Positions 1-64,000 of a DNA stretch of 64,000 nt are shown here, piece by piece. Under the pieces are notes generated by a model, which was given only the letters and a program-made list of their open reading frames with translations, was not told the origin of the DNA and searched no databases. The stretch spans positions 103,547 to 167,546 of the forward strand of contig CAZFZN010000012.1 of the NCBI GenBank assembly GCA_964523105.1, given 5' to 3'. The first letter of the stretch is position 1. Each line of letters starts with the position of its first letter. Both the position numbers and the translations under genes were made by a program. This stretch comes from an uncultured Akkermansia sp. GTDB taxonomy: Bacteria > Verrucomicrobiota > Verrucomicrobiia > Verrucomicrobiales > V1-33.

Positions 1-2
1 CT

Positions 3-1970
3 CCCTGGAGCCGCACTTTCACCGTCGTGAGCGATGCCCCCACCGTGACGCTCAGCGAAATCAGCGCCGCAGCCTCCACCGGCCCCGACTGGATCGAACT
101 GCACAATTACGGCACAACCGAGGCGAGCCTCACCGGCTTCAGCCTGTCCGCCGACGACAGTCTGCCGGTCAAATTCACCTTCGGATCCGGTGCCCTCGTA
201 CCGGCCGGCGGCCGCCTGCTCGTGGATGGCACGCAACTCGGATTCAATTTGAACCGCAGCGGCGAAACGATCCGCCTTCAGTCCCCGTCCGGCGCGGATG
301 TGGATGCGGTTGCCTTCGGGCCGCAGATTACCGACCGCACCATCGCCCGCACGCTGCGCGGCTGGCAGCTCAGCACGCCCACGCAGGGCGCTCCGAACAC
401 CGCTGTCTGTGAACTGGGCACGGGCTCGCTCATTCGCATCAACGAATGGCTCGGCAGCAATGACCTCGTGGTGGACGACGATTTCGTGGAACTCTACAAC
501 GGCGAGACCAAACCCGTGAGCATCGCGGGCTGGAGCCTCAGCGACGACTATCGCAACGCGCCGCAGCAGAATGTCTTCCCGCCGCTCAGCTTCCTGCCCG
601 CCAGTGGCTTCCTCGAACTCATCGCGGACGGCGACACCGCCGCCGGAGCCAATCACCTCAGCTTCGGCGTCAGCCGCATTCACGACGGCATCACTCTGCT
701 CAATCCCGCAGGCGCCGTCATGGACAACGTCGTCGTGCTGCCGGGCAATCCCGATATCAGTCAGGGCCGCACGCCCGACGGCAGCGTGAACGTTGCCAGC
801 CTCACGCAGCCGACCCCGGGCTTCAGCAACGGCAGCGATCTCAGCGCCGACAACGCCGTCATCAACGGCCTGCGCATTACCGAACTGATGTTCGATCCTC
901 CCGGCGGCGGTCCTGAGTATGTGGAATTCAAAAACATCAGCGACGGGGACCTCACCATCACCGGCGTGACTTTCGGGAGCGGACTCACATTCACGTTCCC
1001 GGCCCTGACACTTGAAGCGCAGGCCTACGCCGTGATCACCCACGATCTTGCCGCCTTCAATGCGAGGTATCCGGGGGTGCCCGCCACGCAGTGGACCGCC
1101 GGCCGCCTCGACAACAACGGCGAAAGCCTGCGCCTCGAATCCGGCGCCTTCGGTCTCGGCATTCTCGACTTCCGCTACGAAGGCACCTGGTATCCGGAAA
1201 CCCGCAGCGGCGCCTCGCTGGAATTCATCGATCCGAACAACGCCCCGCGCAGCGCATGGGGACTCCAGGCCAGCTGGCAGCCCGCCGTGCCCAGCCCGGG
1301 CGGTCCTGGAGTCTTCGGGGTCGTGGCTCCGCTCGACCTCACGATTCCGTCCGGAAGCGCCGCCATTCTCCACGGCTTCGTCTATCCCGGCGTCCACTCG
1401 CCGGGCAGCATCACCGTGGCATGGAACAAAGTCAGCGGCCCCGGCACCGTCCAGTTCACCGCTCCGAACAACCGTGATACGGACGCCCAATTCTCGGCCC
1501 CCGGCGTCTATGAACTGCGCTTCACCGCCACGCCTCCAGCCGGCGCTCCCGTTAGCGATTCGATGTTCGTCACCGTCGAAGCCGGCTTTGAAAGCTATGC
1601 CGACTGGGCCGCCCGCACCATGGCCTCGGTCCCGGCCGCGCAGCGCACCGTCCCGGCCGATGCCGATCATGACGGTGTCCCCAACGGCGTGGAACACGTT
1701 CTCGGCACCGACCCCGCCGCGCCCAGCGCCGGTCCGGAACTGGTGCTGCAGGGCGGCCGGCTCGCGCTGCGCTACAACGTCGCCGCCAACATCGATCCCG
1801 CGATCCAGATCATCCCGCAAATCACCGACGCCGCCGGCAACTGGCAGTCCGGAGCCGCTTTTCTCGATGAAACGACGGCCGGCACGGTGCACACCGCCAC
1901 GGACAAGGAAAACCCCGGGGCCGAAGTGCGGAAGCTGCTGCGCCTGAAAGTCGTCATTCCGCAGCCCTGA
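3..1970 (+). CDS. Secreted lamin-tail-domain (LTD) repeat protein with PKD-like domain and C-terminal sorting-like domain; 5' partial
   Basis: Frame is open from position 3. Three LTD-like repeats (ISEI..DWIELHN, INEW..DFVELYN, ITELM..EYVEFKN), PKD-like WNKVSGPGTVQF, DADHDGVPNGVEHVLGTDP, C-terminal RKLLRLKV. Confidence 0.8.
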   Translation, partial: PWSRTFTVVSDAPTVTLSEISAAASTGPDWIELHNYGTTEASLTGFSLSADDSLPVKFTFGSGALVPAGGRLLVDGTQLGFNLNRSGETIRLQSPSGADVDAVAFGPQITDRTIARTLRGWQLSTPTQGAPNTAVCELGTGSLIRINEWLGSNDLVVDDDFVELYNGETKPVSIAGWSLSDDYRNAPQQNVFPPLSFLPASGFLELIADGDTAAGANHLSFGVSRIHDGITLLNPAGAVMDNVVVLPGNPDISQGRTPDGSVNVASLTQPTPGFSNGSDLSADNAVINGLRITELMFDPPGGGPEYVEFKNISDGDLTITGVTFGSGLTFTFPALTLEAQAYAVITHDLAAFNARYPGVPATQWTAGRLDNNGESLRLESGAFGLGILDFRYEGTWYPETRSGASLEFIDPNNAPRSAWGLQASWQPAVPSPGGPGVFGVVAPLDLTIPSGSAAILHGFVYPGVHSPGSITVAWNKVSGPGTVQFTAPNNRDTDAQFSAPGVYELRFTATPPAGAPVSDSMFVTVEAGFESYADWAARTMASVPAAQRTVPADADHDGVPNGVEHVLGTDPAAPSAGPELVLQGGRLALRYNVAANIDPAIQIIPQITDAAGNWQSGAAFLDETTAGTVHTATDKENPGAEVRKLLRLKVVIPQP

Positions 1971-2262
1971 AATCGCGCCGGCCCCGGGAACCGGCCCCCG
2001 GCCGAATCGGTCTCTCTCCCGGCCGGCAGGTCCGCAATGGCCCTGCCGGCCCGGTGCCCCGGCGGGCCCGGGCGTCTCCCTTGCGCCGCAGTCCCGGCTG
2101 GCCGCGTTCCGGGGGTGGAATCGGGGGCCTCCCGCGGCCTGCCCGGCCCTCCGTCAGGACCCTGGCGGAAACTTTTCTGCGGCCGGCTCACAAACTGCTT
2201 TACCGCAGCGAAATTCCGGTTCCTCCTCCGCGACTGTCGCGGAGGCATCCGGACGTTAGCAA

Positions 2263-3156
2263 ATGGCCTGCGAAACCACCAGTATAACCGATGCACTCCT
2301 CCATTCCTACGAGGAGCTGGGAGGCATCAATCACCTCGACGGGGCCAACCTGCCGTCGAAGTGCGCCATTGCCGCCCTTTGTGCGGATCTGCTGCAGATC
2401 ATCTTTCCCGGGTTCTACGAGGCTGAGGCGATTCATCGCGGCGAGGTCGCGGCCCTGACAAAAAAACGCATCGCGGATGCCATGGCGCGGCTGGAGGTGG
2501 AATTCCATCCCAGCCTCGCCTCGCAGAAGGACGCGCCCGCCGATGTGGCCGCCGCGGCGCACAGCATCGCCTGTGAATTTCTCCACAGCCTGCCGCGCGT
2601 GCGCGCGCTGTTGAAAACGGACGTGCAGGCCGCCTTCGACGGCGACCCGGCGGCGGAAAGTTATGACGAAGTGATCCTCGCCTATCCGGGCCTGGAGGCC
2701 ATCGCCATTCAGCGGATGGCGCATGTCCTCTATGACTGCGGCATGCCGCTCATCCCGCGCATGATGACGGAATGGGCGCACAGCCGCACCGGCATCGACA
2801 TTCATCCCGGCGCGCAGATCGGCGAATACTTTTTCATCGACCACGGCACCGGTGTCGTCATCGGTGAAACCGCGCGGCTCGGGAATCACGTCAAACTCTA
2901 CCAGGGTGTTGGCCTTGTCGCGCGGTCGCTCGCCGCCGGTCAGCTGCTCAAAGGGAGGCGCCGCCATCCGTGCCTCGAAGACCATGTCACCATTTACGCC
3001 GGCGCCACCATCGTCGGGGACATCACCGTCGGTCAGGGCAGCACCATCGGCGCGAATGTCTTCATTACCGAGAATGTGATGCCCGACAGTGTCGTCGCCC
3101 TCGGTGCGCAGAAGAACGAGGTGAAACTGCGCCGCCGGGCTGTGCCCGCTGCATGA
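2263..3156 (+). CDS. cysE: Serine O-acetyltransferase
   Basis: GDPAA..DEVILAYPG, HSRTGIDIHPGAQIG, FIDHGTGVVIGETA, RHP..EDHVTIYAGATI hexapeptide motifs. Confidence 0.93.
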   Translation: MACETTSITDALLHSYEELGGINHLDGANLPSKCAIAALCADLLQIIFPGFYEAEAIHRGEVAALTKKRIADAMARLEVEFHPSLASQKDAPADVAAAAHSIACEFLHSLPRVRALLKTDVQAAFDGDPAAESYDEVILAYPGLEAIAIQRMAHVLYDCGMPLIPRMMTEWAHSRTGIDIHPGAQIGEYFFIDHGTGVVIGETARLGNHVKLYQGVGLVARSLAAGQLLKGRRRHPCLEDHVTIYAGATIVGDITVGQGSTIGANVFITENVMPDSVVALGAQKNEVKLRRRAVPAA

Positions 3157-3178
3157 ATTCCGCTCCTTTCCCACGGCC

Positions 3179-3805
3179 ATGTCCTCCTCCAGGAAAAAAG
3201 CTCCCCGCCAGCGGCTCGCGCCTTCAGCGCGCCTGCAGCCATCGGGTTCAGTCTTCACGCTCCGGGGAGAACTGCCGCGGTCGGGCGTGGATCACGGCCT
3301 GACGCTGATCGCCCGCGAATGGCTGCGCGCGCTGCGCGAACCCGTGCTCGCTCTGCGGGTGGTGGTGGAGTGGAATACCCGGCTTGTCACTACCGCCGGC
3401 ACCGCGTGCCCCCGCACCGGAGGCATCGAACTCAACCCGCTGCTTCGCGCGCTCGGCCCCGCCCAAATCCGGCGCACCCTGCGCCACGAACTCGCTCATC
3501 TCGTCGCCCACTGGCGCGCCGGCCGGCGCCGCATTCAGACTCACGGCGAGGAATGGCGCGCCGCGTGCGCGGAACTCGGCATTCCCAACGAACCCGCCTT
3601 TCACGATCTGCCGCTCCCCCGCAAACGGCTCACGCGCAAACTCGCCTATCGCTGCCGCCACTGCGGCTTCACCGTGCTCCGCGTGCGCCCGTTTTCCTCC
3701 AGCACCGCCTGCCTCAAATGCTGCAACCGGCTCAACGCCGGAAAATACCACGCCGATTTCCTCTTCCTGCGCATTCCGTTTCCACCGGCGCCTGAAGTGC
3801 GCTGA
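3179..3805 (+). CDS. SprT-like zinc metalloprotease
   Basis: TLRHELAH (HExxH), HGEEWR, C-terminal CRHC...CLKC zinc ribbon. Confidence 0.88.
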   Translation: MSSSRKKAPRQRLAPSARLQPSGSVFTLRGELPRSGVDHGLTLIAREWLRALREPVLALRVVVEWNTRLVTTAGTACPRTGGIELNPLLRALGPAQIRRTLRHELAHLVAHWRAGRRRIQTHGEEWRAACAELGIPNEPAFHDLPLPRKRLTRKLAYRCRHCGFTVLRVRPFSSSTACLKCCNRLNAGKYHADFLFLRIPFPPAPEVR

Positions 3806-3869
3806 ATCCGCCGGCGCCGGGCCGCGATTGCGGCTTCCCATGCCCGCCGTGAGCAGCTACACAGGGGTC

Positions 3870-5384
3870 ATGCGAATCGTCATCCTCCAGCTTCTCCTTT
3901 GTGTGCTTTGTCAGGCACAGTCGCGCCCGAATATCCTCTTCATCTTCTCGGACGACCACGCCGCCCACGCCATCAGCGCCTACGGCAGCAAGGTGAATCA
4001 AACGCCGCACCTTGACCGCATCGCGCGTGAAGGGGTGCGGTTCGACAACTGCTTCGTCACAAATTCCATCTGCACGCCAAGCCGCGCCGTCGTGCTCACC
4101 GGAAAATACTCTCACAAAAACGGAGTGCCGGTGTTCAACCGCTTCGACGGCTCTCAGGCCACGGCGCCCAAACACCTCCAGGCCGCCGGCTACCGCACCG
4201 GGATGGTCGGAAAATGGCACCTCGGCAGTGATCCCGCCGGCTTCGACTACTGGGAGATTCTGCCAGGGCAGGGGGCTTATCACAATCCCGTGCTCTACAC
4301 GGCGCAGGGGCAAAAGACCTTCACCGGCGGCTATGCCAGCGATGTCATCACGGACCTGACTATCGATTTCATCAAAGGCACTCCGAAGGACAAACCGTGG
4401 TTCGTCTTTTGCGGTCACAAGGCCCCGCACCGCGCGTGGGATCCCCATCCGCGCTACGCCGCTTTCAAGGACAAGGTCATTCCGGAGCCGGAAACCCTGC
4501 GCGATGACTACGGCACCCGCACGGACGCCCTGCGCGAAAATGCCCAGACCGTCGCCAGGGACCTCACCCGCAATGACCTCAAGCTCACACCTACGGAGGG
4601 ATTGAAGGGGCCGGAGCGTCAGCGCTGGCTCAATGCCAGGCCTGACGAAGTGGAGGTGAACGGCACAAAGCTCACCGGTGAGGACCTGCTGAAATGGAAG
4701 TACCAGCGCTACATGCAGGACTACCTCGCCTGCGTGCAAAGCGTGGACGACGGCGTGGGCCGGCTGCTGGATTTCCTCGATCAAAGCGGTCAGGCGCAAA
4801 ACACGATCGTCATCTACAGCAGCGATCAGGGTTTCTTCCTCGGCGACCACGGCATGTACGACAAACGCTTCATGTACGAGCACTCCCTGCGCATGCCGTT
4901 CCTCGTCCGCTGGCCCGGAGTCATCAAGCCCGGCACCGTGGAGAAGGCGATGATCATCAATGCCGACTTCGCGCCCACATTTCTCGACGCCGCCGGCCTC
5001 GCCGTTCCAGCGGAAATGCAGGGGCGCAGCATCGTGCCGGTTCTGAAGGGACAGACGCCTGACAACTGGCGCACCAGCATGTATTACCGGTACTATCACG
5101 ACCCCGGACATCACAACACCGCCGCTCACCTGGGCGTGCGCACCCACACGCACAAACTCATCCATTATTGGAAAAAGGACCAGTGGGAGATGTTCGACCT
5201 TCGCAGTGATCCCAATGAATTGAAGAACCTCTACAGCGACCCCGCCCAGGCGGACACCGTCGCCAAACTGAAGGACGAACTCGCCCGGCTGAAGAAAGAA
5301 GTGGATGACCGGGACGAATTCGCCTCCGAATTTCCGCCCGGCGGTGTGGACGGAAGCGTGCAGCAGCTGCGGAACAAAAAGTGA
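3870..5384 (+). CDS. Secreted sulfatase (Cys-type, formylglycine dependent)
   Basis: Signal peptide [16 protein letters not shown]; [38 protein letters not shown]. Start reassigned to ATG 3870. Confidence 0.93.
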
Positions 5385-5487
5385 TCCCAAAGCCGCCGGC
5401 ATCCCGCTCATTTCACTTGCCGGAGGCGCGGCGCTCATGACAAATGAGCACGCGTCCGCGCATCCACCCCAACCACACTTCATTCCC

Positions 5488-6495
5488 ATGCCCCGCACTG
5501 TCACTCTCTTCACCGGCCAGTGGGCCGACCTGCCTCTCGCCACCATGCTCAAGAAGGCCAAATCCTTTGGCTATGACGGCGTGGAACTGGCCTGCTGGGG
5601 CGATCACTTCGAAGTCGCCAAAGCCGACAAGAAATACTGCGACGCCAAACGCGCCCTGCTCAACAAGGCCGGCCTCAAGTGCCACGCCATCAGCACGCAC
5701 CTCGTCGGCCAGGCGGTCTGCGACCTCATCGATGCCCGTCACAAGACCATCCTGCCTGACTACATTTGGGGCGACGGAAAACCTGAAGGCGTCCGCCAGC
5801 GCGCCGCGGAGGAACTCAAAAAGACCGCGGAGGCCGCCCGGCGCTTCGGAGTGCAGGTCGTCAACGGATTCACCGGCAGCAGCATCTGGCATCTCTGCTA
5901 CAGCTTCCCGCCCGTCCTGCCTGGCCAGATCGACGCCGGATACAAGGACTTCGCGAAACGCTTCCTGCCGATTCTCGACGTCTTTGCCAAGAACGGCGTC
6001 AAGTTCGCCCTCGAAGTCCACCCCACGGAAATCGCCTTCGACATCGCCAGCGCCGAGCGCGCCCTTCAGGCCATCGACTATCACCCCGCCTTCGGCTTCA
6101 ACTACGATCCCTCACACTTCGGCTACCAGGGTGTGGACTACGTGGGATTCATCCGCAAGTTCCACGACCGCATCTTCCACGTGCACATGAAGGACGCGGC
6201 ATGGAATCTCGCCGGGGAAGCCGGCGTCTTCGGCGGACACGTGGATTTCCACAAACCCAACCGCTATTGGGACTTCAAGTCCGTCGGCCGCGGCTGCATC
6301 AACTTCGAGAAGATCATCCGTGCGCTCAATGACATCGGCTACACCGGCCCGCTGAGCGTCGAGTGGGAGGACGGCGGCATGGACCGCGAGCACGGCGCCG
6401 CCGAAAGCTGCGCCTATGTCAAAAAGATCGACTTCCCGCCCTCCAATATCGTCTTCGACGCCCAGTTCGACAAGGCAAAGCAAAAGAAGAAGTAG
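5488..6495 (+). CDS. Sugar phosphate isomerase/epimerase (xylose isomerase-like TIM barrel)
   Basis: [51 protein letters not shown]. Start reassigned to ATG 5488. Confidence 0.9.
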
Positions 6496-6539
6496 CGCCC
6501 GCCGCCGCGGTGCGGAGTTGAATTACGATCCCGCTGAAG

Positions 6540-6569
6540 AACCCGCCGGCAGGTTGCCTCCGGCGGGTT
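6540..6569. terminator. Probable bidirectional intrinsic terminator between convergent genes
   Basis: Perfect 10-bp stem AACCCGCCGG / CCGGCGGGTT with a 10-nt loop. Confidence 0.65.
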
Positions 6570-6593
6570 TCCTGCGCCGCCGTCCGGAAAAGC

Positions 6594-8663
6594 CTAACGC
6601 TGCCAGAAGGCGGTGCCGTTGAGGTGCGAGGCGACGGCGGCGAGGGCGGCGGCGATGAGGACGACGAAGAGCCAGAGCAGGATGCGGTTGGGTTCGGCGG
6701 GGGGCTCTTCGATGGCGGCATCCGCCGGGAGGTCGTCGTGCAGGCCTGGCAGGGGGCCGTCGAGAAACGTGTGCTCCTCCACTTCCTCCGCCTCTTCCGG
6801 TGTCAGGAAAATGGGGACCGGGACCGAAGCCGTGCGCGCTTTGGCCGCGCCGAAGAGCGCCTCGGCGAACCCGGGCGCGGGTTCTGCGGAAACGTCCGCA
6901 TCGAAGGGCACGGCGTCCTGTCCCAGGGCGACGAACCCGGCCGGGGCAGCCGGCGGCACCGCGGTGGTTCGTCCGCGCGGGCTGACCGGGCCGGTGCGAC
7001 CGGATGGTTTGGGGCTGGCGCGGGAGATGAAGCGATCGAGAAATTCCCGGCGCCCGCCCAGGGCGGCTTCTGTGCGGTTGGAGAGGTGATCGTAAATCAG
7101 CGGACGGACGCGTTCCGGCAGTTCGTCCATGCCGCCCAGCATCCATGCCGCGAGCAGCGCGTAGTCTCTCGCGGTGGGCTGCTGCGCGAAGGAAGGCCCC
7201 CGCGTGCCCGCGGAGGATTCCACCGCGCCGGGTTCACGGTGAATGAGGCGCTCGGGGTTGAACCGCTCCGGCTGCGTGAAATTCAGCGTCACGGGCCACG
7301 AGCGCACGCGGAGCCGGAAGGGCGGCCAGTTTTCGAGCGACAGCCGCTGCAGTTCCACATCCGGCGGCATGGATTCGTCTCCGCCGGGAGCGGTGATTTG
7401 CACAGCGATTTGACGGGGGCTGCGGATGATGGCGGCGAGGCCGATGCTTTCCGCCTCCCGCGCCGCGGCCTCCAGTTGCTGAAGCACCAGCGCAGCCTCG
7501 GCGGGTTCGAGCCGTCCTTTCAGCCGCACCACGGATTCGAGATTCCATCGCCCGGGATACTCCTCCAGCAGCAACTCGGGATGTTCCTTTTCATCCCATG
7601 CGATGACGCGCAGCAGGTGCGGATGATCGCGGGCGCTGATGTTCTCGCCGGCCTGCATGATGAGCCGGGCGTAATCCGGCGGCATGAGCCGCGCCGGCGG
7701 CAGCACCTGCACGGTCACGGGAGTTCGCGTGGCACGCTGCGTGGCGCGGTGACGATAGGGATCAGCCGCATCGAAGGGCTTCAAATCCACCGTGCAGTCG
7801 TCGCCGGCGATATCGGCAATGCCCGCGCCGGTGAGAAAGTGAGGCTGGAGCGGCAGCCGCGGACGCATGGCCGCAGGAACCTTGTCAGGCTTTGCGGCGA
7901 GTTCCGGAGAAAGATCGCGCGTGCAGCGTTCCATGAGGGTGCGCAGCTGTTCGAGGGTGCGCGGGTGATGCTGCATGCCCGGCATGAAGATGGTGCCGAG
8001 CAGGAATCCCAGTTCCGGCGCGATGGCCTGACTGTTCAAATCCAGTGACTCCGCGGGGCCGGAGGGCATGGACCCGGTGAGCATGTAGAGCAGCAGCCGG
8101 CCCGTCTCCTCGATGAGCCGGGCCTCCACCTGGCGGGGATCGGGGGCGCGCACGACCGGGGTGGAAAGCCCGAGGTCGCAAATGCGCGCCGTGAGGTCCT
8201 CGACGCCGTCTCCGGCGAGCGTGATGCCGCAGTTGAGAAGCTCGATGCCGGCCAGCAGCCGCGGGTGTGCCGCAAGGGCGCAAAGTCCCTCCACGACCTG
8301 AGCGACGACCTGCAGCGCCAGCCACGGCGGCAGCGGATTACAGCGCGCCAGCCACGTGTCGAACCGTTCCCCGTCGAGAAACTCGGTAACATAATAATGC
8401 GCTCCGTCGTCCTCGCCGCCTTCGAGGACACCCAGAATGTTGCGGTGCCGCAACGGCGCCGCGAGCTGCACCAGGTGATTGAAGGCCCGCTCGTCGAACG
8501 GCTGGTTTGGCGCGGCAATGGTGACGTGGAGTTCCACAAAAACCTGACGACTCGCATCCATCGCGAGGCAGGCGACTTCAGTGCCGCTGCGCCACAGTTC
8601 CACGGTGCCGCCGGTGCGGTCCTGCGAAATGCGGAACTGGTGGAAAGACTGAAGGGAGGCCAT
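6594..8663 (-). CDS. Membrane-anchored protein with two tandem degenerate Ser/Thr-kinase-like domains
   Basis: Kinase-like segments RHRNILGV..YYVTEFLDG..ICDLGL and DHPHLLRV..LEEYPG; no HRD loop; C-terminal hydrophobic helix ILLWLFVVLIAAALAAVA. Start reassigned to ATG 8663. Confidence 0.7.
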   Translation of the reverse strand: MASLQSFHQFRISQDRTGGTVELWRSGTEVACLAMDASRQVFVELHVTIAAPNQPFDERAFNHLVQLAAPLRHRNILGVLEGGEDDGAHYYVTEFLDGERFDTWLARCNPLPPWLALQVVAQVVEGLCALAAHPRLLAGIELLNCGITLAGDGVEDLTARICDLGLSTPVVRAPDPRQVEARLIEETGRLLLYMLTGSMPSGPAESLDLNSQAIAPELGFLLGTIFMPGMQHHPRTLEQLRTLMERCTRDLSPELAAKPDKVPAAMRPRLPLQPHFLTGAGIADIAGDDCTVDLKPFDAADPYRHRATQRATRTPVTVQVLPPARLMPPDYARLIMQAGENISARDHPHLLRVIAWDEKEHPELLLEEYPGRWNLESVVRLKGRLEPAEAALVLQQLEAAAREAESIGLAAIIRSPRQIAVQITAPGGDESMPPDVELQRLSLENWPPFRLRVRSWPVTLNFTQPERFNPERLIHREPGAVESSAGTRGPSFAQQPTARDYALLAAWMLGGMDELPERVRPLIYDHLSNRTEAALGGRREFLDRFISRASPKPSGRTGPVSPRGRTTAVPPAAPAGFVALGQDAVPFDADVSAEPAPGFAEALFGAAKARTASVPVPIFLTPEEAEEVEEHTFLDGPLPGLHDDLPADAAIEEPPAEPNRILLWLFVVLIAAALAAVASHLNGTAFWQR

Positions 8664-8783
8664 TGCTTGGTCGGTGGGGCGCGTGATGGTAGCACACTTC
8701 GGGCAAACGCTACGACGGATTTTCGCCGCGCGGGCGCGTGTTTCGCGGTGCCGCGAACGAAGGGCCGCAGTTGAAGCGCCCCT

Positions 8784-9308
8784 TTGCACGCGGCGCGGTT
8801 TGGATCACTGTCTCAGCCCGTGAACTCCTCCGCACAGTCTTCCTCTCCTCCCGCGGGCGGCCATCTCGGCCTGCCGCAGCCTTCTTCCGGTGTGATCTCA
8901 CGCTGGGAGGCGCGGGCTGTGCTGGACGACGAAACGGAATGGCGCGTGGTCTATGACACAAAGACGAAACTGGCCACGGTCTTCAATGCCGCCGGCGACG
9001 CCATCGGCTGGACGGAGACCGCGGAGAAGGGAATACGTCAGGTGGTGCTGCCGGACAACCGGCGGCCGCCCGTGTTTTTTCAGGACCGCTGGCTCGGCCG
9101 GCGCGTCTGGATCGGGGACAACGCTTACAGGCCGGTGATGTCGCTCGATGGCCGGAAGCGGGTCTTCGGGGATGATCGCATCAGGCTGGAGCACCGTGAT
9201 TTCGCCAGTGAAGTGCGGTTCCGTGCAGTGCCGGAACTCCTCGTGCCGGCGGCGCTGGTGGCCTTCGAGGTTTACGCCCGGGCGCTATGCGGCGGACGCA
9301 GTGATTGA
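8784..9308 (+). CDS. Hypothetical protein (start uncertain, GTG 8820 possible)
   Basis: Fills the gap between two real genes; globular beta-rich composition with a hydrophobic C-terminal helix; no motif recognised. Confidence 0.55.
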   Translation: MHAARFGSLSQPVNSSAQSSSPPAGGHLGLPQPSSGVISRWEARAVLDDETEWRVVYDTKTKLATVFNAAGDAIGWTETAEKGIRQVVLPDNRRPPVFFQDRWLGRRVWIGDNAYRPVMSLDGRKRVFGDDRIRLEHRDFASEVRFRAVPELLVPAALVAFEVYARALCGGRSD

Positions 9309-9733
9309 CGGTCCTCAGCAACGCTCCCTTGACCGCCGTGCGCGTCCATCGCACCTGCCGTTATGCGTCAGGGCCGCCCATGCACCCTCCTGGTCGCGCC
9401 GGTGCCACTGGTCCGGTTCGAGGATAAAGGTCTCCGGCATTTTTCCATGCACAGCACGCCCGCCGGTTTTCCGGTGCAGAGTGCCATGTTCACGGGCACC
9501 TGGCCGAAAAAATCCCTGCCGATAAACTCCGGTGTCAGGGTTTCATCGGCGGCGTGAAGTGCCAGGGACAGGAGCAGGGGCAGATGGAGACGGGGTATGA
9601 GACGGATGAGCGCTCCGATTTCAGGGGCATGCGGGCGGGCAAATCAATCCGCGTTCGCGCGCAGTTCCCACCTTATCGCGTAGATTTTTTGCGGCCCGCG
9701 GCACGGCAAATGCGCGCAGCATGGCCGGTATCC

Positions 9734-11578
9734 ATGATTCGCCTGCTGTTCAGTTTTTTGCTTTTCTCCTCCGTCTTCGTGTCCGCGGCGGAGCGGCCGA
9801 ACGTGCTTTGGATCACCAGTGAGGACAACGGCCCGCAACTCGGATGCTACGGCGACCCGTTTGCGGACACTCCGAATCTGGACCGGCTGGCGGCGCGCGG
9901 GCTGCGCTACAACAAGGCGTGGAGCGTGGCCCCGGTCTGCGCACCGGCCCGCACCGCGATCATCACGGGCATTTATCCCTCGTCCTCGGGAGCGCTGCAC
10001 ATGCGGAGCGAAGTGCGGCTGCCGGAGTGCGTGAAGCTGTTTCCGGTATCGCTGCGGGAGGCGGGCTATTACTGCACCAACAACGCCAAGGAGGATTACA
10101 ATCTCGAGAACGCGGGCAAAGTGTGGGACGAGTCGTCAGGCAAAGCGCACTGGCGAAACCGCGCCGCCGGTCAGCCGTTCTTCGCCGTCTTCAATTTCAC
10201 CACCACTCACGAAAGCCAGGTGCGGAAGCGCCCGCACACCGCCGTGCACGACCCTGCCAAAGTGCCGCTGCCGCCCTACTGGCCGGATGTGCCGGAGGTG
10301 CGGCAGGACTGGGCGCAGTACCACGACAATATGACGCGCATGGACCGGCAGGCGGGCGATGTGCTCGACGCGCTGGAAAAGGACGGGCTCGCCGGGGACA
10401 CGATCGTTTTCTATTTCGGCGACCACGGTCCGGGCCTGCCGCGCTGCAAGCGGACGCCCTGCAATTCCGGCCTGCGCGTGCCGCTCATCGTGCATTTTCC
10501 TGACAAATGGCGGAAACTCGCTCCCCGCGGCTACGAAGCGGGCGGCGCGAGCGACCGGCTGGTGAGTTTTGTGGATTTGGCTCCAACCCTGCTGAGCCTG
10601 GCCGGGCTGCCGGTGCCCTCGTGGATGCAGGGCCGGGCGTTTGCCGGTCCGGCGGCCACACCCGATCCGGATTTCATCTACGGCATGCGGGACCGGATGG
10701 ACGAACGTTATGATCCCGTGCGGTCGGTCCGCGATCAGCGCTATGTTTATCTCAGGAATTATTTTCCGCACCGCCCGGCCGGCCAGCGCAATGCCTACAT
10801 GTTCGAGACCCCCACGACGCGGGTGTGGCACGAGCTTTTTCTGGCGGGCAAACTGAGCGGGGTGCAGAGTGCCTTCTGGCAGCCGCATCCGGCGGAGGAA
10901 CTCTACGATTTGGAATCCGATCCTCACGAGACGGTCAATCTGGCGACGGACGCCGCGCATCGCACGGCTTTGGAAAAACTGCGTGCAGCCCATGTGGCCC
11001 ACGAGCGCAGCGTGCGCGATGTCTGTCTGCTGCCGGAGGCGGAAATGCTGCGGCGCGCCGGCACCAGCGCACCCTACGACATGGGGCATGACGACAGCCG
11101 GTTTCCGCTCGAGGCGGTGCTGCGCACGGCGCAGCGTGCTTCTTCCCAGAATCCACGGGACCTCGGGGAATTGCGCGATGCCTTGAATGCCGCCGATCCC
11201 GCCGTGCGGTGGTGGGCGGTGATGGGGCACCTGATGCACGGACGCGAAGCGGTCGAGGCCGGCGCAGAGCGGCTCAGTGCGCGGCTCCGGGATGAGAACG
11301 CCAGCGTGCGCATCGCGGCGGCGGAAGTGCTGGCCAACTACGGACCGGAGCCCAATTCCGCGGTGGAGCAGCTCATCACGGCCTCCGATCTGCGGCAAAA
11401 CGATTACTACGACGTCGTGCGCGCGCTCAATGCGCTCGACGATCAGCGCGAAATGCTGACCCCGGCGCAGCGCAACCGGATTGCGGCTCTGCCCGGCACC
11501 CGGGCGGGACAGAGCAAGCGCACGGGAGATTACGTGATGCGTCTGCAGGAGCACATCGCCAGCGCGCAGGGGCAGTGA
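9734..11578 (+). CDS. Secreted sulfatase with C-terminal HEAT-like repeats
   Basis: Signal peptide MIRLLFSFLLFSSVFVSA; RPNVLWITSED, CAPAR, GDHG; tail DADPAVRWWA / DENASVRIAAAEVL. Start reassigned to ATG 9734. Confidence 0.92.
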   Translation: MIRLLFSFLLFSSVFVSAAERPNVLWITSEDNGPQLGCYGDPFADTPNLDRLAARGLRYNKAWSVAPVCAPARTAIITGIYPSSSGALHMRSEVRLPECVKLFPVSLREAGYYCTNNAKEDYNLENAGKVWDESSGKAHWRNRAAGQPFFAVFNFTTTHESQVRKRPHTAVHDPAKVPLPPYWPDVPEVRQDWAQYHDNMTRMDRQAGDVLDALEKDGLAGDTIVFYFGDHGPGLPRCKRTPCNSGLRVPLIVHFPDKWRKLAPRGYEAGGASDRLVSFVDLAPTLLSLAGLPVPSWMQGRAFAGPAATPDPDFIYGMRDRMDERYDPVRSVRDQRYVYLRNYFPHRPAGQRNAYMFETPTTRVWHELFLAGKLSGVQSAFWQPHPAEELYDLESDPHETVNLATDAAHRTALEKLRAAHVAHERSVRDVCLLPEAEMLRRAGTSAPYDMGHDDSRFPLEAVLRTAQRASSQNPRDLGELRDALNAADPAVRWWAVMGHLMHGREAVEAGAERLSARLRDENASVRIAAAEVLANYGPEPNSAVEQLITASDLRQNDYYDVVRALNALDDQREMLTPAQRNRIAALPGTRAGQSKRTGDYVMRLQEHIASAQGQ

Positions 11579-11683
11579 ACGGAGCTGCGCGGCGGATTAT
11601 GCCGCCGCAGGACGGTGCGTTTCAGCCCTGGCATTCTGCCGCGGAATGGATTTTAATGGCGGCCATTCCCACCGAACTCCTTC

Positions 11684-12994
11684 ATGGCCCGCCCCACTCA
11701 TCTCACCATGTGCTCCTTCTGCGGAAAGAGTCATTCTGAAGTTCGCAAGCTCATCGCCGGCCCCGGGGTTTACATCTGCGACACCTGCATCGGCGTCTGC
11801 AAAGACATCCTCGACAAGGAACTGGGCGGCGAGGAGGAGGAGCCGCTGCCGCCGCTGCCAAAACTGAACGTGCCGCGCCCCGGGGAAATTTTTCGGCACC
11901 TGGAGGATTACGTGATTGGACAGGAGCACGCCAAGAAGGTGCTCAGCGTGGCCGTGCACAACCACTATCGCCGCGTGCAGCAGAAGATGGAGGAGGATGA
12001 GCACGGCTCGCCGTTCCAGCGCGCGGCGCAGAAATACCCCGATGTCGAGATCGAGAAAAGCAACGTGCTCCTGCTCGGCCCCACCGGATGCGGCAAGACA
12101 CTGCTGGCCCGCACCCTCGCGCGCATGCTCGGCGTGCCGTTTTCCATCGCGGACGCCACGACCCTGACGGAAGCGGGCTACGTCGGTGAAGATGTCGAGA
12201 ACATCATCCTGCGGCTGCTCCAGGCATCGGATTACGACGTGCGGCGCGCTGAGATGGGCATTGTGTACATCGATGAAATCGACAAGATAGGCAGAAAGTC
12301 GGACAATGTCAGCATCACGCGCGACGTGAGCGGCGAAGGCGTGCAGCAGGCGCTGCTGAAAATTCTTGAAGGCACGGTCTGCAATGTGCCGCCGCAGGGC
12401 GGCCGCAAGCATCCGCAGCAGGAGTACATCCAGGTGAACACGCAGCACATCCTCTTCATCTGCGGCGGCGCTTTCACCGGGCTGGAGCAGATCATCAACC
12501 GCCGCGTGGGCCGCAACATCATGGGATTCGCGCACATGGAGGAAAACCGCGCCCGGGCCGCGGAAATGCGTGACTGCGCCATTCTGCGCAAGGTGCAGCC
12601 GGAGGATCTCGTCAGTTTCGGACTCATTCCGGAATTCATCGGGCGCCTCCCCGTCTTCAGCACCCTCGAACCGCTCACCGAAGAGGATCTCGTGCGCGTG
12701 CTCACCGAGCCGAAGAACTCCCTCATCCGCCAGTACAACAAAATGCTGTCGCTCGACGGCGTGGAACTTCAGGTGACGAGGGATGGACTCCAGGCCATTG
12801 CCGCCGCCGCCATCAAGCGCGGCACCGGAGCGCGCGGACTTCGTTCCATTTTCGAGGAACTCATGCTTGATGTGATGTTCGAGATCCCGGGCCGCGAGGA
12901 TGTGAAGAGCGTCGTCATCAACCGCGCGGTGGTCGAATCCGGACGCGCGCCGGTGGTGAAGCGCATCAAGCGCCGCACCGCGGATGCCGCGTAG
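11684..12994 (+). CDS. clpX: ATP-dependent Clp protease ATP-binding subunit ClpX
   Basis: [19 protein letters not shown] zinc domain, [38 protein letters not shown]. Confidence 0.98.
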
Positions 12995-13021
12995 TCTGCT
13001 GCCTCGCGCAGGGCGCGCGGA

Positions 13022-13885
13022 TCAGCGGTCTTCCGCAGAACACTGCGGCCAGCCGTCTTCACTCCATGTCAGGGGCACCATGCGCAGACGGCTGCGGCCG
13101 TTGAACTCGCGGTCGTAGTAGTGGTGCACCAGCCATTGCCTGCCGTGCTGTTCGTAAATGGAAGCGCGCCCCGGGCCGATCCAGCGGTCTTCACTGGCCA
13201 GCACCAGTTGCCGCCGCGCTCCCGCAGGCCGGTGCCGTTTTTGTCAACGCAGGGGCCGGTGATGGAACGGTTTCGCCCTGCACGGATTTCACAGGTGCTG
13301 TTCATGCCGCGGCAGCACAGGCCCCAGTTCAGAGAGAGATAGTAATAACCGCCGTGCCTGCAGAGAAACGGCGCCTCGATCTCCGGTGCGGACGCGAGAT
13401 GCACCGGTGCCTCCCGGGGATTCCTGAGCAGACCGGAGGCGGGTTCGAACTCGACCAGAAAATGCCGTCCCGGAAGGAGCCGAACGTCATCCACAGTCTT
13501 TCGTCGCCGCGGAACACCGCGGGGTCGATGGCCGGCGAGTTCTTTCCAAAGGTCCAGACGGAGTAATAAACGAACCACTTGTCGCCCGCGCGAATCACAT
13601 CCGGCGCCCACAGGTGGCCGCGGTTGCCGGGAATTTTCCCTCCTCGAAGACACGTCCTTCGCGCAGCCATTTGCCGTCGCGTTCCCGCATCAGGGAGACA
13701 CCCGCCCCTGTGTTGAAGAAACGCCGCACGCCGTCGACGGTGATGAGAGTGGACGGATCGTGAACCTTCTCCGCGTCGCGCTGACGAAACGGCGCGCCCT
13801 GCGCAGGCGGGCTTTCCTGGGCGCGGCAAACAGAGACCACTGGCAGGATGCAGAGGCAGAAGGCGAGGTGCCGGGGGAGTTGCAT
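13022..13885 (-). pseudogene. Frameshifted GH43 arabinan endo-1,5-alpha-L-arabinosidase-like gene
   Basis: Consecutive GH43 motifs in different frames: signal peptide + VHDPST; LWAPDVI..YYSV..AIDPAVF..WMTFGSF; IEAPFL..GYYYL..GLCCRG; WIGPG..LVHHYYD..LTWSEDGWP. Confidence 0.85.
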
Positions 13886-14034
13886 GCGGTCAGGCGGGGC
13901 GTCTCCGCGCGGCGGGTAATCCGGCGGTAGTGACGGGATGCCGTGACTGCGAACGTCCGCCTGCAGGGCGCGGTGCGGCATGCGAACTTCAGGCGCCGGC
14001 CGGTGCATCAAGCAAAGCAGAGTGCTGAGGAGGA

Positions 14035-14158
14035 GAACCGCGGATGGACACTTGATAAACCCGGAGCTGCGAATGAAGCCGGATTCACTCATGGAAAGAA
14101 ACTCTCTGTGGCCACAACCTGCTGAGCATTGGTGATGATCCGAGTCCGTCCGTGGTTC
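14035..14158. repeat. REP-like imperfect palindromic element
   Basis: Left arm GAACCGCGGATGGAC (14035-14049) matches the reverse complement of GTCCGTCCGTGGTTC (14144-14158) at 13/15 positions. Confidence 0.7.
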
Positions 14159-14246
14159 AAATTCCTGAAAAAGAAAATAGAGAGGAGGCCAACCGCAGCC
14201 GACCGAAGGAAGACAGGCGAACATTTCATCTTAACTGATGAGCCAA

Positions 14247-14360
14247 ATGGACACTGATTCACACGGATTTACGCATGATTTCGGATTCATTCCCCGGAGG
14301 AGGATTCACGTGAACACAACTTGCTGGGTATCCGTGATCATCCAGGTCCATCCGTGGTTC
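14247..14360. repeat. Second REP-like palindromic element of the same family
   Basis: ATGGACACTGATTCACACGGAT (14247-14268) faces ATCCGTGATCATCCAGGTCCATCCGTGGTTC (14330-14360). Confidence 0.65.
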
Positions 14361-14393
14361 TATTTCCCTTTTAAGGTTAATTCCTTCTGATGT

Positions 14394-17300
14394 TCATTTC
14401 GATTTCGGGTCTTCCTCTGCCTCAAGCCGCTTCCAGTAGTTATTCTGATCCCAGTTGATTCGATTTGCATCCCCGGAAACCTCGCCGGATTTCAGGGCGT
14501 TGCGACGGCCGTCCTTGAAGTGTTCGATGTTGATCACACGGCCGCGCAACCTTCCCTCAGCTCTTGTCCAATGGCGTTTGACGAGTTCGTTGAGGCCGTC
14601 CGCCTCCACCTTGTGGCCCTGGTGGCGGATCGTGATTTCGCCGCCGTTCATATCCATCCAGCGGCCGCTGAGATCAAAGCCCGGGTATTTTTCACCGGGA
14701 GCCGGTGGCGCGGGGAATGGCGTGCCTTTCTCTCCAAACCTTCCGCCGACGATCAGCTTCAGCCGCTCGGCATCCAGGGCTGCGCGATGCAAAGTGAAGG
14801 CGTCGATCATGCCGGTGAACTGGGCCGGCTGCATGCCCGCGGGGTCATCCGGGGAGTGACGCGATTTGCCGAGGACGGTGCCGACGGCGGCGGGCTGGCG
14901 CGGTTCGTGGAGTTGCTTTCCCATTCCACTGCCGGCTATGGTTCCGTTGAGGAAGAGACGCAGCGCATTATTTTGATCGGCGGCGGCCGCGTCGAGGGCG
15001 AGTGCGACATGGTACCACTCGCCGGACTTTATGCCGGGCGCGCTGAGCCACGTCATCCACCGCTTTTCCGCATCCTCCGCACTGTCATCCCATGCTCCCG
15101 CACGCAGCGTGCTTCCCTGCAGGTAGATGCACGAGCCGGTGGTGGATCCTCCATCGTCCCAGAGGGTTCTTCCATGGGTCGTGTCATCGGTACCATCAGC
15201 CTTGAACCAGAAGGCGATGGTGAAGCTTGGTTTCCACAGGCGCGGATGGGAAGGAAGCTGGAAGCCCGCCCGCTCGCCCTCCACTCGCATCGCCCCTTCT
15301 CCTTCGATGCCAGGCTCCGCACCGACATCCGGACTCCCAAGAGTCGGTCCCGCGTAGGACATGTCAATCCTGCCGGGCAAATTCTGAAACCCGGAGCGCG
15401 CTGCATCCAGTTCCCGGCCCTGCACCCTATTGGGCATCACCGTTTCATCGAGGTCCCAGAGCACGGCACTTGCCGACGGGTGATATTCGATGGCGGGAGG
15501 CAGTTCCCGTGATACCACAAGCTGTCCGGGGTAAGCCTGGACAGCGAGTGCAGTGATCCGCATCTTCCCGCCGGAGACGCCGATGCCCATCGCTCCTGGC
15601 GGGACCGGGCAATCTGCGGGTCTGGCAAGGTCCGCGGGGTCGCCAGTCCATTTCAACCTTTCTTGGAGCGGGATCCGGCTGGTTTGGTTGCCGCTTTTCC
15701 TGGTAATGAGGAAGGCGGCGCCGAGTTTGCCGTCGCTGACCATCACCTGAACGCGAAACGGGATGCCCTTTTCGAACGACGGGATATCGACTCCTTCATC
15801 GCTGCCGCCGACGGCGTGGTTGGCCACGCTCGCACGGCCCTTCCTCCCGCCATCAAAACGAAGGAGGGCCGCCGAATCCTTGATCGGCACCAGGGCTTCT
15901 ACAACACCTGTGGCGTCCGCCGACGGGACGAACTCCAGGGTGAATATATAGTCGCCCCCGGGCAGGACGGGCAATGCGAGCCACGCTCTCGAATCGTCAG
16001 CTGTTTCAATTTCGCCGGTCGTGGTGTCGAGTTGCCATTTGCCGCCGAGGCCGTCCTTTTTGTGATCGATGAGGCTAAGGACATCGAGTTCCGAATCCTG
16101 CTCCCGTCTTCCCATCATGTTCGCGAACAGGTCCTTCTTTTTCGGGCGGGTTGAACCCGAGACATTAGGAGGCGGATCGGTGAGGCGCAGCGTCCCCTTC
16201 CGGGAAATGGTCGAACCGTCGCTCCCAAGGACTTCGACTTCGAAAGGAGCCTCGATGGGTTCGGAGCCATAGGATTTCACGCTCAGTTCGCTGATGCCTT
16301 CGAGATTGAGTTCAAGGTTGTGGCGTTCGCTGAAGAGGACCGGCAAACCGGTTGGCACGCCTTCGACTTTTTCGAACCGCTCGTTGTCGCCCCGTCGGGC
16401 CAACATGGTTTTGGTTTTCCCGCTTTCCTTCCCGACCGCCAGGATTCCCGAGAGCAGGATCTGGCGGTCGCCGATCTTAACCGGGCGGTCGTCAACATTG
16501 GCAATGACGGTCGCGTCCGGGAGCTTTGCCTCAATCCTCAGGCGGAGCGGTGGTGCGCCGGCCGGCTTCTCGATCAGCGGAGCCGACACGCGGAAACGGC
16601 CGTTCTGCAGCGAGGCCGGGAACGAGCGGCGTTTCCCGCCCGGTCCGCCGATATGCAGGGTGACCACGGTCTTGTCAGGAAGTCGGGCGGTAGGCAGCAG
16701 TTCAATTTCGAAAGCCTGGCTGGCGTAGCGCTCGCTGAATGGAACATTGGCCGGGTACAGGGCGATGACCGGTCCGCTAACAAGTGCCATGACCCGATCG
16801 GCCGGGATGGCAAAGTTGATGCCGGCCCCCCTGACGCTTGAGACAACTACTCCCACCACCGATCCGTCGGGGGTAATCATCGGGCCGCCTGAGTTGCCGG
16901 GATTGGTAGAGGCATCATACTGAATTTGAGTAAGGCGCTCGCGGCTCCTCTCGAGACGGCTGATCTTGCCGCTGTTGATGCTGATCGATGGATAGTCCTG
17001 GCCGTCTGCCGCCAACCGCTGGCCGAACGGGTATCCCAGCACGGCGATGGGTGACAGCTCCGCCAGTTTCGCGTCCCGGGCGCTTTTCAGTTCCAGGGGT
17101 TCGATCGGGATATCCGACTCCGTCTTCAGGAGGGCCAGGTCGTCGTCCTCCGAGACGAGCGCAATCCTGGCCTCGATGACTTTCTCCTCATCCTCGCCCG
17201 AGTGGAGAACCAGCTTGACCGGCTCTCCGGAAGGCACGCTTTCAATCACGTGGCGATTCGTAACGAAGAGGCCGCAGCGATGGATCAGAAAGGCACTGCC

Positions 17301-17462
17301 GCTTCCACCCCGGCCCGCATCGACAAGCACCGTCGCCGCCTTGGATCGCTTTACCGTGGCTGGAGCAATTTCGGCAGCGTTTCCGGATGAGGTGGCGAGG
17401 GGCACGGCCGGAATCATCAACAAGAGACAGGACGCAAGTCTGTGGGAGCGCGAATTCCTCAT
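14394..17462 (-). CDS. Secreted trypsin-like (S1) serine protease with C-terminal LamG/ConA-like domain
   Basis: Signal peptide; triad TNRHVI, DDLALLK, NPGNSGGP; LamG-like FTIAFWFKAD...WYHVAL..LRLFLNG. Confidence 0.85.
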   Translation of the reverse strand: MRNSRSHRLASCLLLMIPAVPLATSSGNAAEIAPATVKRSKAATVLVDAGRGGSGSAFLIHRCGLFVTNRHVIESVPSGEPVKLVLHSGEDEEKVIEARIALVSEDDDLALLKTESDIPIEPLELKSARDAKLAELSPIAVLGYPFGQRLAADGQDYPSISINSGKISRLERSRERLTQIQYDASTNPGNSGGPMITPDGSVVGVVVSSVRGAGINFAIPADRVMALVSGPVIALYPANVPFSERYASQAFEIELLPTARLPDKTVVTLHIGGPGGKRRSFPASLQNGRFRVSAPLIEKPAGAPPLRLRIEAKLPDATVIANVDDRPVKIGDRQILLSGILAVGKESGKTKTMLARRGDNERFEKVEGVPTGLPVLFSERHNLELNLEGISELSVKSYGSEPIEAPFEVEVLGSDGSTISRKGTLRLTDPPPNVSGSTRPKKKDLFANMMGRREQDSELDVLSLIDHKKDGLGGKWQLDTTTGEIETADDSRAWLALPVLPGGDYIFTLEFVPSADATGVVEALVPIKDSAALLRFDGGRKGRASVANHAVGGSDEGVDIPSFEKGIPFRVQVMVSDGKLGAAFLITRKSGNQTSRIPLQERLKWTGDPADLARPADCPVPPGAMGIGVSGGKMRITALAVQAYPGQLVVSRELPPAIEYHPSASAVLWDLDETVMPNRVQGRELDAARSGFQNLPGRIDMSYAGPTLGSPDVGAEPGIEGEGAMRVEGERAGFQLPSHPRLWKPSFTIAFWFKADGTDDTTHGRTLWDDGGSTTGSCIYLQGSTLRAGAWDDSAEDAEKRWMTWLSAPGIKSGEWYHVALALDAAAADQNNALRLFLNGTIAGSGMGKQLHEPRQPAAVGTVLGKSRHSPDDPAGMQPAQFTGMIDAFTLHRAALDAERLKLIVGGRFGEKGTPFPAPPAPGEKYPGFDLSGRWMDMNGGEITIRHQGHKVEADGLNELVKRHWTRAEGRLRGRVINIEHFKDGRRNALKSGEVSGDANRINWDQNNYWKRLEAEEDPKSK

Positions 17463-17599
17463 TCCGCCTGACTGGCAGGCCGCAATGATCCCGTCAATAA
17501 TAATATTTGGCAGCGGCCTCCTGCGGTTCAGGTAGTGGAGGAATAACTGAATCCGGAAAGCGGGAGATCAGCTTGTTCCCCGCAGGCTTTGGCAGGGTA

Positions 17600-19858
17600 T
17601 CAGGCGAGCGACACCGGGTCCACGTCCACAATGACGAAGACATCCGGCGGGAGTTTGGTGCTGCGAACGGCTTCCTTTATGTAATTGGTCAGGGTGCTGG
17701 TGTGGCGGGCGCGGAGGAGGACCTGGTAGCGGTACTGTCCGTGGCTGCGTTCCAGCGGGCTGGGCACCGGGTCGCCCATGAGGACGCCTTCGGGCAGGGC
17801 GGCGGCGAGTTTTTTGTGCAGGGTCTCCAGAGAGAACTCGGCGCGGCGCTGGTGTTCGCTGCGGCAGGTGATGAGCACGGCGTGGCCGTAGGGCGGATAG
17901 CCGCACTGCCGGCGGATTTCGAGTTCCTGTTCGGCGAAGGATTCGAAGTCGTGGCCGCGGGCATACTGGATGGCCGGGGAGTGCGGCGAAAACGTCTGGA
18001 TGACGACTTCGCCGAGCAGTTCGCCGCGCCCGGCGCGTCCGGCGACTTGTGTCAGGAGGGAGAAGGTGCGCTCGCCGGCGCGGAAGTCAGGGAGGTTGAG
18101 CGAGAGGTCGGCATTGAGCACGCCGACGAGGGTGACGGACGGAAAGTGCAGTCCGCGGGCGATCATTTGCGTGCCGACGAGGATGTCGATCTGCCGCGCC
18201 TGGAAGGCGTGGAAGGTTTCGCGGAGCTGGTGCTTTTGCTTCATGGCATCGGTGTCCATGCGGGCGATGCGGGCCTTGGGAAAAACGGTGCGCAGGGTTT
18301 CCTCCACGCGCTGGGTGCCGAATCCGGCGAAGAGAATCCCGGGGTCTTTGCATTCCGGGCAAAGTCGCGGCGGCACGCGCTGAAAGCCGCAGATGTGGCA
18401 GACGAGCCGGTCCAGCTCCTTGTGCATGGTCATGCTGACGCTGCAGTGATTGCACTTCACGACATGCCCGCAGGCCTGACACTGCACGCTGCCGGCGAAG
18501 CCGCGCCGGTTGAGAAAGAGAATGGTCTGCTCGCCGCGGTCGAGGCGCTTGCTGATGCCGATGCGGAGCTGCTCGCTGAGAATGGCGGGCGCGCCTTTGC
18601 CGCCGCGGCGCTTTTCGAGGCGCATGTCCACCACACGGACGAGCGGGAGTTTCGCATCGTCGGCGCGTTCGGTGAGGGTGACGAGGGTGTACTTGCCCCG
18701 CTGCGCATTGTGCCATGACTCCAGCGCCGGCGTGGCGCTGCCGAGCACGATGGCACAGGGTTCCATGGTGGCGCGCACGATGGCGACATCGCGCGCCTGA
18801 TAGCGCAGTTCGTTCTCCTGCTTGTAGCTGGTCTCGTGCTCTTCATCCACGATGATGAGGCCGAGGTTTTCCATGGGCGCGAAGACGGCGTTGCGGGTGC
18901 CGATGACGATGCGCGCCTGCCGTCGCAGCACGCGCTGCCAGCCGTCGAACCGCTCGCCCTGCGTGAGCTGCGAGTGCAGCACCGCCACTTCCTGCTGCAG
19001 GTGCGCGAAGCGGCTTTTGAAGCGGTCCACTGTTTGCGGCGTCAGGGAAATGCCAGGGACCAGCACGAGCACGCAGCGCCCGCTGTCGAGCACGCGCTGC
19101 GCGGCCTGGAGATAGACTTCGGTCTTGCCGCTGCCGGTGACGCCGTAGAGCAGCACGGGTTTGCTTTCCTGCGGATGCTCCACGGCGTGGAGAATGGTCT
19201 GCAGCGCCTCCTGCTGCTCAACATTCAAAGTGAGCGGCGCTGTGGGGAGAAATTCCTCGTCGCCATAGGGATCGCGCACCACCTGCTCCTCCTCTACGAC
19301 GACCCAGGGGGTTTTGGTGAGGGCTTTGAGCGACGGCGCCGGAAACGAGGACGCCGGCTGCGGCTCGCCGGCGGCGCGGAGAGTTTCGATGATCTCCGCC
19401 TGACGCTTCGCTTTCTTCTGCAGCTTCTCCATTTCCTCCGCCGGCGGTTCGGCGACGAGCCGGACGACGCGCTTCACCTTGTCCTGATGTTTGTCAGTGA
19501 GCACCGACTCCGGCAGCATGTAGCGCCGCACGGTATGCAGCGAGACGGCGTAGTAGTTGCTGATCCACTGGCCGAGTTTCAGCACCACCGGTGTGAGTTG
19601 CGGACGTTCGTCGTAGAGTTTCGCCAGGGGGCGCAGGCGCTGCGATTCGAGGTTTGCGGCGGGCATGACTTCCATCACGGTGCCCTGCTGGAACCGGTGC
19701 CGCAGCGGGACGAGCACGCGCGAGCCGGCGGCGACTTTGCCCTCCATCGCGGGGGGCACGGCGTAGTCGAATTCACGGTCTCCCGCGCCGTCGAGCAGGA
19801 CTCGCGCCGCCGTCATCGGGCGCGCGGATTCGTCAGGCGGGAGGAGTTCGGCTTGCAT
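17600..19858 (-). CDS. priA: Primosomal protein N' (replication restart helicase)
   Basis: GVTGSGKTEVY, IIVDEEHE, LGSATP, LNRRG, CQAC..CNHC..CHIC..CPEC, GTQRVEE, QVAGRAGR. Start reassigned to ATG 19858. Confidence 0.97.
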   Translation of the reverse strand: MQAELLPPDESARPMTAARVLLDGAGDREFDYAVPPAMEGKVAAGSRVLVPLRHRFQQGTVMEVMPAANLESQRLRPLAKLYDERPQLTPVVLKLGQWISNYYAVSLHTVRRYMLPESVLTDKHQDKVKRVVRLVAEPPAEEMEKLQKKAKRQAEIIETLRAAGEPQPASSFPAPSLKALTKTPWVVVEEEQVVRDPYGDEEFLPTAPLTLNVEQQEALQTILHAVEHPQESKPVLLYGVTGSGKTEVYLQAAQRVLDSGRCVLVLVPGISLTPQTVDRFKSRFAHLQQEVAVLHSQLTQGERFDGWQRVLRRQARIVIGTRNAVFAPMENLGLIIVDEEHETSYKQENELRYQARDVAIVRATMEPCAIVLGSATPALESWHNAQRGKYTLVTLTERADDAKLPLVRVVDMRLEKRRGGKGAPAILSEQLRIGISKRLDRGEQTILFLNRRGFAGSVQCQACGHVVKCNHCSVSMTMHKELDRLVCHICGFQRVPPRLCPECKDPGILFAGFGTQRVEETLRTVFPKARIARMDTDAMKQKHQLRETFHAFQARQIDILVGTQMIARGLHFPSVTLVGVLNADLSLNLPDFRAGERTFSLLTQVAGRAGRGELLGEVVIQTFSPHSPAIQYARGHDFESFAEQELEIRRQCGYPPYGHAVLITCRSEHQRRAEFSLETLHKKLAAALPEGVLMGDPVPSPLERSHGQYRYQVLLRARHTSTLTNYIKEAVRSTKLPPDVFVIVDVDPVSLA

Positions 19859-19915
19859 CGTTGCCGCGCAGAGTAGCGGCGGGGGAGAAATGACAAGGCG
19901 CAGCGGCACGCCGCA

Positions 19916-20335
19916 TCATTCGAGCCGCGGGGCGTCGCTCCAGAGGTCTTCGAGGGCGTAGAAGGCGCGCTTTTCGGCATGGAAAATGTGGACCACGACA
20001 TCGCCGAAATCGAGCAGCATCCAGCCGCTGTCAGGCGAACCGTGGCTGGCGTAGGGCTTGATTTTATGCTCCTCGCGGAGCCGGTCGGTGATCTCATTGC
20101 GGATCGCCCGCAGGTGGGGCAGGGACGAGCCGTCGCAGATGACGAGAAAGTCGGCGACCATGCTGATGTTCCGCACGTCGAGGATGACGATGTTTTCGGC
20201 CTTTTTGTCGCCGGCGAGGGCGGCGGCGGCGCGCGCGAGACGTTCGCCTTCCGGCGGGCCGGACGGGACGGGTTCGGCTTTACGGGGCTGGCGCGGTTTG
20301 CGGGCTGCGGGGGGAGCTTTCTTCTTGGCAGGCAT
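19916..20335 (-). CDS. rsfS: Ribosome silencing factor
   Basis: DKKAENIVILDV, ADFLVICDG, WMLLDFGDVVVHIF, YALEDLWSDAP. Confidence 0.95.
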   Translation of the reverse strand: MPAKKKAPPAARKPRQPRKAEPVPSGPPEGERLARAAAALAGDKKAENIVILDVRNISMVADFLVICDGSSLPHLRAIRNEITDRLREEHKIKPYASHGSPDSGWMLLDFGDVVVHIFHAEKRAFYALEDLWSDAPRLE

Positions 20336-20456
20336 GGGGCGGGGAGCGTGTAACGGGATGCGGGCGGTTTGCCACGGATTTTTGCGCGGGCGGCGGGGCG
20401 ACCGGGATGGAAAAAATCCGGCGGCACGCGGCGAATCGCGGGTTATGCATCCGGAC

Positions 20457-21860
20457 ATGAAAAAGCCTTTGATCTTCACCGCGACGGCTGCGGCGCTCTT
20501 TGGCGCCGGATATTGGGCCGGGCAGGCGCGGCGTCCGGGCGAGGCGGAATCGCCGCCGGGCGGGGCCGTGTCCGCAGTTTTGTCAGGGCAAAAGGCCGCC
20601 GGACCGTCCGTTGTGGCCAGTGCAGCCGCCCGGCAGGAACTGCGGGACTTCACGCCCGGCCGGCCGTTTGCCAAAGGTGAGGCCAAAGCATGGCTGCTGA
20701 GTCTGGCGTCTTCGCTCGACGGCGACGGACGCATCATGGCCATCGCGATGGTGGACGTCTCCCAGCAGTTTCTGACCATGGACGAGGCGTCAATCATGGA
20801 GGCCGGCGCGGCTCTGCGGGAACTGCTCGCTCAGTACGAGGCCGGCGATCCCGCCATCACAGGTATTCACGATGCCGACGACCTGCTGGAAGGCGGCATG
20901 ATGCTGACGCTGATCCGTCTGGCGCAGATTCGCCCGGAGGCTGCGCTGGAGGTCCTGCAGGAATCGCCGGATGTGAAAAGCTACGAGGCCATGCTGTTTG
21001 TTTTCGGGCGGCTCGCTGCAGACAATCCTCAGCGGGCCGAGCAGATCGCTCTGACATTTGAGGGGAAGCAGCGGGGACAGGCGATGGAGGCGATTCTTTA
21101 CAGCATGGCGGGCAAAAATCCTGCCGGTGCGCTGGAGTTTGCCGCGCGCTATCCGGAGGACATCGATGACTACGACCGTCAGCGCGTCCTGGAGACATGG
21201 GCGCGGCGCAATCCGCGCGAGGCCAGTGAAGCCGCGGTGCAGTCGATGCAGCATTCGGGAAATCCGGAAGTGCTGCGAAACACGCTGGAGGAGTGGTGGA
21301 AACTCGATGCCAAGGCCGCCGCGGCATGGGCTGCGGGACTGCAGGGGCCGGCCAGCGTCACCGCACAGGCCATGTTTTTGGAGAAACGCGCCGGTGAGGA
21401 GCCGGAGGCGGTGTTGCAGGAATATGCGGCGCTCCAGCAGGCGGGCGGGGATGCGAAAAATTTGGGGCGGCTCACTGGCACGCTGGCGGAAAGCCTGGCG
21501 GAAAAAGATTTGCCGGCGGCGCGCGACTGGGCACAAAGCCTGCCTTCCGGAGAGCTGCAGGACACTGCCTTGAGCCGCGTGGCGGAACACTGGGTCAAGG
21601 ACGATGCGCCTGCGGCCTCGGAATGGATCCGCACGTTGCCGGAAGGCATCGCGCGCGACAATGCCGCGCGCATCCTCTGCAATGCCATTTCCCGGCGCGA
21701 TCCCGCCAGCGCCTTCACATGGGCGCAGAGCATCAGCCACGAAAACCAGCGGCGCGACACCATGGGCCGGGTCATGGACGACTGGCGCCAGCAGGATCCG
21801 GAGGCAGCCAAAGCCGCCCTGGAGGCGCTGCCCGCGGCGCTGCGCGAGGGATTGCGCTGA
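20457..21860 (+). CDS. Exported alpha-helical repeat protein of unknown function
   Basis: N-terminal MKKPLIFTATAAALFGAGYWAG; repeated Trp-containing helical units (ETWARRNPREA, EEWWKLDAKAAAAWA, HWVKDDAPAASEWI, DWRQQDPEAA). Confidence 0.8.
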   Translation: MKKPLIFTATAAALFGAGYWAGQARRPGEAESPPGGAVSAVLSGQKAAGPSVVASAAARQELRDFTPGRPFAKGEAKAWLLSLASSLDGDGRIMAIAMVDVSQQFLTMDEASIMEAGAALRELLAQYEAGDPAITGIHDADDLLEGGMMLTLIRLAQIRPEAALEVLQESPDVKSYEAMLFVFGRLAADNPQRAEQIALTFEGKQRGQAMEAILYSMAGKNPAGALEFAARYPEDIDDYDRQRVLETWARRNPREASEAAVQSMQHSGNPEVLRNTLEEWWKLDAKAAAAWAAGLQGPASVTAQAMFLEKRAGEEPEAVLQEYAALQQAGGDAKNLGRLTGTLAESLAEKDLPAARDWAQSLPSGELQDTALSRVAEHWVKDDAPAASEWIRTLPEGIARDNAARILCNAISRRDPASAFTWAQSISHENQRRDTMGRVMDDWRQQDPEAAKAALEALPAALREGLR

Positions 21861-21927
21861 GTTGACGGAGACGCAACGCCGCGGTCCCGCATTGCACGCA
21901 GCGTCGCGCCGCATTACCGCCGGCTCC

Positions 21928-22785
21928 ATGAGCAATCAGACAAAAGTTGGCGTCGCCGGACTCGGCATCATCGGCAGCCGCGTGGCAGGAAATCTGCGCA
22001 CGAAGGGATTCGACGTGCGTGTTTATAACCGCACCCCGAAGGTCGAGCCGGGCTTCACGCCGTCGCTGACCGATCTCGCGCGCGAGAGCGATGTGATTCA
22101 AATCTTCGTGCGCGATGTGAAGGCTCTGAAAAAAGTGGTCGCCGCCATGGCCCCGGCGCTGGGCGCGGGAAAGACGGTCATCAATTCCGCCACGGTCTCC
22201 CTGGCCGCGACCAAAGAAGTGGCCCGGCAGGTTAGGAAGACGGGCGCGGATTTTCTCGACGCCCCGTTCACCGGCAGCCGGGATGCCGCGGCGAACGCGC
22301 AACTCGTCTATTATGCCGGCGGTGCACCGGAAGTGCTGGAGCGGGTGCGCCCGGTGCTGGAGGCTTCAGGGAAGGAGGTGCTCCCCACCGGCGACATCGG
22401 CAGCGCCACGGTGCTCAAGATAGCGACGAACATGGTCAGCGCTGTCACCGTGCAGGCGCTGGCGGAAGCGCTTGGCGTGGTCCGCGCCGGGGGGGTGCCG
22501 CTGGAGATGTTCCGTCAGGCCATCGAACTCAATGCCAACTGTTCGGGCCTCGTGCGCATGAAGCTTCCCGTCATGATCGCGCGCGATTTCACCCCGCATT
22601 TCTCGCTTAAAAACATGCTCAAGGACGCACGCTACGCGCTCGCGCTGGCGGGTCAGGGCAACATGGAAGTCCCGGTTCTCACCGTGGCCGCTGCCTGCAT
22701 GGCGGGCCTTGAAGCCGCCGGTCGCGGCGATGAAGACTATTCAGTGCTCGCCGAGCACTATCTGGGCGCGCGGGAAAAGGAGTGA
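21928..22785 (+). CDS. NAD(P)-dependent oxidoreductase, 3-hydroxyisobutyrate dehydrogenase family
   Basis: GLGIIGSRVA, YNRT, FLDAPFTGS, LKIATN, MLKD. Start reassigned to ATG 21928. Confidence 0.9.
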   Translation: MSNQTKVGVAGLGIIGSRVAGNLRTKGFDVRVYNRTPKVEPGFTPSLTDLARESDVIQIFVRDVKALKKVVAAMAPALGAGKTVINSATVSLAATKEVARQVRKTGADFLDAPFTGSRDAAANAQLVYYAGGAPEVLERVRPVLEASGKEVLPTGDIGSATVLKIATNMVSAVTVQALAEALGVVRAGGVPLEMFRQAIELNANCSGLVRMKLPVMIARDFTPHFSLKNMLKDARYALALAGQGNMEVPVLTVAAACMAGLEAAGRGDEDYSVLAEHYLGAREKE

Positions 22786-22853
22786 GATGAGAAATGCGGC
22801 ACCGGTGATCCCCTTGTGCTCCGCCCGTTCTGAATCCTGACTCACTTTCGTTC

Positions 22854-23735
22854 ATGCCTGCGCTCGATCTTCGCTCCCATGTCAAACTGCGCCTCTCCGG
22901 CCCGGATGCGCTGCGTTATCTCAACGGCCAGGTGACGAACGATGTGCGCCGGCTGCAGCCCGGGGAATCGCAAACGGCGTGTGTGTGCACGCACAAAGGA
23001 AAACTGGAGGCGCTGGTGCAAATCGCGCGGATGGGTGAGGAGTTTCTCATCACCGCGGAGCCGGCGCTGCGGGACTTTCTGCCGCTCCGGCTGGAGAAGT
23101 ATCTGATCGCGGACGATGCGGTGCTGGAGGACGTGACGGAGCAGTTCGATCTGGTGCATGTGTATGGCGGCGAGCCGCCGCCCGCTGGCATGAAGTTCGC
23201 GGCCTCACGCCTCGGTGCGCCGGGCGTGGATGTGTGGCTGCCGGCCGGCACGGCATCGCTGGAGTTTCTGCCGGCGGAGGAGGCGGAACTGCGGCGCATC
23301 GAGCGCGGGATTCCTGCATGGGAAACAGAGCTGGCGGGCGGCATCCTGCCGCCGGAGGCGAGACTTGAGTCGGTGGCCATCGACTATCACAAGGGCTGCT
23401 ACACAGGGCAGGAGGTCATCAGCCGCCTGCGCAGTGTAGGGCAGGTGACGCGGCGGCTGGAGCGTCTCATCGCGCCGGAGGGAGCGCGGCTGGAGCGGGG
23501 ATGGACGGTCTTCGCCGCGGCAGAGAATGGAGCGCGGACGGCGGCGGGAAGCATCACGTCCGCGGCATGGCATGCAGCTTCCGGAAACTGGATTGCGCTG
23601 GGATTTGTGAAGCGGAGCGCGGCGGAGGCGGAATTGACCGCAGCGCCCGGCGCGGATGCCGCGGGCGTACGGGTGGAAATCAGAAAGACTCTTGACGATG
23701 CGGGGGCGGAACCTTCTCATCGCGGAGATTTATGA
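22854..23735 (+). CDS. ygfZ: Folate-binding Fe-S cluster repair protein, YgfZ/GcvT family
   Basis: GPDALRYLNGQVTND and family signature KGCYTGQEVISR. Confidence 0.88.
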   Translation: MPALDLRSHVKLRLSGPDALRYLNGQVTNDVRRLQPGESQTACVCTHKGKLEALVQIARMGEEFLITAEPALRDFLPLRLEKYLIADDAVLEDVTEQFDLVHVYGGEPPPAGMKFAASRLGAPGVDVWLPAGTASLEFLPAEEAELRRIERGIPAWETELAGGILPPEARLESVAIDYHKGCYTGQEVISRLRSVGQVTRRLERLIAPEGARLERGWTVFAAAENGARTAAGSITSAAWHAASGNWIALGFVKRSAAEAELTAAPGADAAGVRVEIRKTLDDAGAEPSHRGDL

Positions 23736-24505
23736 ATCCGACCCGCGTCCTCGCCCTTCCTCTCCTCGCCATCGCGCTCAACGCGTGCAGCACCTATCAC
23801 AAGGTGGCGGATGCGACGATGGGAGTTTTCAAAGGCGGGCAGCCTCAGCCGGAGGAGGTGAATGCCGCGGAGCCATTGCCCCCTGCGGCGGAATCCGGAA
23901 GCAGCGCGGTGATGACCGTGGAGATCAACAAGCAGAAGCGGAAGGTGGTGCTGCAGTTCGATGCGGCGACGGCCCCGAAGGCGGTGGCCAATTTCAAGAA
24001 GCTGGTGAATGCGGGATTCTACAACGGGCTCGCGTTTCACCGCGCCATTTCCGGCTATCTGGTGCAGACCGGTGATCCCGCGACGCGGACGGATGACACG
24101 CGGGACTCCTGGGGCTTGAACGACATCGGCTACAAGCTGCCTCCGGAGCCGCGCGGAAAGATCGTGCGGGGCTCGGTCGCCATGGCGCGCACCAATGAAG
24201 CCATTCGCCGCGGCGACAAGCAGAGCAGCGGCAGCCAGTTTTTCGTAATGCTGCGCAGCGATGCCAAACTCGACGGCAATTACACGGTCTTCGCGCGCGT
24301 GGTTCAGGGAATCGAAGCCCTCGAAGCCATCTCTGCGATGACCGTGGACACCAACGACTGCCCCACGCGGCGCTACGAGATCAAGAGCATCCGGCTGGTC
24401 TCCGCCGACAGCCCGGAACTGCGCCCGCAGAAGCAGGAGAAACTGAAAACCGCCGGCACCGGTGAAAAAGGAGCGGTGGGACGGTTCTTTGACAAGATTT
24501 GGTAG
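23732..24505 (+). CDS. Cyclophilin-type peptidyl-prolyl isomerase, lipoprotein
   Basis: Lipobox LNAC; APKAVANF, FYNGLAFHR, VQTGDP, GSQFFV, YTVFARV. Confidence 0.9.
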   Translation: MNPTRVLALPLLAIALNACSTYHKVADATMGVFKGGQPQPEEVNAAEPLPPAAESGSSAVMTVEINKQKRKVVLQFDAATAPKAVANFKKLVNAGFYNGLAFHRAISGYLVQTGDPATRTDDTRDSWGLNDIGYKLPPEPRGKIVRGSVAMARTNEAIRRGDKQSSGSQFFVMLRSDAKLDGNYTVFARVVQGIEALEAISAMTVDTNDCPTRRYEIKSIRLVSADSPELRPQKQEKLKTAGTGEKGAVGRFFDKIW

Positions 24506-24532
24506 GTAAATCCGGCAGCCTCCGGTGCGACG

Positions 24533-25816
24533 ATGCAGGGAAATCCACTCATTGCCGCGGGACTGGGCCTGTTGAGCCTGCTGTTTCTCGGACTCAGTCA
24601 CCGGTCGAACCGCAAGCGGCGCCTGGTGGCGGTGCTGCCGACATCGAAGGTGCAGGGTGTCTTCATCGGCACTGTGGAATTGAAAGGCACGGCGGAATGC
24701 GAGGCGCCGTTCACCGCCTTTCTCAGCGAAAAGCTGTGCGTGCTTTATTCATGGAGCGTGGCCGAGCACTGGAGCCGGACGGTGACGGAGAGTTACACTG
24801 ACAGTCAGGGCAAGACGCAGACACGCACGCGCACGGAAAGCGGCAGCACTACGGTCGCCAGCGGCGGGGAGAGTGCGGCGTTTTATCTGCGTGACGACAC
24901 CGGAGTGGTGCTGGTGCATCCGGAGGGCGCAGAGGTGCGCCCCAGTACGCTTTATTCCGAGACCTGCGGCCGGTCGCATCCTTACTATTATGGAAAAGGG
25001 CCGCCGGGGGCGGTCAGCGACAGCACGCACCGCCGCACATTCACTGAGACGGGGATCCTGCTGCACGGCGAAGTTTTCCTCGTGGGGCACTCCCGGGAAC
25101 GGGCTGACGTGGTCGCGCCGGAGATCGCTGCGGAGAAGGATGCGCCCCTTTATCTTGTGACAGTGCAGTCTGAGGAACAGGTGCTGCGCGGCTATGGGGC
25201 CTCACTGAAAGTGTGGGGCATCCTCGGCATGCTCGCCGCAGCGGGTGCCGGCGCGGTGCTGCAGAAGTGGGAAGGTGCAGGCGTCGCGGCGGGAGTTTTC
25301 GCCGGCGCATGGGGCCTGACGTGGCTGTGGATGGTGTACAACAGTCTTGTGGATGCACGAAACCGCGTGCGGCACGGCTGGTCGCTGATCGATGTGCAGT
25401 TGAAACGCCGGCACGATCTCATTCCGCGCCTGCTGGCCTGCGTGGAGGCGCTGCGGTCGCACGAGCGGGACGTGCTGGAAGCCGTGACGGCGATGCGCAC
25501 CCAGCTAACCGCCACGCCGCCGGGTGTCGCAGGTCCGGACTTCCACGGAGTCGCCCGGGTGATTGCCGGAGTGGCGGAACGCTACCCGAATCTCAGGAGC
25601 GACGGCGCCTTTCTCTCGCTGCAACGGCAGCTCACGGAAACCGAGCAGCGCATCGCGCTGGCGCGCGGTTACTACAATGACATCGCCACCGCCTATAACA
25701 CCCGCATCCAGGTCGTTCCTGATCTGCTGCTGGCCAGGTTGACCGGCTTCAAAAGTCACCGCCTGCTGCAGGCGGAGGATTTCGAGCGGGCGAGGGTGGA
25801 CGTGCATTTGGCCTGA
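24533..25816 (+). CDS. GIDE-like domain fused to LemA domain, membrane protein
   Basis: N-terminal TM, GTVELKG..FYLRDDTGVVLVHP, central TM pair, LemA motifs YNSLV..DVQLKRRHDLIP..AERYPNLRS..ARGYYN..YN. Confidence 0.85.
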   Translation: MQGNPLIAAGLGLLSLLFLGLSHRSNRKRRLVAVLPTSKVQGVFIGTVELKGTAECEAPFTAFLSEKLCVLYSWSVAEHWSRTVTESYTDSQGKTQTRTRTESGSTTVASGGESAAFYLRDDTGVVLVHPEGAEVRPSTLYSETCGRSHPYYYGKGPPGAVSDSTHRRTFTETGILLHGEVFLVGHSRERADVVAPEIAAEKDAPLYLVTVQSEEQVLRGYGASLKVWGILGMLAAAGAGAVLQKWEGAGVAAGVFAGAWGLTWLWMVYNSLVDARNRVRHGWSLIDVQLKRRHDLIPRLLACVEALRSHERDVLEAVTAMRTQLTATPPGVAGPDFHGVARVIAGVAERYPNLRSDGAFLSLQRQLTETEQRIALARGYYNDIATAYNTRIQVVPDLLLARLTGFKSHRLLQAEDFERARVDVHLA

Positions 25817-25952
25817 ATCGATATTCGTGGGACGAATGCAGGGATCCGGGTGTCCGGTGGAGCGGCCGGATGGATGAACATTTTGTGAATTCACACTGGT
25901 CTATCCGGTGCAATTCAGGATATGATCCCGGGGGTTGCTCCTCTCCAATCCG

Positions 25953-28900
25953 ATGTCCCCTTACATTCTCAGCCTTCTGGCCTGTGCCGGCCTGCTCTGC
26001 GTCCCCGGCAACGCCGCCGCAGCGGTGCTGACCGTGACCAGCGATGCTGACAGCGGGGCCGGTTCGCTCCGTGCAGCGATGGCGGCGGCACTCGAACAGG
26101 CCGGAGCCGATGAGATTGTGTTCGATGCGGTGCTGAACGGCAGGACCATTACCCTGGCTGGCGGGGAACTGGCGACGGGAGTGCAGCAGTTGACGCTGGA
26201 TGCCTCGGCATTGCCGGGCGGAATCATTTTAAGCGGCGGCGGCGTGAACCGGATTCTCCACGTGACGGCGGGAGGCACTCTGGATTTGCGCAGCCTGACA
26301 CTGCAGGGAGGCCATGCCTCCGGCGGGGATGGCGGTGCCGCGCTGAACGCGGGGACTTTGACCCTCTCCCGGTGCACCGTGCGTGATTGCACTGCGGCCG
26401 GAGAAGGCGGCGCGATCTCGAATCACGGCAGCCTGACGGTGACGCAGAGCACTTTCGCCGGCAACTCAGCGAATGCAGGCGGAGCCGTCGCCGGCGACGG
26501 CACACTGACAATGACGCACTGTACCGTGAGCGGCAACTCCGCCACGGTGACGGGAGGCGGTTTGCGGAACGAGTCCTCGTTGACCCTAACCAACAGCATC
26601 GTGGCCGGGAACAGTGCCGCTGCCGGGGCGGACATTTTCAACTCCGGGACCGTGACCCGAACGGGCGTGAACCTCGTGCAGGCGCTGCATAATGCCGGCG
26701 GCAGTGATTCCGGACCTGCGGCCATCGCGGCCGCGCCGCAACTGTTTCCCCTGGCAAATTACGGCGGCCCCACGCCCACGATGCCGCCGCGTGCGGTCAG
26801 CCCCGCACTGGACCGCATCGCCTCCTCTTCCTTCACAGAGGATCAGCGCGGAATGCCCCGTGTGATGTGGGGAGCCGCGGATGCCGGCGCGGTGGAGGCG
26901 GGAACGCAAACAGACGGGGCGTGGGAAGTGCGCGAATTCTACTACCCCGTGTCCCGGCCGGCTTCTCTGGAATCGCTGGAGGACGCGCTGGACCTCATGG
27001 CTGACCCTTCCGCCGTGGTGAAGGAGTCCGCTCCGGCCGTCGTCAATCATCATGATCCGGACAACGGCGGCGGTTCAGGTTACTTCGATGGGGACCAGCC
27101 GGTGCGGGTGGACAACTTGACGCCCGACCGGGCGGCCGGAGATGACAACAACTTCGCCACGGTGGCGCGCACCTTCATCCAGATTGCGGAAGAGGATGAC
27201 TACACGATCGGTTTCAGCAGCAGCGAAGGCGCCAGGTTGCGGATCTTTGGCGCTGATTTCATTTCCAGCACACGGCTCAATGCGTCCAATCCCGCCAATC
27301 CGGCGCACAGCGGCAACGAGTTGTCCTTTCCGGGGCTCACTGACAACTCGGCCACGCTGGGAGTCTGTCACCTGACGCCAGGCGTGTATGCGCTGGAGTT
27401 TGTGACATGGGAACAGTTCGGCAGTGCTTATTACGAGGTTTTTGCAGCCCGGGGAGTGCATACCTCGCTAAACGCGGCGTTCCGGCTCGCCGGTGAAATC
27501 GCTGCCGGAGGCTCCTACAGCACCGGTGCTTTGACACCGCAGGCGCTGCCGCCGGTTTGGATACGGGAATTCGAGGATGGGCCGGGGGATTTCTCCGTCA
27601 CCAATGTCAACGCGCCCTTCGACGGGCCGTGGACTCTCGATGAGGAAAACGGTTCCTGGAAAACTGCGGGGCAGGGGCCTGGTCTTGCGAGTGCGCCCTC
27701 CACACTTCTCACTTCACCGTCCGTAGTGATGCATTGTCACGGTGACGCTGTCCTGCAATTCACCCACCGGTTCAGCTTTGAAGAGGGCAACTGGGACGGG
27801 GGACAGGTGCTGCTGAGCGTGAACGGCGGGCCGTTCACGCTGGTGCCCCCCGCGGCCTTTACTCTGAACGGTTATACCGGAATTGTAACCTTCACCAGCA
27901 TCGCGGACATCCGGGGACAGCCGGCATTCGTTTTCGACTCGCCGGGTTATGTGGTGCCCGCCTATGTCACGAGCACGGCCAGACTGGGGACTTTTAACGC
28001 CGGCGATTCTCTGAGGGTACAGTTCCTGGCTTCATTTGACCGCGACACGAGCCGGGGCAATCCCGCGTGGGAAATTGATACTGTTAGTATCGAGCAGCAG
28101 TGCTCCGGAGCCAACCCCGGCTGGGAATTGACTTCCATCCGGAACGGCGCGGACAGTTTGGAGACGGCGCTGACCCAGTTGTTCAGCCATTGGGCGGGCT
28201 CCCCGCAGCCGAACTCGATCCGGTCATTCGCCGGCACGATCAATCTGTTCGATCCTCAGGCCGGCGGCGGCGGACACGGGCAAACACAGTCTCCGTTTCC
28301 TGGCGACGAGCCAGGGGATGACAATCAATTCGCGGTTGGGGCACGTGCTACACTGCACGTGCCGTCGGACGACTATTATACTTTCTGTGTCTTGGCGGAT
28401 GACGCGGCGCGGTTCCGCATTGCCGGAAGCCAGTGGTGGAATGTGGCCGGCACCCGGCCGGTGGTCACTCTGCCGGATGGTTTCCTGACGGCCGGCGGAG
28501 AGGAAGTCTTCGGCCAGGTGTTCTTGACTGCCGGCCCCCGCCGGATCGAACTGATTTATCAGGAAGGAGCCGGGGCTGCGTATCTCGGACTGTGGGGGGC
28601 GCGCGGCCGTTATGGCCGGTTCGATCCGGAGGTCTTCACTCCGGTGGGTGGACCGGGTATGATTCGTCCGGCGTCGCCCTTTACCCTCACACGCCAGGCG
28701 GGCTTGTCGCGCCCCGCGAATGACGATTTTGCCTCCGCCGCCGCCGCCTCGCCGCGGACCGTGGTTTGCACTGCCGGGGCCGGACTGGAGCCGGGCGAGC
28801 CGGGATTGGCCTCCGGGACGGTGTGGTGGCGCCTCTCCACCGGGGGCGGAACCGTTGTTTGTGACACTGCGGGCAGTGATTTCGACACGGCGATCGCCGT

Positions 28901-29705
28901 CTATTCAGGCACCAGCCTCAGCCAGCTCGCGCTTTTGGCATCCAACGACAATTACGACGGTTCATCCGCTGCAAGAGTGACCGTATCGGTGGGGACGCCC
29001 GGGGAACTCTACATTCAGGCGGGAGGGGCCGGGCCGGCTGCTGGTCGTCTCGCACTGAGCATCAGTTCAGCGGCTCTGCCCACCAATGATGCCTTTGCAA
29101 CCCCGCTGGATTTGGGCTCCGTGTTTTCTGTTAGTGCCTCCGGGGAGAATGACGCAGCGACGGCGCAGCCAGGTGAGCCCGCCCATGCGCCGGGCACTGC
29201 TCCGGCGTGCAGTGTTTGGTTCTCCTGGACTGCACCGGTGAGCGGAGAATTCACCCTGGATGCTCTCGGCAGTCGTTACCGGACCGTGCTGGGGGTTTAC
29301 ACGGGAAATAATCTCAGCGGACTGCATCGGGTCGCCGGGAGCGGCAGTGGTTCCGGACATCCGACCGGGGTTTCGTTCTTCGCCCTGATGGGAGTGACTT
29401 ACCGCATCGCTTTGGACGGAACCGGCCCCGGCGAGCGGGGCACATGGCGGCTGAACGTCGCCCACCGTCCCGCAGTCGTCGAGGCCGGGGTAATCGCCGG
29501 GCCTCCGCCCGGGGCCGCGCGAACATGGCGGATGACCTGGCGGTCGGAGCCATGGACCACCTATCGCATCGAACACTCGCCTGATCTAACTCTCTGGACA
29601 GGTATTGCAGAAGGCGTGCCTTCCGGCGGCGACTTTACCAGTTTTGAATACGGCAATCTCCAGCAAGGAGCCGGTCGGGGGTACTTCCGCATCGTCCGGA
29701 AGTAA
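25953..29705 (+). CDS. Large secreted modular surface protein (beta-helix/choice-of-anchor-Q-like, two PA14-like, two NDxFA Ig-like modules, C-terminal sorting-like domain)
   Basis: Signal peptide; DSGAGSLRAA; LANYGGPTPTM..DQRG..DAGAVE; DDNNFA/DDNQFA..YTF..DD; ANDDFASA and TNDAFA repeats with VWF.W; end RGYFRIVRK. Confidence 0.82.
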   Translation: MSPYILSLLACAGLLCVPGNAAAAVLTVTSDADSGAGSLRAAMAAALEQAGADEIVFDAVLNGRTITLAGGELATGVQQLTLDASALPGGIILSGGGVNRILHVTAGGTLDLRSLTLQGGHASGGDGGAALNAGTLTLSRCTVRDCTAAGEGGAISNHGSLTVTQSTFAGNSANAGGAVAGDGTLTMTHCTVSGNSATVTGGGLRNESSLTLTNSIVAGNSAAAGADIFNSGTVTRTGVNLVQALHNAGGSDSGPAAIAAAPQLFPLANYGGPTPTMPPRAVSPALDRIASSSFTEDQRGMPRVMWGAADAGAVEAGTQTDGAWEVREFYYPVSRPASLESLEDALDLMADPSAVVKESAPAVVNHHDPDNGGGSGYFDGDQPVRVDNLTPDRAAGDDNNFATVARTFIQIAEEDDYTIGFSSSEGARLRIFGADFISSTRLNASNPANPAHSGNELSFPGLTDNSATLGVCHLTPGVYALEFVTWEQFGSAYYEVFAARGVHTSLNAAFRLAGEIAAGGSYSTGALTPQALPPVWIREFEDGPGDFSVTNVNAPFDGPWTLDEENGSWKTAGQGPGLASAPSTLLTSPSVVMHCHGDAVLQFTHRFSFEEGNWDGGQVLLSVNGGPFTLVPPAAFTLNGYTGIVTFTSIADIRGQPAFVFDSPGYVVPAYVTSTARLGTFNAGDSLRVQFLASFDRDTSRGNPAWEIDTVSIEQQCSGANPGWELTSIRNGADSLETALTQLFSHWAGSPQPNSIRSFAGTINLFDPQAGGGGHGQTQSPFPGDEPGDDNQFAVGARATLHVPSDDYYTFCVLADDAARFRIAGSQWWNVAGTRPVVTLPDGFLTAGGEEVFGQVFLTAGPRRIELIYQEGAGAAYLGLWGARGRYGRFDPEVFTPVGGPGMIRPASPFTLTRQAGLSRPANDDFASAAAASPRTVVCTAGAGLEPGEPGLASGTVWWRLSTGGGTVVCDTAGSDFDTAIAVYSGTSLSQLALLASNDNYDGSSAARVTVSVGTPGELYIQAGGAGPAAGRLALSISSAALPTNDAFATPLDLGSVFSVSASGENDAATAQPGEPAHAPGTAPACSVWFSWTAPVSGEFTLDALGSRYRTVLGVYTGNNLSGLHRVAGSGSGSGHPTGVSFFALMGVTYRIALDGTGPGERGTWRLNVAHRPAVVEAGVIAGPPPGAARTWRMTWRSEPWTTYRIEHSPDLTLWTGIAEGVPSGGDFTSFEYGNLQQGAGRGYFRIVRK

Positions 29706-30089
29706 TGACTTTTCTCAGGGCGAACGCGTCCACGGTATCCCCACTGAAAACTCGAGGGCATTGGAGTATCGCCGTCCAGGATCACGTTGATCTCAATTCG
29801 GCCACCGCTGCCAAGCCCGGTTCCACGAAGCCTGAGTGGGGCGAGTCCCCGGAGAAGTCGCTGCCGATATAGCGCGGGCCGGCTGCAAATCGATTCCAAA
29901 ATCGCTCCCAATATGTTGTGTCGTGGATCAGAAAGCAAACTCGATAGAGCAGGAAAGCTTCGTTTCGGGATTTCAAGAAAAGTCGGAAATCCGTAAATTC
30001 TGGAAGAAAGTAAAGAAATCAGAAATTTTAGTTTGCGCAGGAACTATGATTATTATAGTATTTGCAAATAATTTCCCTGATTCAAGCCA

Positions 30090-31133
30090 ATGGATTACAT
30101 CGACGAACGCAGCCCCCTCGGCCAACGGGTTTACCAGATCGCCCAGTTGCCGGGAGTGAGTGATTTCTACATCACTCCGTGGGAACCGCTGTGCTACAAG
30201 CACAATGGGAGTTTGATCTACGATTCATTCGTTTATCATCCTGAGCAGCAGATGAAGGTGGAGCCGGGATGCGTTGACTACGCCATGACGTTCGGGGGTA
30301 TGCGATTCCGCGTGAATCGCATGGTGACGAAGGGCCGCTTCCGCTGGGTGCTTCGTTTGTTGCCGACCAAAATCCCGAAACCACAGGATGTTGCGGTGCC
30401 GGCCGCAGCGCTGAAGGCGTTCATGGAGGCGAAGAACGGTCTGTTTTTGATTTGCGGTGCGACGGGTTCCGGAAAGAGCACGACGATCGCCTCCATGATC
30501 CTCCATCGTGCGGAGCGCCGCCAGGAGCATGTCGTCACTTTCGAGGACCCGATTGAGTATGTTTACCCGGACGGTACGCCGTCCCTGGTCTCGCAGCGGG
30601 AAATCGGTGAGGACGATCTGGATTTCGGAATGTCACTTCGAGCCTCCCTGCGTCAGGCTCCGGATGTGATCGTCGTCGGTGAAATCCGGGATGGGGAGAC
30701 GGCTGAAATCGCACTCCAGGCGGCGGAAACGGGCCACGTGGTAGTGGCTACCCTGCACACCTCATCGGCCTCGCAGACAGTGCAGCGCTTCCTCAAACTC
30801 GTTCCCAGCGACCGTTTGGAAACCGCCCAGGCAAGTTTGGCGGATACCCTGAGGGCGATTCTGTGCCAGCGTCTGCTTTATGACACCATCAGGCAGCGGC
30901 GCTTTGCCATTCACGAACTGCTCCTGCAGTACGATTCCACGACGAATCTGATCCGCCGCGGAGAGTACAAGAAGCTCGACCAGGAACTCGAAACCGGATG
31001 GAAGAAGGGCATGATCTCCTGGGAGCGCAGTGTGGACATGCGCGGCGCCGAGGGCTGGAACGTTCCCCAGATCGAGAAGACCGGCTACAGCCAGGATGAG
31101 GTGGAGGCCTTTATGTCCGAGCACGGCCGCTGA
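30090..31133 (+). CDS. pilT: PilT/PilU-like type IV pilus ATPase
   Basis: SDFYI N-terminal motif, GATGSGKST, TFEDPIE, RQAPDVIVVGEIRD, ETGH..TLHT, degenerate NLIRRGE tail. Confidence 0.85.
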   Translation: MDYIDERSPLGQRVYQIAQLPGVSDFYITPWEPLCYKHNGSLIYDSFVYHPEQQMKVEPGCVDYAMTFGGMRFRVNRMVTKGRFRWVLRLLPTKIPKPQDVAVPAAALKAFMEAKNGLFLICGATGSGKSTTIASMILHRAERRQEHVVTFEDPIEYVYPDGTPSLVSQREIGEDDLDFGMSLRASLRQAPDVIVVGEIRDGETAEIALQAAETGHVVVATLHTSSASQTVQRFLKLVPSDRLETAQASLADTLRAILCQRLLYDTIRQRRFAIHELLLQYDSTTNLIRRGEYKKLDQELETGWKKGMISWERSVDMRGAEGWNVPQIEKTGYSQDEVEAFMSEHGR

Positions 31134-31167
31134 TCCAGGCGAACCAATCCCTACAAAAAACGACTCC

Positions 31168-32058
31168 ATGAAACTCAAAGACATCAAAGACGTACTGACC
31201 TTCCGTTCGTTCCGGCCGGAGCCGGACGACAGCAGCGCTCCGTGGACGAAGCGCTTTGTGCGCGAGAATTCGCTGGCTCTGAACATCGGGCGCCGTCGCG
31301 TTAGCTGGTCAGTGCTGGACAAGAACGGTGAATTCCGGGACGCCGGCTTTCAGGAGGGCGAGTTCAAAGAGGTCATCAATCAGATGGGCCACGAATGGCG
31401 GGCGTTGACGGACAACGGCTGGTGTTCCGTGTCCCTGAATCACCGCTTCGTGATAACCCTCGAAGTGAACGTGAGCCGGCGAGCGGGTCTGGAACAGCAG
31501 TTGCGCACCAACCCGAAAAGTGTGCTCGGTGCCAAAGCGGAGCGCGGCAAGCGCTATTGGCTGCAGCATAATCCGGAGAGCAATACCAGCGTCCTCCTTT
31601 CCATCGATGAAGAGGCCGTAAACAAGACAGTCTCCATGCTAAAGGAAGCGGGTCTGCAGGCCGGACGCGTCTGCGTCGGTGTTTACGGAATGATGCTCGA
31701 CCTGATCGAGCAGGTCGCGGAGGCGCGGCGGGCGAGAGCCGTTTCCAATCCCGGCGAGCCGTTCGGGAATGTTGTCATGGTCACCTGTTCGGAGGGGTCG
31801 GTTTGTGCGCTCAGCCAGCGTGAGGAGCAGTGGATGGAACTCCGTTCGCGCACCGACCTTTACACTGACGACATGTCTCCGGTGCTGGATATCATTCTGC
31901 CGCTTATTCAGAACGCAGGACCGAACTCAAACATCGTCTTCATGAACGATGAAGCCGGCTGCCCACTTCCTGATTTGCTGCGTCAGCGCATTCCCGGGGC
32001 ACTGGTCAGCGATGTAACCGTTCCTGCGCAGCTGTGGAAACTTCTAACCGACTCCTGA
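31168..32058 (+). CDS. Putative PilM-like cytoplasmic pilus assembly protein
   Basis: Operon position; actin-like pattern LALNIG..VSW, LKEAGL, soluble composition. Start reassigned to ATG 31168. Confidence 0.55.
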   Translation: MKLKDIKDVLTFRSFRPEPDDSSAPWTKRFVRENSLALNIGRRRVSWSVLDKNGEFRDAGFQEGEFKEVINQMGHEWRALTDNGWCSVSLNHRFVITLEVNVSRRAGLEQQLRTNPKSVLGAKAERGKRYWLQHNPESNTSVLLSIDEEAVNKTVSMLKEAGLQAGRVCVGVYGMMLDLIEQVAEARRARAVSNPGEPFGNVVMVTCSEGSVCALSQREEQWMELRSRTDLYTDDMSPVLDIILPLIQNAGPNSNIVFMNDEAGCPLPDLLRQRIPGALVSDVTVPAQLWKLLTDS

Positions 32059-32062
32059 TTCT

Positions 32063-32635
32063 ATGAGCAAAACCATCATGCATGACCTGAAGACTGAGCG
32101 TACGGAACTGGCGCCGCCTTTGCCCGCCATTCTCATGGTGCTGCCAGTTCTCTTCTACATCGCCGCCGCGGGTTCCATCGGACTTGGAGCCTTGTTCACT
32201 GTGAAGGCGAAGCAGGCCCAGGCTGACGAAAGCCGCGAACTGGATGGAGAGCAGGAGTTGAACCGGACAATCGCTTCTCTTACGCAGGAGCAGAAGCAAA
32301 TCGAAGATACCACCACCAGGGCCAAAGAAGTGGAAACGTGGATCGACAGCAGCCAGCCGCTGATGGATGTCGTCGTTGCCGTCATTAATAGTGTGAGAAC
32401 AGGCAATACACTCTCGTCCATGAAGCTGACACGCATCCCTGACCGCCCGGATCAGATCGAGATGCGGCTTCAAATAAATTCCGGCGGCACCGTGCAAAAG
32501 GAGGAGACCGTTCAGTCGCTCGTCAAAGCGGGCTACCAGGCATTCCGCGATGATCTCATCGGGGACAAGAACGACCGGCTCGGGGACGTGACCTACACGG
32601 CAACGCTCGTAAAGACTCAGATAGGGGATGACTAA
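32063..32635 (+). CDS. Putative PilN-like inner membrane protein
   Basis: N-terminal TM, coiled coil, C-terminal ferredoxin-like segment (LSSMKL..IEMRLQI); follows the PilM-like gene. Confidence 0.6.
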   Translation: MSKTIMHDLKTERTELAPPLPAILMVLPVLFYIAAAGSIGLGALFTVKAKQAQADESRELDGEQELNRTIASLTQEQKQIEDTTTRAKEVETWIDSSQPLMDVVVAVINSVRTGNTLSSMKLTRIPDRPDQIEMRLQINSGGTVQKEETVQSLVKAGYQAFRDDLIGDKNDRLGDVTYTATLVKTQIGDD

Positions 32636-32658
32636 TTTTACCTCAAGACCATTCAGTT

Positions 32659-33225
32659 ATGAATACCAAACATTTATCCTGTGTCCTACTCTTTGCAGTA
32701 GTCATCTGCCTTTTCATGGGCACGAAAGTGCTCAATCAACGGATGGTCACCGCGACGGAGGCTTCCGAGGACGCGAGAGCCCGCCATGAAGCCGCCCAGT
32801 CGAAGCATACGATGGCCAGAGCAGTACTCGAAAAGGTCCGCACGGACACGGCCGCACACCGCAAGTTCCTCGAAATGTGGCGGCAGAAATTTGAAATGAG
32901 TGGAAGCGACGCTATCGCCGCTAAAAACGAGTTTGGGCGCATGTTAAAGCGCTTTCCTAATTTGACTCCATTCGGCAACCAAACCAACCCGCCGGTTGAG
33001 AACAAGGACATGAGCTATGTGAACCGCCGCGTGGCCACCACGGTCAAGCTTGAAGGCGATGCCGAAAAAGCGGTGCAGTTGTTGGCTTCAATCGAACGCG
33101 AACTGCCCACCAGCCGCATTTCCTCACTCGAGATCAGGAAAGGTCAGCGCAACAACGACATTGAACTCGACTTGTCCGTCGAATTCCCGCTCCTCGCGGT
33201 GCCCGCCGGCGAAAAACAGCCTTAA
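32659..33225 (+). CDS. Putative PilO-like inner membrane protein
   Basis: N-terminal TM, coiled coil, VKLEG..VQLLASIERELPTSRISSLEI..LDLSVEF, typical of PilO/GspM. Confidence 0.65.
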   Translation: MNTKHLSCVLLFAVVICLFMGTKVLNQRMVTATEASEDARARHEAAQSKHTMARAVLEKVRTDTAAHRKFLEMWRQKFEMSGSDAIAAKNEFGRMLKRFPNLTPFGNQTNPPVENKDMSYVNRRVATTVKLEGDAEKAVQLLASIERELPTSRISSLEIRKGQRNNDIELDLSVEFPLLAVPAGEKQP

Positions 33226-33243
33226 TAATATTCTCCTGCTGCT

Positions 33244-34119
33244 ATGAATACTCGCCAAATTATTACTGCCGCTCTTTTCGGGTGGGTGTCAACCGCCGGT
33301 GCGGAAGTGGAGATCACCATGGCCAAGCTCCGGGACATCGGTTTACTTCCTCAGGATAAGGCAGAACTCCGCCCTGAGGATAAACTTGATATGAAGCGCC
33401 GCAATCCCTTCGCCGAGCGCAAGAAGGCTGCGCCGAACAAGCCGGTCGAACAGGTTGAAACTGAAGAAAGTAAACTGCGGGCGTTCTTTGACAAAGAAAA
33501 GGTCAATGGAATCATGAAATTTGGGGACAAACACATCGTGTCTCTGGGGCGCCTTAGTTTGGAGGAGGGCCAGATTATTCGCCCCATCATTCCCAACCAG
33601 ACACAAATTCTCCGGGTTATTAAAGTGACGGATGCAGAACTGGAGATCGGCTGGGTCGAGGACGCCACGATTGGACTGGAACCTGTGGTGCCCCGGAAGA
33701 TTCAAAAGAAGATCAATTTGCGCCCTGAAGTTAGAGCACTTGTTGCCGGGGCTGATGAAGCTGGGGAGAAGGCTGCTATGTATGTTATGGATGACAAAGG
33801 AACAGTCGTCGTTCCTCACAAGAATGTATTTCCCAATCCATCGGATATTCTGGACAGCATTCCTCCAGGCAGCGACACCAATCCTGAGTCGGTTCTCAAT
33901 GAACAGGAGCGCCAGTCGCTCAACAATGCTTTGCAAGCATCGCAGAACGGAAATCCCCCGTCGATTCCGAAGCCGGATATCGATCCGTCGTCAGCCGTGC
34001 CTTCAGAGGCTCCTCCGGCACCCCCACTTGAAGACCCCGAGGATGCCGTGCAACCAGATCCTGATCTTGTTGAGCCGCCATCAGGCAATCAGCCTGCGGG
34101 CCAGCCTGGCCGCAGGTAG
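33244..34119 (+). CDS. Exported protein in the PilP position, with Pro/acidic tail
   Basis: Signal peptide, RRNPFAER, VNGIM..EGQII..VIKVTDAELEI beta segment as in PilP/GspC; low-complexity C-terminus; no lipobox. Confidence 0.5.
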   Translation: MNTRQIITAALFGWVSTAGAEVEITMAKLRDIGLLPQDKAELRPEDKLDMKRRNPFAERKKAAPNKPVEQVETEESKLRAFFDKEKVNGIMKFGDKHIVSLGRLSLEEGQIIRPIIPNQTQILRVIKVTDAELEIGWVEDATIGLEPVVPRKIQKKINLRPEVRALVAGADEAGEKAAMYVMDDKGTVVVPHKNVFPNPSDILDSIPPGSDTNPESVLNEQERQSLNNALQASQNGNPPSIPKPDIDPSSAVPSEAPPAPPLEDPEDAVQPDPDLVEPPSGNQPAGQPGRR

Positions 34120-34135
34120 CAATCCCGTCCTCGTC

Positions 34136-35167
34136 ATGACTTCCCCACGCTACATCATGGCGGCAGTTTCGCGTTATCGGCGCGGGTTCTCTCTCATTGA
34201 ACTCCTGGTTGTGGCCGGAGTGGGCGCACTGCTCTTTACCGCCGCCGCCCTTACCTTCCGAGTCATGGCCAAGAACCACCGGAATCCCGGAACCTTTCAG
34301 AAGGTTCCGCTTCCGGCGGGCGTGGGCGACAATTTCTACCCCGGTTCCGGGCTTTCCTTTGTGGACAGCTACGTAGCTCCGAATTTCGGACGCTGTTCGC
34401 AGGCTGATGCCCTGCGCACGTTATTTCTGGAGGAAGTCGAAAAGTCAGTGGCGGTTTTCATTCTGCCCCGGGGTGGGCACGTCAATACCATTCGTGGCCG
34501 AACCATCAATCTGTATGGCACCCTCCCTCAGGCTTTGGACACCCCTGCCGCGTTCCGGGAATTCCTGGCGGCAAATCCGGACACCGCCACTGCCGCCCAG
34601 GTATTCACTTCCTATCGCGGCGCACCGCCGGAGTCCGGCACTGTCACCACGACCACTATTGATCAGGACACCGGAGATACGATAGTCACCACTTCGACCC
34701 AGGCGATCACCAACGCGACGGTGTTTCTGCTGCAACCTTCGGGGTCCAACACCCAGCTTTGGATTCGTTGCGTTTATGAATTGGATTATTTGGCCATGAC
34801 GCCCAATTCGAGTGACGCAGCGGCTCCTGATGTTTCCTGTGTGTTCGCTTCAGTCCGCCGATATGTGGACTATACTCTGACACATTATTACGACTGTGTT
34901 TTCCGTGACTCGACAGTCTCCGACGCGGGCGTGCCGTGTGTCCATTTTGAACGCGCCGACCGCGCGATAGTGGCCGAAGGCGCTGCGGACATATTTAAGC
35001 GGGCCGCTAATCAGCCTTTTTACCTGATGTGGTGGCCGGACCCCGGACTTGCCCGGCTGCAGACCACAGGAGGCAGTTATACAGCCGGAACACCGCAAGC
35101 GGCCTATGCCCGTCACGAGGGGCAGACCTCCTATGTGTTCGTCATCCCGCAATTTCCTGCACTTTAA
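34136..35167 (+). CDS. Minor pilin (PilW/GspJ-like) with prepilin cleavage site
   Basis: RRG|FSLIELLVVAGVGALLF class III signal peptide with E5. Start reassigned to ATG 34136. Confidence 0.85.
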   Translation: MTSPRYIMAAVSRYRRGFSLIELLVVAGVGALLFTAAALTFRVMAKNHRNPGTFQKVPLPAGVGDNFYPGSGLSFVDSYVAPNFGRCSQADALRTLFLEEVEKSVAVFILPRGGHVNTIRGRTINLYGTLPQALDTPAAFREFLAANPDTATAAQVFTSYRGAPPESGTVTTTTIDQDTGDTIVTTSTQAITNATVFLLQPSGSNTQLWIRCVYELDYLAMTPNSSDAAAPDVSCVFASVRRYVDYTLTHYYDCVFRDSTVSDAGVPCVHFERADRAIVAEGAADIFKRAANQPFYLMWWPDPGLARLQTTGGSYTAGTPQAAYARHEGQTSYVFVIPQFPAL

Positions 35168-35179
35168 GCTGTTCCGCCA

Positions 35180-36655
35180 ATGAAAAGCCACACTTTATCG
35201 TTTCATGGCCGCCGCGGAGGAGTTATGGCCATCGCCCTCGTCAGTATCGGGGCTTTGACCATTGGCTTTACGACTTGGGTGGGCCTGCTCGGTCAGCGAA
35301 GCCGCGCCGGGGAGGTGGAAGAGCACGCGGCCCGCCGCCGCATCGCGTCGTGGAACTCCCGCGGCGCCATCAGAGAGTATGCTCTCGCCCGCGCCATAAC
35401 CTCCAGCCTGGATGACGACGGAATGAACTTCGATCCCCTCGCCGGCTGGAGTGTCACCGCTGCTCCTTCATGGTCAGGCTATCCCATGGAAAGCAATACC
35501 CGGCTGGCCGGATTGAACGGGTTTTCTTTCACCTGGGACTATCCTTATTCCAAAGTAATCGACACCCAGTCCGGCACTTTCGCGCTCGATTTCGTGCAGG
35601 CCGGCAACGGAAGACTGGATGCAGATTATACGGCGACCGCCAGCTATCAGAAAACTTATATACGAAGCCGCTGCCCGGTGCTGGGAGGTGATCTTCTCAT
35701 TGTACACCGTTCGAGCCTGACGCCTCCTGTCGATCCGGTCGTGGCCGGGAATATCTCCGTCACAGGCCGGGTGCTCCACTTTGTTCCTGAACTGTCCGAC
35801 ACTGCTTATACCGCCCGTTCGCTTCGGTTCACGTCTGCTCCGTCCTCCGCGGGCACGGGACTTCGTCCACTGGACCTTGCCGGCAATGCGATTGTGCCGT
35901 CGAATCTTTCTTGGACCCCTATAACATTCGGCAATATTGCAGGAAGTGCTGATTTCAGCGGGCAGTTGAATGTGATCGATGATGCTGCCAACGGCGGCAA
36001 TTCTCTTAGACAGAAGCTCACCGGATCGCCCGCCACCATTCAAATCACAGGTGCGACCACCATGAGCGATCCGCGCGGATTCGAAAGTGACGGGAACGGG
36101 TTGATCACGCTTACTCCTTCAATCGGGGCCACTAACCCTGCGGACATTCCCAGTATCGTGGTGGACAGCGAAGTTGAAGAAATCGTCATTGAAGGACAGG
36201 ATGACAGCAACTTCGCCACCTATGCGCGTTACCGGCCATCCATGGCATTGTGCTATGTCCAGGATGCTGCATCGACGCGACAGCTTCACACCATTCGCCT
36301 GCGCAGGCAGAACAGCCGGCGATTGATTCTGGCCATTAAACAGGAAGGCCCCAATCCGGGCACTCCTGTGAACATCATTGTCGAGGACACTCACTCCGTG
36401 AGCAACTGGCACATGGTGATCCTGGCGGAGAACACTCCTCTGGCTTTTTCCGCCGATGCCGCGGTATCCACGGTGAACCTCGTCGGCGGCATTCAGGCGA
36501 ATGCTCCGATCACCGGCCCTTCCGGCACGCAGACCCTTAATCTTGAACTGGAGACCGATACCCGCGGGCTGATTCGCATGACGCCGCGCGCTGCGTGGGT
36601 CGAGGTCGTTATGCCGGATAAGATCCCGGGAACCTCAAACGACAACACCTGGTAA
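35180..36655 (+). CDS. Large PilX/GspK-like minor pilin
   Basis: RRG|GVMAIALVSIGALTIG, lacking E5 as PilX/GspK pilins do; 491 aa; sits between two pilins. Confidence 0.7.
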   Translation: MKSHTLSFHGRRGGVMAIALVSIGALTIGFTTWVGLLGQRSRAGEVEEHAARRRIASWNSRGAIREYALARAITSSLDDDGMNFDPLAGWSVTAAPSWSGYPMESNTRLAGLNGFSFTWDYPYSKVIDTQSGTFALDFVQAGNGRLDADYTATASYQKTYIRSRCPVLGGDLLIVHRSSLTPPVDPVVAGNISVTGRVLHFVPELSDTAYTARSLRFTSAPSSAGTGLRPLDLAGNAIVPSNLSWTPITFGNIAGSADFSGQLNVIDDAANGGNSLRQKLTGSPATIQITGATTMSDPRGFESDGNGLITLTPSIGATNPADIPSIVVDSEVEEIVIEGQDDSNFATYARYRPSMALCYVQDAASTRQLHTIRLRRQNSRRLILAIKQEGPNPGTPVNIIVEDTHSVSNWHMVILAENTPLAFSADAAVSTVNLVGGIQANAPITGPSGTQTLNLELETDTRGLIRMTPRAAWVEVVMPDKIPGTSNDNTW

Positions 36656-36664
36656 CGGCCCGCC

Positions 36665-37105
36665 ATGAAAACGCAGCAATTCATTTCGCCAAAGCATCGC
36701 GCCGGCTATACGCTCATTGAGATCATGGCTGCGGCGGGCTTGATCGCCGCGGCGGTCGCGGCCGCGTCTTCGCTCTCAATGACGATGACTGCTCAGGAGG
36801 AACTCTCGAGGGGGCAGTCAGCGGCGATACGCTACGGTGAAGCCGTTTCACGGCTCTGGCAGCTGGGAGTGAATCCCTCAGCCGTGCTCCTCGCGCAGCA
36901 TCAGGGATTGCAGGGCAGCAATGGATCCTCTCCCATGAGTTTCTCCATCGTGGACGGCACTCCTGTCGATCTGGGTGACGACGGAGGGATTGCAGAGGGC
37001 ACTGTGGAGACGGCAACTGTTACAATTACCTGGCGACCATACGGTTCCACCTCGGACTCATTCATCTCATTCGACGTACTTCGTCCCGCCCCTGTTCACC
37101 GATAA
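36665..37105 (+). CDS. Minor pilin (PilV/GspI-like)
   Basis: RAG|YTLIEIMAAAGLIAAA; short globular domain ending VTITW. Confidence 0.85.
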   Translation: MKTQQFISPKHRAGYTLIEIMAAAGLIAAAVAAASSLSMTMTAQEELSRGQSAAIRYGEAVSRLWQLGVNPSAVLLAQHQGLQGSNGSSPMSFSIVDGTPVDLGDDGGIAEGTVETATVTITWRPYGSTSDSFISFDVLRPAPVHR

Positions 37106-37141
37106 CGCACCTCCTTTGCCACAGCTAACCGACTCCACGCC

Positions 37142-38398
37142 ATGCTCAAGAAAGTAGTCCTCACCAATGTCAATTCCGGGCGCACTCAGGAGATCATCGT
37201 GGACACTGATGATGACGCCAAAGCCATCGTCGGCTCGGGTAAAGCCAGCAATGAAGTGGCAAGGGTGACGACGATTTCCGGCGCCGATGAGAAAGTCTAT
37301 CGCCTGTCCGTAAAGAAGCCGAATCTGGAGGACCGGGTCAATCTGTTTTCCGGAATCGCACGGTGCCTTGAACGCAACATCTCGACCATAAAGAGCTTCG
37401 AGTTGCAGGCGAACCGGGTTAGATCGCCACGGTACAAGGGGACGGTCGCAGATATTGCTGCGCAGATAAGTCAGGGGGAAAAAGTCAGCGATGCCATGGG
37501 ACGGCATCAGGACCTCTTTGGAGAGGCGCTGCTTGCGCTGATTCGCGCCGGTGAGGAAGCCGGCCAACTCCCCGAAGTGTGCCGGCGCATTGCCAAGGGA
37601 CAGAAGAAGACTCTGAAGATTCTCAAGAAATTGAAGAGCGGCATGATCTACCCGTGCATCGTGCTGATCATCGGTGTGGGGGTCATCATCACCATGTCCA
37701 TGACGCTCGTGCCGGCATTGAAGGGGCTCTACGGGCAGTTTAACAGCGAACTGCCGACGGCGACCAAGGCCATGATGATACTCTCCGATATTCTGCTCAG
37801 TCAGCCGTGGCTGGTGGCGCTGCCGATCTTCGGGATGGTCATGCTGTTTCGAAACTGGGGTAAAATTTGCGCCATTCCCGGCGTGCAGCGATTCTGGCTC
37901 AAACTCCCGACGGTTGGAAACATCGTCCGAAAGAGTTCAGCGGCGGTCAGTTTCCGTACGCTGGCCATGCTCATTGAGAGCAATGTCCGGGTCTCGACCG
38001 CACTCCGGATTACCGGAGAAAGCGCCCCTAACGTCACTCATCGCGAGTTTTTCTCCTCCGTAAAAGAACATATCGAGGAGGGTCTCGCCCTGCATGAATC
38101 CTTCCTGCTGGAATCCCACCGCCTCGGCCCGGACGGCCGCCCGATTTCCGGACTGATGCAGCTCAGCAGCGAAACCGGTTCCTCGACTGACATGCTTGAG
38201 GAGATCGCCGACGACTATGAGGAGGAACTGGATAATATCGGGAATCAGATAGACAAGATTCTGGAGCCAATCACGATTATCGTCCTCGGCATCATGGTTG
38301 GGTTTCTCATCTACGCCATCTACTCGCCCATCTTCAATCTTGGCAAGGTCGTTCTTCCCAAGACAAAGCCGGGTGCCGCCGCGGCCGCAAAGAAGTAG
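37142..38398 (+). CDS. pilC: PilC/GspF-family inner membrane platform protein
   Basis: GEKVSDAM..LIRAGEEAGQL, MIYP, ELPTATK, second repeat GLALHES..ETGS..MLEEIADDYEEE..LEP..IYSPIF. Confidence 0.92.
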   Translation: MLKKVVLTNVNSGRTQEIIVDTDDDAKAIVGSGKASNEVARVTTISGADEKVYRLSVKKPNLEDRVNLFSGIARCLERNISTIKSFELQANRVRSPRYKGTVADIAAQISQGEKVSDAMGRHQDLFGEALLALIRAGEEAGQLPEVCRRIAKGQKKTLKILKKLKSGMIYPCIVLIIGVGVIITMSMTLVPALKGLYGQFNSELPTATKAMMILSDILLSQPWLVALPIFGMVMLFRNWGKICAIPGVQRFWLKLPTVGNIVRKSSAAVSFRTLAMLIESNVRVSTALRITGESAPNVTHREFFSSVKEHIEEGLALHESFLLESHRLGPDGRPISGLMQLSSETGSSTDMLEEIADDYEEELDNIGNQIDKILEPITIIVLGIMVGFLIYAIYSPIFNLGKVVLPKTKPGAAAAAKK

Positions 38399-38587
38399 GC
38401 TGCCGGGACGGGGGGGCGCTGCGCCAGGCCATTTCCCGGAGCTTGATGCTTTGGGCAGCCTGGGGTGAGGCCGATGGAACCGCACTAGCTGTGCCGTCGC
38501 GTCAATGGGATGTCCATTAATGCAAGGTCGGAGCACTGCTCTGGCACTGCCAGGTTTGGATACGGGGGAAGATGCACGCGTTCCGGG

Positions 38588-39751
38588 CTACGGGCCACAA
38601 CTGTAGATAACAACATTCCTGGTCGATCTCCCCGCCGCGATGATTTCCGGGCGGGAGTCCCCGTCGAGGTCTGCGATTTTGAGGTCTTCGCAAGCCATCG
38701 TGTTGGGTTCGCTGACCCAATGGCTCGTCCAGGTTCCGTCCTTTTCCTCGTAGATTTTGATGCCGGTTTGTTTATCGGCGTTGGGCTCGCGCCAGCCGGC
38801 GACGATTTGGAGGCGGCCGTTTCCCAGAACATCGCCTGTAGCCAGGGCGTGCCCCTGATTGAAGGAGCGGTCCAGAATGCGGCGGTGCCATGTGCGGGTC
38901 TTGTCGTCCCGCGTGAAGAGTGTCAGCAGTGGTCCGTGAAAGGGCTCGATACAGGTGATTCGGTCCGGTCCCGGACCAAGGCGGACTTCTCCGGCCCCGC
39001 CCCAGGCGGGCGTTTCCGCGTCGCTGAGCGGGAGGCGGTTCGTTCCCCAGCCGGTTCCGTCCGGCACGGCTCTCAGGAGCGCCTCTTTTCCACCGATGAG
39101 AAGTTCATCTTTGTCCGGGAGGGACTGCAGATCGAAATTGTGAGTGACATGCAGGGATTCGTCGAGCACCGACTGTTTCCATGCGGCGGGATCTCCTGGA
39201 CTGCCTGGAAAGGCGTAGGAGATGATCCTGACTCCTTTGGGACCTGCGCCCCCACTGTTGCCACGCCCGTGGAGCGGCAGGACGACGAGGGCGTATGATT
39301 TGGCTCCGGTGCGCACCCAGTGCATGCGGTGGGTAGTGGGCTCGTGGGGAAGAACGACGGGTTTCCACAGTTCACCGTCTTTGTCCGGGCGCTGGAGGTA
39401 AAGGACGGCGCCGCTTTCGGCGACATTGTTCGTTTCACCGGGATTCCACTGCGCACCGACGGCGATTTCGACCTTGCCGTCTCCGTCCAGGTCACGGGCG
39501 GCGATGCAAACGTTGTCGCGCGGAGTGAGATTCCTGGCGATGACAGATTTTTTCCAGCCGGGATTTTGATACCAGACGATCTCCCTGGCGTCGGCGAGGA
39601 GGATGTCAGGCTTTTTATCGCCGTCCACATCGCCGATAGCGAGACCGTAACCGATCGTGATTTTGTCATCCACGACGGTGGCCTTGAAAGCGGGGGCCGC
39701 TACTGCGGCGGCGGCAAGGGTGTGAAGCAGGAAACAGAGATGCGGGCTCAT
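38588..39751 (-). CDS. Secreted FG-GAP/VCBS repeat beta-propeller protein
   Basis: Signal peptide; GDVDGDKKPDI, DLDGDGKVEI, GDVLGNGRLQI, DLDGDSRPEI repeats. Start reassigned to ATG 39751. Confidence 0.85.
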   Translation of the reverse strand: MSPHLCFLLHTLAAAAVAAPAFKATVVDDKITIGYGLAIGDVDGDKKPDILLADAREIVWYQNPGWKKSVIARNLTPRDNVCIAARDLDGDGKVEIAVGAQWNPGETNNVAESGAVLYLQRPDKDGELWKPVVLPHEPTTHRMHWVRTGAKSYALVVLPLHGRGNSGGAGPKGVRIISYAFPGSPGDPAAWKQSVLDESLHVTHNFDLQSLPDKDELLIGGKEALLRAVPDGTGWGTNRLPLSDAETPAWGGAGEVRLGPGPDRITCIEPFHGPLLTLFTRDDKTRTWHRRILDRSFNQGHALATGDVLGNGRLQIVAGWREPNADKQTGIKIYEEKDGTWTSHWVSEPNTMACEDLKIADLDGDSRPEIIAAGRSTRNVVIYSCGP

Positions 39752-39970
39752 CCCCGGATTGGGCCGCGGAAACCAGGTGAGAGCAACGGCGGGAATGCGG
39801 ATGGCAGTCCGTGAGCGATGCCTGCGGAGAATCGCAATGCGCCGAATTTCCATAAGTAAACTTTCTGCGCCGTTTGACTAAAATACATGGTTCCAGGTGA
39901 AAGTGCACCCATTCCGGATATTTCCGCCAGCACCACATTCATGCCGCTCATGAATACGCTCTGCACATAG

Positions 39971-41710
39971 TGGGGCCTTCATGTGGCGAGCGGGGCGGGC
40001 ACTATCGTGACCCGGGAGGATGCCATCAACGCGCTCCAGAATCCCGGCGCGGTGCACAGTTACGGCAAGGCCCCTGTGCTCAATCATTCCGATGCCGATC
40101 GCCCCGGGCTGGGCGGACTTTTTGCCGGTGAACTGGACCTGCCGGACGCCGTTGCAGGAGTCAATGACGACGACTTCGCGATCCATGCCCGGGGACGTCT
40201 CGTGATCCCCGCGGACGGGCAGTACACCTTCTGCTTCAAGGGACCGGAATGGTGTGCGGTCCGCACCGCGGGGCAGGCATGGCAAAAGGTCGGCGGTGAA
40301 TTCGGCATCGATCCCGCCGATCCCTCGACGGTGCTCACCTACCGCAACAACTCCGCCAACAACACCAGCCTCAGTGATTTCACCGCCCATGCCGTGATCC
40401 CCCTGCCCGCCGGCTGTCATGACATCGATCTCGTCACCGGCGACCGCGACGGCAGCTTCTTTATGGAACTCTACTCCCGCCCGGGGAATTTCATCAACAC
40501 CGGTGAATACACCTCCGGCGCCGCCAACAACGTTATCGAGAACCCGACGAGCAACGAATACCGCCTCGTCGGCTATCGCAGCACCGGCACGCTGCCGGTA
40601 CCCTGGGAGGACGGTAACGGCTGGACTCGCCGCGGCACCACTCCCGCCACCACCACCCAGCCGGCGGGCTGGCCCGGCACTAACATCGCCAACCATGAGA
40701 TCTGGCTCACGGCGAATGGCGTGACCACCGATCCGACGACGCGAGATACGGTGAATGAACGGAATCCTCAAAACCCCACCACGGATGCCGGAATTCCCAA
40801 CGGGCGGGATATCTGGCGGCAAACCACCAGTGATGACAACTACCTCGATGAAGGATTCGAGGCCATGCGCGTCATTCCGGCCGCGGGCACTGACAGCATT
40901 GGATGGCAGGGCGATGACGGCGGGTTCGTGGAGATTCAGGATCTCCCGGCCGGGGCGGAGTTCAGCACGCGTTTCGAAGCCATGAGTGTGCTGACTCCGG
41001 TGGTGGCCAATGCCGCCAACGGCACCTTCAACGGACGCATTCAGCTTTCTGTGGGCGGCGGCAATACCTGCACGATATCACGTCTTACGTTCCCCGGCGA
41101 CGGATCGGTCAGCGATCCGGCCACTTATCCGATCAAATCCCTCCACTTCGAGGGCACCGGCGGGTGCTATTGGAAAATCTTCTCCGGTACGGCAAACGGT
41201 TACGGACGCATGCTGACCCCGCTGTCCCGCAACGGCGCGGACGCCGCCGCGGCCGATGTGAGCGGAATCCAGCTCGCCGGCCCCGACATCGAAATCGTCG
41301 CCGTCGGCATGACGGCCGGCCCGGCGTTCTCCTTCACCTTCCTCTCAGTGCCGGGAGTCGCCTATACCATCTGGCGGTCGGACAACCTCACAACATTGAC
41401 CAGCCAGGGCACGATCACGGCCACGGGGCTCACGACTACCTACACGTCCGGTCCCATCGGGCCGGGCGATCCGCGCTATTTTTATCGCGCGAGCAAACAG
41501 GCCGGCGCAAGGAATTCAGGCCCCGGGGTGGAAACCCCACCGCGGGACTTTTCGTTCGCCATGGCCTGCAACGCCGGGCCGTTGCAGAGTCGCGGAAAAC
41601 GGGGCATCTGCGCCGTGATTGTTCTCCGCTATGAAATTCGCCGCCGTCATTTCATCCCTGCTCTGTGTTTTCGTTTTGTGCTCTGTGCCGGCCGCCGAAG
41701 GGGACCGTAA
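39971..41710 (+). pseudogene. 5'-truncated remnant of a PA14-like surface protein with C-terminal sorting-like domain
   Basis: In-frame TAG at 39968, no signal peptide; DDDFAIHARGRLVIPADGQYTF resembles the 25953 protein; RYFYRA motif followed by read-through into the next gene. Confidence 0.6.
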
Positions 41711-42374
41711 GCCCACGCTGACGGAGGCGAAGGCTGAGTTCGCCAAAGCGGACAAAGCTCTCAATACCGCGTGGGACGCCGTGAAAAAGGAATTCAGTCC
41801 GGCGGCTTTTGCAGCGCTGCGCGAGGAGCAGCGCGACTGGGTGGAGTGGCGCGATCACATCGCCGCGTCGCCGGCCTACTCCGGTGCTCCGGCGGCGGAT
41901 GAAGCACAGCGGATGCAGAGTGCGGAGTACTTTTCCATTGCCGCAGGATTGTCCGCGGATCGCACGGCATGGCTGCGGGCGCTGCTTACAAAGGAGGCGC
42001 CGGAATCCATGACCGGTCACTGGATCGACAGCTACGGCGGGATGATTGAAATCGTCGAGAAGCAGGGGAAGCTCCATTTTCGCATCAATGTCGTGCGCGG
42101 TCCGACGGCGCATGTCGGGGAACTGGCAGGCGTCGCCCGGTGGAATCAGTCCATCGGATGGTTCAGCGACAAGGGAACGGACAAGTCACGCACGGATGAA
42201 ACGAATCTCGCGTTCATTCACGAAGGCGGGAAACTGAAGATCACCGGTGCCAACACCCAGCACTATCACGGCGCCCGTGCTTACTTCGACGGCGACTATG
42301 TGCGGACCCGCGACCTGACTGCCGCCGAACAAACCGAAGTGCTCCAGGCGGCCGCCGGCGGGGCGGGGGAGTGA
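41631..42374 (+). CDS. Exported LprI (DUF1311)-like protein
   Basis: Signal peptide; ADKALNTAW..LREEQRDWVEWRD helical motif. Confidence 0.75.
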   Translation: MKFAAVISSLLCVFVLCSVPAAEGDRKPTLTEAKAEFAKADKALNTAWDAVKKEFSPAAFAALREEQRDWVEWRDHIAASPAYSGAPAADEAQRMQSAEYFSIAAGLSADRTAWLRALLTKEAPESMTGHWIDSYGGMIEIVEKQGKLHFRINVVRGPTAHVGELAGVARWNQSIGWFSDKGTDKSRTDETNLAFIHEGGKLKITGANTQHYHGARAYFDGDYVRTRDLTAAEQTEVLQAAAGGAGE

Positions 42375-42428
42375 AGGCGGGTGCCTGTGAACCCGGTTTC
42401 TCCTGCTTGCCGGCGCAGCGCGTGCCGC

Positions 42429-42434
42429 CATAAT
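42429..42434 (+). promoter_or_regulatory. Candidate -10 hexamer of a leaderless transcript
   Basis: CATAAT lies 7 nt upstream of ATG 42442; no Shine-Dalgarno motif. Confidence 0.4.
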
Positions 42435-42441
42435 CGCGCAA

Positions 42442-43155
42442 ATGACGCACGATCCCTCCCCGGACGAACTGACGCTGCAGCACCTCCTCGGTGCTGCGCT
42501 GGATGCCTCCGGTGCGGAGCGGAGGCGCGACGAAGTTCAGGTGCTCGATCTCGCCTGCGGCGAATGCCGGGAAGTCGAAGTGGTGTCATCGGCGGCTTTG
42601 GAGAAACTCGGGCGCACCGGGGCTGTGCTGCGCTTCACAGGCGCGGATATTCGCGGCGCGGAGATCGATACCGCACGCCGCCGGGCGCGGAAACTTGCCG
42701 AGGCGGGCGCCACGGTGGAGTTCCTGCAGACGGACTGCGCGAACCTCGAAGACCACCGGGAACTCGGACGCTCGTTCGATCTCGTTTTCCTCCGTCACCA
42801 GAATTACTGGCACGACCGCCCCGCATGGCGCCGCATTTTTGCCAATGGCCTCCGGCGGCTCCATGACTCCGGGCTGCTCGTCATTTCCAGTTATTTCGAT
42901 GCAGAGCACGATCTCGCCGTGAGAGCGATCACCGCGGCCGGCGGAGAACTGGTGACGAGTGTGCGGAACCGGAATTCCCGTGCCCTTCCAACTCCTGGCA
43001 AGTCGGTGGACCGGCATCTCGCCGTCTTCCGCAGACAAGGCCCGGCGCTAGATCGCCTCCAGCAGCTTCAGCATCAGCCACGCGGCGTCGAGGCAGCAAA
43101 TCAGGGCAGCGGTTTGAAGGATCAGGCCCCCGGTCCGGCCGTTTTGCCGTTCTGA
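42442..43155 (+). CDS. Class I SAM-dependent methyltransferase
   Basis: VLDLACGEC, FTGADI, FDLVFLRH; 3' end overlaps the convergent gene. Confidence 0.8.
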   Translation: MTHDPSPDELTLQHLLGAALDASGAERRRDEVQVLDLACGECREVEVVSSAALEKLGRTGAVLRFTGADIRGAEIDTARRRARKLAEAGATVEFLQTDCANLEDHRELGRSFDLVFLRHQNYWHDRPAWRRIFANGLRRLHDSGLLVISSYFDAEHDLAVRAITAAGGELVTSVRNRNSRALPTPGKSVDRHLAVFRRQGPALDRLQQLQHQPRGVEAANQGSGLKDQAPGPAVLPF

Positions 43156-44133
43156 GAGCCGGGCGATGGCGGCTCCGGCGAGCCAGGCGAAAAGTGCCGC
43201 CGGGAGGGGCAGCAAATGCCACCAGCGTTCCAGTTCCGGTGTCAGCCGTTCCTGCGCGCTGAAGGCCGCACCGAAGCCGAGGCACCCGGTGTACAGGAGA
43301 ATCCGGCGGGGCAAAGCAGCGGCCCCGGACGGCCGGTGAATGGTATCCACTGCGGTTAGAATGGCGCAGGCGCCGCAGACCAGATGCACCGCCCACACTG
43401 GAATGGCCGTGAGGTGGCGGCCCGCCGCCAGTCCGGCCGCAAAGGCGAGGGCAATCAGCAGGGTTCGCATCGCCGGGGATTTCCTGTCTCCGAGGATACT
43501 GGCCGTGAGAAAAACGAACCAAAGCCCCAGGAGTGTCGCCGGCCGCGGAGTGCGGACCAGACTGCCCGCCTCCGCCCCGCCGCTGACGAATCCCGTGTTG
43601 AAGCTGATTTCCCGGTCCCGGGGCAGCACTCCGAATTTCCACGGCGTTTCCCCATGCGGACCGTAGCGATAGGCATAACTCAAATCCCACGGCACGCCGG
43701 GCGATGACGGAAACTCCACACACATGTTCTGACTGATCGACAGCGTGCGGGGCGGAGTGCTCAATGGATACCCGACCGTCCAGACGAAGTGGGACCGGTC
43801 CGGTCCCTCCAGCCCGTCGTCGATCACTTCCGGCGGCTTGATGTCCTGCACGCTGCCAGCCACGCGGTTCCCGTCCGCCTTGATTTGAAAATGGTCGAGC
43901 AGATAACCGGAATGGCGCGCGGCAAATTCCTCCGCCTCCAGTGCGTCCACCTGACCGCTTTCCGTCACCGGCAGCCCCTGCACCACGATAAGTTCGCGCA
44001 CGGAGACATGCAGCACCAGCGTGACGCGGTCAGGGGCCGCATAAATCCACACCGGGTTCTGCAGAATCGGATGAGCGCCCGCACCTGCCAGGGTGAGCAG
44101 CAGCAGGGCCAGAAGCAGGGCCGCCCGTTGCAT
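43048..44133 (-). CDS. Membrane protein with HupE/UreJ-like architecture (exported N-terminal domain plus TM domain)
   Basis: Signal peptide then AHP, soluble domain, about 5 C-terminal hydrophobic helices. Confidence 0.55.
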   Translation of the reverse strand: MQRAALLLALLLLTLAGAGAHPILQNPVWIYAAPDRVTLVLHVSVRELIVVQGLPVTESGQVDALEAEEFAARHSGYLLDHFQIKADGNRVAGSVQDIKPPEVIDDGLEGPDRSHFVWTVGYPLSTPPRTLSISQNMCVEFPSSPGVPWDLSYAYRYGPHGETPWKFGVLPRDREISFNTGFVSGGAEAGSLVRTPRPATLLGLWFVFLTASILGDRKSPAMRTLLIALAFAAGLAAGRHLTAIPVWAVHLVCGACAILTAVDTIHRPSGAAALPRRILLYTGCLGFGAAFSAQERLTPELERWWHLLPLPAALFAWLAGAAIARLSERQNGRTGGLILQTAALICCLDAAWLMLKLLEAI

Positions 44134-44136
44134 GGC

Positions 44137-44817
44137 TCAGGAGTTCTCCGCCGGAGCCGCTTCCCGTTTTACCTCCCGCCGCGCCTGCATCCATGCCATG
44201 ATTGCGGGCATGACGCTGATACCGATGACCGCCAGCACAATGATCTCGAAGTGCTCGGTGACCCACGGGATGTTTCCGAACAGGACGCCGGCGCCGCAGC
44301 AGACCCCCACCCAGAGAAACGAGCCCGCGATTCCGAAGATCACGAAACGGTGGTAATCCATTCTGCCGACGCCCGCCACAAAGGGCGCGAACGTCCGCAC
44401 CAGCGGCACAAACCGCGCCAGCAGCACCATCTTGCCTCCGTGCTTTTCGTAGAACAGCTGCGTCCGGTGCAGGATGTCTGCATTGAAGAAAATGGATTTC
44501 TGCTTTTTGAATACTTTGGGGCCCGTGTAACGCCCGATCCAGTAGTTGAGGTTGTCGCCAAGGATCGCGGCGATGGGCAGCAGAATGAAAAGCAGGGGAA
44601 AGCTCAGTTTGGAGCCCGCGATGGGAGAACACAGCGAACCGGCCACGAAAAGCAGCGAATCGCCCGGCAGCCAGGGCATGACCACGAGCCCGGTTTCGCA
44701 GAAGATGATGAGAAAAAGAATCGCGGTGAGATTGTTCGATCCTACCTGATCCACCCACCACTGCACATACTGCTGGAGGTTGGTGATAATGTCCCAAACA
44801 AGCTGCAGGAAGCTCAT
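44137..44817 (-). CDS. DedA family membrane protein
   Basis: FCETGL..LPGDSLLF, GDNLNYWIG, KHGG..LARFVP..RTFAPFVAG. Start reassigned to ATG 44817. Confidence 0.95.
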   Translation of the reverse strand: MSFLQLVWDIITNLQQYVQWWVDQVGSNNLTAILFLIIFCETGLVVMPWLPGDSLLFVAGSLCSPIAGSKLSFPLLFILLPIAAILGDNLNYWIGRYTGPKVFKKQKSIFFNADILHRTQLFYEKHGGKMVLLARFVPLVRTFAPFVAGVGRMDYHRFVIFGIAGSFLWVGVCCGAGVLFGNIPWVTEHFEIIVLAVIGISVMPAIMAWMQARREVKREAAPAENS

Positions 44818-45049
44818 TTCGGAGGCGGTCTCGGCCAGAGGGAGTGGTGGCATGAATGGGGATGGGGGACGGAGGAAACGAGGGAAGCGCGCAGCGTTAT
44901 CAGTGCCCCGCGCACTTTCCAGAGAAGATTCACCGAAAGACCGCTCCCTGCGATTCCGCTGTCGTGCGGGCGATTTGGCGCTCCGGGGCCGCCTTTTCTT
45001 TTGCGCCGCTGCGGAATTGGCCTACGGCGCTCCGTTCCCCGACCCGGAC

Positions 45050-47146
45050 ATGCCAGCAAAATCCCGCGACCAGCAGACCGATTCCCAGCTTCCTCTCGAT
45101 TTCGACGACTCCGCCGCCCCCGCCGAAACCGCGGCGCAGGAGGACGGGAGCATCCCGTCCACGCACGTGCATCCCACCACGGCCATCACGACGAAAGTCA
45201 CGCCGCGGAATCTGCATCACGTCGGCGAGATGTACGGGCACTGGTTTCTCGACTACGCCAGCTACGTCATTCTCGAACGTGCGGTGCCGCACTTGAACGA
45301 CGGCCTCAAGCCGGTGCAGCGCCGTATTCTCCATACCATGGAGACAATGGACGACGGGCGGTTCAACAAAGTGGCGAACATCGTCGGGGAGACGATGAAG
45401 TATCACCCGCACGGTGATGCCGCCATTACCGAAGCCCTGGTGGTGCTGGGGCAAAAGGACCTCATGGTGGAAACCCAGGGAAACTGGGGCAACATCTACA
45501 CCGGCGACGAACCCGCCGCGGGCCGTTACATCGAGGCGCGCCTGAGCAAATTCGCCCTCGAGATCGCCTTCAACGGCCGCCTCACCACGTGGGCCGCCAG
45601 TTATGACGGCCGCAACAAGGAGCCGGTGACGCTGCCGGTGAAATTTCCGCTCCTGCTCGCCCAGGGCGTGGAGGGCATCGCCGTCGGCTTGAGTTGCAAG
45701 ATTCTCCCTCACAACTTCAATGAACTCTGCGACGCCGCCATCGCTGCACTGCGCAAGGAGAATGTGAATCTGCTGCCCGACTTCCCCACGGGCGCGCTGA
45801 TGGACGCCGCGGAATACAACGAAGGCCAGCGCGGCGGCAGGGTCAAGGTCCGCGCCCGCATTACCAAAGCGAAAAAAGGCAACACGCTGCACATTTCAGA
45901 GATTCCGTTCGGGACCACGACCGGCGGCCTCATCGACAGTATTCTCGCGGCCAACGAGAAGGGGAAGATCAAGATTGCCAAGGTCGAGGACGTAACCGCC
46001 GAGAAGGTGGACATCGTGATTCATCTGGCTCCGGGCACGGATGCCGACGACATGCTCAATGCGCTCTACGTCTTCACCGCGTGCGAAGTCAGCATCGCGC
46101 CCAACTGCGTCGTGATCCTCGACGACAAGCCGGTCTTCATGACCGTCAATGAACTGCTCAAACACGCCGCGGAGCAGACGAGGGAACTGCTGCGTCAGGA
46201 ACTGGAACTCAAACTGGGCGACCTTGAGGAGAAGTGGCACGCCTGCTCCCTCGAGAAAATCTTCATCGAAAAGCGCATCTACCGCGACATCGAGGAATGC
46301 ACCACGTGGGAGGCGGTGATGGCCGCCATCTGGAAAGGCATGCGGCCGTTTCTCAAACTGCTCCGCCGTGAAGTGACCGATGACGACATCGCACGGCTCA
46401 CGGAAATCAAAATCAAACGCATCTCCAAATACAACAGTTTCGAGGCCAACGAACAGATCAAGGCGCTGGACCAGCAGATCGCCGAAGTGAAAGCGCACCT
46501 TGCAGGCATGACGAAGTATGCCGTCAACTGGTTCAAGGAGTTGAAGCGCAAATACGGCCTCAAGCGCGAGCGCAGGACCGAGATCACCACCTTTGGCGCC
46601 GCGCTCAAGGCCAGTGAAGTCGCCGTCGCCACGGAAACGCTCTACGTGAACCGCGAGGACGGCTACGTGGGATGGGGCCTCAAGCGCACCGGCGACGCCG
46701 TGTGCAAATGCAGCCGGCTCGATGACATTATCGTCTTTCTCGATGACGGCACCGTACGCGTCAGCAAAGTCCAGGAGAAGGCCTTTTTCGGTCCCAAACC
46801 GCCCTATGTGGGCCTCTTCGACCGCGACAAGATTTTCTCCGTCATCTACCGCGATGGTGCGCGCGGACGCTACTACGCGAAGCGCTTTCAAATGGGCGGC
46901 GTGGTCCGGGACACGATCTACGACCTCACCAAAGGCACCAAAGGCAGCCGCCTCGTTTATCTCGCTGCCCACAATTCCCCGGAGACCAGCGCCAAACAGA
47001 AACTCATCATTCACTACCAGCCGGCGCCGCGGCTGCGCAAGCTCCAGGAGGAGTTCGATTTCAGTAGCCTCGAAATCAAATCGCGCGGAGCCCAGGGGAA
47101 TCTTGTGGCCCACAATCCCGTGCGGCGCATCGAACTGGTGAAGTGA
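45050..47146 (+). CDS. parC: DNA topoisomerase IV subunit A (type IIA A subunit)
   Basis: DGLKPVQRRIL, YHPHGD, catalytic AAGRYIEARL, GIAVG, PDFPTG; short C-terminal domain. Start reassigned to ATG 45050. Confidence 0.85.
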   Translation: MPAKSRDQQTDSQLPLDFDDSAAPAETAAQEDGSIPSTHVHPTTAITTKVTPRNLHHVGEMYGHWFLDYASYVILERAVPHLNDGLKPVQRRILHTMETMDDGRFNKVANIVGETMKYHPHGDAAITEALVVLGQKDLMVETQGNWGNIYTGDEPAAGRYIEARLSKFALEIAFNGRLTTWAASYDGRNKEPVTLPVKFPLLLAQGVEGIAVGLSCKILPHNFNELCDAAIAALRKENVNLLPDFPTGALMDAAEYNEGQRGGRVKVRARITKAKKGNTLHISEIPFGTTTGGLIDSILAANEKGKIKIAKVEDVTAEKVDIVIHLAPGTDADDMLNALYVFTACEVSIAPNCVVILDDKPVFMTVNELLKHAAEQTRELLRQELELKLGDLEEKWHACSLEKIFIEKRIYRDIEECTTWEAVMAAIWKGMRPFLKLLRREVTDDDIARLTEIKIKRISKYNSFEANEQIKALDQQIAEVKAHLAGMTKYAVNWFKELKRKYGLKRERRTEITTFGAALKASEVAVATETLYVNREDGYVGWGLKRTGDAVCKCSRLDDIIVFLDDGTVRVSKVQEKAFFGPKPPYVGLFDRDKIFSVIYRDGARGRYYAKRFQMGGVVRDTIYDLTKGTKGSRLVYLAAHNSPETSAKQKLIIHYQPAPRLRKLQEEFDFSSLEIKSRGAQGNLVAHNPVRRIELVK

Positions 47147-47260
47147 ACGACCGCGAAGTTGCACTTCGCTTTTCTCAGGTTTCGACCCTTGATGCTTTGT
47201 GTGCAGTGCGAAGTGCAAGTTGCCTGCGGCTGTCTTCGCTGCGCTTCGGCTCGCGTTCCG

Positions 47261-48679
47261 CTACTGTCCGAGCTTTTCGAGGATGTTCAGCGTGATCCGT
47301 TCCACCGCCGGATCGCCCCCGCGCAATCCGTGGCTCCAGTCGGTGCTGCCGCAGGTGAAGACCGTCCCAGTGCCGAGCTGATGCATCCCGAGCACCGCGT
47401 TGCCTTTGCGGCCGGCTTCCCATTTCTCGTACCACTGGCAGTCGTCAGGATGCCAAATGGCCGGAGCCGTCGCGAGAACTGTGAACGATTCCGGCGTGCC
47501 GTCGCGGCGCGTGGGGAAGGGCAGCCCGTCGCGCCAATCCAGTTCGCAGCCGTCGCATTCATAGCCGACCACCGTGTCCTTGCCGCCGAACTCTGCGCCG
47601 CGCTTCAGGCTGGTGCCGGCAAAGATCCAGTGATCCGGACGATGGACCGTGAAGGCGCCGCTGCCGTCCATGAGCTGGCCGTGACTGCGATGATAGCCGC
47701 CCCACAGAAAGCCCACGCCGGTGAGTTTGTTTTCCGGACGCTGCACCAGATGGTGACTCCACAGCGATGAGAGCAGCGGCAGCGCGGTTTTGTCGCCGCG
47801 GGACTGGTACACCGGATCGCTCGCCCAGTTTTGCTTCCAGCAGGTCAGGGCGTGGCCGCCGTCCTCGCTGCGCACCTGCCAGCAGCAGGTGTTTCCCGAG
47901 AAGAAGGCCGCGTTGCCGCCTGCGGCGATGAATTTCTCAAGGTGGTCGCGCATCGGTGCGGACCAGTATTCGTCGTGCCCCACACTGAGCACGAGCCTGC
48001 GGCCTTCGAGCACTTCCGGATGGAATTCGAGATCGCTGTTCGCGGCATATTCCAGCGCGAGGCCTCTGCGTTCCGCCCATTCCACAAACGCCTGCTCCCA
48101 GTTGCCGAACTGACTGGCCGGCGGGCGGTGAAAGGAAACGCGGTGCCCCAGCACGCCGGCGCGCCCGTTGTAGGCGTAGAGACTGAATCCGCCCCAGTTG
48201 TTGTAGGCGTTGTAGGTGTTGGTGGCAAACTGCAGCAGCACTTTCGCGCCCGCGCCTCGCGGCGGACGCACGATGAAATGGCAGGCACCCTCCGCAGTGC
48301 GCGCATTGCGCTGCGTCCACGTGCCGCCGCCGTCGCGCACCCGCAGGTTCACCTGATAGTATCCGCTGCGCCACTCCGCGGGAATCTTCAGCTTCAGCGC
48401 CGCCGGCCAGAGGCAGCCGTGGGATGAGGCGTTCTCCGGCACGGCGTATTCGGAAGTCCTGACATCCCCTTGCCACAGGCTTTCGCTCTTCGCTCCCAAA
48501 CGCAGGATCTCCACCGCCGCCTGTTTCGCTGAACTGGACAGATGCAGCGTCAGTTCCCCGCCTGCCGCATAACTCACTTCGCCAGTGTAGCCTTCCACAA
48601 AAAGCGGACGCGGCTCCTGCCCGGCGGCGATTACAGGAGCGGTGATCAACAGGCTGACAAAAAGGGTGCGGCGGATCAT
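47261..48679 (-). CDS. Exported N,N-dimethylformamidase beta-subunit-like domain protein
   Basis: Signal peptide; WRSGYY, TNTYNAYNNWGG.SLY, VGHDEYWS, FFSGNTCCWQVR, GYECD. Confidence 0.8.
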   Translation of the reverse strand: MIRRTLFVSLLITAPVIAAGQEPRPLFVEGYTGEVSYAAGGELTLHLSSSAKQAAVEILRLGAKSESLWQGDVRTSEYAVPENASSHGCLWPAALKLKIPAEWRSGYYQVNLRVRDGGGTWTQRNARTAEGACHFIVRPPRGAGAKVLLQFATNTYNAYNNWGGFSLYAYNGRAGVLGHRVSFHRPPASQFGNWEQAFVEWAERRGLALEYAANSDLEFHPEVLEGRRLVLSVGHDEYWSAPMRDHLEKFIAAGGNAAFFSGNTCCWQVRSEDGGHALTCWKQNWASDPVYQSRGDKTALPLLSSLWSHHLVQRPENKLTGVGFLWGGYHRSHGQLMDGSGAFTVHRPDHWIFAGTSLKRGAEFGGKDTVVGYECDGCELDWRDGLPFPTRRDGTPESFTVLATAPAIWHPDDCQWYEKWEAGRKGNAVLGMHQLGTGTVFTCGSTDWSHGLRGGDPAVERITLNILEKLGQ

Positions 48680-48685
48680 GATCGC

Positions 48686-48691
48686 ACTGTA
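48686..48691 (-). promoter_or_regulatory. Candidate -10 hexamer of a leaderless transcript
   Basis: TACAGT (minus strand) lies 6 nt upstream of ATG 48679. Confidence 0.4.
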
Positions 48692-48731
48692 GCGGGGTGA
48701 TCCCGCGGCGGGCATACGCGAGGATGTGTTT

Positions 48732-49529
48732 TCAATGCGTCGTCACCCTTGTCAGCAGACCGCGCCGGCGTCCGCTGCGGAGCACCCACAGAAAGATCGA
48801 AGCGGCGGCGCACATCCAGAGGATATTGGTCAGGGCGGAAAGGGCCAGGAGATTCCAGTCAGGCCCCTGGCCGCGCACGATGGCGCGCATGCCTTCGAAG
48901 ACCGGGGTGCAGGGCAGGCACCAGCCGATGGCCTGCGCCCACCCGGGCAAAACAGACAGATCGTAATAAACCGCCGCCACCGGCTGAATGAGAAACGGCA
49001 CCGCCCAGGCGAGACTCTCCGCCGCCTGACCCCAGCGCATGATGAGCGCGCAGGAGATCATGCCCAGACTCCAGCCGAAGACCATGAGCAGCCCGAAGAA
49101 CGGCACCAGATGCCAGTGGAATTGGAGGAGGTTGAAATGGTAGAAGACCGCGGCCAGCACGGAGAGCACCGCGATGGTCACAAGGATGCGCAGAAACCCG
49201 ACCACGAAACCCGCCGTCACATATTCCACCGGCCGTACCGGCGAGGCGAAAACATTGAGCAGGTTGCGTGTCCAAACGTCCTCCAGAAAAGAAATGGCCA
49301 CGCCCTGCTGCGCCCTGAAGGTCACGTCCCAGAGAATGGCGCCGCCGATGAGCATGGGGATGAAGGCCGGGGCGTCGCGCCCGCCGGTGGTGGCGATCCA
49401 CACCGAGAGATTGCCCCACACGAGGAGGTCCACCACCGGCCAGAAGAAGAGTTCGACGAGCCGGACCTTGTTGCGTCCGTAGAGATAAAGATAGCGCAGG
49501 GTCAGCGCATGGATGACGGAGAAATTCAT
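48732..49529 (-). CDS. ABC-2 type transporter permease
   Basis: Six TM helices; FLEDVWTRNLLNVFASP, AAVYYDLSVLP. Confidence 0.88.
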   Translation of the reverse strand: MNFSVIHALTLRYLYLYGRNKVRLVELFFWPVVDLLVWGNLSVWIATTGGRDAPAFIPMLIGGAILWDVTFRAQQGVAISFLEDVWTRNLLNVFASPVRPVEYVTAGFVVGFLRILVTIAVLSVLAAVFYHFNLLQFHWHLVPFFGLLMVFGWSLGMISCALIMRWGQAAESLAWAVPFLIQPVAAVYYDLSVLPGWAQAIGWCLPCTPVFEGMRAIVRGQGPDWNLLALSALTNILWMCAAASIFLWVLRSGRRRGLLTRVTTH

Positions 49530-49600
49530 GCGTCAGTGCTGACGGTGTGAAGGAGGAAATGCAAACGGTGGGTGGCGGGCCGGTTCGAGGAGTCACCGGT

Positions 49601-49695
49601 GGACACAGATGAACACGGATGCCCGATGGACGGTAAAGCGGGCCGCTTTCCATGAGTTTCGCAGCTATTCAGACCATCTGCGCCTATCTGTGTCC
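49601..49695. repeat. REP-like palindromic element (third family member) with inner hairpin
   Basis: GGACACAGATGAACACGGATG (49601-49621) faces CATCTGCGCCTATCTGTGTCC (49675-49695); internal AAAGCG-GGC-CGCTTT hairpin. Confidence 0.7.
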
Positions 49696-50583
49696 AGCCG
49701 CGGTGTTCTTTTTCAATGGTTTCGCCGCATAATGCAGTGCGGCCGTGTGCCACACCACGCAGCCGATGATGATGGCGGCGCCGGCGTAGAAGCGCAGGCC
49801 CATGACTTCACTGCTGCCGAAGACGGCCGCGGCGAGGATCATACCGTAGATGGGTTCGAGGTTTCCGGCGATGCCGATCGTGAACGGCGGCACGCGGCGC
49901 TGGAGCCAGACGCAGACAGAAAAGGCGCAGACGGTGCAGAGCAGTGCCAGGGTCAGCAAAACTCCCCAGTCGGAGCGGGCCGGCAGCCAGTGGCCGGTGG
50001 CACCCGTCGCCACGCTGAGCGCAGTGCAGAAAAGCGAAGCCGAGATCATCTCCCAAAACGTCATCGTGATGGCCGGCACGTGGCGCACGATGCGCGCGTT
50101 GAAGATACTGAACACGGCGGCCACGGCAGCGGCGAGCACGCCAAGTCCGAGACAGGGCAGGGAGATGTCTTTGTCGCCGGCCACCAGAGTCACGCCTCCG
50201 GCGACGGCCACGGCGAGCAGGCATTCGCTGAAGTGCAGGCGGCGGTCCTTGATGAACAGCGGCTCCAGCAGCGCGACCCACAGCGCGAGCGTGGCGATGC
50301 CGATGAGCATGGTGCTCACATTGCCGACTCGGGCGGCGAGAAAGAACAGATACCAGTGCAGTCCGATGAGCGTGCCGTTGGCAAAGGCACGGCGCTCCCA
50401 AAAGCCGCAGCCGGGCTTTTTGCGCCGCACGAGAAACCACAGGCCCAGCGCCGCGGCCGCGATTCCGGTGCGCCACACGACCAGCATTTGCGGCGGCAGG
50501 GTGACCAGTTTTCCCAGCACCGCCGTCAGGCCCCACAGCACCACGATGCCCTGGAGAATTATGTGGTCGCGGGCGGAAACCAA
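49684..50583 (-). CDS. EamA/DMT family transporter
   Basis: About 10 TM helices in two repeats; LWGLTAVLGK, LEPL, LEPIYG. Confidence 0.9.
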   Translation of the reverse strand: MVSARDHIILQGIVVLWGLTAVLGKLVTLPPQMLVVWRTGIAAAALGLWFLVRRKKPGCGFWERRAFANGTLIGLHWYLFFLAARVGNVSTMLIGIATLALWVALLEPLFIKDRRLHFSECLLAVAVAGGVTLVAGDKDISLPCLGLGVLAAAVAAVFSIFNARIVRHVPAITMTFWEMISASLFCTALSVATGATGHWLPARSDWGVLLTLALLCTVCAFSVCVWLQRRVPPFTIGIAGNLEPIYGMILAAAVFGSSEVMGLRFYAGAAIIIGCVVWHTAALHYAAKPLKKNTAAGHR

Positions 50584-50685
50584 TCAGCCTGGTGGATGAA
50601 TTTGCTGGAAAAGGACCGGGCCGGAGGATGGGGCGGGGTTCCGTGCCGGTTCCAGAACCAGCCGCGGGCCCCCCGGGCTGATGCG

Positions 50686-51288
50686 TTATTCCTCCGACTC
50701 TCCAAGGTCGAGACCGGTAATGCCGTGACGCGCTGCAGACTCCTTCAGTTCCTTGAGAGCGGCGGTGGAGTCCTTCTCGATCTGCAGCAGTTCATCCGCG
50801 TGATCCATCTGCCACTGTTCCGCAGCTTTCGGATCAGACGGGACGCTCAGCGACAGTTCCAGAATGCGCCGGACATTGGCGTGGTATTTCGTAAAGGCAT
50901 CGGCAAGGTCCGGCGGCACGCCGTCGGTAGGGATCGAATTCAGCTTCTGCATCAGCGCGGTCAGCATCTGCTTGGCCTTGGCGGGATCGTCGCCGGCCTG
51001 ACCTTTCATGCCCTTCATCGTCTCTGAGAACCCGTTGATCCTTGCTTTGAACGACTCCAGCGCCGGGCTGCTTTTCTCGACCACGACCTCCTTCACCTGT
51101 TTGATTTTTTCGCCGGCGGCCTGGGTCCACTCCTTGCCTTTCTCCAGCGCTTTGCCGGTGGAGTCCTTGGCGAGTTCACCGATGGATTTGGCCGCATCGG
51201 CCGTCTTGGTTTTGGCATCCTCGACTTTCTGTTCATCGCAGGCGGTGAACAGGAGGGCGGCGGGAAGAAGGAGGAGGGCGGTTTTCAT
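50686..51288 (-). CDS. Helical lipoprotein of unknown function
   Basis: MKTALLLLPAALLFTAC lipobox; K/A/E-rich helices. Confidence 0.8.
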   Translation of the reverse strand: MKTALLLLPAALLFTACDEQKVEDAKTKTADAAKSIGELAKDSTGKALEKGKEWTQAAGEKIKQVKEVVVEKSSPALESFKARINGFSETMKGMKGQAGDDPAKAKQMLTALMQKLNSIPTDGVPPDLADAFTKYHANVRRILELSLSVPSDPKAAEQWQMDHADELLQIEKDSTAALKELKESAARHGITGLDLGESEE

Positions 51289-51328
51289 AGGATGGTAAAG
51301 GCAGCGGCAGTCTGGCCCGGGATGCAGG

Positions 51329-51652
51329 CTAGAGCAAACGCCGTGTATTGCGCAGGCCGTCGGCCGTGATCCGGCTCTGCGTGGCACTGGCGATGAGATC
51401 AAGGTAATTGAGCCACTGCAGCGGACGCAGCGTGGACAGGGTGCCGTCGTTCAGTCCGGGTGCGGGGTCGTAGATTTCCCAGCCGAACTCCGAATGACGC
51501 CGGCCGTATTCCATGCGGTGAATCCACGCACCGAACTCGTCCTTGCGCCACAGCGCGGGATCGTTCCCCGGCACCGTTTGTGACATGGCCCAGACACGGT
51601 CCACCACTTCGCGGTCGTAGCTGTGAGCGGTCCAGTCGGTGGCGTCTTCCAT
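51329..51652 (-). CDS. Small HNH-family homolog lacking catalytic residues
   Basis: VW..WRKDEFGAWI..YG..GWEI..LRPLQW.N pattern, but YD where DH is expected. Confidence 0.65.
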   Translation of the reverse strand: MEDATDWTAHSYDREVVDRVWAMSQTVPGNDPALWRKDEFGAWIHRMEYGRRHSEFGWEIYDPAPGLNDGTLSTLRPLQWLNYLDLIASATQSRITADGLRNTRRLL

Positions 51653-51721
51653 GAGGTCGGTGATTTGGCCGGATACCTGTGCCCGGGAGGCGCGCCGCTG
51701 GCAAACCGGAATTCGCCGGAC

Positions 51722-51958
51722 TCAGGGGATGCGATCCACGGCGATAAGTGCAGCCTCGCTGTCGCGCAGGGAAAGCAGCGCGCCGCGCACGCTCACTTCC
51801 ACGGGGTCGCCGAGTGGCGCCCGGCGCACGAATTCGAGCCGCGTGCCGGGCAGCAGCCCCATTTCACGGAGTCTTGTCAGGCTCGGAAGCCCTTCCGGCA
51901 GATCCGTGATGACCGCTTTTTCCCCGGGCCGGAGATCGGAAAGCCGCGCGCGGTTCAT
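51722..51958 (-). CDS. feoA: Ferrous iron transport protein A
   Basis: RLREMGLLPG..RRAPLGDPVEV..LSLRDSEA. Confidence 0.93.
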   Translation of the reverse strand: MNRARLSDLRPGEKAVITDLPEGLPSLTRLREMGLLPGTRLEFVRRAPLGDPVEVSVRGALLSLRDSEAALIAVDRIP

Positions 51959-51961
51959 AAC

Positions 51962-52213
51962 TCAGGCCGCGGCGACGAACACCGTCTCCGCCATGCTGCG
52001 ACTGAGGCAGATTTTCGTGCCCTGCACCTGGGCGATGACCGCTCCACCCGAGCAAACGACGCTGATCGGCGCCGCCTCATGAAAGCCCAGCTCGCGCAGC
52101 CGCCGGCAATCCCCGTCGCTCCCCACCAGATGCCGCACCACCAGCGGGTCGCCGCGGCGGGCGGTGGAAAGCGGCTGGCAGGTGCAGCTATCGTGGGGAC
52201 AGTGGGCAGGCAT
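51962..52213 (-). CDS. feoA: Second FeoA-family protein
   Basis: RRLRELGFHE..IAQVQGTKICLSRSMA..VFV. Confidence 0.8.
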   Translation of the reverse strand: MPAHCPHDSCTCQPLSTARRGDPLVVRHLVGSDGDCRRLRELGFHEAAPISVVCSGGAVIAQVQGTKICLSRSMAETVFVAAA

Positions 52214-52223
52214 GGGGGAGAGT

Positions 52224-52238
52224 TGAGATTTCGTCTCA
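52224..52238. promoter_or_regulatory. Candidate Fur-like operator upstream of the feoA pair
   Basis: TGAGA-TTTCG-TCTCA, 15-bp inverted repeat 10 bp upstream of the start at 52213. Confidence 0.5.
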
Positions 52239-52321
52239 GGGGAGTATTTACCCGACGCCGGAAGGAGGGCAACGGGGATTTCCGCCCGCGATCCGTCCGG
52301 ACATTTCCTTATGGAATCCGG

Positions 52322-52741
52322 TCAGCCGCCCGGTGCCTCCGGCGCGGGTTTGGTCCATGCCGAAGGATGCTGCTCGAAGCCGATGTGCGGGTAGTATGCC
52401 GATGCCTTCGGTGCCGCGAGCAGGATGATCTTTGCATGCGGGCCGAGCCGCCGCCCGGTTTCCTCGATCAACCGCTGACCGATTCCCTGGCGGGCGAACG
52501 CCTGATCCACGGCGAGATCCGCGAGGTAGCAGCAGTATCCAAAATCCGTGAGGCTGCGCGCCACGCCGATGAGTTTGCCGTCGAGGCGGCAGGTCGCCCA
52601 AAGATTCGCGTGCTCCACCATCTGCGCGAGACAGTTCGCATCCTGCATGGGCCGCCGCTCCGCCAGCGTGGAGCGCCGCAGGACATCGGCGAATTCCTCC
52701 ACAGTGGGAGTTTCGGTCGTGGAATAAGTGCAGGCAGGCAT
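52322..52741 (-). CDS. GNAT family N-acetyltransferase
   Basis: LIGVARSLTD..CYLADLAVD..RQGIGQRLI..YYPHIGF. Confidence 0.92.
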   Translation of the reverse strand: MPACTYSTTETPTVEEFADVLRRSTLAERRPMQDANCLAQMVEHANLWATCRLDGKLIGVARSLTDFGYCCYLADLAVDQAFARQGIGQRLIEETGRRLGPHAKIILLAAPKASAYYPHIGFEQHPSAWTKPAPEAPGG

Positions 52742-52760
52742 GGCTGGAAGTGCTCGGTTT

Positions 52761-52799
52761 TCAGTGCTCAGTGCTCAGTGGTCAGTGCTCAGTGGTCAG
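52761..52799. repeat. Heptamer tandem repeat (TCAGTG[C/G]) x5 plus partial unit
   Basis: Units start at 52761, 52768, 52775, 52782, 52789 and 52796 (partial). Confidence 0.9.
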
Positions 52800-54294
52800 C
52801 CACTTGTTGGTTTTTTGTCATGTCTTCAAGAGGGCTGGAAGCGGAGAAGGTGATTTCGAGGTCGTCTTTGCCGATGACGATCTTTTCCACAAGAGCTTCC
52901 ACGACGCGGCGACGATTGTCGGGGGGAAGCTGGGGCCAGTTGGCGTAGAGGGATTGGGCTTCGTTGGTGACGGCGTCGGCGCTGAGGTTCTGGACACGGG
53001 CGAAGTCTATCTCCCCCTCCAATCGGGGGATGTCGGTCTGGAGCTGGAGGAGGCGTTCGGCCAGCGGCTTGTGGTAGTTGCCGAATTCCTCGATGGGGAT
53101 GTGGCCGTCAAGGTAGAGGCGGTGGGTCTTGGCCATTTCGTCCCGGACTTTCTGGAGTTCGCCCTGCTGGTTGGCGAGGAGTTTCTGCTTTTCTTCGATC
53201 TGAAGCGCGGCGCTGGCGAGGTGGGCGGTGACGCGGGGCCTTTCCCCGAAGATGGATTTGAGTTCTTCAATGAAGATGGCGTCGAGGTCTTCGATGGCGA
53301 TCTTGTTGCGGCAGGCTTCGCAGATGTATTTGCGGGTGCCGGTGCGGACATACATGCGGGCGCCGCAGTGACAGTGCGCGAGGCCGGCGAAGGTCTGGAC
53401 GGGTTTGCGTCCGGGGCGTTTTACTTTGCGGCCCTGCTGCTCTTCGATGATTTGGTTGGCTTGGTTCCAGACGGTTTCGCTGACGAGGGGTTCGCATTCC
53501 ACACTTCCCCATTCGGATTCGTCTTTGATCTCGTTGGTCCATGCGCCGGTGCGGCGATAGACGTTGAGGCGGTGGGTGCCCTTGGCGGACCAGTCGGTGA
53601 GGATGCGCCCGATGGCCATGTCGCTCCATGGGCAGCCGGCGCGGGTGCGGTAGCCGGAGGCGTTCATTTCGCGGGCGACGCGGCCCTTGCGGCGGTGTTT
53701 GAGGAAGAGTTCGTAAGCAAGCTTGCGGACGGGGCCTTCCACGGGATGCGGGACGAGTTTCTTGTCCTTCCAGTGGTAGCCGTAAGGGGATTTGCCGTTG
53801 GTGGGTTTGCCGAGTTTGGCGCGGATTTGTATCGAGGCTTTGATCCGGTCGCCGATTTCCTCCCTCTCCCACTGCGCCATCGCGGCGATCATGGTGTAAA
53901 AGAGGCGTCCGCTGGGTGTGGAGGTGTCGATGGATTCCTGCAGCGAAATGAGGTCGGCGTTCGCGGCGCGGAAGGTGTCAGCGAACTCAAGGAGTTCTTT
54001 GGTGTTGCGGGCGAGGCGCGCGAGCTTGGAGAAGATGAGGGCCTTTATGTGGCCGCGCTGGAGGTCGCGAAGCATGCGTTTGGCTTCGGGGTGCTCCATG
54101 ACGGATTTGCCGGAGACTCCGGCGAGGTCATAGACTTCCCTGACGTTCCAGCCTTTGGCGGCGGCGTAGTTGCGGGCGCGGGCTTCGTGATGCTCGGGGC
54201 TTTCGCCCTGCGCCTGATCTTCGGTGCTGACGCGAATCCAGATGCCGACGGATTTGGCGGCCGGTGCAGTGAGGGGCTGGGGTTTTGCTTTCAT
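52789..54294 (-). CDS. Large serine recombinase (integrase)
   Basis: IRVST catalytic Ser, EVYDLAGVSG, LARLARN, AQWEREEI, PYGY, CHCG..CEAC zinc ribbon, coiled coil, LVEKIVI. Start reassigned to ATG 54294. Confidence 0.95.
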   Translation of the reverse strand: MKAKPQPLTAPAAKSVGIWIRVSTEDQAQGESPEHHEARARNYAAAKGWNVREVYDLAGVSGKSVMEHPEAKRMLRDLQRGHIKALIFSKLARLARNTKELLEFADTFRAANADLISLQESIDTSTPSGRLFYTMIAAMAQWEREEIGDRIKASIQIRAKLGKPTNGKSPYGYHWKDKKLVPHPVEGPVRKLAYELFLKHRRKGRVAREMNASGYRTRAGCPWSDMAIGRILTDWSAKGTHRLNVYRRTGAWTNEIKDESEWGSVECEPLVSETVWNQANQIIEEQQGRKVKRPGRKPVQTFAGLAHCHCGARMYVRTGTRKYICEACRNKIAIEDLDAIFIEELKSIFGERPRVTAHLASAALQIEEKQKLLANQQGELQKVRDEMAKTHRLYLDGHIPIEEFGNYHKPLAERLLQLQTDIPRLEGEIDFARVQNLSADAVTNEAQSLYANWPQLPPDNRRRVVEALVEKIVIGKDDLEITFSASSPLEDMTKNQQVADH

Positions 54295-54513
54295 GCGGCC
54301 TAAGTAAATGAGAAAGCATGCGGACGCAATTTGAATCCATCTTGCGTTGGTAATTTGCGATTGAGTACTCCTTCCACGGGAAGTGCCTCTCACCGTGCGC
54401 TTCTTCTTCAAGATCGAATCGCTTCCGTTTTGCAGCGAGACCATCTGTTCGCCGGCACAGCGCGGAGGCTGCACAACTTGACAGGCATGGTCACGATATG
54501 ATAGGATCAACGT

Positions 54514-54810
54514 ATGAGAAAGCACAGCAAACCAAGCAAAGCGGGCGCGAAGCGGCGCATTCCGCCACGGATTCGCCTCAGTCCCGCTGTCCTGCGGACT
54601 GCGACACTGGCGGAGATCAATTTCGGCCTGCGGGCGCACCGTGATTTGGGTCACCTGCCCTTCGGGTTCACCACAACGAGCGGAAGGAAGATCATGGTGG
54701 CGACTGCTTCCGATTACAGCTTCACATTCATCGCGGCAGCGGAGAGATTCGGACAGTGGACGAAGGGACACCAGCTTCGGGAACTGAACGAAGTCACGCT
54801 CACCAATTGA
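54514..54810 (+). CDS. Small basic hypothetical protein divergent from the integrase
   Basis: 98 aa, ATG start, followed by a terminator-like hairpin. Confidence 0.5.
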   Translation: MRKHSKPSKAGAKRRIPPRIRLSPAVLRTATLAEINFGLRAHRDLGHLPFGFTTTSGRKIMVATASDYSFTFIAAAERFGQWTKGHQLRELNEVTLTN

Positions 54811-54908
54811 GTCGGGGGAACTTTTGCAAGTCGGCACGAATCGCTGTTCCCGGCAATATGTGCTGATCAGAATGATCGGCACGGCGTCCACCCTGACACG
54901 CCTTAAGA

Positions 54909-54936
54909 GCGGACGCGAAATGTGGCGTCCGTTTTT
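54909..54936 (+). terminator. Intrinsic terminator-like hairpin
   Basis: CGGACGC-gaaatgtg-GCGTCCG followed by TTTTT. Confidence 0.6.
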
Positions 54937-55280
54937 GACTTTGTGTCCTCCGGCATTTTAGCCCCTTTACCTCCGAGGGAAGCGGTATCTTGGCAGGTTA
55001 AGCCGGTTCCCGGTCCGATATAGCGGCGCACTCGTCGCGGTCTTTCGGGAGCCTGTCCGAATTCCATTTGCCCGCAGCTGCGAAGACAGGCTCGACAGTT
55101 CAGCACGAGAAAACGACACAATCTTTGTCACGAAATCCGGCCGGGCGTGTATATGTAATTAACAACTCGCTGAATCCTCATCTGGAATCACGCGTTGCAC
55201 CAATCGGCCGTTTGAACGCCGCCCTTCGCCTGTGTGTCACATCATTCCCCTGACCTGTAACCCCCAACCCTGCCCCTGCC

Positions 55281-58200
55281 ATGCCCTCCTCTAGTTCTTC
55301 CGGCCCGTTCTACGGCACGACTCCGATTTGTCTCTGCTGCTGCGATTGCTATGACGGCATGGGCGGCGTCGATAAAGGCCTGACTGACAACCCCGTGCGC
55401 GCCTTTGACGGCATTCCCGTCGTTTCGGTGGAGGGTATTTCCGGGCGCGGGTTGAATATCCCCTTCGGGCTGGAGATGGCATGGGGGCCGGCTGGCGGTT
55501 CGGGGACAGTTGGCGCTGGATGGGTGCTGCACGACTTGGCGAGGCTGCAAACCGCGGCTTATCCCGGAGAGATTACATATGTGGCCGGGCCAAACCAGAT
55601 TGAGGTCTTTGTGGCCACGGAGACGCTGGACGTCTGGAAGGGGGCCTACTACGTGCGCAGCACGCTGGTTTTCGATTCCATGACCGACCTCTACACGATG
55701 ACCATGCCGGATGGCAGCCAGAGAGTCTTCGATGATGAGGGGTATTTGACAATCATTCGCTCTGCCGGCGGTGTGGAACTGGGAGTGGCCGGAGGAGCCA
55801 CCGTTTCTGATGTTACCGGCACGGACTTTCGTTATGGATTCGATTGGGCGGACGGGAGAATTTCCACCGTCACACAGTATGTCACCAGAGACACAGTTGA
55901 GTCCGCCGTCCGGCGCACGAAATTCACCTACTGGAGCGGGAGCCCGGCCAAACTTCAGTCTGTGACCAATGAGGATCCGCCGCTTCCCGGGGACACGGAG
56001 TGGCAGCGCTGCGAGAAGACTTTCTTCACCTATCATGGCGATGACCTGCTCAAGCATGTGCTGCGCGACGCTTCGCTCAGGCGCATGGTGTCTGCGGGCA
56101 TCAGCATGGAAACCCCCGAAGAGATCGCGGCGATCACTGAGGAGCAGTACGATACCTATGCCGATGAAAAGTTCACCTGGGACGGCACCAAAGTGCAGAC
56201 GGAGGCCACTCACGGCGGGCAGTACCTATGGGAGTTTGCCTATGGCACCAGCGGCTACACCGATTCCGATCCGAACGTCTGGTCGAACAACACGGTCGTG
56301 ACGCGACCCGACGGCTCGGTAGAGACGCTCTTCTTCAATCAGGCCGGAAGTGTGCTGCTGCGGCAGGTGGATAAGGATGGCCAGAAGTGGTGGCCGGTGT
56401 GCCAGAGGTTCGATGACCGGATGCGGGTCATCGAAGTGATCTCCGCGGCGGCGATTTCCGAAGTGGACCCCGATCCCTTGGACCCGGAGGGTTTGATTAC
56501 CTTCAATGCGGACGTGGGCCTCATCCGCGGCTTTTCCTACGACGACGATGCCGGTCAGGTCTTCGAGGAGTGGGTCCAGAAGGGATCGGAAGGCGATCAG
56601 GTTCTGCTGCGCGAGAAAGGATACGAACCTCCGCGGACGGTCGGGAGTTTTCCGCCCATTTACATGGTTACGTCCGAGAAGGTTTATCTGAACGCCACTG
56701 ATTTTGCGGAAACGACCTTCGCCTACGCATGGTACACGGATCAGTTCCAGATGCTCAGCCGCACCACCACGCTGCCGGAGGTGCCGGTGGATCAGAACGG
56801 CACCGGTGATGATGAGGTGACCATCGTGGAAACCTTCGATGCGCAGGGCTTCCCCGACGTCCGCACGGATCAGGCCGGCGTGGTCACGGATTACGACTAC
56901 GATCCCGTCACCGGCGGGATGACGCAGAAGATCGAGGATGACGGCGGGCTGGATCTGACCACCGATTACGAACTCGACGACGAAGGGCGCACCATTCTGG
57001 AAAAAGGCCCGGTGCATGAGATTGACCTCGCCGGCACTCCCACCACCATCCGCCGCGCCGTGTGGACGTATTACCGCGACCCGGAGCAGGAGCGCATCAC
57101 GTTTCCCGGCTACATCATTATCGGCGAGAGCGATGCGGAACTCAGCAGCCACTGCGTTGGCCCGGTGACGATCGAGCGCGGGTTCGTCGCGCCTGACCTG
57201 CCGGACGGCACTTCGTTCACCGATACCATCGCCGCCAAGTGGGAGCTGGAGCGCCTGCCGCTGCCGGAGGAGGTCTATCCGCAGGAAACATGGACGCGCT
57301 GGCAGCGCCGGCATTACAGCCAGGGCGGCGAGCTGATCGCGGAGCGGGTCTATCATGTCATCCCGGCCAGCGGCGAAGGCGTGAAGGACACGAACTACGC
57401 GGAGACTGCCTACGCCCGCGACAGTGCGGGGCGCGTGGACCGCGTGACGACGCCCGGCGGCACCATTCAGCAGACCATTTTCAACACCATGGGCTGGGTC
57501 ACTTCCCGTCTTGTCGGCACCGCGCCGGGGAATATGGTGACGACCGTGGAGAACGAGTACGACGACAACGACGACGAAGGCGACGGGCTGCTGACCAAAT
57601 CCACCCGCCCGGTGGACGGCAGTCCGGGCGGCGATCGCGTCACCACTTTCACCTACGACTGGCGGCAGCGGCCGGAGACAGTTAGTACCGTCGTGGACGT
57701 GTCCAGCGGCGAGGCCACGCTCATTACCGAAAACACCTACGACAATCGCAGCCTCGTCACGGAAGTCCGCGAGTATCGCACCGCCACCGGCGTGATTGGC
57801 AATCTCCTCGGCCAGACCTTCAACTTCTTCGATCCGCTCGGACGGCTCTACCGCACCTTCCGCTACAAAGTGGACAACGCCATCAGCAGCAGCCCCACCG
57901 ATTACCTTGAAGACAACACATGGTATGACCCCGTGGGCCGCGTGTCCGTGCAGTGGCCCGCCGGCAGCCAGGCCTTTCAGGCCCTGACCTACGATGCCGT
58001 GGGCCGGGTCACACATGCCTACACGGCCTACGAGCCGGGCTGGACCAGCAGTTCCTCCTCCAGCGGCTACGGCAATGCGCCGAACGTGGACGAATCCATC
58101 GTCATGGAGCAGCGGGACATGGAGTATGACGATGCCGGCAATGTCACCAGCACCGTGCTGCGCCAGCGCTATGACGATGCCACGGAAACCGGCCCCCTCG

Positions 58201-61076
58201 GCGACCACAACTCGGTGCCCGAAGCCCGCGTCAGTTGGCTGGCGAGCTATCCGGATGCCCTCGGGCGCACCGTGGCCACGGCCAATTACGGCACCAGAGG
58301 CAACACCGACGATATATGGGAACGCCCGGCCACCGTCCCCGCCGGCACCGACGACATCCTGGTGAGCCTCACCGCGTTCAACCCTGCCGGCGAGCCGTAT
58401 CTCACCACCGATCCCATGCTGGCGCAGACCACCCGCACCTGGGACGCCGCGGGCCGGCTCATCGAGGAAATCCAGGGCCGCGTCCCCGGGCGCGACATGC
58501 CGGCCATGGACCGCATCACCCGCTACACCTACAACTCCGACGGCAACCTCACCGTCCTCACCGCGCTCAACAACAACGGCGAGGAACAGAAAACTCAGTG
58601 GGTCTATGGCGTCACCGTCGCCGGCGGCTCCGCACTGTGCAGCAACCTGCTCGTCTCGCAGAAAATCTATCCCGACAGCCAGGGCGGCACCGACCTCGTC
58701 ACCTACACCTGCAACCGCGCCGGGCAGGTCACCACCATGACCGATCAGGCCGGACTGGTCCACAGCTACACCTACGACCAGCTCGGCCGCCAGACCGCGG
58801 ATGAAGTCACCCACTGGGGCAGTTCCGCCGCGGACCGCACCATTACAAAACTCACCACCCTCTACAATACCCGCGGCCTCGTCGTCGTTGCCAACAGTTA
58901 TGATGAGGAAGACACCGCCCGCAGCACCGTCCAATTTTTCTACAATGACTGGCGGCAACTGGCCACGGAATCCCAGGGCCACACCGGGGCCTCCGCCCGC
59001 AATATCCTCTACGGCTACGCCTCCGGCACCGCGAATACTATCCGGCGCACCAGCATGACCTACGTTTCGGGCCAGCCGAGCCCGCCCGTCCTCAACTACC
59101 TCTACGGCAGCGGCGGCACCGACCACGGCGACGCCCTCAGCCGCCCCAGCTTCCTCCAGGACGGGTCCACCAGCATTGTCGGCTACACCTGGCTCGGGCT
59201 GAGCACGGCGGTGGATGTGAATTACATCACCCCGGCCACCCGCATGTCCCTCGGCAACGCCGGCAATCACTATTCCGGCCTCGACCGCTTTGGCCGGCCC
59301 ATTGACATCCAGTGGATCAAGAGCAGCACCGCCCTCGTCCACGCACGCTACGGCTACGACCGCAGCAGCAATCGCCAGTGGCGGCGGGATGAAGCCGCTC
59401 ACGACAGCTCACCCGCGGTCACCACCGAAGACCAGTGGTACGAATACGATGGCCTCTACCAGGTCCGCGGCTTCCAGCGCGGTGATCTGGTGGGCACCGT
59501 CACCGACCACTACTCCGGCATCACCCCCGTGGACCAGAACCAGTCATGGAACTACGACGCCATGGGCAACTGGCGCGGCTTCACCAGCGATGCCCTCAGC
59601 CAGACCCGCCAGTTCAACAAGGTCAACGAAATCACCGGCCTCACCGGTCCATCAGGAGTCATCACTCCGCAGTATGACCCAACGGGAAACATGACCGTCA
59701 TGCCCTCCCTGGGGCACCCCGATTTGGAGCCTCCGGTGCCGGAGTGGACCGAAGCCGAGTCCCTCACATGGGACGCCTGGAACCGGCTCGTCAAAGTCAC
59801 CCGCGGCGGCGAGACCGTCGCCGAATACACCTACGACGCCCTCTTCCGCCGCATTACCAAAACCGTCGGCGAACTCACCCGCCGCTTCTACTACAACGAC
59901 CAGTGGCAAATCATCGAAGAGTACCTCAACTCCTCCTCCTCGCCCCAGGTCCGCTACTGGTACGGCATCCGCGATATCAATGACATCGCCCGCCGCCAGT
60001 TCTTCGCCACGCCCACCTCCACCGACCTCTACGCCCTGCGCGAAACCATGAACGTCGCCGCCCTGGTCAACGACGAGGGCACGCTCCAGCAGCGCATGGC
60101 CTACGACGCCTTCGGCACAGCCCGCTTCATGGAACCCGACTGGGATCCCGCCACCAACACCGCCGCCTGGCCGCTGCTCTTCCACGGCCACTACCAGGAC
60201 ACGGAAACAGGGCTCTACCAGATGCGCTTCAGATATTACCACCCGAAGCTGGGTGTGTGGCTCAGCAGGGATCCGATGGAGGAAACTGGGGGGCTAAACC
60301 TACAGACGTTCACAGCAAATGCGCCCGTCAATTATTTGGATCCTGACGGAAGATTCGTTCCTTTCCTAATTCGCCTCGCCGTCGGTCATTATAAATTTTT
60401 GGGAGGAATGATAGCCGGCGGCGTGGTAGCATCTAAGACGCAGGCTGATATCGATACATCCAGTGCATCAACAGGTGAACCAGAGGAATGCACGACTAAT
60501 CTGAGGTACGACGTAGACGTACCAAGCCTGACTCAATGGATAATCCTTCAATACCAAGTCGGATGCAAGGGGGGGGTCAAGATTACCAAAGCTACGGAGA
60601 CAGGTTTTTGGAATGGCTTCTGGCTCATAACTGCTTGGAGCCACTCTAGCATAGAAGTAAAGAAGCGCGAGTGGTTGAATACGTGCTGCGAAGATTGTAA
60701 TGGTGATTGGGGTATGAAGCAGCGAGTTACGCTAACTGTAAAGTGGGACATCTACAACTCGACACTAGGGATCAAGCACCACATCGGTTATCAAAGTGGA
60801 AGCGCTGACACGACCGTAGACATATGCTGCCCAAATGAAAATGCGAAGTATTGGTGTCCGAAAATGCAAAAGTTTTTTAGATTCGATTGGCTATTGAAGG
60901 ATAGCAAGAATCACAGCGGTATATCCTCTTTGGATTACTCTTCGCCGCCTTCGTCGGGCAGAGCTTTTTGGGGAGTAAACTCTTCGGTTATGACCACTCG
61001 AGGACTTGGTTCTATGAACTCGAAGTCCTCAAATTCGAATAATCCCTGCGATCGCTCATGTAATTGCTCAAATTAG
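55281..61076 (+). CDS. Rhs/YD-repeat polymorphic toxin-like protein, 1931 aa
   Basis: Many YD repeats (YTYDQLGR, YGYDRSSNR, YDAMGNW); core PLLFHGHYQDTETGLYQMRFRYYHPKLGVWLSRDP..PVNYLDPDG; variable C-terminus from 60351. Confidence 0.95.
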   Translation: MPSSSSSGPFYGTTPICLCCCDCYDGMGGVDKGLTDNPVRAFDGIPVVSVEGISGRGLNIPFGLEMAWGPAGGSGTVGAGWVLHDLARLQTAAYPGEITYVAGPNQIEVFVATETLDVWKGAYYVRSTLVFDSMTDLYTMTMPDGSQRVFDDEGYLTIIRSAGGVELGVAGGATVSDVTGTDFRYGFDWADGRISTVTQYVTRDTVESAVRRTKFTYWSGSPAKLQSVTNEDPPLPGDTEWQRCEKTFFTYHGDDLLKHVLRDASLRRMVSAGISMETPEEIAAITEEQYDTYADEKFTWDGTKVQTEATHGGQYLWEFAYGTSGYTDSDPNVWSNNTVVTRPDGSVETLFFNQAGSVLLRQVDKDGQKWWPVCQRFDDRMRVIEVISAAAISEVDPDPLDPEGLITFNADVGLIRGFSYDDDAGQVFEEWVQKGSEGDQVLLREKGYEPPRTVGSFPPIYMVTSEKVYLNATDFAETTFAYAWYTDQFQMLSRTTTLPEVPVDQNGTGDDEVTIVETFDAQGFPDVRTDQAGVVTDYDYDPVTGGMTQKIEDDGGLDLTTDYELDDEGRTILEKGPVHEIDLAGTPTTIRRAVWTYYRDPEQERITFPGYIIIGESDAELSSHCVGPVTIERGFVAPDLPDGTSFTDTIAAKWELERLPLPEEVYPQETWTRWQRRHYSQGGELIAERVYHVIPASGEGVKDTNYAETAYARDSAGRVDRVTTPGGTIQQTIFNTMGWVTSRLVGTAPGNMVTTVENEYDDNDDEGDGLLTKSTRPVDGSPGGDRVTTFTYDWRQRPETVSTVVDVSSGEATLITENTYDNRSLVTEVREYRTATGVIGNLLGQTFNFFDPLGRLYRTFRYKVDNAISSSPTDYLEDNTWYDPVGRVSVQWPAGSQAFQALTYDAVGRVTHAYTAYEPGWTSSSSSSGYGNAPNVDESIVMEQRDMEYDDAGNVTSTVLRQRYDDATETGPLGDHNSVPEARVSWLASYPDALGRTVATANYGTRGNTDDIWERPATVPAGTDDILVSLTAFNPAGEPYLTTDPMLAQTTRTWDAAGRLIEEIQGRVPGRDMPAMDRITRYTYNSDGNLTVLTALNNNGEEQKTQWVYGVTVAGGSALCSNLLVSQKIYPDSQGGTDLVTYTCNRAGQVTTMTDQAGLVHSYTYDQLGRQTADEVTHWGSSAADRTITKLTTLYNTRGLVVVANSYDEEDTARSTVQFFYNDWRQLATESQGHTGASARNILYGYASGTANTIRRTSMTYVSGQPSPPVLNYLYGSGGTDHGDALSRPSFLQDGSTSIVGYTWLGLSTAVDVNYITPATRMSLGNAGNHYSGLDRFGRPIDIQWIKSSTALVHARYGYDRSSNRQWRRDEAAHDSSPAVTTEDQWYEYDGLYQVRGFQRGDLVGTVTDHYSGITPVDQNQSWNYDAMGNWRGFTSDALSQTRQFNKVNEITGLTGPSGVITPQYDPTGNMTVMPSLGHPDLEPPVPEWTEAESLTWDAWNRLVKVTRGGETVAEYTYDALFRRITKTVGELTRRFYYNDQWQIIEEYLNSSSSPQVRYWYGIRDINDIARRQFFATPTSTDLYALRETMNVAALVNDEGTLQQRMAYDAFGTARFMEPDWDPATNTAAWPLLFHGHYQDTETGLYQMRFRYYHPKLGVWLSRDPMEETGGLNLQTFTANAPVNYLDPDGRFVPFLIRLAVGHYKFLGGMIAGGVVASKTQADIDTSSASTGEPEECTTNLRYDVDVPSLTQWIILQYQVGCKGGVKITKATETGFWNGFWLITAWSHSSIEVKKREWLNTCCEDCNGDWGMKQRVTLTVKWDIYNSTLGIKHHIGYQSGSADTTVDICCPNENAKYWCPKMQKFFRFDWLLKDSKNHSGISSLDYSSPPSSGRAFWGVNSSVMTTRGLGSMNSKSSNSNNPCDRSCNCSN

Positions 61077-61126
61077 CCGAATTTTATATGCATTTACGCG
61101 ATAGCAAACAATTGGGATAACGACTC

Positions 61127-61699
61127 ATGACTGCGGGTTCTTCATTTTGGGATCAATCGGGGACAGCCAAGCGCATACTGTGCGTGAGCGCAATCCCATT
61201 AATATTTTTTACAAACTTTGAACTAACTTACAGCGACATACATGGTGACGCGGTCTCCGCTGAGTATTCTGGCCTCCGCCTCAGCGGCGTATCAAGTGCG
61301 ATAAGTTCCTTATGGGTTCTGTATTTCGGGTTGGGGCTAATCCGGACTATAGTTGCCGGCAATATTTTAAAGGCAGCGGGGAAGGGGTTCAGCCCGAACG
61401 ATTGGGCTGTTTGGTGCAGTTATTTCCCATCCTTTCGGCTTTATTTATATACTGCTCCGTTATTTCTCGGGTTTCGCTGTTCATGGTTCAGCGAGGCTGC
61501 CAATCGGTACAGCACACTGTCCTTTGGAACGACTTCATCCGTCGCACCAGTGATCTTATCACTAGCGGCAGCTACTCTGTTGAACCTTTATATAGCATCA
61601 GCTCAAATGATCGGACGACACTTGAAGTTAGCTCGAATTAATATCTGTGAGAACTCTTCGGATATGGACGTGGAGCAACCGCATGAGGATCGGAAATGA
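61127..61699 (+). CDS. Putative immunity protein, multi-pass membrane
   Basis: Starts 50 bp after the Rhs stop, low GC like the Rhs C-terminus, about four hydrophobic segments. Confidence 0.6.
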   Translation: MTAGSSFWDQSGTAKRILCVSAIPLIFFTNFELTYSDIHGDAVSAEYSGLRLSGVSSAISSLWVLYFGLGLIRTIVAGNILKAAGKGFSPNDWAVWCSYFPSFRLYLYTAPLFLGFRCSWFSEAANRYSTLSFGTTSSVAPVILSLAAATLLNLYIASAQMIGRHLKLARINICENSSDMDVEQPHEDRK

Positions 61700-61769
61700 G
61701 GGCAAGGGGACGGCATGTAATTCTCAATTCAGGGCGGCGGTGGGCTAACGCTGACAAACTAAACAGGCC

Positions 61770-61873
61770 ATGTCCCATCCTACAACACTCATCGCAAAAC
61801 TACCAGGCCCCCGGCGACATCCTGATGCTGACGGCGGCGGTGCGGGACTTGCACCGGACGCGTCCGGGGGAAG
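61770..61873 (+). pseudogene. Frameshifted 5' fragment of a homolog of the downstream GT9-like gene
   Basis: Encodes QNYQAPGDILMLTAAVRDLHR, matching the start of the 62013 gene; 2-bp deletion after ACTCATC and synonymous differences. Confidence 0.85.
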
Positions 61874-62012
61874 GAATTGGGGAATTGGGGTCAGGGAATT
61901 GGGGAATTGGAGGGGAATTGGGGTCAGTGTGCATAAATTGACAAACCAAACCGAAATTGCGGAGGGGAATTGGGGTCAGTGTGCATAAATTGACAAACCA
62001 AACCGAAATTGC
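61873..62012. repeat. GGAATTGG short repeats plus a perfect 52-bp tandem duplication
   Basis: GGAATTGG units at 61873-61910; identical copies 61909-61960 and 61961-62012. Confidence 0.9.
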
Positions 62013-62969
62013 GTGCCTCAACCCGCCAAACTCATCCTGCAAAACAGCCAGGCCCCCGGCGACATTCTGATGCTGACCGCGGCGGTGCGGGATTTGCACC
62101 GGTGCCATCCGGGGAAGGTCCTCACGGACGTGCGCACGCCATTCCCTGACCTGTGGCGGCACAATCCCTACATTACTCCCCTCAGCGACGAAGACGCCGC
62201 GGCGGAGCGGCTGCACTGCCATTACCCGCTGATTCACCGCAGCAACAAGGAGCCGGTGCATTTCCTGCACGGATTCAGCGCCTACCTCGGCGAGCGGCTG
62301 GGTCTGCGCCTCGCACCCACAGCCTTCAAGGGCGACATCCACCTCACCAAAGAGGAAAAAGCCGAGGAGCCGCTGGTGCATCGCCTGACGGGAGACACCA
62401 GCCCCTACTGGATCATCGTCGCGGGCGGGAAATTCGACTTCACCATCAAGTGGTGGCCCACGGAGCGGTATCAGGCGGTGGTGGATCACTTCAAGGGCCG
62501 CATCCGTTTTGTGCAGGACGGCCTCTTGGAGCACCACCATCCGCCGCTGCGCGACGTGATTGATCTGCGCGGCCAGGTGCCGCTGCGGGAGCTGGTGAAA
62601 ATGATGCACCACGCCGCCGGGGTCATCTGCCCCGTGACCATGCACATGCACCTCTGCGCCGCCGTGGAAACCCCCAAAGGCCGCCCGCCGCTGCGCCCCT
62701 GCGTGGTCGTGGCCGGCGGTCGCGAGCCGCCGCACTGGGAAGCCTATCCCGGCCACCGCTTCCTGCATACCATCGGCCAACTGCGCTGCTGCCAGCACGG
62801 CGGCTGCTGGCGCTCCCGCGTGAAGCCACTGGGCGACGGCAGTCGCAAAGACCAGCCCGGCGACCTCTGCGTGGATGTGGTCAATGACCTGCCCCACTGC
62901 ATGGACCTCGTGACGCCGGAGGATGTGATCCGGGAGGTGGAAAAGTTTCTCCCGCTGTGGAAGCTGTGA
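62013..62969 (+). CDS. GT9-like (heptosyltransferase fold) glycosyltransferase, Cys-rich
   Basis: APGDILMLTAAVRDL, IKWWPTERYQ.V, DLRG..LREL, ICPVTMHMHLCAA, VVVAGGRE; CCQHGGCW..C..C tail. Confidence 0.8.
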   Translation: MPQPAKLILQNSQAPGDILMLTAAVRDLHRCHPGKVLTDVRTPFPDLWRHNPYITPLSDEDAAAERLHCHYPLIHRSNKEPVHFLHGFSAYLGERLGLRLAPTAFKGDIHLTKEEKAEEPLVHRLTGDTSPYWIIVAGGKFDFTIKWWPTERYQAVVDHFKGRIRFVQDGLLEHHHPPLRDVIDLRGQVPLRELVKMMHHAAGVICPVTMHMHLCAAVETPKGRPPLRPCVVVAGGREPPHWEAYPGHRFLHTIGQLRCCQHGGCWRSRVKPLGDGSRKDQPGDLCVDVVNDLPHCMDLVTPEDVIREVEKFLPLWKL

Positions 62970-63006
62970 ACAGGTTCTGCAAACGACAAGAGTAACATTT
63001 GGCGAT

Positions 63007-64000
63007 ATGCGCAGTTTTGTCATCGGTTTGGAACGCGCCCCTCGGAGACGTGCGCAGTTTTTTGCCAACGCGGCCCGCTGTGGATGGGAGGCAGAGATAT
63101 TTCCTGCGATTGACTGGCGCGACCTGCGGATATGCCCGATAGAGAGCGGAGCCCTGGTCAGTCATCTGCGCCGGCCGGAGGTCAATATTACCGGGATGCC
63201 TCTACCCGGAGAAGCGCTTACCCTGAAGGCGGGGCATTACGCCTGCGCCCTCTCTCACATGGCGCTGTGGCGGAAAATGCTCGCCGAGGGTGATGAGTTG
63301 ATCTGCATTTTTGAAGATGATGCAGTGATTCGCCGCCCGTGGGCGGCAGAGGAGATTCCTGTTGATGCGGACTTTGTTTTCCTGTGTGACGGCGTTCATT
63401 CACTGCGACCGCAAGGTATCAGACTGCACAGCACACAATACAGGCAATGGCGGGCGCGCACCCCTTTTGCTCCGCTGGTGCCGGGCTGTGGCACGGTGGC
63501 CTATCTTATCACCCGCGGCGGAGCAGAAAGGGGCCTCCGGCTCATGCAGCCCATGTTCCTCCCCATTGATCTTCAAATTATGGCCTGCGGCCACGGGACA
63601 GCTGCTGCGGGTCATCCGATGGCCCGGAAACGCTTGCCCGGCCTGCCAGAATGTAAGATCTACGCAGCCACGAAACCTTATACCGTCCACAAGGATGGCG
63701 GAATGAGTTATGTGATGGAAGGTGCGTCTCCCGCAACGGCGCAAGCCGGTGGCGCTTCCGAATTGGATAACCAGCCACCAGGTACCGACGCAAATCGAGG
63801 GGCGGCACCGATCTCTTCGGTAACCGGGAAACTGCACGCCCCGTGGAACAAAGGCCCAACCGCGCACGCCGGAAGGGTTGTTGTTGGACTTGGAACCGGC
63901 CGTTGCGGCACACAAAGCTTTGCAATGCTCATGGCCCGACAACCAGGAGTGAACTGCTCAAACCATGAACGGATCCACCTCCCCTGGCTGGGCTCTCATG
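63007..64000 (+). CDS. GT25-family glycosyltransferase fused to a sulfotransferase-like domain; 3' partial, absent from the ORF track
   Basis: Hand translation, open to the window end: FVIGLERAPRRR, ACALSHMALW, IFEDDA, AYLITRGGA, PID, linker, then VVGLGTGRCGTQSF and NHE. Confidence 0.82.
   Translation, partial: MRSFVIGLERAPRRRAQFFANAARCGWEAEIFPAIDWRDLRICPIESGALVSHLRRPEVNITGMPLPGEALTLKAGHYACALSHMALWRKMLAEGDELICIFEDDAVIRRPWAAEEIPVDADFVFLCDGVHSLRPQGIRLHSTQYRQWRARTPFAPLVPGCGTVAYLITRGGAERGLRLMQPMFLPIDLQIMACGHGTAAAGHPMARKRLPGLPECKIYAATKPYTVHKDGGMSYVMEGASPATAQAGGASELDNQPPGTDANRGAAPISSVTGKLHAPWNKGPTAHAGRVVVGLGTGRCGTQSFAMLMARQPGVNCSNHERIHLPWLGSH

Follow-up and report, generated by a model that had tools for sequence, protein, structure and literature searches.

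The stretch of DNA analysed here, a window of 64 kb, carries at positions 30090-38398 what is very probably the conserved core operon of a type IVa-pilus-like machine of uncultured Verrucomicrobiales, the other modules of which lie elsewhere. The pilus system is most likely an ordinary one with its genes distributed among several loci, rather than a novel machine driven by a PilT-type motor. The interval is filled on the plus strand by nine co-directional open reading frames, all of them intact and separated by gaps of 4-37 nt. Promoter and terminator consensus scans gave nothing better than shuffled sequences. The upstream region and the nine genes are as follows.

29706..30089, plus strand: intergenic region 5' of the operon, a site near the start of a divergent secretin in many relatives
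30090..31133, plus strand: PilT/PilU-family hexameric ATPase, 347 aa (Pfam T2SSE, E = 1.7e-44; NCBIfam pilT_fam, 274 bits)
31168..32058, plus strand: predicted PilM-like cytoplasmic actin-fold protein, 296 aa (AF2 model and Foldseek)
32063..32635, plus strand: putative PilN-position bitopic protein, 190 aa (position and topology)
32659..33225, plus strand: PilO/GspM-like bitopic protein, 188 aa (Pfam T2SSM_b, 22.8 bits; NCBIfam GspM, E = 5e-6)
33244..34119, plus strand: PilP-position secreted protein of putative function, 291 aa (position, signal peptide and motif)
34157..35167, plus strand: large minor-pilin-like protein, 336 aa, with a class III signal (RRGFSLIELLVV) (Pfam N_methyl, TIGR02532 and motif scan)
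35180..36655, plus strand: putative GspK/PilX-like large pilin-like protein, 491 aa, or 476 aa if started at 35225 (N-terminus)
36665..37105, plus strand: small minor-pilin-like protein, 146 aa, with a class III signal (RAGYTLIEIM) (Pfam N_methyl and motif scan)
37142..38398, plus strand: PilC/GspF inner-membrane platform, 418 aa, with two T2SSF domains (Pfam T2SSF, E = 3.6e-39, two stretches)

The initial annotation had read this order as PilT-like, M, N, O, P-like, W-, X- and V-like pilins and PilC. The nine reading frames, the ATPase, the platform and the PilM fold were borne out and the O position has a narrow Pfam match, whereas the N, P, W, X and V labels could be followed only as far as position, size, topology and short motifs. 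The product of 31168..32058 is predicted to be a separate cytoplasmic actin-fold protein of the PilM type. Its AF2 model (pLDDT 87.6, pTM 0.86) retrieved Pseudomonas aeruginosa PilM as the top Foldseek match (5eox, E = 4e-12), together with cytoplasmic EpsL/GspL (1yf5, 4pht); PilM structures matched the model with E-values of 4e-12 to 2e-9 and modest TM-scores of 0.45-0.51. At the sequence level, neither Pfam nor phmmer against PDB sequences gave a match. No Pfam model covers the family, whose 361 homologues, found only in Verrucomicrobiales, are all annotated as 'hypothetical'.

The proteins at the next three positions are more divergent. A phmmer search of PDB sequences returned nothing significant for the M-, N- or O-position proteins, and Pfam scans of 23-27 orthologues each, and of the consensus of each family, yielded no more than isolated weak matches at the N, O, P and X positions. 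In the orthologue alignment, the N-position protein has a conserved cytoplasmic N-terminal peptide (D8, L9, K10, R13, P19, L20 and P21) followed by a transmembrane helix, a coiled coil and a C-terminal domain, a topology that fits PilN. GspL_C was matched weakly by one of 27 orthologues (E = 7e-4), and hhalign against a single E. coli HofN sequence gave a probability of 1%. The O-position protein, whose topology fits PilO, passes the Pfam T2SSM_b threshold narrowly (22.8 versus 21.7 bits), and two of its 24 orthologues match this model. At the P position, the alignment revealed a signal peptide, an invariant R-N-P-F motif, a conserved core of about 100 residues and a Pro-rich tail; E. coli HofP has RDPF where this protein has RNPF. 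No Pfam match was found for it with the single sequence, the orthologues or the consensus, and its single-sequence AF2 model (pLDDT 41) was unusable.

Class III prepilin N-methylation motifs were found in the 336-aa and 146-aa proteins by Pfam N_methyl and a motif scan, and a six-frame scan of the 64 kb showed that these are the only two prepilin motifs in the window. The smaller protein is weakly GspI/ComGE-like (NCBIfam gspI, E = 0.02). The protein between them begins with RRGG-VMAIALV, without Glu5, and in this resembles E. coli GspK; Pfam, NCBIfam and consensus searches gave no family match. Its gene most likely starts at 35180 rather than at 35225 because the longer form fits the N-terminus of the family consensus. 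The N-, P- and X-position proteins may have PilN-, PilP- and PilX-like roles, and the three minor pilins of the operon probably prime the tip of a filament.

The ATPase has the Walker A motif at residue 123, the Asp box at 150, the Walker B motif at 191 and the His box at 214, and a motif check found no zinc CxxC…CxxC motif in its 347 residues. PilT/PilU is its best NCBIfam match; the 274 bits fall below the pilT_fam cut-off of 319, and the PilB, GspE, ComGA and TraJ models reached 118-153 bits. A ComGA-like identity was rejected (138 bits against a ComGA cut-off of 300), as was a TadA-like one (50 bits on TadA-type models). Among solved structures, the nearest are without exception PilT (E = 5e-53 to 4e-45) or PilU, while PilB/GspE structures match at 1e-24 to 3e-30. 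A neighbour-joining tree separated a PilB/GspE side from a PilT/PilU side with 100% bootstrap and placed the window's ATPase on the latter; the grouping with PilT was one half of what the initial annotation had itself set against its proposal of a new filament type. The verrucomicrobial PilT-like proteins form a clade of their own, 37-43% identical to solved PilTs. Since they also fall below the PilT cut-off, a changed role is conceivable, and these enzymes may have departed from that of PilT. The PilT/PilU-family ATPase would nevertheless most likely power retraction.

Within the 64 kb, the claim that PilB/GspE, a secretin, a major pilin and a prepilin peptidase are lacking proved true. Pfam scans of 39 open reading frames, tblastn with verrucomicrobial secretins and PilB-like proteins, and the six-frame motif scan found no PilB/GspE, secretin, peptidase A24 or further prepilin. 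With 11 verrucomicrobial secretins as queries, tblastn found no secretin remnant at 29706..30089 or anywhere else in the window, and with E. coli GspO it found no prepilin peptidase at any locus examined. The statement that the only ATPase is PilT-like is therefore right for the window but does not extend to the system, because in some relatives the cluster includes a PilB-type ATPase.

As to whether the gene order recurs, it does: all nine genes stand in this order on every contig of sufficient length, at about 40 loci in Verrucomicrobiales metagenome assemblies, with ATPase identities of 65-93%. The flanks vary, and at least four different neighbourhoods occur within the window's clade alone (defined by an ATPase identity of at least 85%). 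In 20 loci, a divergent secretin lies 0.3-1.3 kb upstream of the ATPase; that of locus L044 was confirmed as Pfam Secretin. The adjoining secretins are about 630-730 aa long and in most loci closer to E. coli GspD than to HofQ. In five loci (L022, L025, L032, L045 and L046), the genes after PilC encode 4-5 small prepilins and then a PilB/GspE-type ATPase of about 725-745 aa with a zinc CxxC…CxxC motif, and the spacing of the NCBI locus tags BH23VER1_06280 and BH23VER1_06400 matches these PilC-pilin-PilB loci. Split arrangements exist as well. In assembly ERZ25072999, a 1.28-Mb contig carries the secretin and the core operon (L044) and a 1.25-Mb contig carries four pilins and a PilB-like ATPase (L043); the two contigs are labelled 8x and 9x, have a GC content of 0.53 and 0.54, and are mutual best tetranucleotide matches (r = 0.93). 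L051 is a stand-alone pilin–PilB module in the largest PilB-like cluster, with 38 members among the 120 matches listed. Its composition matches that of L011, L013, L014 and L016 (r = 0.96-0.97), a lineage that is sister to the window's clade and has an adjacent secretin and no adjacent PilB. By this compositional match, L051 may belong to the sister lineage.

The window's clade itself lends itself to another reading. At every locus seen, neither the secretin nor the PilB module was nearby, and no contig of the clade was among the 120 PilB-like matches listed; the PilB-like proteins P0352, P0351, P0358 and P0315 fall in other lineages, and P0078 is a PilT-like protein. Across these loci and the 120 matches listed, no gene for a secretin or a PilB-like protein could be assigned directly to a genome of the clade. 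In four sequencing runs with the locus, the window's organism is present at about 3-6x and fragmented; a more abundant relative accounts for the PilB-like and pilin contigs, which stand at 8-23x, and these runs therefore give no linkage. One could then imagine that the clade has lost the secretin and pilin–PilB modules and that the PilT-family ATPase and PilC alone assemble and disassemble a short periplasmic endopilus, devoid of a secretin, from the three pilin-like proteins of the operon. CpaF, a single ATPase, drives the Tad pilus in both directions. The absence of a secretin, of PilB and of a further pilin from the 64 kb is in line with such a machine, and so is purifying selection, which indicates that the operon is in use: dN/dS was 0.03-0.38 over all nine genes in comparisons with five relatives, namely L004, L006, L008 and L010 of the window's clade and L013 of the sister lineage. 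We nevertheless consider this very improbable. Elsewhere, orthologous operons of the same gene order are found joined to a PilB-type ATPase and a secretin, and split but complete arrangements occur in ERZ25072999 and L051. The branch of the window's ATPase shows no rate acceleration in the tree or in dN/dS, and neither the ATPase nor PilC of the clade shows a rate acceleration or a motif change. The P-position protein is retained, and in known systems PilP docks to the secretin. Moreover, being missing from the 120 PilB-like matches listed does not prove absence.

Pseudogene decay was rejected on the same dN/dS values. That the operon is a decaying remnant left after the loss of its partner modules, as their absence from the window might suggest, is scarcely credible: all nine frames are open, and six or more members of the clade have kept the operon in varied genomic contexts. 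Altogether, because the operon recurs linked to a secretin or to PilB, because split arrangements occur, because the ATPase lies on the PilT side and because the genes are under purifying selection, the proposal of a short endopilus or new type IV filament subtype with a PilT-clade motor is not supported, and the other proposal of the initial annotation, that components are borrowed from elsewhere in the genome, is favoured. The split in ERZ25072999 and L051 indicate this by comparison, and we infer by extension that the window's own genome would retain the PilB and secretin modules, the second half of what the initial annotation had set against a new filament type.

We therefore propose the following scenario for the split pilus system. 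The core operon would supply the platform PilC and an alignment subcomplex made of the PilM-like protein, the PilN- and PilO-like bitopic proteins and the periplasmic P-position protein. Its three minor pilins would prime the filament tip and its PilT/PilU-family ATPase would retract the filament. Extension would be driven by the separate PilB/GspE-type ATPase of about 725-745 aa, encoded with the 4-5 small pilins, and the outer membrane would be crossed through the secretin of about 630-730 aa. The three modules appear to be linked in a variable manner, either contiguous (divergent secretin, then PilT to PilC, then pilins and PilB) or dispersed, and in the window's clade both outer modules would lie away from the core operon, outside the 64 kb.

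Taken across the three modules, the part list matches that of the type IVa pilus, as in the PilBTCMNOPQ set of P. aeruginosa and Myxococcus xanthus: PilT and PilB ATPases, PilC, a separate PilM, N/O-like proteins, a P-position protein, a secretin, and minor and small class III pilins. In Myxococcus, these genes form one single cluster, as they do in some of the relatives here, but the modules of the present lineage are often dispersed. The gene order also differs, with PilT first, the MNOP-like and minor pilin genes between PilT and PilC, the secretin divergent and PilB last, after the pilins. Further differences lie in the proteins themselves. The M-, N-, P- and X-position proteins have diverged beyond what Pfam and NCBIfam recognise, the PilT-like clade stands apart from solved PilTs as described above, and PilB has an N-terminal region of about 380 residues, mostly without a Pfam match.

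Several parts are shared with type II secretion systems (GspC-M, as in the gsp operon of E. coli K-12), namely a GspF-like platform, a GspM-like protein, a GspD-like secretin, a GspE-like zinc ATPase in the partner module and possibly I/J/K-like minor pilins. One could thus read the three modules as a functional type II secretion system, in which an endopilus piston exports proteins, the PilT-like ATPase resets the piston and no surface pilus is made. The preference of most secretins for GspD over HofQ, the GspM match of the O-position protein and the sizes and order of the operon pilins, which resemble those of a GspI/J/K-type tip set, fit this reading, as do the many large secreted glycan-active proteins encoded nearby in the organism. 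However, type II systems have a fused GspL in place of separate PilM and PilN, whereas here the M-position protein is separate and soluble and a bitopic protein comes next. The operon also encodes a PilT-family ATPase, which type II secretion systems are not known to have. No GspC-type protein was recognised by Pfam in the window or among the P-position orthologues, and the platform scores equally for PilC (190 bits) and GspF (189 bits) in NCBIfam and is thus undiscriminating. Type II secretion therefore seems to us unlikely, and we retain the type IVa-like pilus.

The Com pilus (ComGA-ComGG) and the Tad pilus (CpaF/TadA) provide a precedent for a type IV filament driven by a single or short ATPase, but their accessory genes differ and the ATPase described here scores far lower on their models than on PilT/PilU. 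Among the papers listed by full-text literature searches, none described this nine-gene cluster. Within the same order, Verrucomicrobiales, the Amuc_1098-1102 cluster of Akkermansia muciniphila has been described, and Verrucomicrobia have been argued to make type IV pili exported via the PilQ secretin (PMC4960237). Amuc_1098 PilQ has 907 aa and a TPR/BAM-like N-terminus (PMC4960237), in contrast with the shorter secretins here, and the two clusters look like different systems.

If a machine with PilT as its only motor did prove true, a motor of the PilT clade would for the first time be seen to assemble a type IV filament, and the operon would matter far more if a complete genome of the clade truly had no PilB-type ATPase. 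As it stands, the analysis makes it possible to annotate a cluster that is widespread in Verrucomicrobiales and in which every middle gene carries the label 'hypothetical': a PilM-like family is delimited, along with likely partners at the PilN, PilO and PilP positions and a minor-pilin set. Co-localisation rules of the MacSyFinder type would call such split systems incomplete. The pilus system of this lineage appears as three modules shuffled around the genome.

The core of the filament system is a run of nine open reading frames on the + strand, spaced by gaps of 4-37 nt, in a window of high GC content (about 0.62) which, judging by how close homologues of its proteins are named, comes from uncultured Verrucomicrobiales. 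The initial annotation correctly sensed here a real type IV filament core operon. The operon and three of its products are as follows.

30090-38398 (+): nine-gene core operon
Product 1, 347 aa: T2SSE ATPase of the PilT/PilU family
Product 2, 296 aa: M position, PilM-like by predicted structure
Product 9, 418 aa: platform with two T2SSF domains (Pfam)

The ATPase (product 1) carries the Walker A, Asp box, Walker B and His box motifs but has no CxxC…CxxC zinc motif, a feature of extension ATPases. In NCBIfam, PilT/PilU comes on top with 274 bits, below the curated cut-off of 319, followed by the weaker scores of TraJ (153 bits), ComGA (138), GspE (129) and PilB (118). By sequence, the nine solved structures that match it best all belong to PilT or PilU (E 5e-53 to 4e-45), against 1e-24 to 3e-30 for PilB, PilF and GspE. 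The annotation had suggested an ATPase phylogeny as a check; a neighbour-joining tree was built on 229 core columns from eight PilT-like and five PilB-like verrucomicrobial proteins, together with YggR, HofB and GspE of E. coli and four sequences of PilT or the PilT/PilU family with solved structures. The split between PilB/GspE and PilT/PilU received 100% bootstrap. The verrucomicrobial PilT-like proteins, including the window's ATPase on its short branch, fall on the PilT/PilU side as a clade of their own (100% support), which this tree does not place firmly with respect to PilT, YggR or the PilU-like sequence.

The other products are more divergent. Product 2 had no match in Pfam, NCBIfam or the PDB sequences. 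Its model, based on an alignment holding 37 homologues, reached a pLDDT of 87.6 and a pTM of 0.86, and because the structures it resembles most are those of P. aeruginosa PilM and the EpsL/GspL cytoplasmic domain, it is a PilM-like actin-fold protein. Product 4 (O position) exceeds the Pfam T2SSM_b cut-off by a narrow margin, and products 6 and 8 bear prepilin N-methylation motifs, the only two of their kind in a six-frame translation of the whole 64 kb. No search that we ran assigned a family to products 3, 5 and 7, for which topology and motifs suggest the N, P and X roles, respectively: product 3 shares with PilN a layout of conserved cytoplasmic peptide and transmembrane helix, product 5 combines a signal peptide with an invariant RNPF motif resembling the RDPF of E. 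coli HofP, and the N-terminus of product 7 is GspK-like but has no Glu5.

The M-position family comprises 361 members, all from Verrucomicrobiales and every one annotated as hypothetical. Scanning one genome per GTDB species gave 31 loci, in every case from MAGs, and exact-protein look-ups added further ones. ATPase identities range from 65 to 93%, and the nine-gene order is unchanged in every sufficiently long locus. Since the flanks differ even between the closest relatives (at least four different neighbourhoods at an identity of at least 85%), the operon is a self-contained unit. Compared with five relatives, dN/dS was 0.03-0.38 across all nine genes, rough values because dS is near saturation. 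Two environmental MAGs carrying the operon (loci L010 and L018, GC 0.55-0.58) were deposited as Akkermansia muciniphila; these names look like mislabels because the loci cluster with uncultured Verrucomicrobiales.

We then considered the parts missing from the window. The annotation had remarked that a PilB/GspE ATPase, a secretin, a prepilin peptidase and a major pilin are not found here, which holds for the window: Pfam scans of 39 ORFs across the 64 kb found none of these nor any further pilin, and 11 secretins and two PilB-like proteins, all verrucomicrobial, used as tblastn queries matched only the ATPase core encoded by the PilT-like gene. It had proposed from this a short endopilus or new filament subtype run by a PilT-clade motor alone. 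That proposal is unsupported and we regard it as very improbable, as relatives pair the same operon with a PilB-type ATPase and a secretin. In 20 loci a divergent secretin gene (~630-730 aa) lies just upstream of the PilT-like gene; it is revealed by E. coli GspD or HofQ as tblastn query and, in the related locus L044, by the Pfam Secretin domain. Downstream of PilC, L022, L025, L032, L045 and L046 carry 4-5 prepilins (125-185 aa), then an ATPase of ~725-745 aa that possesses CxxC…CxxC and is named GspE/PulE/PilB-like in the sources; the spacing of the NCBI locus tags BH23VER1_06280 (M-like) and BH23VER1_06400 (PilB-like) agrees. Because relatives join secretin, pilins and PilB-type ATPase to the operon, the full system would be a type IVa-pilus-like machine with both PilB-type and PilT-type motors.

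The PilB-like proteins (P0241, P0352 and relatives; L025 12451-14005) have a conserved N-terminal region of ~380 residues, Pfam-blank in most members and matching T2SSE_N (PF05157) in a few. In L046, a HisKA_3 histidine kinase and a GerE/LuxR response regulator (6045-7804) separate PilC from the pilin–PilB module, and 4 kb beyond lies a second T2SSF and T2SSG pair (15839-17658), so that such genomes probably hold at least two type IV filament systems.

The modules also occur apart. In assembly ERZ25072999, a 1.28 Mb contig (L044) carries the secretin, the nine genes and one pilin, and a 1.25 Mb contig (L043) carries four pilins and the PilB-like ATPase, with unrelated genes on both sides. The two contigs have coverage labels of 8x and 9x and GC of 0.53 and 0.54 and are mutual best tetranucleotide matches (r 0.93). 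L051 is another stand-alone pilin–PilB module, whose PilB-like protein belongs to the largest cluster (38 among the 120 PilB-like matches listed). Its composition fits L011, L013, L014 and L016 (r 0.96-0.97), a lineage with an ATPase 81-82% identical to the window's, an adjacent secretin and no adjacent PilB. Given the ERZ25072999 split and the stand-alone L051, dispersal of the three modules is normal in the group, including, with L051 placed by composition, the lineage that is sister to the window's clade.

Immediately before the operon, the window encodes a 1256 aa beta-helix/PA14 protein (25935-29705, +). L044 likewise has two ~1250 aa Laminin_G_3/PA14 proteins upstream (1-6531), separated from the PilT-like gene by an acyltransferase and the secretin, a comparison which suggests that the window's clade has lost a secretin gene once located here. 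The surroundings (3384-5384, 9554-11578, 14394-17462, 38588-39853) abound in sulfatases and also encode a giant trypsin-like/Laminin_G protein and a propeller protein of the FG-GAP type, as is typical of polysaccharide-degrading Verrucomicrobiales. Two short overlapping ORFs (13069-13653 and 13595-14224, both -), the first with a partial GH43 match, could be one glycoside hydrolase gene broken by a frameshift. Further on, a 700 aa large serine recombinase with Resolvase and Recombinase domains (52789-54891, -) adjoins a 1931 aa RHS-repeat protein (55281-61076, +), and GC falls to 0.51 at 60001-62000, against about 0.62 elsewhere; these features could mark an integrated element or else a polymorphic-toxin locus.

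The annotation had alternatively supposed that components are borrowed from elsewhere in the genome. This stands for the relatives with split modules; for the window's own genome, orthology, purifying selection and those split arrangements argue that PilB-like and secretin modules are present, and they would sit away from the core operon. No assembly of the window's clade could be linked to a secretin or PilB-like gene by read mapping, cluster membership or protein look-ups, some matches belonging to other lineages. The closest known system is the type IVa pilus machine of Pseudomonas and Myxococcus, from which the verrucomicrobial one differs in gene order, in its divergent accessory proteins, in the long N-terminal region of its PilB and in the dispersal of its modules. 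We propose that the operon quite probably belongs to an ordinary but very divergent, modular type IVa-pilus-like system of Verrucomicrobiales, with the secretin and pilin–PilB modules elsewhere in the genome.

Follow-up and report, generated by a model that had tools for sequence, protein, structure and literature searches.

The Rhs gene and the end of its conserved core

The stretch of DNA analysed here, 64 kb in length and called the window below, carries a gene for an Rhs/YD-repeat polymorphic toxin of 1931 aa at positions 55281..61076. All features described lie on the + strand, the low-GC cassette being given without strand as a region defined by composition. The gene was recognised from the list of open reading frames, from Pfam and NCBIfam profiles and from solved structures. 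Repeats of the YD/RHS shell are present (Pfam RHS_repeat, E 1.7e-08; NCBIfam YD_repeat_2x, E 1.2e-07), and the Rhs-associated core, or C-terminal plug, with its aspartyl-protease motif occupies 60102..60350, as read directly and from the NCBIfam profile TIGR03696 (Rhs_assc_core). This profile covers aa 1608-1690 with an E-value of 1.2e-20 and 73.7 bits (cutoff 32.5), which places the end of the core at nt 60350, aa 1690, straight after NYLDPDG. The last 195 core residues can be aligned to solved Rhs shells, and the alignment of the solved Rhs/TcC chains (Tse5, S. bongori Rhs, RhsA and YenC2) ends at aa 1690-1692.

The closest parallel is Tse5 of Pseudomonas aeruginosa, whose core end aligns with this one at E 1.6e-11. 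Two Asp residues are candidates for catalysis, D1664 (60270-60272) and D1687 (60339-60341), and they stand 23 residues apart as in Tse5. The motif, DPXG-X18/19-DPXG in Rhs proteins generally, is DPXGX19DPXG in Tse5, where the cut falls one residue past the last G (PMC10684867); here the first motif is DPME, which has lost its Gly, while the second is DPDG. By analogy, the scissile bond of the predicted autocleavage is probably R1691|F1692. The original prediction had a 241-aa domain beginning straight after DPDG. The boundary was placed correctly, at nt 60350, but the released domain likely starts one residue later. The YD-repeat cocoon, the Rhs-associated core and the predicted autoproteolytic release of a polymorphic tip are shared with RhsA, Rhs1/Tre23 and the S. 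bongori Rhs protein (PDB 7q97, 8qjb-d, 8h8a).

The N-terminus differs from that of the canonical proteins. Tse5 has VgrG as a partner and an N-terminus resembling PAAR, and canonical Rhs toxins are delivered by the T6SS through PAAR/VgrG, whereas this protein has neither and begins instead with a poly-Ser stretch and a Cys cluster, MPSSSSSGPFYGTTPICLCCCDCYDGMGG, at 55281..55370. No signal peptide, PAAR or Pfam domain was found in this segment. The Ser/Cys motif recurs in L004 and L005, two related Rhs genes, at the N-terminus, and in a third locus, L008, on a second ORF; a word-indexed protein search returned a single match. It may be a signal for delivery or anchoring. Domains of the PAAR, VgrG, Hcp and DUF4123 type were absent from the Rhs protein and from the 30 other larger ORFs scanned in the window, and nothing in the 64 kb was recognised as a secretion apparatus for Rhs proteins. 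A T6SS located elsewhere in the genome is conceivable.

A low-GC cassette with a Cys-rich tip

The composition of the DNA changes shortly before the end of the core. A low-GC cassette, comprising the last core codons, the tip and a candidate immunity gene, was delimited at 60296..61770 by a composition profile and change-point analysis; its GC content is about 0.47-0.48 versus 0.62 for the window. GC amounts to 0.647 (GC3 0.867) in 58281-60200, 0.54 in 60201-60350, 0.465 (GC3 0.498) in the tip and 0.481 in the next ORF, so that tip and small ORF have a common composition, some 15 points under the genome. By maximum likelihood, the change point on the left falls at 60296, the optimum being flat over 60206-60330, and the fall starts inside the last 20-50 core codons. 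An earlier reading of the sequence, in which GC dropped from about 60240 inside the conserved core, is thus borne out.

On the right, the slot is flanked by a gene for a GT9-family glycosyltransferase at 62013..62969 (Pfam Glyco_transf_9). The change point on this side was fitted at about 62047, with GC back near 0.60 in 61700-61899 and a dip to about 0.54 in 61900-62099. The former interval is the site of a copied GT9 fragment, and the latter is a region of repeats. The fragment, at 61794..61857 (repeat family D1), repeats codons ~9-30 of the GT9 gene at 92% identity (blastn against 62039-62102) and is probably a scar of cassette exchange. Adjoining the GT9 start codon lies a perfect 2 x 52-nt tandem duplication at 61909..62012 (repeat families D2 and D5), the unit of which occurs at those two places alone in the window, and GGAATTGGGG short repeats (61866-61909) stand just before it. 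A scan of 60300-62100 for promoters and terminators yielded no more sites than shuffled sequences. Other Rhs core ends, orphan tips and copies of the tip were sought throughout the window, and only a weak core-like match of 46 aa (37825-37962) was obtained.

The tip itself, a Cys-rich C-terminal domain of 241 aa at 60351..61073, is the presumed toxin cargo. It contains 11 cysteines, an odd total, at positions 47, 72, 112, 113, 116, 159, 160, 169, 233, 237 and 239. Cysteine makes up 4.6% of its residues vs 0.6% in the core, and Trp and Ser reach 4.1% and 11.6%. The clusters have the form CCxxC, CC and CxxxCxC. The domain begins with the hydrophobic Gly-rich segment FVPFLIRLAVGHYKFLGGMIAGGVVA and ends in CDRSCNCSN. 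Tip residues 2-28 (60354..60434), with a GxxxG in GGMIAGG, form a predicted helix and a candidate membrane-associating element; their mean Eisenberg hydrophobicity is 0.54 over the 27 residues and 0.72 for residues 16-28. The segment is broken by R, H and K, it is the only moderately hydrophobic part of the tip, and no 19-residue window of the tip reaches a Kyte-Doolittle value of 1.4. A Ser/Asn-rich tail, predicted to be disordered (pLDDT 24-35) and ending in PCDRSCNCSN, occupies 60906..61073.

Judged by its sequence statistics, the tip is a genuine coding sequence under purifying selection, because its frame holds 0 stops where 13.7 are expected (none of 20,000 shuffles gave 0, and the other five frames hold 8-21) and because dN/dS is about 0.2. 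The latter value comes from a 251-nt contig of a second sediment metagenome, 94.8% identical to part of the tip. It differs by 7 synonymous changes (52 sites) and 5 non-synonymous ones (197 sites); both the ratio and the binomial p of ~0.005 are hand calculations from the substitution counts of this one variant. Cys159, 160 and 169 are unchanged in it, and four of its five amino-acid changes fall within the Ser/Asn-rich tail.

Searches for relatives of the tip gave almost nothing. There were zero Pfam, NCBIfam or PADLOC families at E<=1, one match to a PHROG without assigned function (E 0.13), and no PDB sequence at E<=10. A word-indexed search of 5.8 billion protein clusters, an exhaustive phmmer search against 1.84 billion representatives, searches of GTDB genome contigs and JGI metagenome contigs, and tblastn against plasmids were all empty. 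A polymorphic-toxin survey of 2012 lists Verrucomicrobia among the hosts of Rhs proteins, with no tip resembling the Cys-rich one (PMC3482391).

AlphaFold2 was run in single-sequence mode on the full tip (mean pLDDT 46.7) and on residues 45-190 (mean pLDDT 56.9). Both models, of low confidence overall and with local pLDDT reaching 75-82, show five long antiparallel strands over residues ~60-161, i.e., a predicted beta core of residues 60-161 at 60528..60833. A helix at residues 3-19 appears in the full-length model. So does a second helix following the sheet, residues 163-185 (60837..60905), of low confidence and not reproduced in the trimmed model. Eight cysteines precede the Ser/Asn tail: six lie inside the beta core, C47 immediately precedes it, and C169 belongs to the helix that follows. 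Foldseek searches with these low-confidence models, twice against PDB and once against BFVD, returned no match at E<=0.001, and all but one of the TM-scores were 0.34 or lower; the exception, a fungal defoliating toxin (TM 0.39, E 1.1), was not significant. CapZ, LptE and levivirus coat proteins, which recurred as weak matches, were dropped, as they mirror only a generic antiparallel sheet plus helix. The description first given of the domain, with a Gly-rich start, a beta-rich Trp/Cys core and a Ser/Asn tail, was reproduced, the beta part from the low-confidence models, and its status as a domain unlike any recognised one was upheld in every database of families, sequences and folds searched.

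Such an orphan might also be a decaying or non-functional remnant, whose frame is open by chance or through recent acquisition and which exerts no toxic function. This would agree with the complete lack of relatives across ~15 billion proteins, the low-complexity Ser/Asn tail with its predicted disorder and the rearrangement scars just downstream, but the lack of stops, the low dN/dS with core cysteines kept and the intact protease motif speak against it and make it very unlikely.

The stop codon of the presumed toxin is followed after 50 nt by the immunity candidate, an ORF of 190 aa at 61127..61699. Its frame has 0 stops vs 9.2 expected, and it was called as a gene in an independent assembly. 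Four hydrophobic segments, recognised by hydropathy, are read as predicted transmembrane helices; with the segments set by hand, the charges of the loops broadly fit an N-in/C-in topology, and there is no sizeable soluble domain. No family in Pfam, NCBIfam, PADLOC or PHROGs includes this ORF, and a homologue search recovered only the ORF itself. For the co-occurrence of tip and small ORF, the material for comparison consists of one near-identical contig and no homologue.

Related Rhs loci

In nine related Rhs genes, the core is retained as far as D-x-x-G and the sequence then continues into an unrelated tip. The cores of the related Verrucomicrobiales genes are 58-65% identical to this one, and no tip or downstream ORF matched another at E<0.01. 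In the Verrucomicrobiales loci that were measured, the cassettes have a GC content of 0.41-0.52 vs 0.60-0.64 for the cores. An intact GT9 gene, 75-81% identical, lies downstream of the cassette in four of the nine (L003, L004, L005 and L007). The proposal that the tip had been swapped is therefore strongly supported by the nine unrelated low-GC tips and the four GT9 edges. Exchange of tips by recombination in the core end, with an immunity gene downstream (here a candidate), is likewise known from canonical enterobacterial and T6SS Rhs systems. Mobilisation of the whole Rhs gene as an island by an upstream serine recombinase was considered and rejected. The recombinase does not stand beside the related Rhs genes while GT9 does, and therefore the Rhs locus looks chromosomal, with the tip cassette alone variable.

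In this clade it is usual for a tip to be unannotated: eight of the nine relatives, too, have tips without a Pfam match. The downstream ORFs begin with a signal peptide, a lipobox or a membrane anchor in seven of the nine and thus look exported; one of the two that do not adjoins the sole tip with a weak match to a nuclease (NucA/NucB).

These loci also bear on the kind of cell that is attacked. A tip aimed at eukaryotic cells, like the hypervariable region of TcC/insecticidal toxins or a secreted Cys-rich effector, with the downstream ORF unrelated to it, would be in keeping with a core end that matches TcC/YenC2 too, with the frequency of Cys-rich secreted domains in effectors against eukaryotes, with the lack of T6SS genes nearby in the window and with the fungal toxin that gave the top TM-score. 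That match is not significant, however, partners of the TcA/TcB type are missing from the window, and the tight pairing of tip and small ORF of the same composition in every relative is a hallmark of antibacterial toxin/immunity systems. A eukaryotic target is accordingly considered highly improbable.

Proposed function of the cassette

The system is of an ordinary kind, an Rhs toxin with its immunity, and its payload has no match to anything known. The reading that we prefer, and to which we give roughly even weight, is that 60351-61699 constitutes a swapped toxin/immunity cassette of a Verrucomicrobiales-like chromosomal Rhs gene, with the toxin directed at the membrane or periplasm. After a cut behind R1691, the tip would remain inside the Rhs shell and reach neighbouring bacteria by a route not visible in the window. 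From the periplasmic side of the target cell, it would act on the cytoplasmic membrane or on an envelope process. Oxidation of the eight core cysteines in the target periplasm would make the beta-sheet domain stable. At the start of the tip, the hydrophobic GxxxG helix would engage the membrane, and the four-helix membrane protein would shield the producer by intercepting the toxin at or within the membrane. As a guess, and as the weakest step, the activity would be depolarisation or permeabilisation of the membrane instead of an enzymatic attack on nucleic acids.

A protector that is a small polytopic inner-membrane protein with short loops implies an encounter with the toxin at or within the membrane. 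Pore-forming colicins have inner-membrane immunity proteins of three to four helices, and a comparable arrangement is found in CdiA-CT(EC93)/CdiI. The comparison is one of logic. No likeness to these systems was found in sequence or predicted secondary structure; the pore domains of colicins are ten-helix bundles.

Tse5 offers a precedent within the Rhs proteins, as its tip lacks a predicted enzymatic activity, is paired with an integral-membrane immunity protein and depolarises cells (PMC9637101). Like the present cassette, Tse5/Tsi5 combines a tip without predicted enzymatic activity (~150 aa there, 241 aa here) with a small polytopic membrane protein encoded directly downstream, here predicted and a candidate for immunity (PMC9637101, PMC10684867). 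Transmembrane helices are predicted to number two in Tsi5 and four in the candidate. The tips show no sequence similarity: that of Tse5 combines strong hydrophobicity with a predicted helical structure, whereas the present one is beta-rich, rich in Cys and Trp, and mostly hydrophilic past its short hydrophobic start. Neither the Kyte-Doolittle scan nor AlphaFold2 gave a hydrophobic, helix-rich tip with predicted membrane-spanning segments of the Tse5 type. A beta-rich, mostly hydrophilic core sets the tip apart from the helical pore domains of Tse5 and the colicins and weighs against the preferred reading. The same holds for the hydrophobic start, which is broken by R, H and K and falls short of a classical transmembrane score, and for the lack of an Rhs secretion apparatus in the window.

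Disulfide formation in the target cell has a precedent as well. DsbA of the target cell can be needed by periplasm-acting T6SS effectors, among them Ssp2 and Ssp4 of Serratia marcescens (PMC5792426). These are not Rhs cargo and have no sequence relationship to the tip, but disulfide formation in the target periplasm would explain why the tip is so rich in cysteine. The clustered cysteines could equally form a metal site: CCxxC, CC and CxxxCxC are characteristic, too, of Zn or Fe-S sites in proteins of the cytoplasm, and this, like the odd total of cysteines, speaks against the envelope reading.

A metal site is central to the alternative that the tip belongs to a new family of enzymes acting in the cytoplasm, e.g., a metal-dependent nuclease, in which the Cys clusters bind Zn or Fe-S and the membrane protein protects indirectly, as by a block of import, or is not an immunity protein. 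Most characterised Rhs tips are cytoplasmic enzymes (PMC3482391), and canonical systems mostly join recognised tips of this kind to soluble immunity proteins, in contrast to the orphan tip and membrane-protein partner found here. Besides the cysteine spacing, which resembles metal knuckles, the weak NucA/NucB match of one relative's tip and the predicted two-layer arrangement of sheet plus helix, which fits many small toxin folds, point in the same direction. However, even at E<=1 the profiles of toxins, whether nuclease, deaminase, ART or other, gave no match, in agreement with the original prediction, which had recognised no nuclease, deaminase or ADP-ribosyltransferase motif. The sole ORF in the low-GC cassette is, moreover, a predicted polytopic membrane protein with short loops, and the partners in seven of the nine sister cassettes look exported. 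A cytoplasmic enzyme is on balance doubtful, though to be kept in mind.

The envelope reading draws indirect support from the same two features, the four-segment ORF with charges compatible with N-in/C-in and the exported-looking ORFs of the relatives. The extracytoplasmic or membrane target first suggested for the tip is consistent with them and is still inferred. In its widest form, the preferred reading would comprise a new fold and family of disulfide-stabilised, membrane-directed antibacterial toxins with a new four-helix immunity protein, in a verrucomicrobial Rhs lineage delivered without a T6SS by a route not yet described that is marked by the conserved N-terminal poly-Ser / TPIC(C/L)CCxCxCY(E/D)G motif; this broader proposal is unlikely.

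Rhs tips have a record of yielding both novel toxic activities and novel antibacterial targets. The Cys-rich tip is without relatives among ~15 billion predicted proteins but subject to purifying selection, and its slot is clean and comparably organised in several Verrucomicrobiales genomes. If it were not confirmed as an envelope toxin, it would be merely another unannotated Rhs tip. Confirmation as an envelope-acting toxin with membrane immunity would add a new toxin fold and draw attention to an Rhs lineage of the PVC superphylum that is unstudied and apparently independent of the T6SS, and the payloads of which are nearly all unannotated. If the novel-fold reading is true, the slot between the Rhs core and GT9 would be a reservoir of mostly unknown toxins acting in the periplasm.

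The Rhs gene and the boundary of its tip

The Rhs gene is a plus-strand ORF of 1931 aa (55281..61076) containing RHS/YD repeats (Pfam RHS_repeat, NCBIfam YD_repeat_2x). The Rhs-associated core (NCBIfam TIGR03696) occupies aa 1608-1690, scoring 73.7 bits against a cutoff of 32.5, and aa 1690 is the G of 'NYLDPDG' (nt 60348-60350). Comparison with PDB sequences by phmmer aligned the core end to Tse5, the Salmonella bongori Rhs core, RhsA, Tse15, YenC2 and TccC2. The boundary originally placed after DPDG is right, because all alignments to these solved Rhs/TcC chains terminate at aa 1690-1692. Tse5 has the cleavage motif DPXGX19DPXG with D1141 and D1164 as its catalytic residues, and it is cut one residue beyond the last G, at L1168|I1169 (PMC10684867). 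The corresponding residues here, D1664 (60270-60272) and D1687 (60339-60341), likewise lie 23 residues apart; the first motif is DPME, without Gly. By analogy, the scissile bond would be R1691|F1692, one residue past the tail start originally given.

The tail, or tip, comprises residues 1691-1931 (241 aa; 60351-61073, plus strand). Its 11 cysteines amount to 4.6% of residues versus 0.6% in the core, with 4.1% Trp and 11.6% Ser. The hydrophobic, Gly-rich start (FVPFLIRLAVGHYKFLGGMIAGGVVA) is followed by an acidic and polar linker, a Trp/Cys-rich middle with C47, C72, C112, C113, C116, C159, C160 and C169, and a Ser/Asn-rich end whose last residues are PCDRSCNCSN. Two AlphaFold2 runs without alignment both placed five long antiparallel strands at about tail residues 60-161. 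The full tail reached a pLDDT of 46.7 and a pTM of 0.42, and for residues 45-190 the values were 56.9 and 0.51, with local confidence rising to 75-82. Disorder is predicted for the final 56 residues. The strands thus agree with the beta-rich core that had been proposed, at low confidence only, given these scores.

An orphan domain under selection

The domain had been described as unrecognised, and this was borne out at every level of comparison. No profile of Pfam, NCBIfam or PADLOC matched the tip at E<=1, and no PDB sequence at E<=10. Neither a word-indexed search of 5.8 billion protein clusters nor an exhaustive phmmer search of 1.84 billion representatives returned a match, and no locus was found in GTDB genomes, JGI metagenomes or plasmids. 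Foldseek comparison of the tip models with PDB and BFVD, the check suggested at the outset, gave nothing at E<=0.001 (best TM-score 0.39); this absence has little weight, since the models are too weak.

An open frame without relatives could be a chance ORF or the wreck of a gene. The tail frame has no stops where 13.7 are expected, a count that none of 20,000 shuffles matched; 8-21 stops occur in each of the other five frames. The same tip and downstream ORF are present on a 2.1-kb contig (L001) that Logan assembled independently from a public run, and a gene caller predicted both genes on it. In a different sediment metagenome (X1), a 251-nt contig is 94.8% identical over 60786-61034. Its 12 listed differences from the window are 7 synonymous and 5 non-synonymous, at 52 synonymous and 197 non-synonymous sites, corresponding to a dN/dS of ~0.2 and a binomial p of ~0.005, both worked out by hand from the listed counts. 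Four of the five amino-acid changes fall within the disordered tail, and Cys159, 160 and 169 are kept. The stop statistics, the gene calls on L001 and the substitution pattern in X1 therefore show that the tip is a selected protein; the stop-free frame, the dN/dS and the kept cysteines speak against both a chance ORF and a wreck.

L001 matches the window exactly along its 2.1 kb, apart from a patch of 20 nt within the Rhs core (window 60065-60085, L001 252-272). The window encodes ALVNDEGTLQQ there and L001 encodes ALVNASGTVQQ, in agreement with the consensus of relatives. This points to gene conversion among Rhs alleles or paralogues, or else to two strains mixed in the assembly.

A cassette slot between the Rhs core and GT9

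Base composition changes along the locus. GC and GC3 are 0.647 and 0.867 in the core segment 58281-60200, 0.54 and 0.64 in the core end (60201-60350), 0.465 and 0.498 in the tail (60351-61073), 0.481 and 0.495 in the next ORF (61127-61696), and 0.656 and 0.843 in the following gene, a glycosyltransferase family 9 (GT9) gene at 62013-62969. A fit with two change points put the left break at 60296, with an optimum flat over 60206-60330, in agreement with the drop at about 60240 that had been read inside the conserved core. The break falls within the last 20-50 codons of this core, a position that agrees with tip exchange via recombination inside the core end.

When the core end (aa 1200-1690) was used as query, 13 loci were found in GTDB genomes. 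The close ones (58-65% identity) belong to Verrucomicrobiales or Verrucomicrobiota MAGs, and those from Planctomycetota are more distant. Divergence sets in right after the D-x-x-G motif in each of the nine close loci and in the window. Each close locus has its own tip of 182-233 aa, and the tips and downstream ORFs of these loci and the window show no mutual match at E<0.01. Eight of the nine relatives' tips are without a Pfam match, and one gives a sub-threshold match to NucA/NucB; several are Cys-rich (6.1%, 6.4% and 4.9%). In the Verrucomicrobiales loci measured, tips and downstream ORFs have a GC of 0.41-0.52 versus 0.60-0.64 in the cores. The GT9 gene lies 3' of the cassette in L003, L004, L005 and L007 (75-81% amino-acid identity), and fragments of it are present in L008. 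The picture drawn by these sequences is of a chromosomal slot at a fixed place, bounded by the Rhs core and GT9, with interchangeable cassettes in it.

Two of the related loci, L006 (5857-8136) and L007 (3567-5435), have Rhs ORFs in truncated form only (759 and 622 aa); they retain the core end, tip and downstream ORF and may be orphan or displaced tip modules. In the window, a 64-nt, 92%-identical copy (61794-61857) of the GT9 5' end (62039-62102, about codons 9-30) lies between the immunity candidate and the intact GT9 gene. It looks like a scar of cassette exchange using GT9 as the right-hand homology arm. Short GGAATTGGGG repeats and then a perfect 2 x 52-nt tandem duplication fill 61866-62012. 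The duplication terminates exactly at the GT9 start codon, and its TTGACA-containing unit has no further occurrence in the window.

Immunity candidate, delivery and possible target

The immunity candidate is a 190-aa ORF (61127-61699, plus strand) beginning 50 nt past the toxin stop, with the same composition as the tip and no stops where 9.2 are expected. It matched no family, and a homologue search returned only itself. Four hydrophobic segments span about residues 16-34, 54-76, 92-116 and 133-158. The first is preceded by K15/R16, the loop joining the second and third has a net basic charge, and the fourth is followed by RHLKLAR. This charge pattern is broadly compatible with both ends being cytoplasmic, although two basic residues are also present in loop 117-132. 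The loops measure 15-21 residues, and there is therefore no soluble domain. In seven of the nine relatives, the equivalent downstream ORF starts with a signal peptide, lipobox or anchor, and one of the two that do not adjoins the sole nuclease-like tip.

The Rhs protein has neither signal peptide nor PAAR domain, and no VgrG, Hcp or T6SS genes were found among the scanned ORFs of the 64-kb window. The window contains housekeeping genes of the chromosome, encoding ClpX, PriA and subunit A of gyrase/topoisomerase IV, as well as sulfatases. A cluster resembling a T2SS or type IV pilus (30090-38398) comprises a T2SSE ATPase, T2SSM_b, T2SSF and a pseudopilin that carries an N-methylation motif. A weak tblastn match to the Rhs core end (30% over 46 aa, E 0.005) at 37825-37962, minus strand, opposite T2SSF, is probably due to chance. 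An ORF at 24533-25816 (plus strand) with GIDE (E3 ubiquitin ligase-like) and LemA domains is unrelated to the Rhs finding. Divergent from the Rhs gene, ~390 nt upstream, a large serine recombinase with Resolvase and Recombinase domains is encoded at 52789-54891 (minus strand); its open frame reaches ~200 codons upstream of the likely start, and it was not found beside related Rhs genes.

The Rhs N-terminus (55281-55370) has a poly-Ser run and then TPICLCCCDCYDG. The consensus in this lineage is poly-Ser followed by TPIC(C/L)CCxCxCY(E/D)G(M/Q)(G/A)G. The same motif heads the related Rhs in L004 (2410-2500) and L005 (502-600), and in L008 (1775-1870) it opens a second ORF directly after the immunity candidate. 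The word-indexed protein search gave one match only (P0002, 50% identity). The motif may be a delivery, anchoring or metal-binding signal.

The locus combines an Rhs shell whose protease plug is intact, an orphan tip under selection, a membrane-protein gene of the same composition and a polymorphic slot, which very probably form a toxin/immunity cassette. As in RhsA, Rhs1 and Tse5 (PMC10684867), the tip would be cleaved and kept inside the shell. It would then be delivered to neighbouring bacteria and act either on their cytoplasmic membrane, from the periplasmic side, or on their envelope, and the four-helix protein would neutralise it in the producer. If an immunity protein has no soluble domain, the only place where it can encounter its toxin is in or at the membrane, hence the proposed membrane or envelope target. 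Tsi5/Tse5 is such a case; the Tse5 tip depolarises cells and, like the present one, lacks predicted enzymatic activity (PMC9637101). Oxidative folding in the periplasm of the target cell would be in keeping with the eight cysteines of the core, and T6SS effectors give a precedent for it (PMC5792426). Against this reading, the tip core is hydrophilic and beta-rich, the hydrophobic start is interrupted by R, H and K and stays below the transmembrane score, and the cysteine spacing equally suits metal sites. A target somewhere in the envelope or membrane is about an even call, and depolarisation or permeabilisation as the activity is a tentative suggestion.

The observation behind the original prediction is confirmed, and computation, as far as it reaches, supports its interpretation. 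As a system it is ordinary, being an Rhs polymorphic toxin that has exchanged its tip and is accompanied by an immunity gene; the payload is a genuine orphan. As unannotated tips are the norm in this clade, the surprise for specialists is moderate. The value lies in the surrounding Verrucomicrobial Rhs lineage, which is unstudied, and in the tip itself, a clear-cut candidate for an envelope-acting toxin with a new fold.

What the first reader, a model, noticed from the sequence alone, without database searches (positions are those of the whole stretch)
61770..61873. Diverged 5' fragment of the GT9 gene: scar of a toxin-cassette swap
The fragment differs from the intact gene at synonymous sites (ATC/ATT, ACG/ACC, GAC/GAT) and in its first codons, so it comes from a diverged homolog rather than a simple assembly duplication. 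A simple model is that an incoming piece (Rhs tip, immunity, start of its own GT9) replaced the resident tip. That would mean Rhs-immunity-GT9 linkage exists in independent copies of the element.
Basis: partly seen in the sequence, partly recalled or inferred. Interest (0 to 1): 0.65.

Follow-up and report, generated by a model that had tools for sequence, protein, structure and literature searches.

The report
Dead GT9 gene stub: Rhs cassette-swap scar
A 150-base dead copy of the start of a glycosyltransferase gene sits between a bacterial Rhs toxin/antidote cassette and the working gene; it is a real but ordinary scar of toxin-cassette exchange between related Verrucomicrobia loci that share the same gene order.

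Summary
Window 61794-61869 matches 62039-62114 (76 nt, 88%). Homology runs over about 61726-61873: a degenerate promoter-like motif, a short leader, and the first 34 codons of a GT9-like gene, with a 2-nt deletion.

The stub is not a recent local duplicate.
- Its 17-codon invariant block differs only at three synonymous sites.
- Its amino-acid differences fall at family-variable positions.
- It is equally distant (88%) from both intact copies in this genome and from another species' copy; the two intact copies are 95% alike.

- A paralogous locus on another contig has the order Rhs, unrelated tip/immunity, motif, GT9, GT25.
- At least five other Verrucomicrobia loci have an Rhs core, a unique low-GC cassette and GT9 in the same order.
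- One relative has displaced Rhs modules that carry the analogous stub of their flank gene (DUF4254).

The junction (CCGGGGGAA|GGAATTGGGG) lies in G-rich microhomology, at the head of a repeat that elsewhere flanks IS200-like transposase genes.

The best model is one-sided homologous plus illegitimate recombination, a known process.

The parts
55281..61076 (+). Rhs gene (1931 aa). The conserved core runs to about 60283. The core-end motif VNYLDPDGRF is at 60327-60356, followed by the variable Cys-rich tip.
   Evidence: Pfam RHS_repeat. 85.7% DNA identity to the C16 paralogue up to 60283, then none. Motif coordinates.
58866..60283 (+). 3' part of the Rhs core, strongly diverged from the paralogue. 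Candidate left part of the imported block.
   Evidence: Identity to C16 is 90-100% over 56361-58700 and falls to 54-87% here. In 59094-59293 C12 is closer to other species' Rhs than to C16.
60284..61699 (+). Low-GC variable cassette: the Rhs tip (to 61076) and a 190-aa candidate immunity gene (61127-61699).
   Evidence: GC is 0.45-0.49 against 0.62-0.68 in the flanks. No Pfam family. The immunity protein matches only itself among 5.8 billion proteins. The cassette is unrelated to those of 7 other loci.
61726..61769 (+). The stub's own degenerate upstream motif and leader (AATTCAGGGCGGCGGTGGGCTAACGCTGACAAACTAAACAGGCC).
   Evidence: Aligns with the upstream region of the intact GT9 and of the C16 GT9; 64% identity to the 52-nt unit, z about 3.8 against shuffles.
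61770..61873 (+). Dead 5' stub of a GT9-like gene: ATG plus 34 codons, with a 2-nt deletion after 61793. In the GT9 frame it encodes ..QNYQAPGDILMLTAAVRDLHRTRPGE.
61870..61879 (.). Illegitimate junction: CCG GGG GAA | GGAATTG. GGAA/GGGGAA microhomology between GT9 codons 32-34 and the G-rich repeat.
   Evidence: Read directly from the sequence and the alignment.
61873..61923 (+). G-rich head of the repeat element: GGAATTGG units and a 22-nt duplication. It is the only + strand G4-type tract in the 64-kb window.
   Evidence: TRF and the repeat finder. G4-type regex gives 1 + strand match in the window. The same kind of head precedes the motif in other genomes.
61909..62012 (+). Exact 52-nt tandem duplication. 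Each unit holds the consensus motif GGGGTCAGTGTGCATAAATTGACAAACC plus the leader of the intact GT9.
   Evidence: The motif recurs at 0-8 copies per genome in 9 of 38 family genomes, with 0 in the reversed control.
62013..62969 (+). Intact GT9-like gene (318 aa).
   Evidence: Pfam PF01075, 23.2 bits against a cutoff of 22. 96% aa identity to the C16 copy. About 60% identical homologues occur in many phyla.
63007..64000 (+). GT25-domain gene. It runs off the window and contig; the full length is 493 aa when continued into the collapsed repeat contig C75.
   Evidence: Pfam PF01755. Contig overlap.

Best explanation
The stub is a non-functional relic. It does nothing now; it records a recombination event.

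Proposed event: a piece of DNA from a related Verrucomicrobiaceae Rhs locus with the same gene order entered this locus. The piece carried the Rhs core 3' end, a toxin tip, an immunity gene, the promoter-like motif and the start of the GT9 gene. Its left end recombined homologously inside the Rhs core, probably near 58.7-58.9 kb. Its right end, which reached codon 34 of the donor's GT9, was joined illegitimately at GGAA/GGGGAA microhomology to the G-rich head of the repeat element just upstream of the resident GT9. The resident tip and immunity gene were lost, and the donor's GT9 start was left as a scar. The stub later acquired a 2-nt deletion, and the adjacent upstream region duplicated (22 nt x2, 52 nt x2).

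Shown: the stub, its divergence pattern, the cassette boundaries, the microhomology, and the recurrent synteny with analogous scars in relatives.

Inferred: that the left side was the incoming DNA, where the left crossover lay, and the recombination pathway (homology-facilitated illegitimate recombination).
For: 1. The stub is real and highly significant.
2. It diverged as part of a working gene. The motif and leader are 64% identical to the neighbour, codons 1-8 are 67%, and codons 10-34 are 88%. The three changes in the invariant block are all synonymous (P about 0.02 under neutrality). Every family-invariant residue is kept, and the amino-acid differences (Y, T, R, E) lie at positions that vary in the family.
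3. The stub is 88% identical to both intact copies and to a copy in another species (G003), whereas the two intact copies are 95% alike. It is therefore a third lineage.
4. GC content and homology to the paralogue mark one diverged block from about 58.8 kb to 61.87 kb, and that block ends at the stub.
5. The same order (Rhs core, unique low-GC cassette, GT9) occurs on C16 and in at least five other loci, and all eight cassettes are unrelated to each other.
6. There is an exact analogue in relative G016. Its displaced Rhs modules end in the motif plus a truncated 5' piece of the flank gene DUF4254, followed by an orphan Rhs core fragment.
7. The junction shows microhomology, and a second junction at the motif in G016 (L019) also shows microhomology (TCGGTG) but at a different position.
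8. This mechanism has already been proposed for Rhs and T6SS effector-immunity displacement (PMC5361080, which cites Jackson 2009, PMC2935791).
Against: - No donor was found. The immunity protein is an orphan. The N-terminus-targeted protein search returns this genome's own two GT9s as best hits. Two metagenome pattern scans found nothing.
- The junction alone cannot tell which side came in.
- The left crossover is inferred only from comparison with one paralogue, which is itself mosaic.
- The selection signature rests on three substitutions.
- The assembly could not be checked against reads, and the two paralogous loci share 0.9-1.1-kb stretches of 100% identity.
Confidence: 0.58

Rival explanations
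1. Same kind of scar, opposite direction. The tip, immunity gene, motif and stub are the resident sequence. The block comprising the G-rich head, motif, GT9 and GT25 was copied in from a paralogous or related locus. It was anchored by homology on the right (GT9 3' end, GT25) and joined illegitimately on the left at codon 34 of the old GT9.
For: There has been recent exchange between the two paralogous loci on the right side: 62567-63666 is 100% identical to C16, and both contigs end in a collapsed shared repeat. The motif in front of the intact gene is a perfect family consensus, whereas the stub's motif and the C16 motif are degenerate.
Against: This needs two events: an earlier scarless replacement that brought in the diverged block, then this one. 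The first 600 nt after the junction are only 80-93% identical to C16, so C16 is not the donor.
Confidence: 0.22
2. Local tandem duplication of the GT9 upstream region and first 34 codons, by slippage between GGGGAA microhomologies, followed by neutral decay of the upstream copy.
For: The tract is visibly slippage-prone: there are exact 52-nt and 86%-identical 22-nt tandem duplications right next to it.
Against: Divergence is very uneven (64% / 67% / 88%) and is synonymous-only in the invariant block, which is not what neutral decay gives. The stub lacks the G-rich head. It is as far from its neighbour as from another species' gene.
Confidence: 0.08
3. Assembly artefact: a chimeric join of two strain variants or paralogues in a short-read assembly.
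For: Contigs end with 55-nt overlaps typical of a de Bruijn assembler. The paralogous loci share long identical stretches. No read check was possible.
Against: The junction lies inside about 4 kb of sequence unique in the assembly. There is no 55-nt identity that could bridge the stub to the G-rich tract. No alternative-path contig carries the stub allele. Estimated contamination is 0.21%. Analogous scars exist in other assemblies.
Confidence: 0.05

Closest known systems
Rhs C-terminal displacement and orphan arrays (Jackson et al. 2009, PMC2935791, as cited in PMC5361080; Poole et al. 2011, PMC3150448)
   Same: A conserved Rhs core, followed by variable tip/immunity cassettes of atypical GC content that are exchanged by recombination and leave dead fragments downstream.
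   Different: The relic here is not an old tip or a core fragment. It is the 5' end of the donor's downstream neighbour gene, and no displaced resident tip or immunity gene remains.
Sequential displacement of T6SS effector-immunity modules by homology-facilitated illegitimate recombination in Vibrio cholerae (Kirchberger et al. 2017, PMC5361080)
   Same: One homologous anchor upstream and an illegitimate join downstream. The scar tells the history.
   Different: In Vibrio the old immunity genes are kept as arrays. Here the resident cassette was removed and only a donor-flank stub is left. There is no T6SS context in this window.
Orphan rhs-CT/rhsI recombination in Salmonella (Koskiniemi et al. 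2014, PMC3967940, as cited in PMC5361080)
   Same: Tip swapping by recombination within the Rhs core.
   Different: That process is fully homologous and leaves no scar. Here one junction is non-homologous.
REP/RAYT-type or IS200-like Y1 transposase units, for the repeat at the junction (comparison from my own knowledge of the family)
   Same: The motif occurs as inverted pairs flanking a Y1_Tnp gene and as dispersed solo copies in intergenic DNA.
   Different: The motif has no hairpin. Copy number is low (0-8 per genome). The two junctions seen at it fall at different positions with microhomology, which does not look like site-specific cleavage.

Membership tests
Rhs polymorphic toxin locus with exchangeable tip/immunity cassette | Conserved Rhs repeat core ending in a PxxxxDPxGL-type motif, followed by a variable C-terminal domain | tested here: met
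   Pfam RHS_repeat. Core homology to the paralogue ends at 60283. Core-end motif PVNYLDPDGR is at 60327-60356, with R in place of the usual L.
Rhs polymorphic toxin locus with exchangeable tip/immunity cassette | Tip plus small downstream gene differ between otherwise homologous loci and have atypical composition | tested here: met
   Eight loci have mutually unrelated cassettes. GC is 0.45-0.49 against 0.62-0.68 in the flanks.
Rhs polymorphic toxin locus with exchangeable tip/immunity cassette | The small gene protects against the tip (immunity) | not testable with these tools
   Only position and composition support it. No homologues were found.
C-terminal displacement scar | Displaced orphan tip/immunity module or core fragment downstream of the main gene | tested here: not met
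   None lies between 61076 and 62013 in this window. Orphan core fragments are present in relative G016.
Homology-facilitated illegitimate recombination product | One flank homologous, the other junction non-homologous with short microhomology | tested here: met
   The left flank lies in the Rhs core. The right junction is CCGGGGGAA|GGAATTGGGG, with GGAA/GGGGAA shared.
Homology-facilitated illegitimate recombination product | Identified donor sequence and observed uptake or integration | tested here: not met
   No donor was found in relatives, the protein database or metagenomes. The process itself is not observable here.
GT9 (heptosyltransferase-like) family, for the gene the stub derives from | Match to PF01075 above the gathering score | tested here: met
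   The intact copy scores 23.2 bits against a cutoff of 22, which is borderline. Homologues carry precomputed PF01075 hits. The stub itself covers only the N-terminal 34 residues but keeps the family-invariant PGD..LMLTAAVRDLHR..PG.
REP/RAYT system, for the repeat at the junction | Y1 (HUH) transposase gene flanked by inverted copies of the repeat | tested here: met
   G000 C1 2212+/3380- around a PF01797 gene (5e-12). Also L010 and L108.
REP/RAYT system, for the repeat at the junction | The repeat is an imperfect palindrome that forms a hairpin | tested here: not met
   DNA folds are no better than shuffles (z +0.5 to +1.4).

The most novel reading that the evidence does not exclude
The repeat at the junction has a G4-prone GGGGAAWT head and a GGGTCRGTGTGCAWAAATTGACA core, and the same sequence forms the inverted ends of IS200-like Y1 transposase units. 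On the most novel reading it is more than a bystander. It would be the standard right-hand boundary of Rhs tip/immunity cassettes in this Verrucomicrobiaceae clade. It would act as a portable promoter for the gene downstream of the cassette, and as a break/join hotspot, through G4-stalled replication or HUH-enzyme nicking, that helps capture and stack cassettes. It sits directly after the immunity gene in C12, C16, L024 and three G016 modules, and two independent illegitimate junctions fall at its 5' edge.
Probability: 0.12. Interest if true: 0.6.

Novelty: new member of a known kind. Interest (0 to 1): 0.33.

Why it matters
The stub gives sequence-level evidence that Rhs toxin tips in free-living Verrucomicrobia are renewed by cassette exchange, as in Proteobacteria. 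It also shows that donor and recipient shared the same downstream glycosyltransferase neighbourhood. That documents a stable Rhs-glycosyltransferase synteny across several genomes of this clade. It also gives a dated marker (stub against intact gene) for reconstructing the order of events at this locus. It does not reveal a new mechanism.

Tried and rejected
Donor search, all negative:
- DNA of 60284-61966 against 60 relatives gave only GT9 5' ends at 79-87% identity and the repeat motif.
- The immunity protein searched against 5.8 billion proteins matched only itself.
- An N-terminus-targeted search with the stub read in the GT9 frame gave this genome's own two GT9s as best hits, and no HRTRPGE allele.
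- Two degenerate-pattern scans of metagenome contigs gave 0 hits.

Other negative results:
- Rfam on 61000-62300: nothing.
- Sigma-70 promoter and terminator scan: nothing at the motif.

Ideas rejected:
- The motif as a general Rhs promoter. It is not significantly present upstream of the Rhs start in C12, C16, G005 or L024.
- A transposon insertion into GT9 at codon 34. No remainder of the stub's allele (codons 35-318) exists anywhere in the assembly.
- Site-specific cleavage at the motif. The two junctions seen, C12 and L019, are at different positions and both show microhomology.

Full report
OBSERVATION

The window is contig C12:103547-167546 of a 7.3-Mb, 77-contig genome. Record titles of the closest loci place it in Verrucomicrobiales/Verrucomicrobiaceae.

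The reported repeat is real. Positions 61794-61869 and 62039-62114 are 76 nt at 88% identity. A BLAST of 61740-61880 against the whole genome gives E=1e-22 for the neighbouring gene and 5e-23 for a third copy on contig C16.

The homology is longer than reported. It begins at about 61726 with a degenerate version of the sequence that lies upstream of the intact gene (AATT..GGG.G.C.GTG.GC.TAA..TGACAAAC.AAAC). The alignment score is 29, against a shuffle mean of 16 (sd 3.4, max 28). It continues through an ATG at 61770 and 34 codons to 61872-61874. A 2-nt deletion between 61793 and 61794 puts that ATG out of frame with the GT9 reading frame.

After the stub come three elements, in order:
- GGAATTGG repeats with a 22-nt duplication (61866-61909).
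- An exact 52-nt tandem duplication (61909-62012).
- The intact GT9-like gene, 62013-62969.

WHAT THE STUB IS

Read in the GT9 frame, the stub encodes QNYQAPGDILMLTAAVRDLHRTRPGE. I compared it with about 110 family members recovered by a search aimed at the N-terminus. It keeps every invariant residue (PGD, LMLTAAVRDLHR, PG). Its differences from the neighbouring gene (S to Y, C to T, H to R, K to E) fall at positions that vary in the family, and the residues Y, T and E are also seen in other members.

Divergence from the neighbouring copy is very uneven:
- 64% identity in the motif and leader.
- 67% in codons 1-8.
- 88% in codons 10-34.

The three changes in the 17-codon invariant block are all third-position and synonymous (P about 0.02 if substitutions were random). 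That is the pattern of two alleles diverging under purifying selection, not of a local duplicate decaying. The sample is small.

Over the 76-nt core the stub is 88% identical to the C12 gene, to the C16 gene and to the gene of another species of the genus (G003). The C12 and C16 genes are 95% alike. The stub shares GDILML with the C12/C16/G003 group rather than the GDTLML of other genus members. Like G000, it has the motif directly in front of GT9, whereas other genus members have a DUF4254 gene in between. So the source was a fairly close relative or an old third paralogue, diverged at roughly inter-species level.

CONTEXT

Upstream is a 1931-aa Rhs gene (55281-61076).
- DNA homology to a paralogous locus on C16 runs from 55211 to 60283 and stops just before the core-end motif (VNYLDPDGRF, 60327-60356).
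- From about 60240 to 61750, GC drops from 0.62-0.68 to 0.45-0.49. This low-GC stretch is the Rhs tip plus a 190-aa ORF (61127-61699).
- That ORF has no Pfam family and no homologue among 5.8 billion proteins.
- The stub, at normal GC, begins right where the low-GC cassette ends.

C16 carries the same architecture: Rhs (1892 aa), an unrelated tip, an unrelated 216-238-aa ORF, a degenerate copy of the motif, GT9 (96% aa identity), then GT25.

Both contigs end at the same base inside the GT25 gene, in a collapsed repeat contig (C75). C75 completes a 493-aa GT25 fusion and encodes a 713-aa Mannosyl_trans3/Methyltransf_24/DUF4254 protein.

The two loci are mosaics of each other.
- The Rhs core is 90-100% identical over 56361-58700.
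- It is only 54-87% identical over 58866-60283. In one window there, C12 is closer to other species' Rhs than to C16.
- To the right of the junction, identity is 80-93% for 600 nt, then 100% for 1.1 kb.

So one diverged block extends from about 58.8 kb to the end of the stub.

THE LINKAGE PREDICTION

It does. Besides C16, the same-strand order (Rhs core, low-GC cassette, GT9) is found in:
- G005:C78, G007:C249 and G013:C171.
- A long-read Verrucomicrobiales MAG (L024).
- A Verrucomicrobiia MAG (L100).

All eight cassettes are mutually unrelated by tblastx.

Two further loci link Rhs and GT9 in other orientations: divergent in Verrucomicrobium sp. BvORR034, and convergent in L032.

In this genome the only GT9-like 5' ends are the stub and the two Rhs-linked genes.

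ANALOGOUS SCARS

GT9 5' fragments also occur in G003 (aa 1-118), G007:C448 (aa 6-50) and G016:C111 (aa 3-101 and 71-97).

The clearest parallel is in G016.
- Contig C75 reads: Rhs core end, low-GC cassette, consensus motif, a truncated 5' piece of DUF4254 (the gene that follows the motif in most of the genus), a junction, and then an orphan Rhs core fragment starting at about aa 1170.
- Contig C638 carries another such unit with the same junction, 92.9% identical over 367 nt.

So displaced or incoming Rhs modules in this clade recurrently carry the motif plus the start of the downstream flank gene. That is exactly what the GT9 stub is.

THE JUNCTION AND THE REPEAT

The join reads CCG GGG GAA | GGAATTGGGGAATTGGGG. 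GT9 codons 32-34 and the G-rich repeat share GGAA/GGGGAA.

The G-rich tract is the only + strand G4-type match in the 64-kb window. It is the head of a repeat whose core is GGGTCRGTGTGCAWAAATTGACA.
- The core occurs at 0-8 copies per genome in 9 of 38 genomes of the family, with none for the reversed control.
- Inverted pairs about 1.15 kb apart flank a Y1_Tnp (IS200-like) gene (PF01797, 5e-12) in this genome (C1) and in G012 and G019. Deletion derivatives also exist.
- The motif has no hairpin, so it fails that REP criterion.
- Solo copies, always pointing toward the downstream gene, sit directly after the immunity gene in C12, C16 (degenerate), L024 (degenerate) and three G016 modules. It may serve as the promoter of the flank operon, but a sigma-70 scan found nothing there.

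A second junction at this motif joins an Rhs N-terminal relic to the motif's 5' edge in G016:C111. It uses a different position and a TCGGTG microhomology. Two junctions at different positions, each with microhomology, argue for illegitimate recombination in a fragile tract rather than site-specific cutting.

MECHANISM

The best model is homology-facilitated illegitimate recombination. Incoming DNA from a locus with the same gene order paired in the Rhs core, and its far end, within the donor's GT9, was joined by microhomology just upstream of the resident GT9. This replaced the resident tip and immunity gene and left the donor's GT9 start. The pathway has been proposed for effector-immunity displacement in Vibrio and for Rhs orphan arrays (PMC5361080, citing Jackson 2009, PMC2935791, and Koskiniemi 2014, PMC3967940).

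The mirror-image event, in which the right side is the incomer anchored in GT9/GT25, gives the same junction and cannot be excluded. It needs an extra event, so I rank it second.

A local slippage duplication followed by decay fits poorly with the uneven, selection-like divergence.

An assembly chimera is unlikely. The junction lies in about 4 kb of unique sequence with no bridging identity, and no alternative-path contig exists.

WHAT FAILED

No donor was found in 60 relatives, in the protein database or in two metagenome pattern scans. Rfam gave nothing. The motif is not a general Rhs promoter. No remainder of the stub's allele exists in the assembly, which rules out a simple insertion into GT9.

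VERDICT

This is a well-documented example of a known kind of scar (Rhs/T6SS cassette displacement by one-sided recombination). It has two local twists: the relic is a piece of the donor's downstream neighbour gene, and the junction lies at the G-rich head of a Y1-transposase-associated repeat. Interest is modest.

Noticed in passing
window 61873-62012; G000 C1:2212-3380, C28:102756, C30:334, C39:169; L010, L107, L108, L116, L117: A family-wide repeat, (GGGGAAWT)n + GGGTCRGTGTGCAWAAATTGACA, forms inverted pairs about 1.15 kb apart around an IS200-like Y1_Tnp gene (PF01797) and around deletion derivatives. Solo copies occur elsewhere, many within a few hundred nt of contig ends. It has no hairpin, so it is not a classical REP.
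   Followed up: partly
window 61866-62012: The G-rich head (22-nt unit x2) and the GT9 upstream region (52-nt unit x2, 100% identical) are tandemly duplicated. The tract is the only + strand G4-type sequence in the 64-kb window. The effect on GT9 expression is unknown.
   Followed up: partly
window 55211-64000 vs G000 C16:142632-151075, plus contig C75: A segmental duplication of at least 12 kb (Rhs, cassette, GT9, GT25 fusion, 713-aa GT/methyltransferase/DUF4254 protein). Identity is mosaic: 100% over 57666-58565 and 62567-63666, and 51-87% elsewhere. Both contigs end in the collapsed repeat C75, which forks to C18 and C77. This implies gene conversion between paralogues, and is also a place where a short-read assembly could have swapped arms.
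   Followed up: partly
window 52789-54891 (-): A large serine recombinase (Resolvase + Recombinase + Zn_ribbon_recom) lies divergently upstream of the Rhs gene. C16 has a distantly related recombinase (26% identity), which looks N-terminally truncated, at the equivalent place (138953-140002).
   Followed up: partly
L104 (G016:C75), L106 (G016:C638), L019 (G016:C111): Relative G016 has an Rhs orphan array. Each module ends in the motif plus a truncated DUF4254 5' piece, followed by an orphan Rhs core fragment from about aa 1170. Two units share the same junction. An Rhs N-terminal 50-codon relic is sandwiched between two motif copies.
   Followed up: partly
L049 (Verrucomicrobium sp. BvORR034), L032: Rhs and the GT9-like gene are also neighbours in divergent and convergent orientations. 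The association is therefore not only a matter of a shared recombination flank, and may be functional.
   Followed up: no
window 62013-62969: The GT9-like protein has homologues at about 60% identity in many phyla (Gemmatimonadota, Eremiobacterota, Acidobacteriota, Paraburkholderia, Pseudomonas japonica), with an almost invariant N-terminal PGDILMLTAAVRDLHR block. The Pfam GT9 score is only just above threshold.
   Followed up: no
L100 7720-8547: In a Verrucomicrobiia MAG, a Y1_Tnp-like gene (MARKLRVQYPGAIYHVLNRGDRR...) sits between the Rhs immunity gene and GT9. This is the same intergenic position that holds the solo repeat in G000.
   Followed up: no
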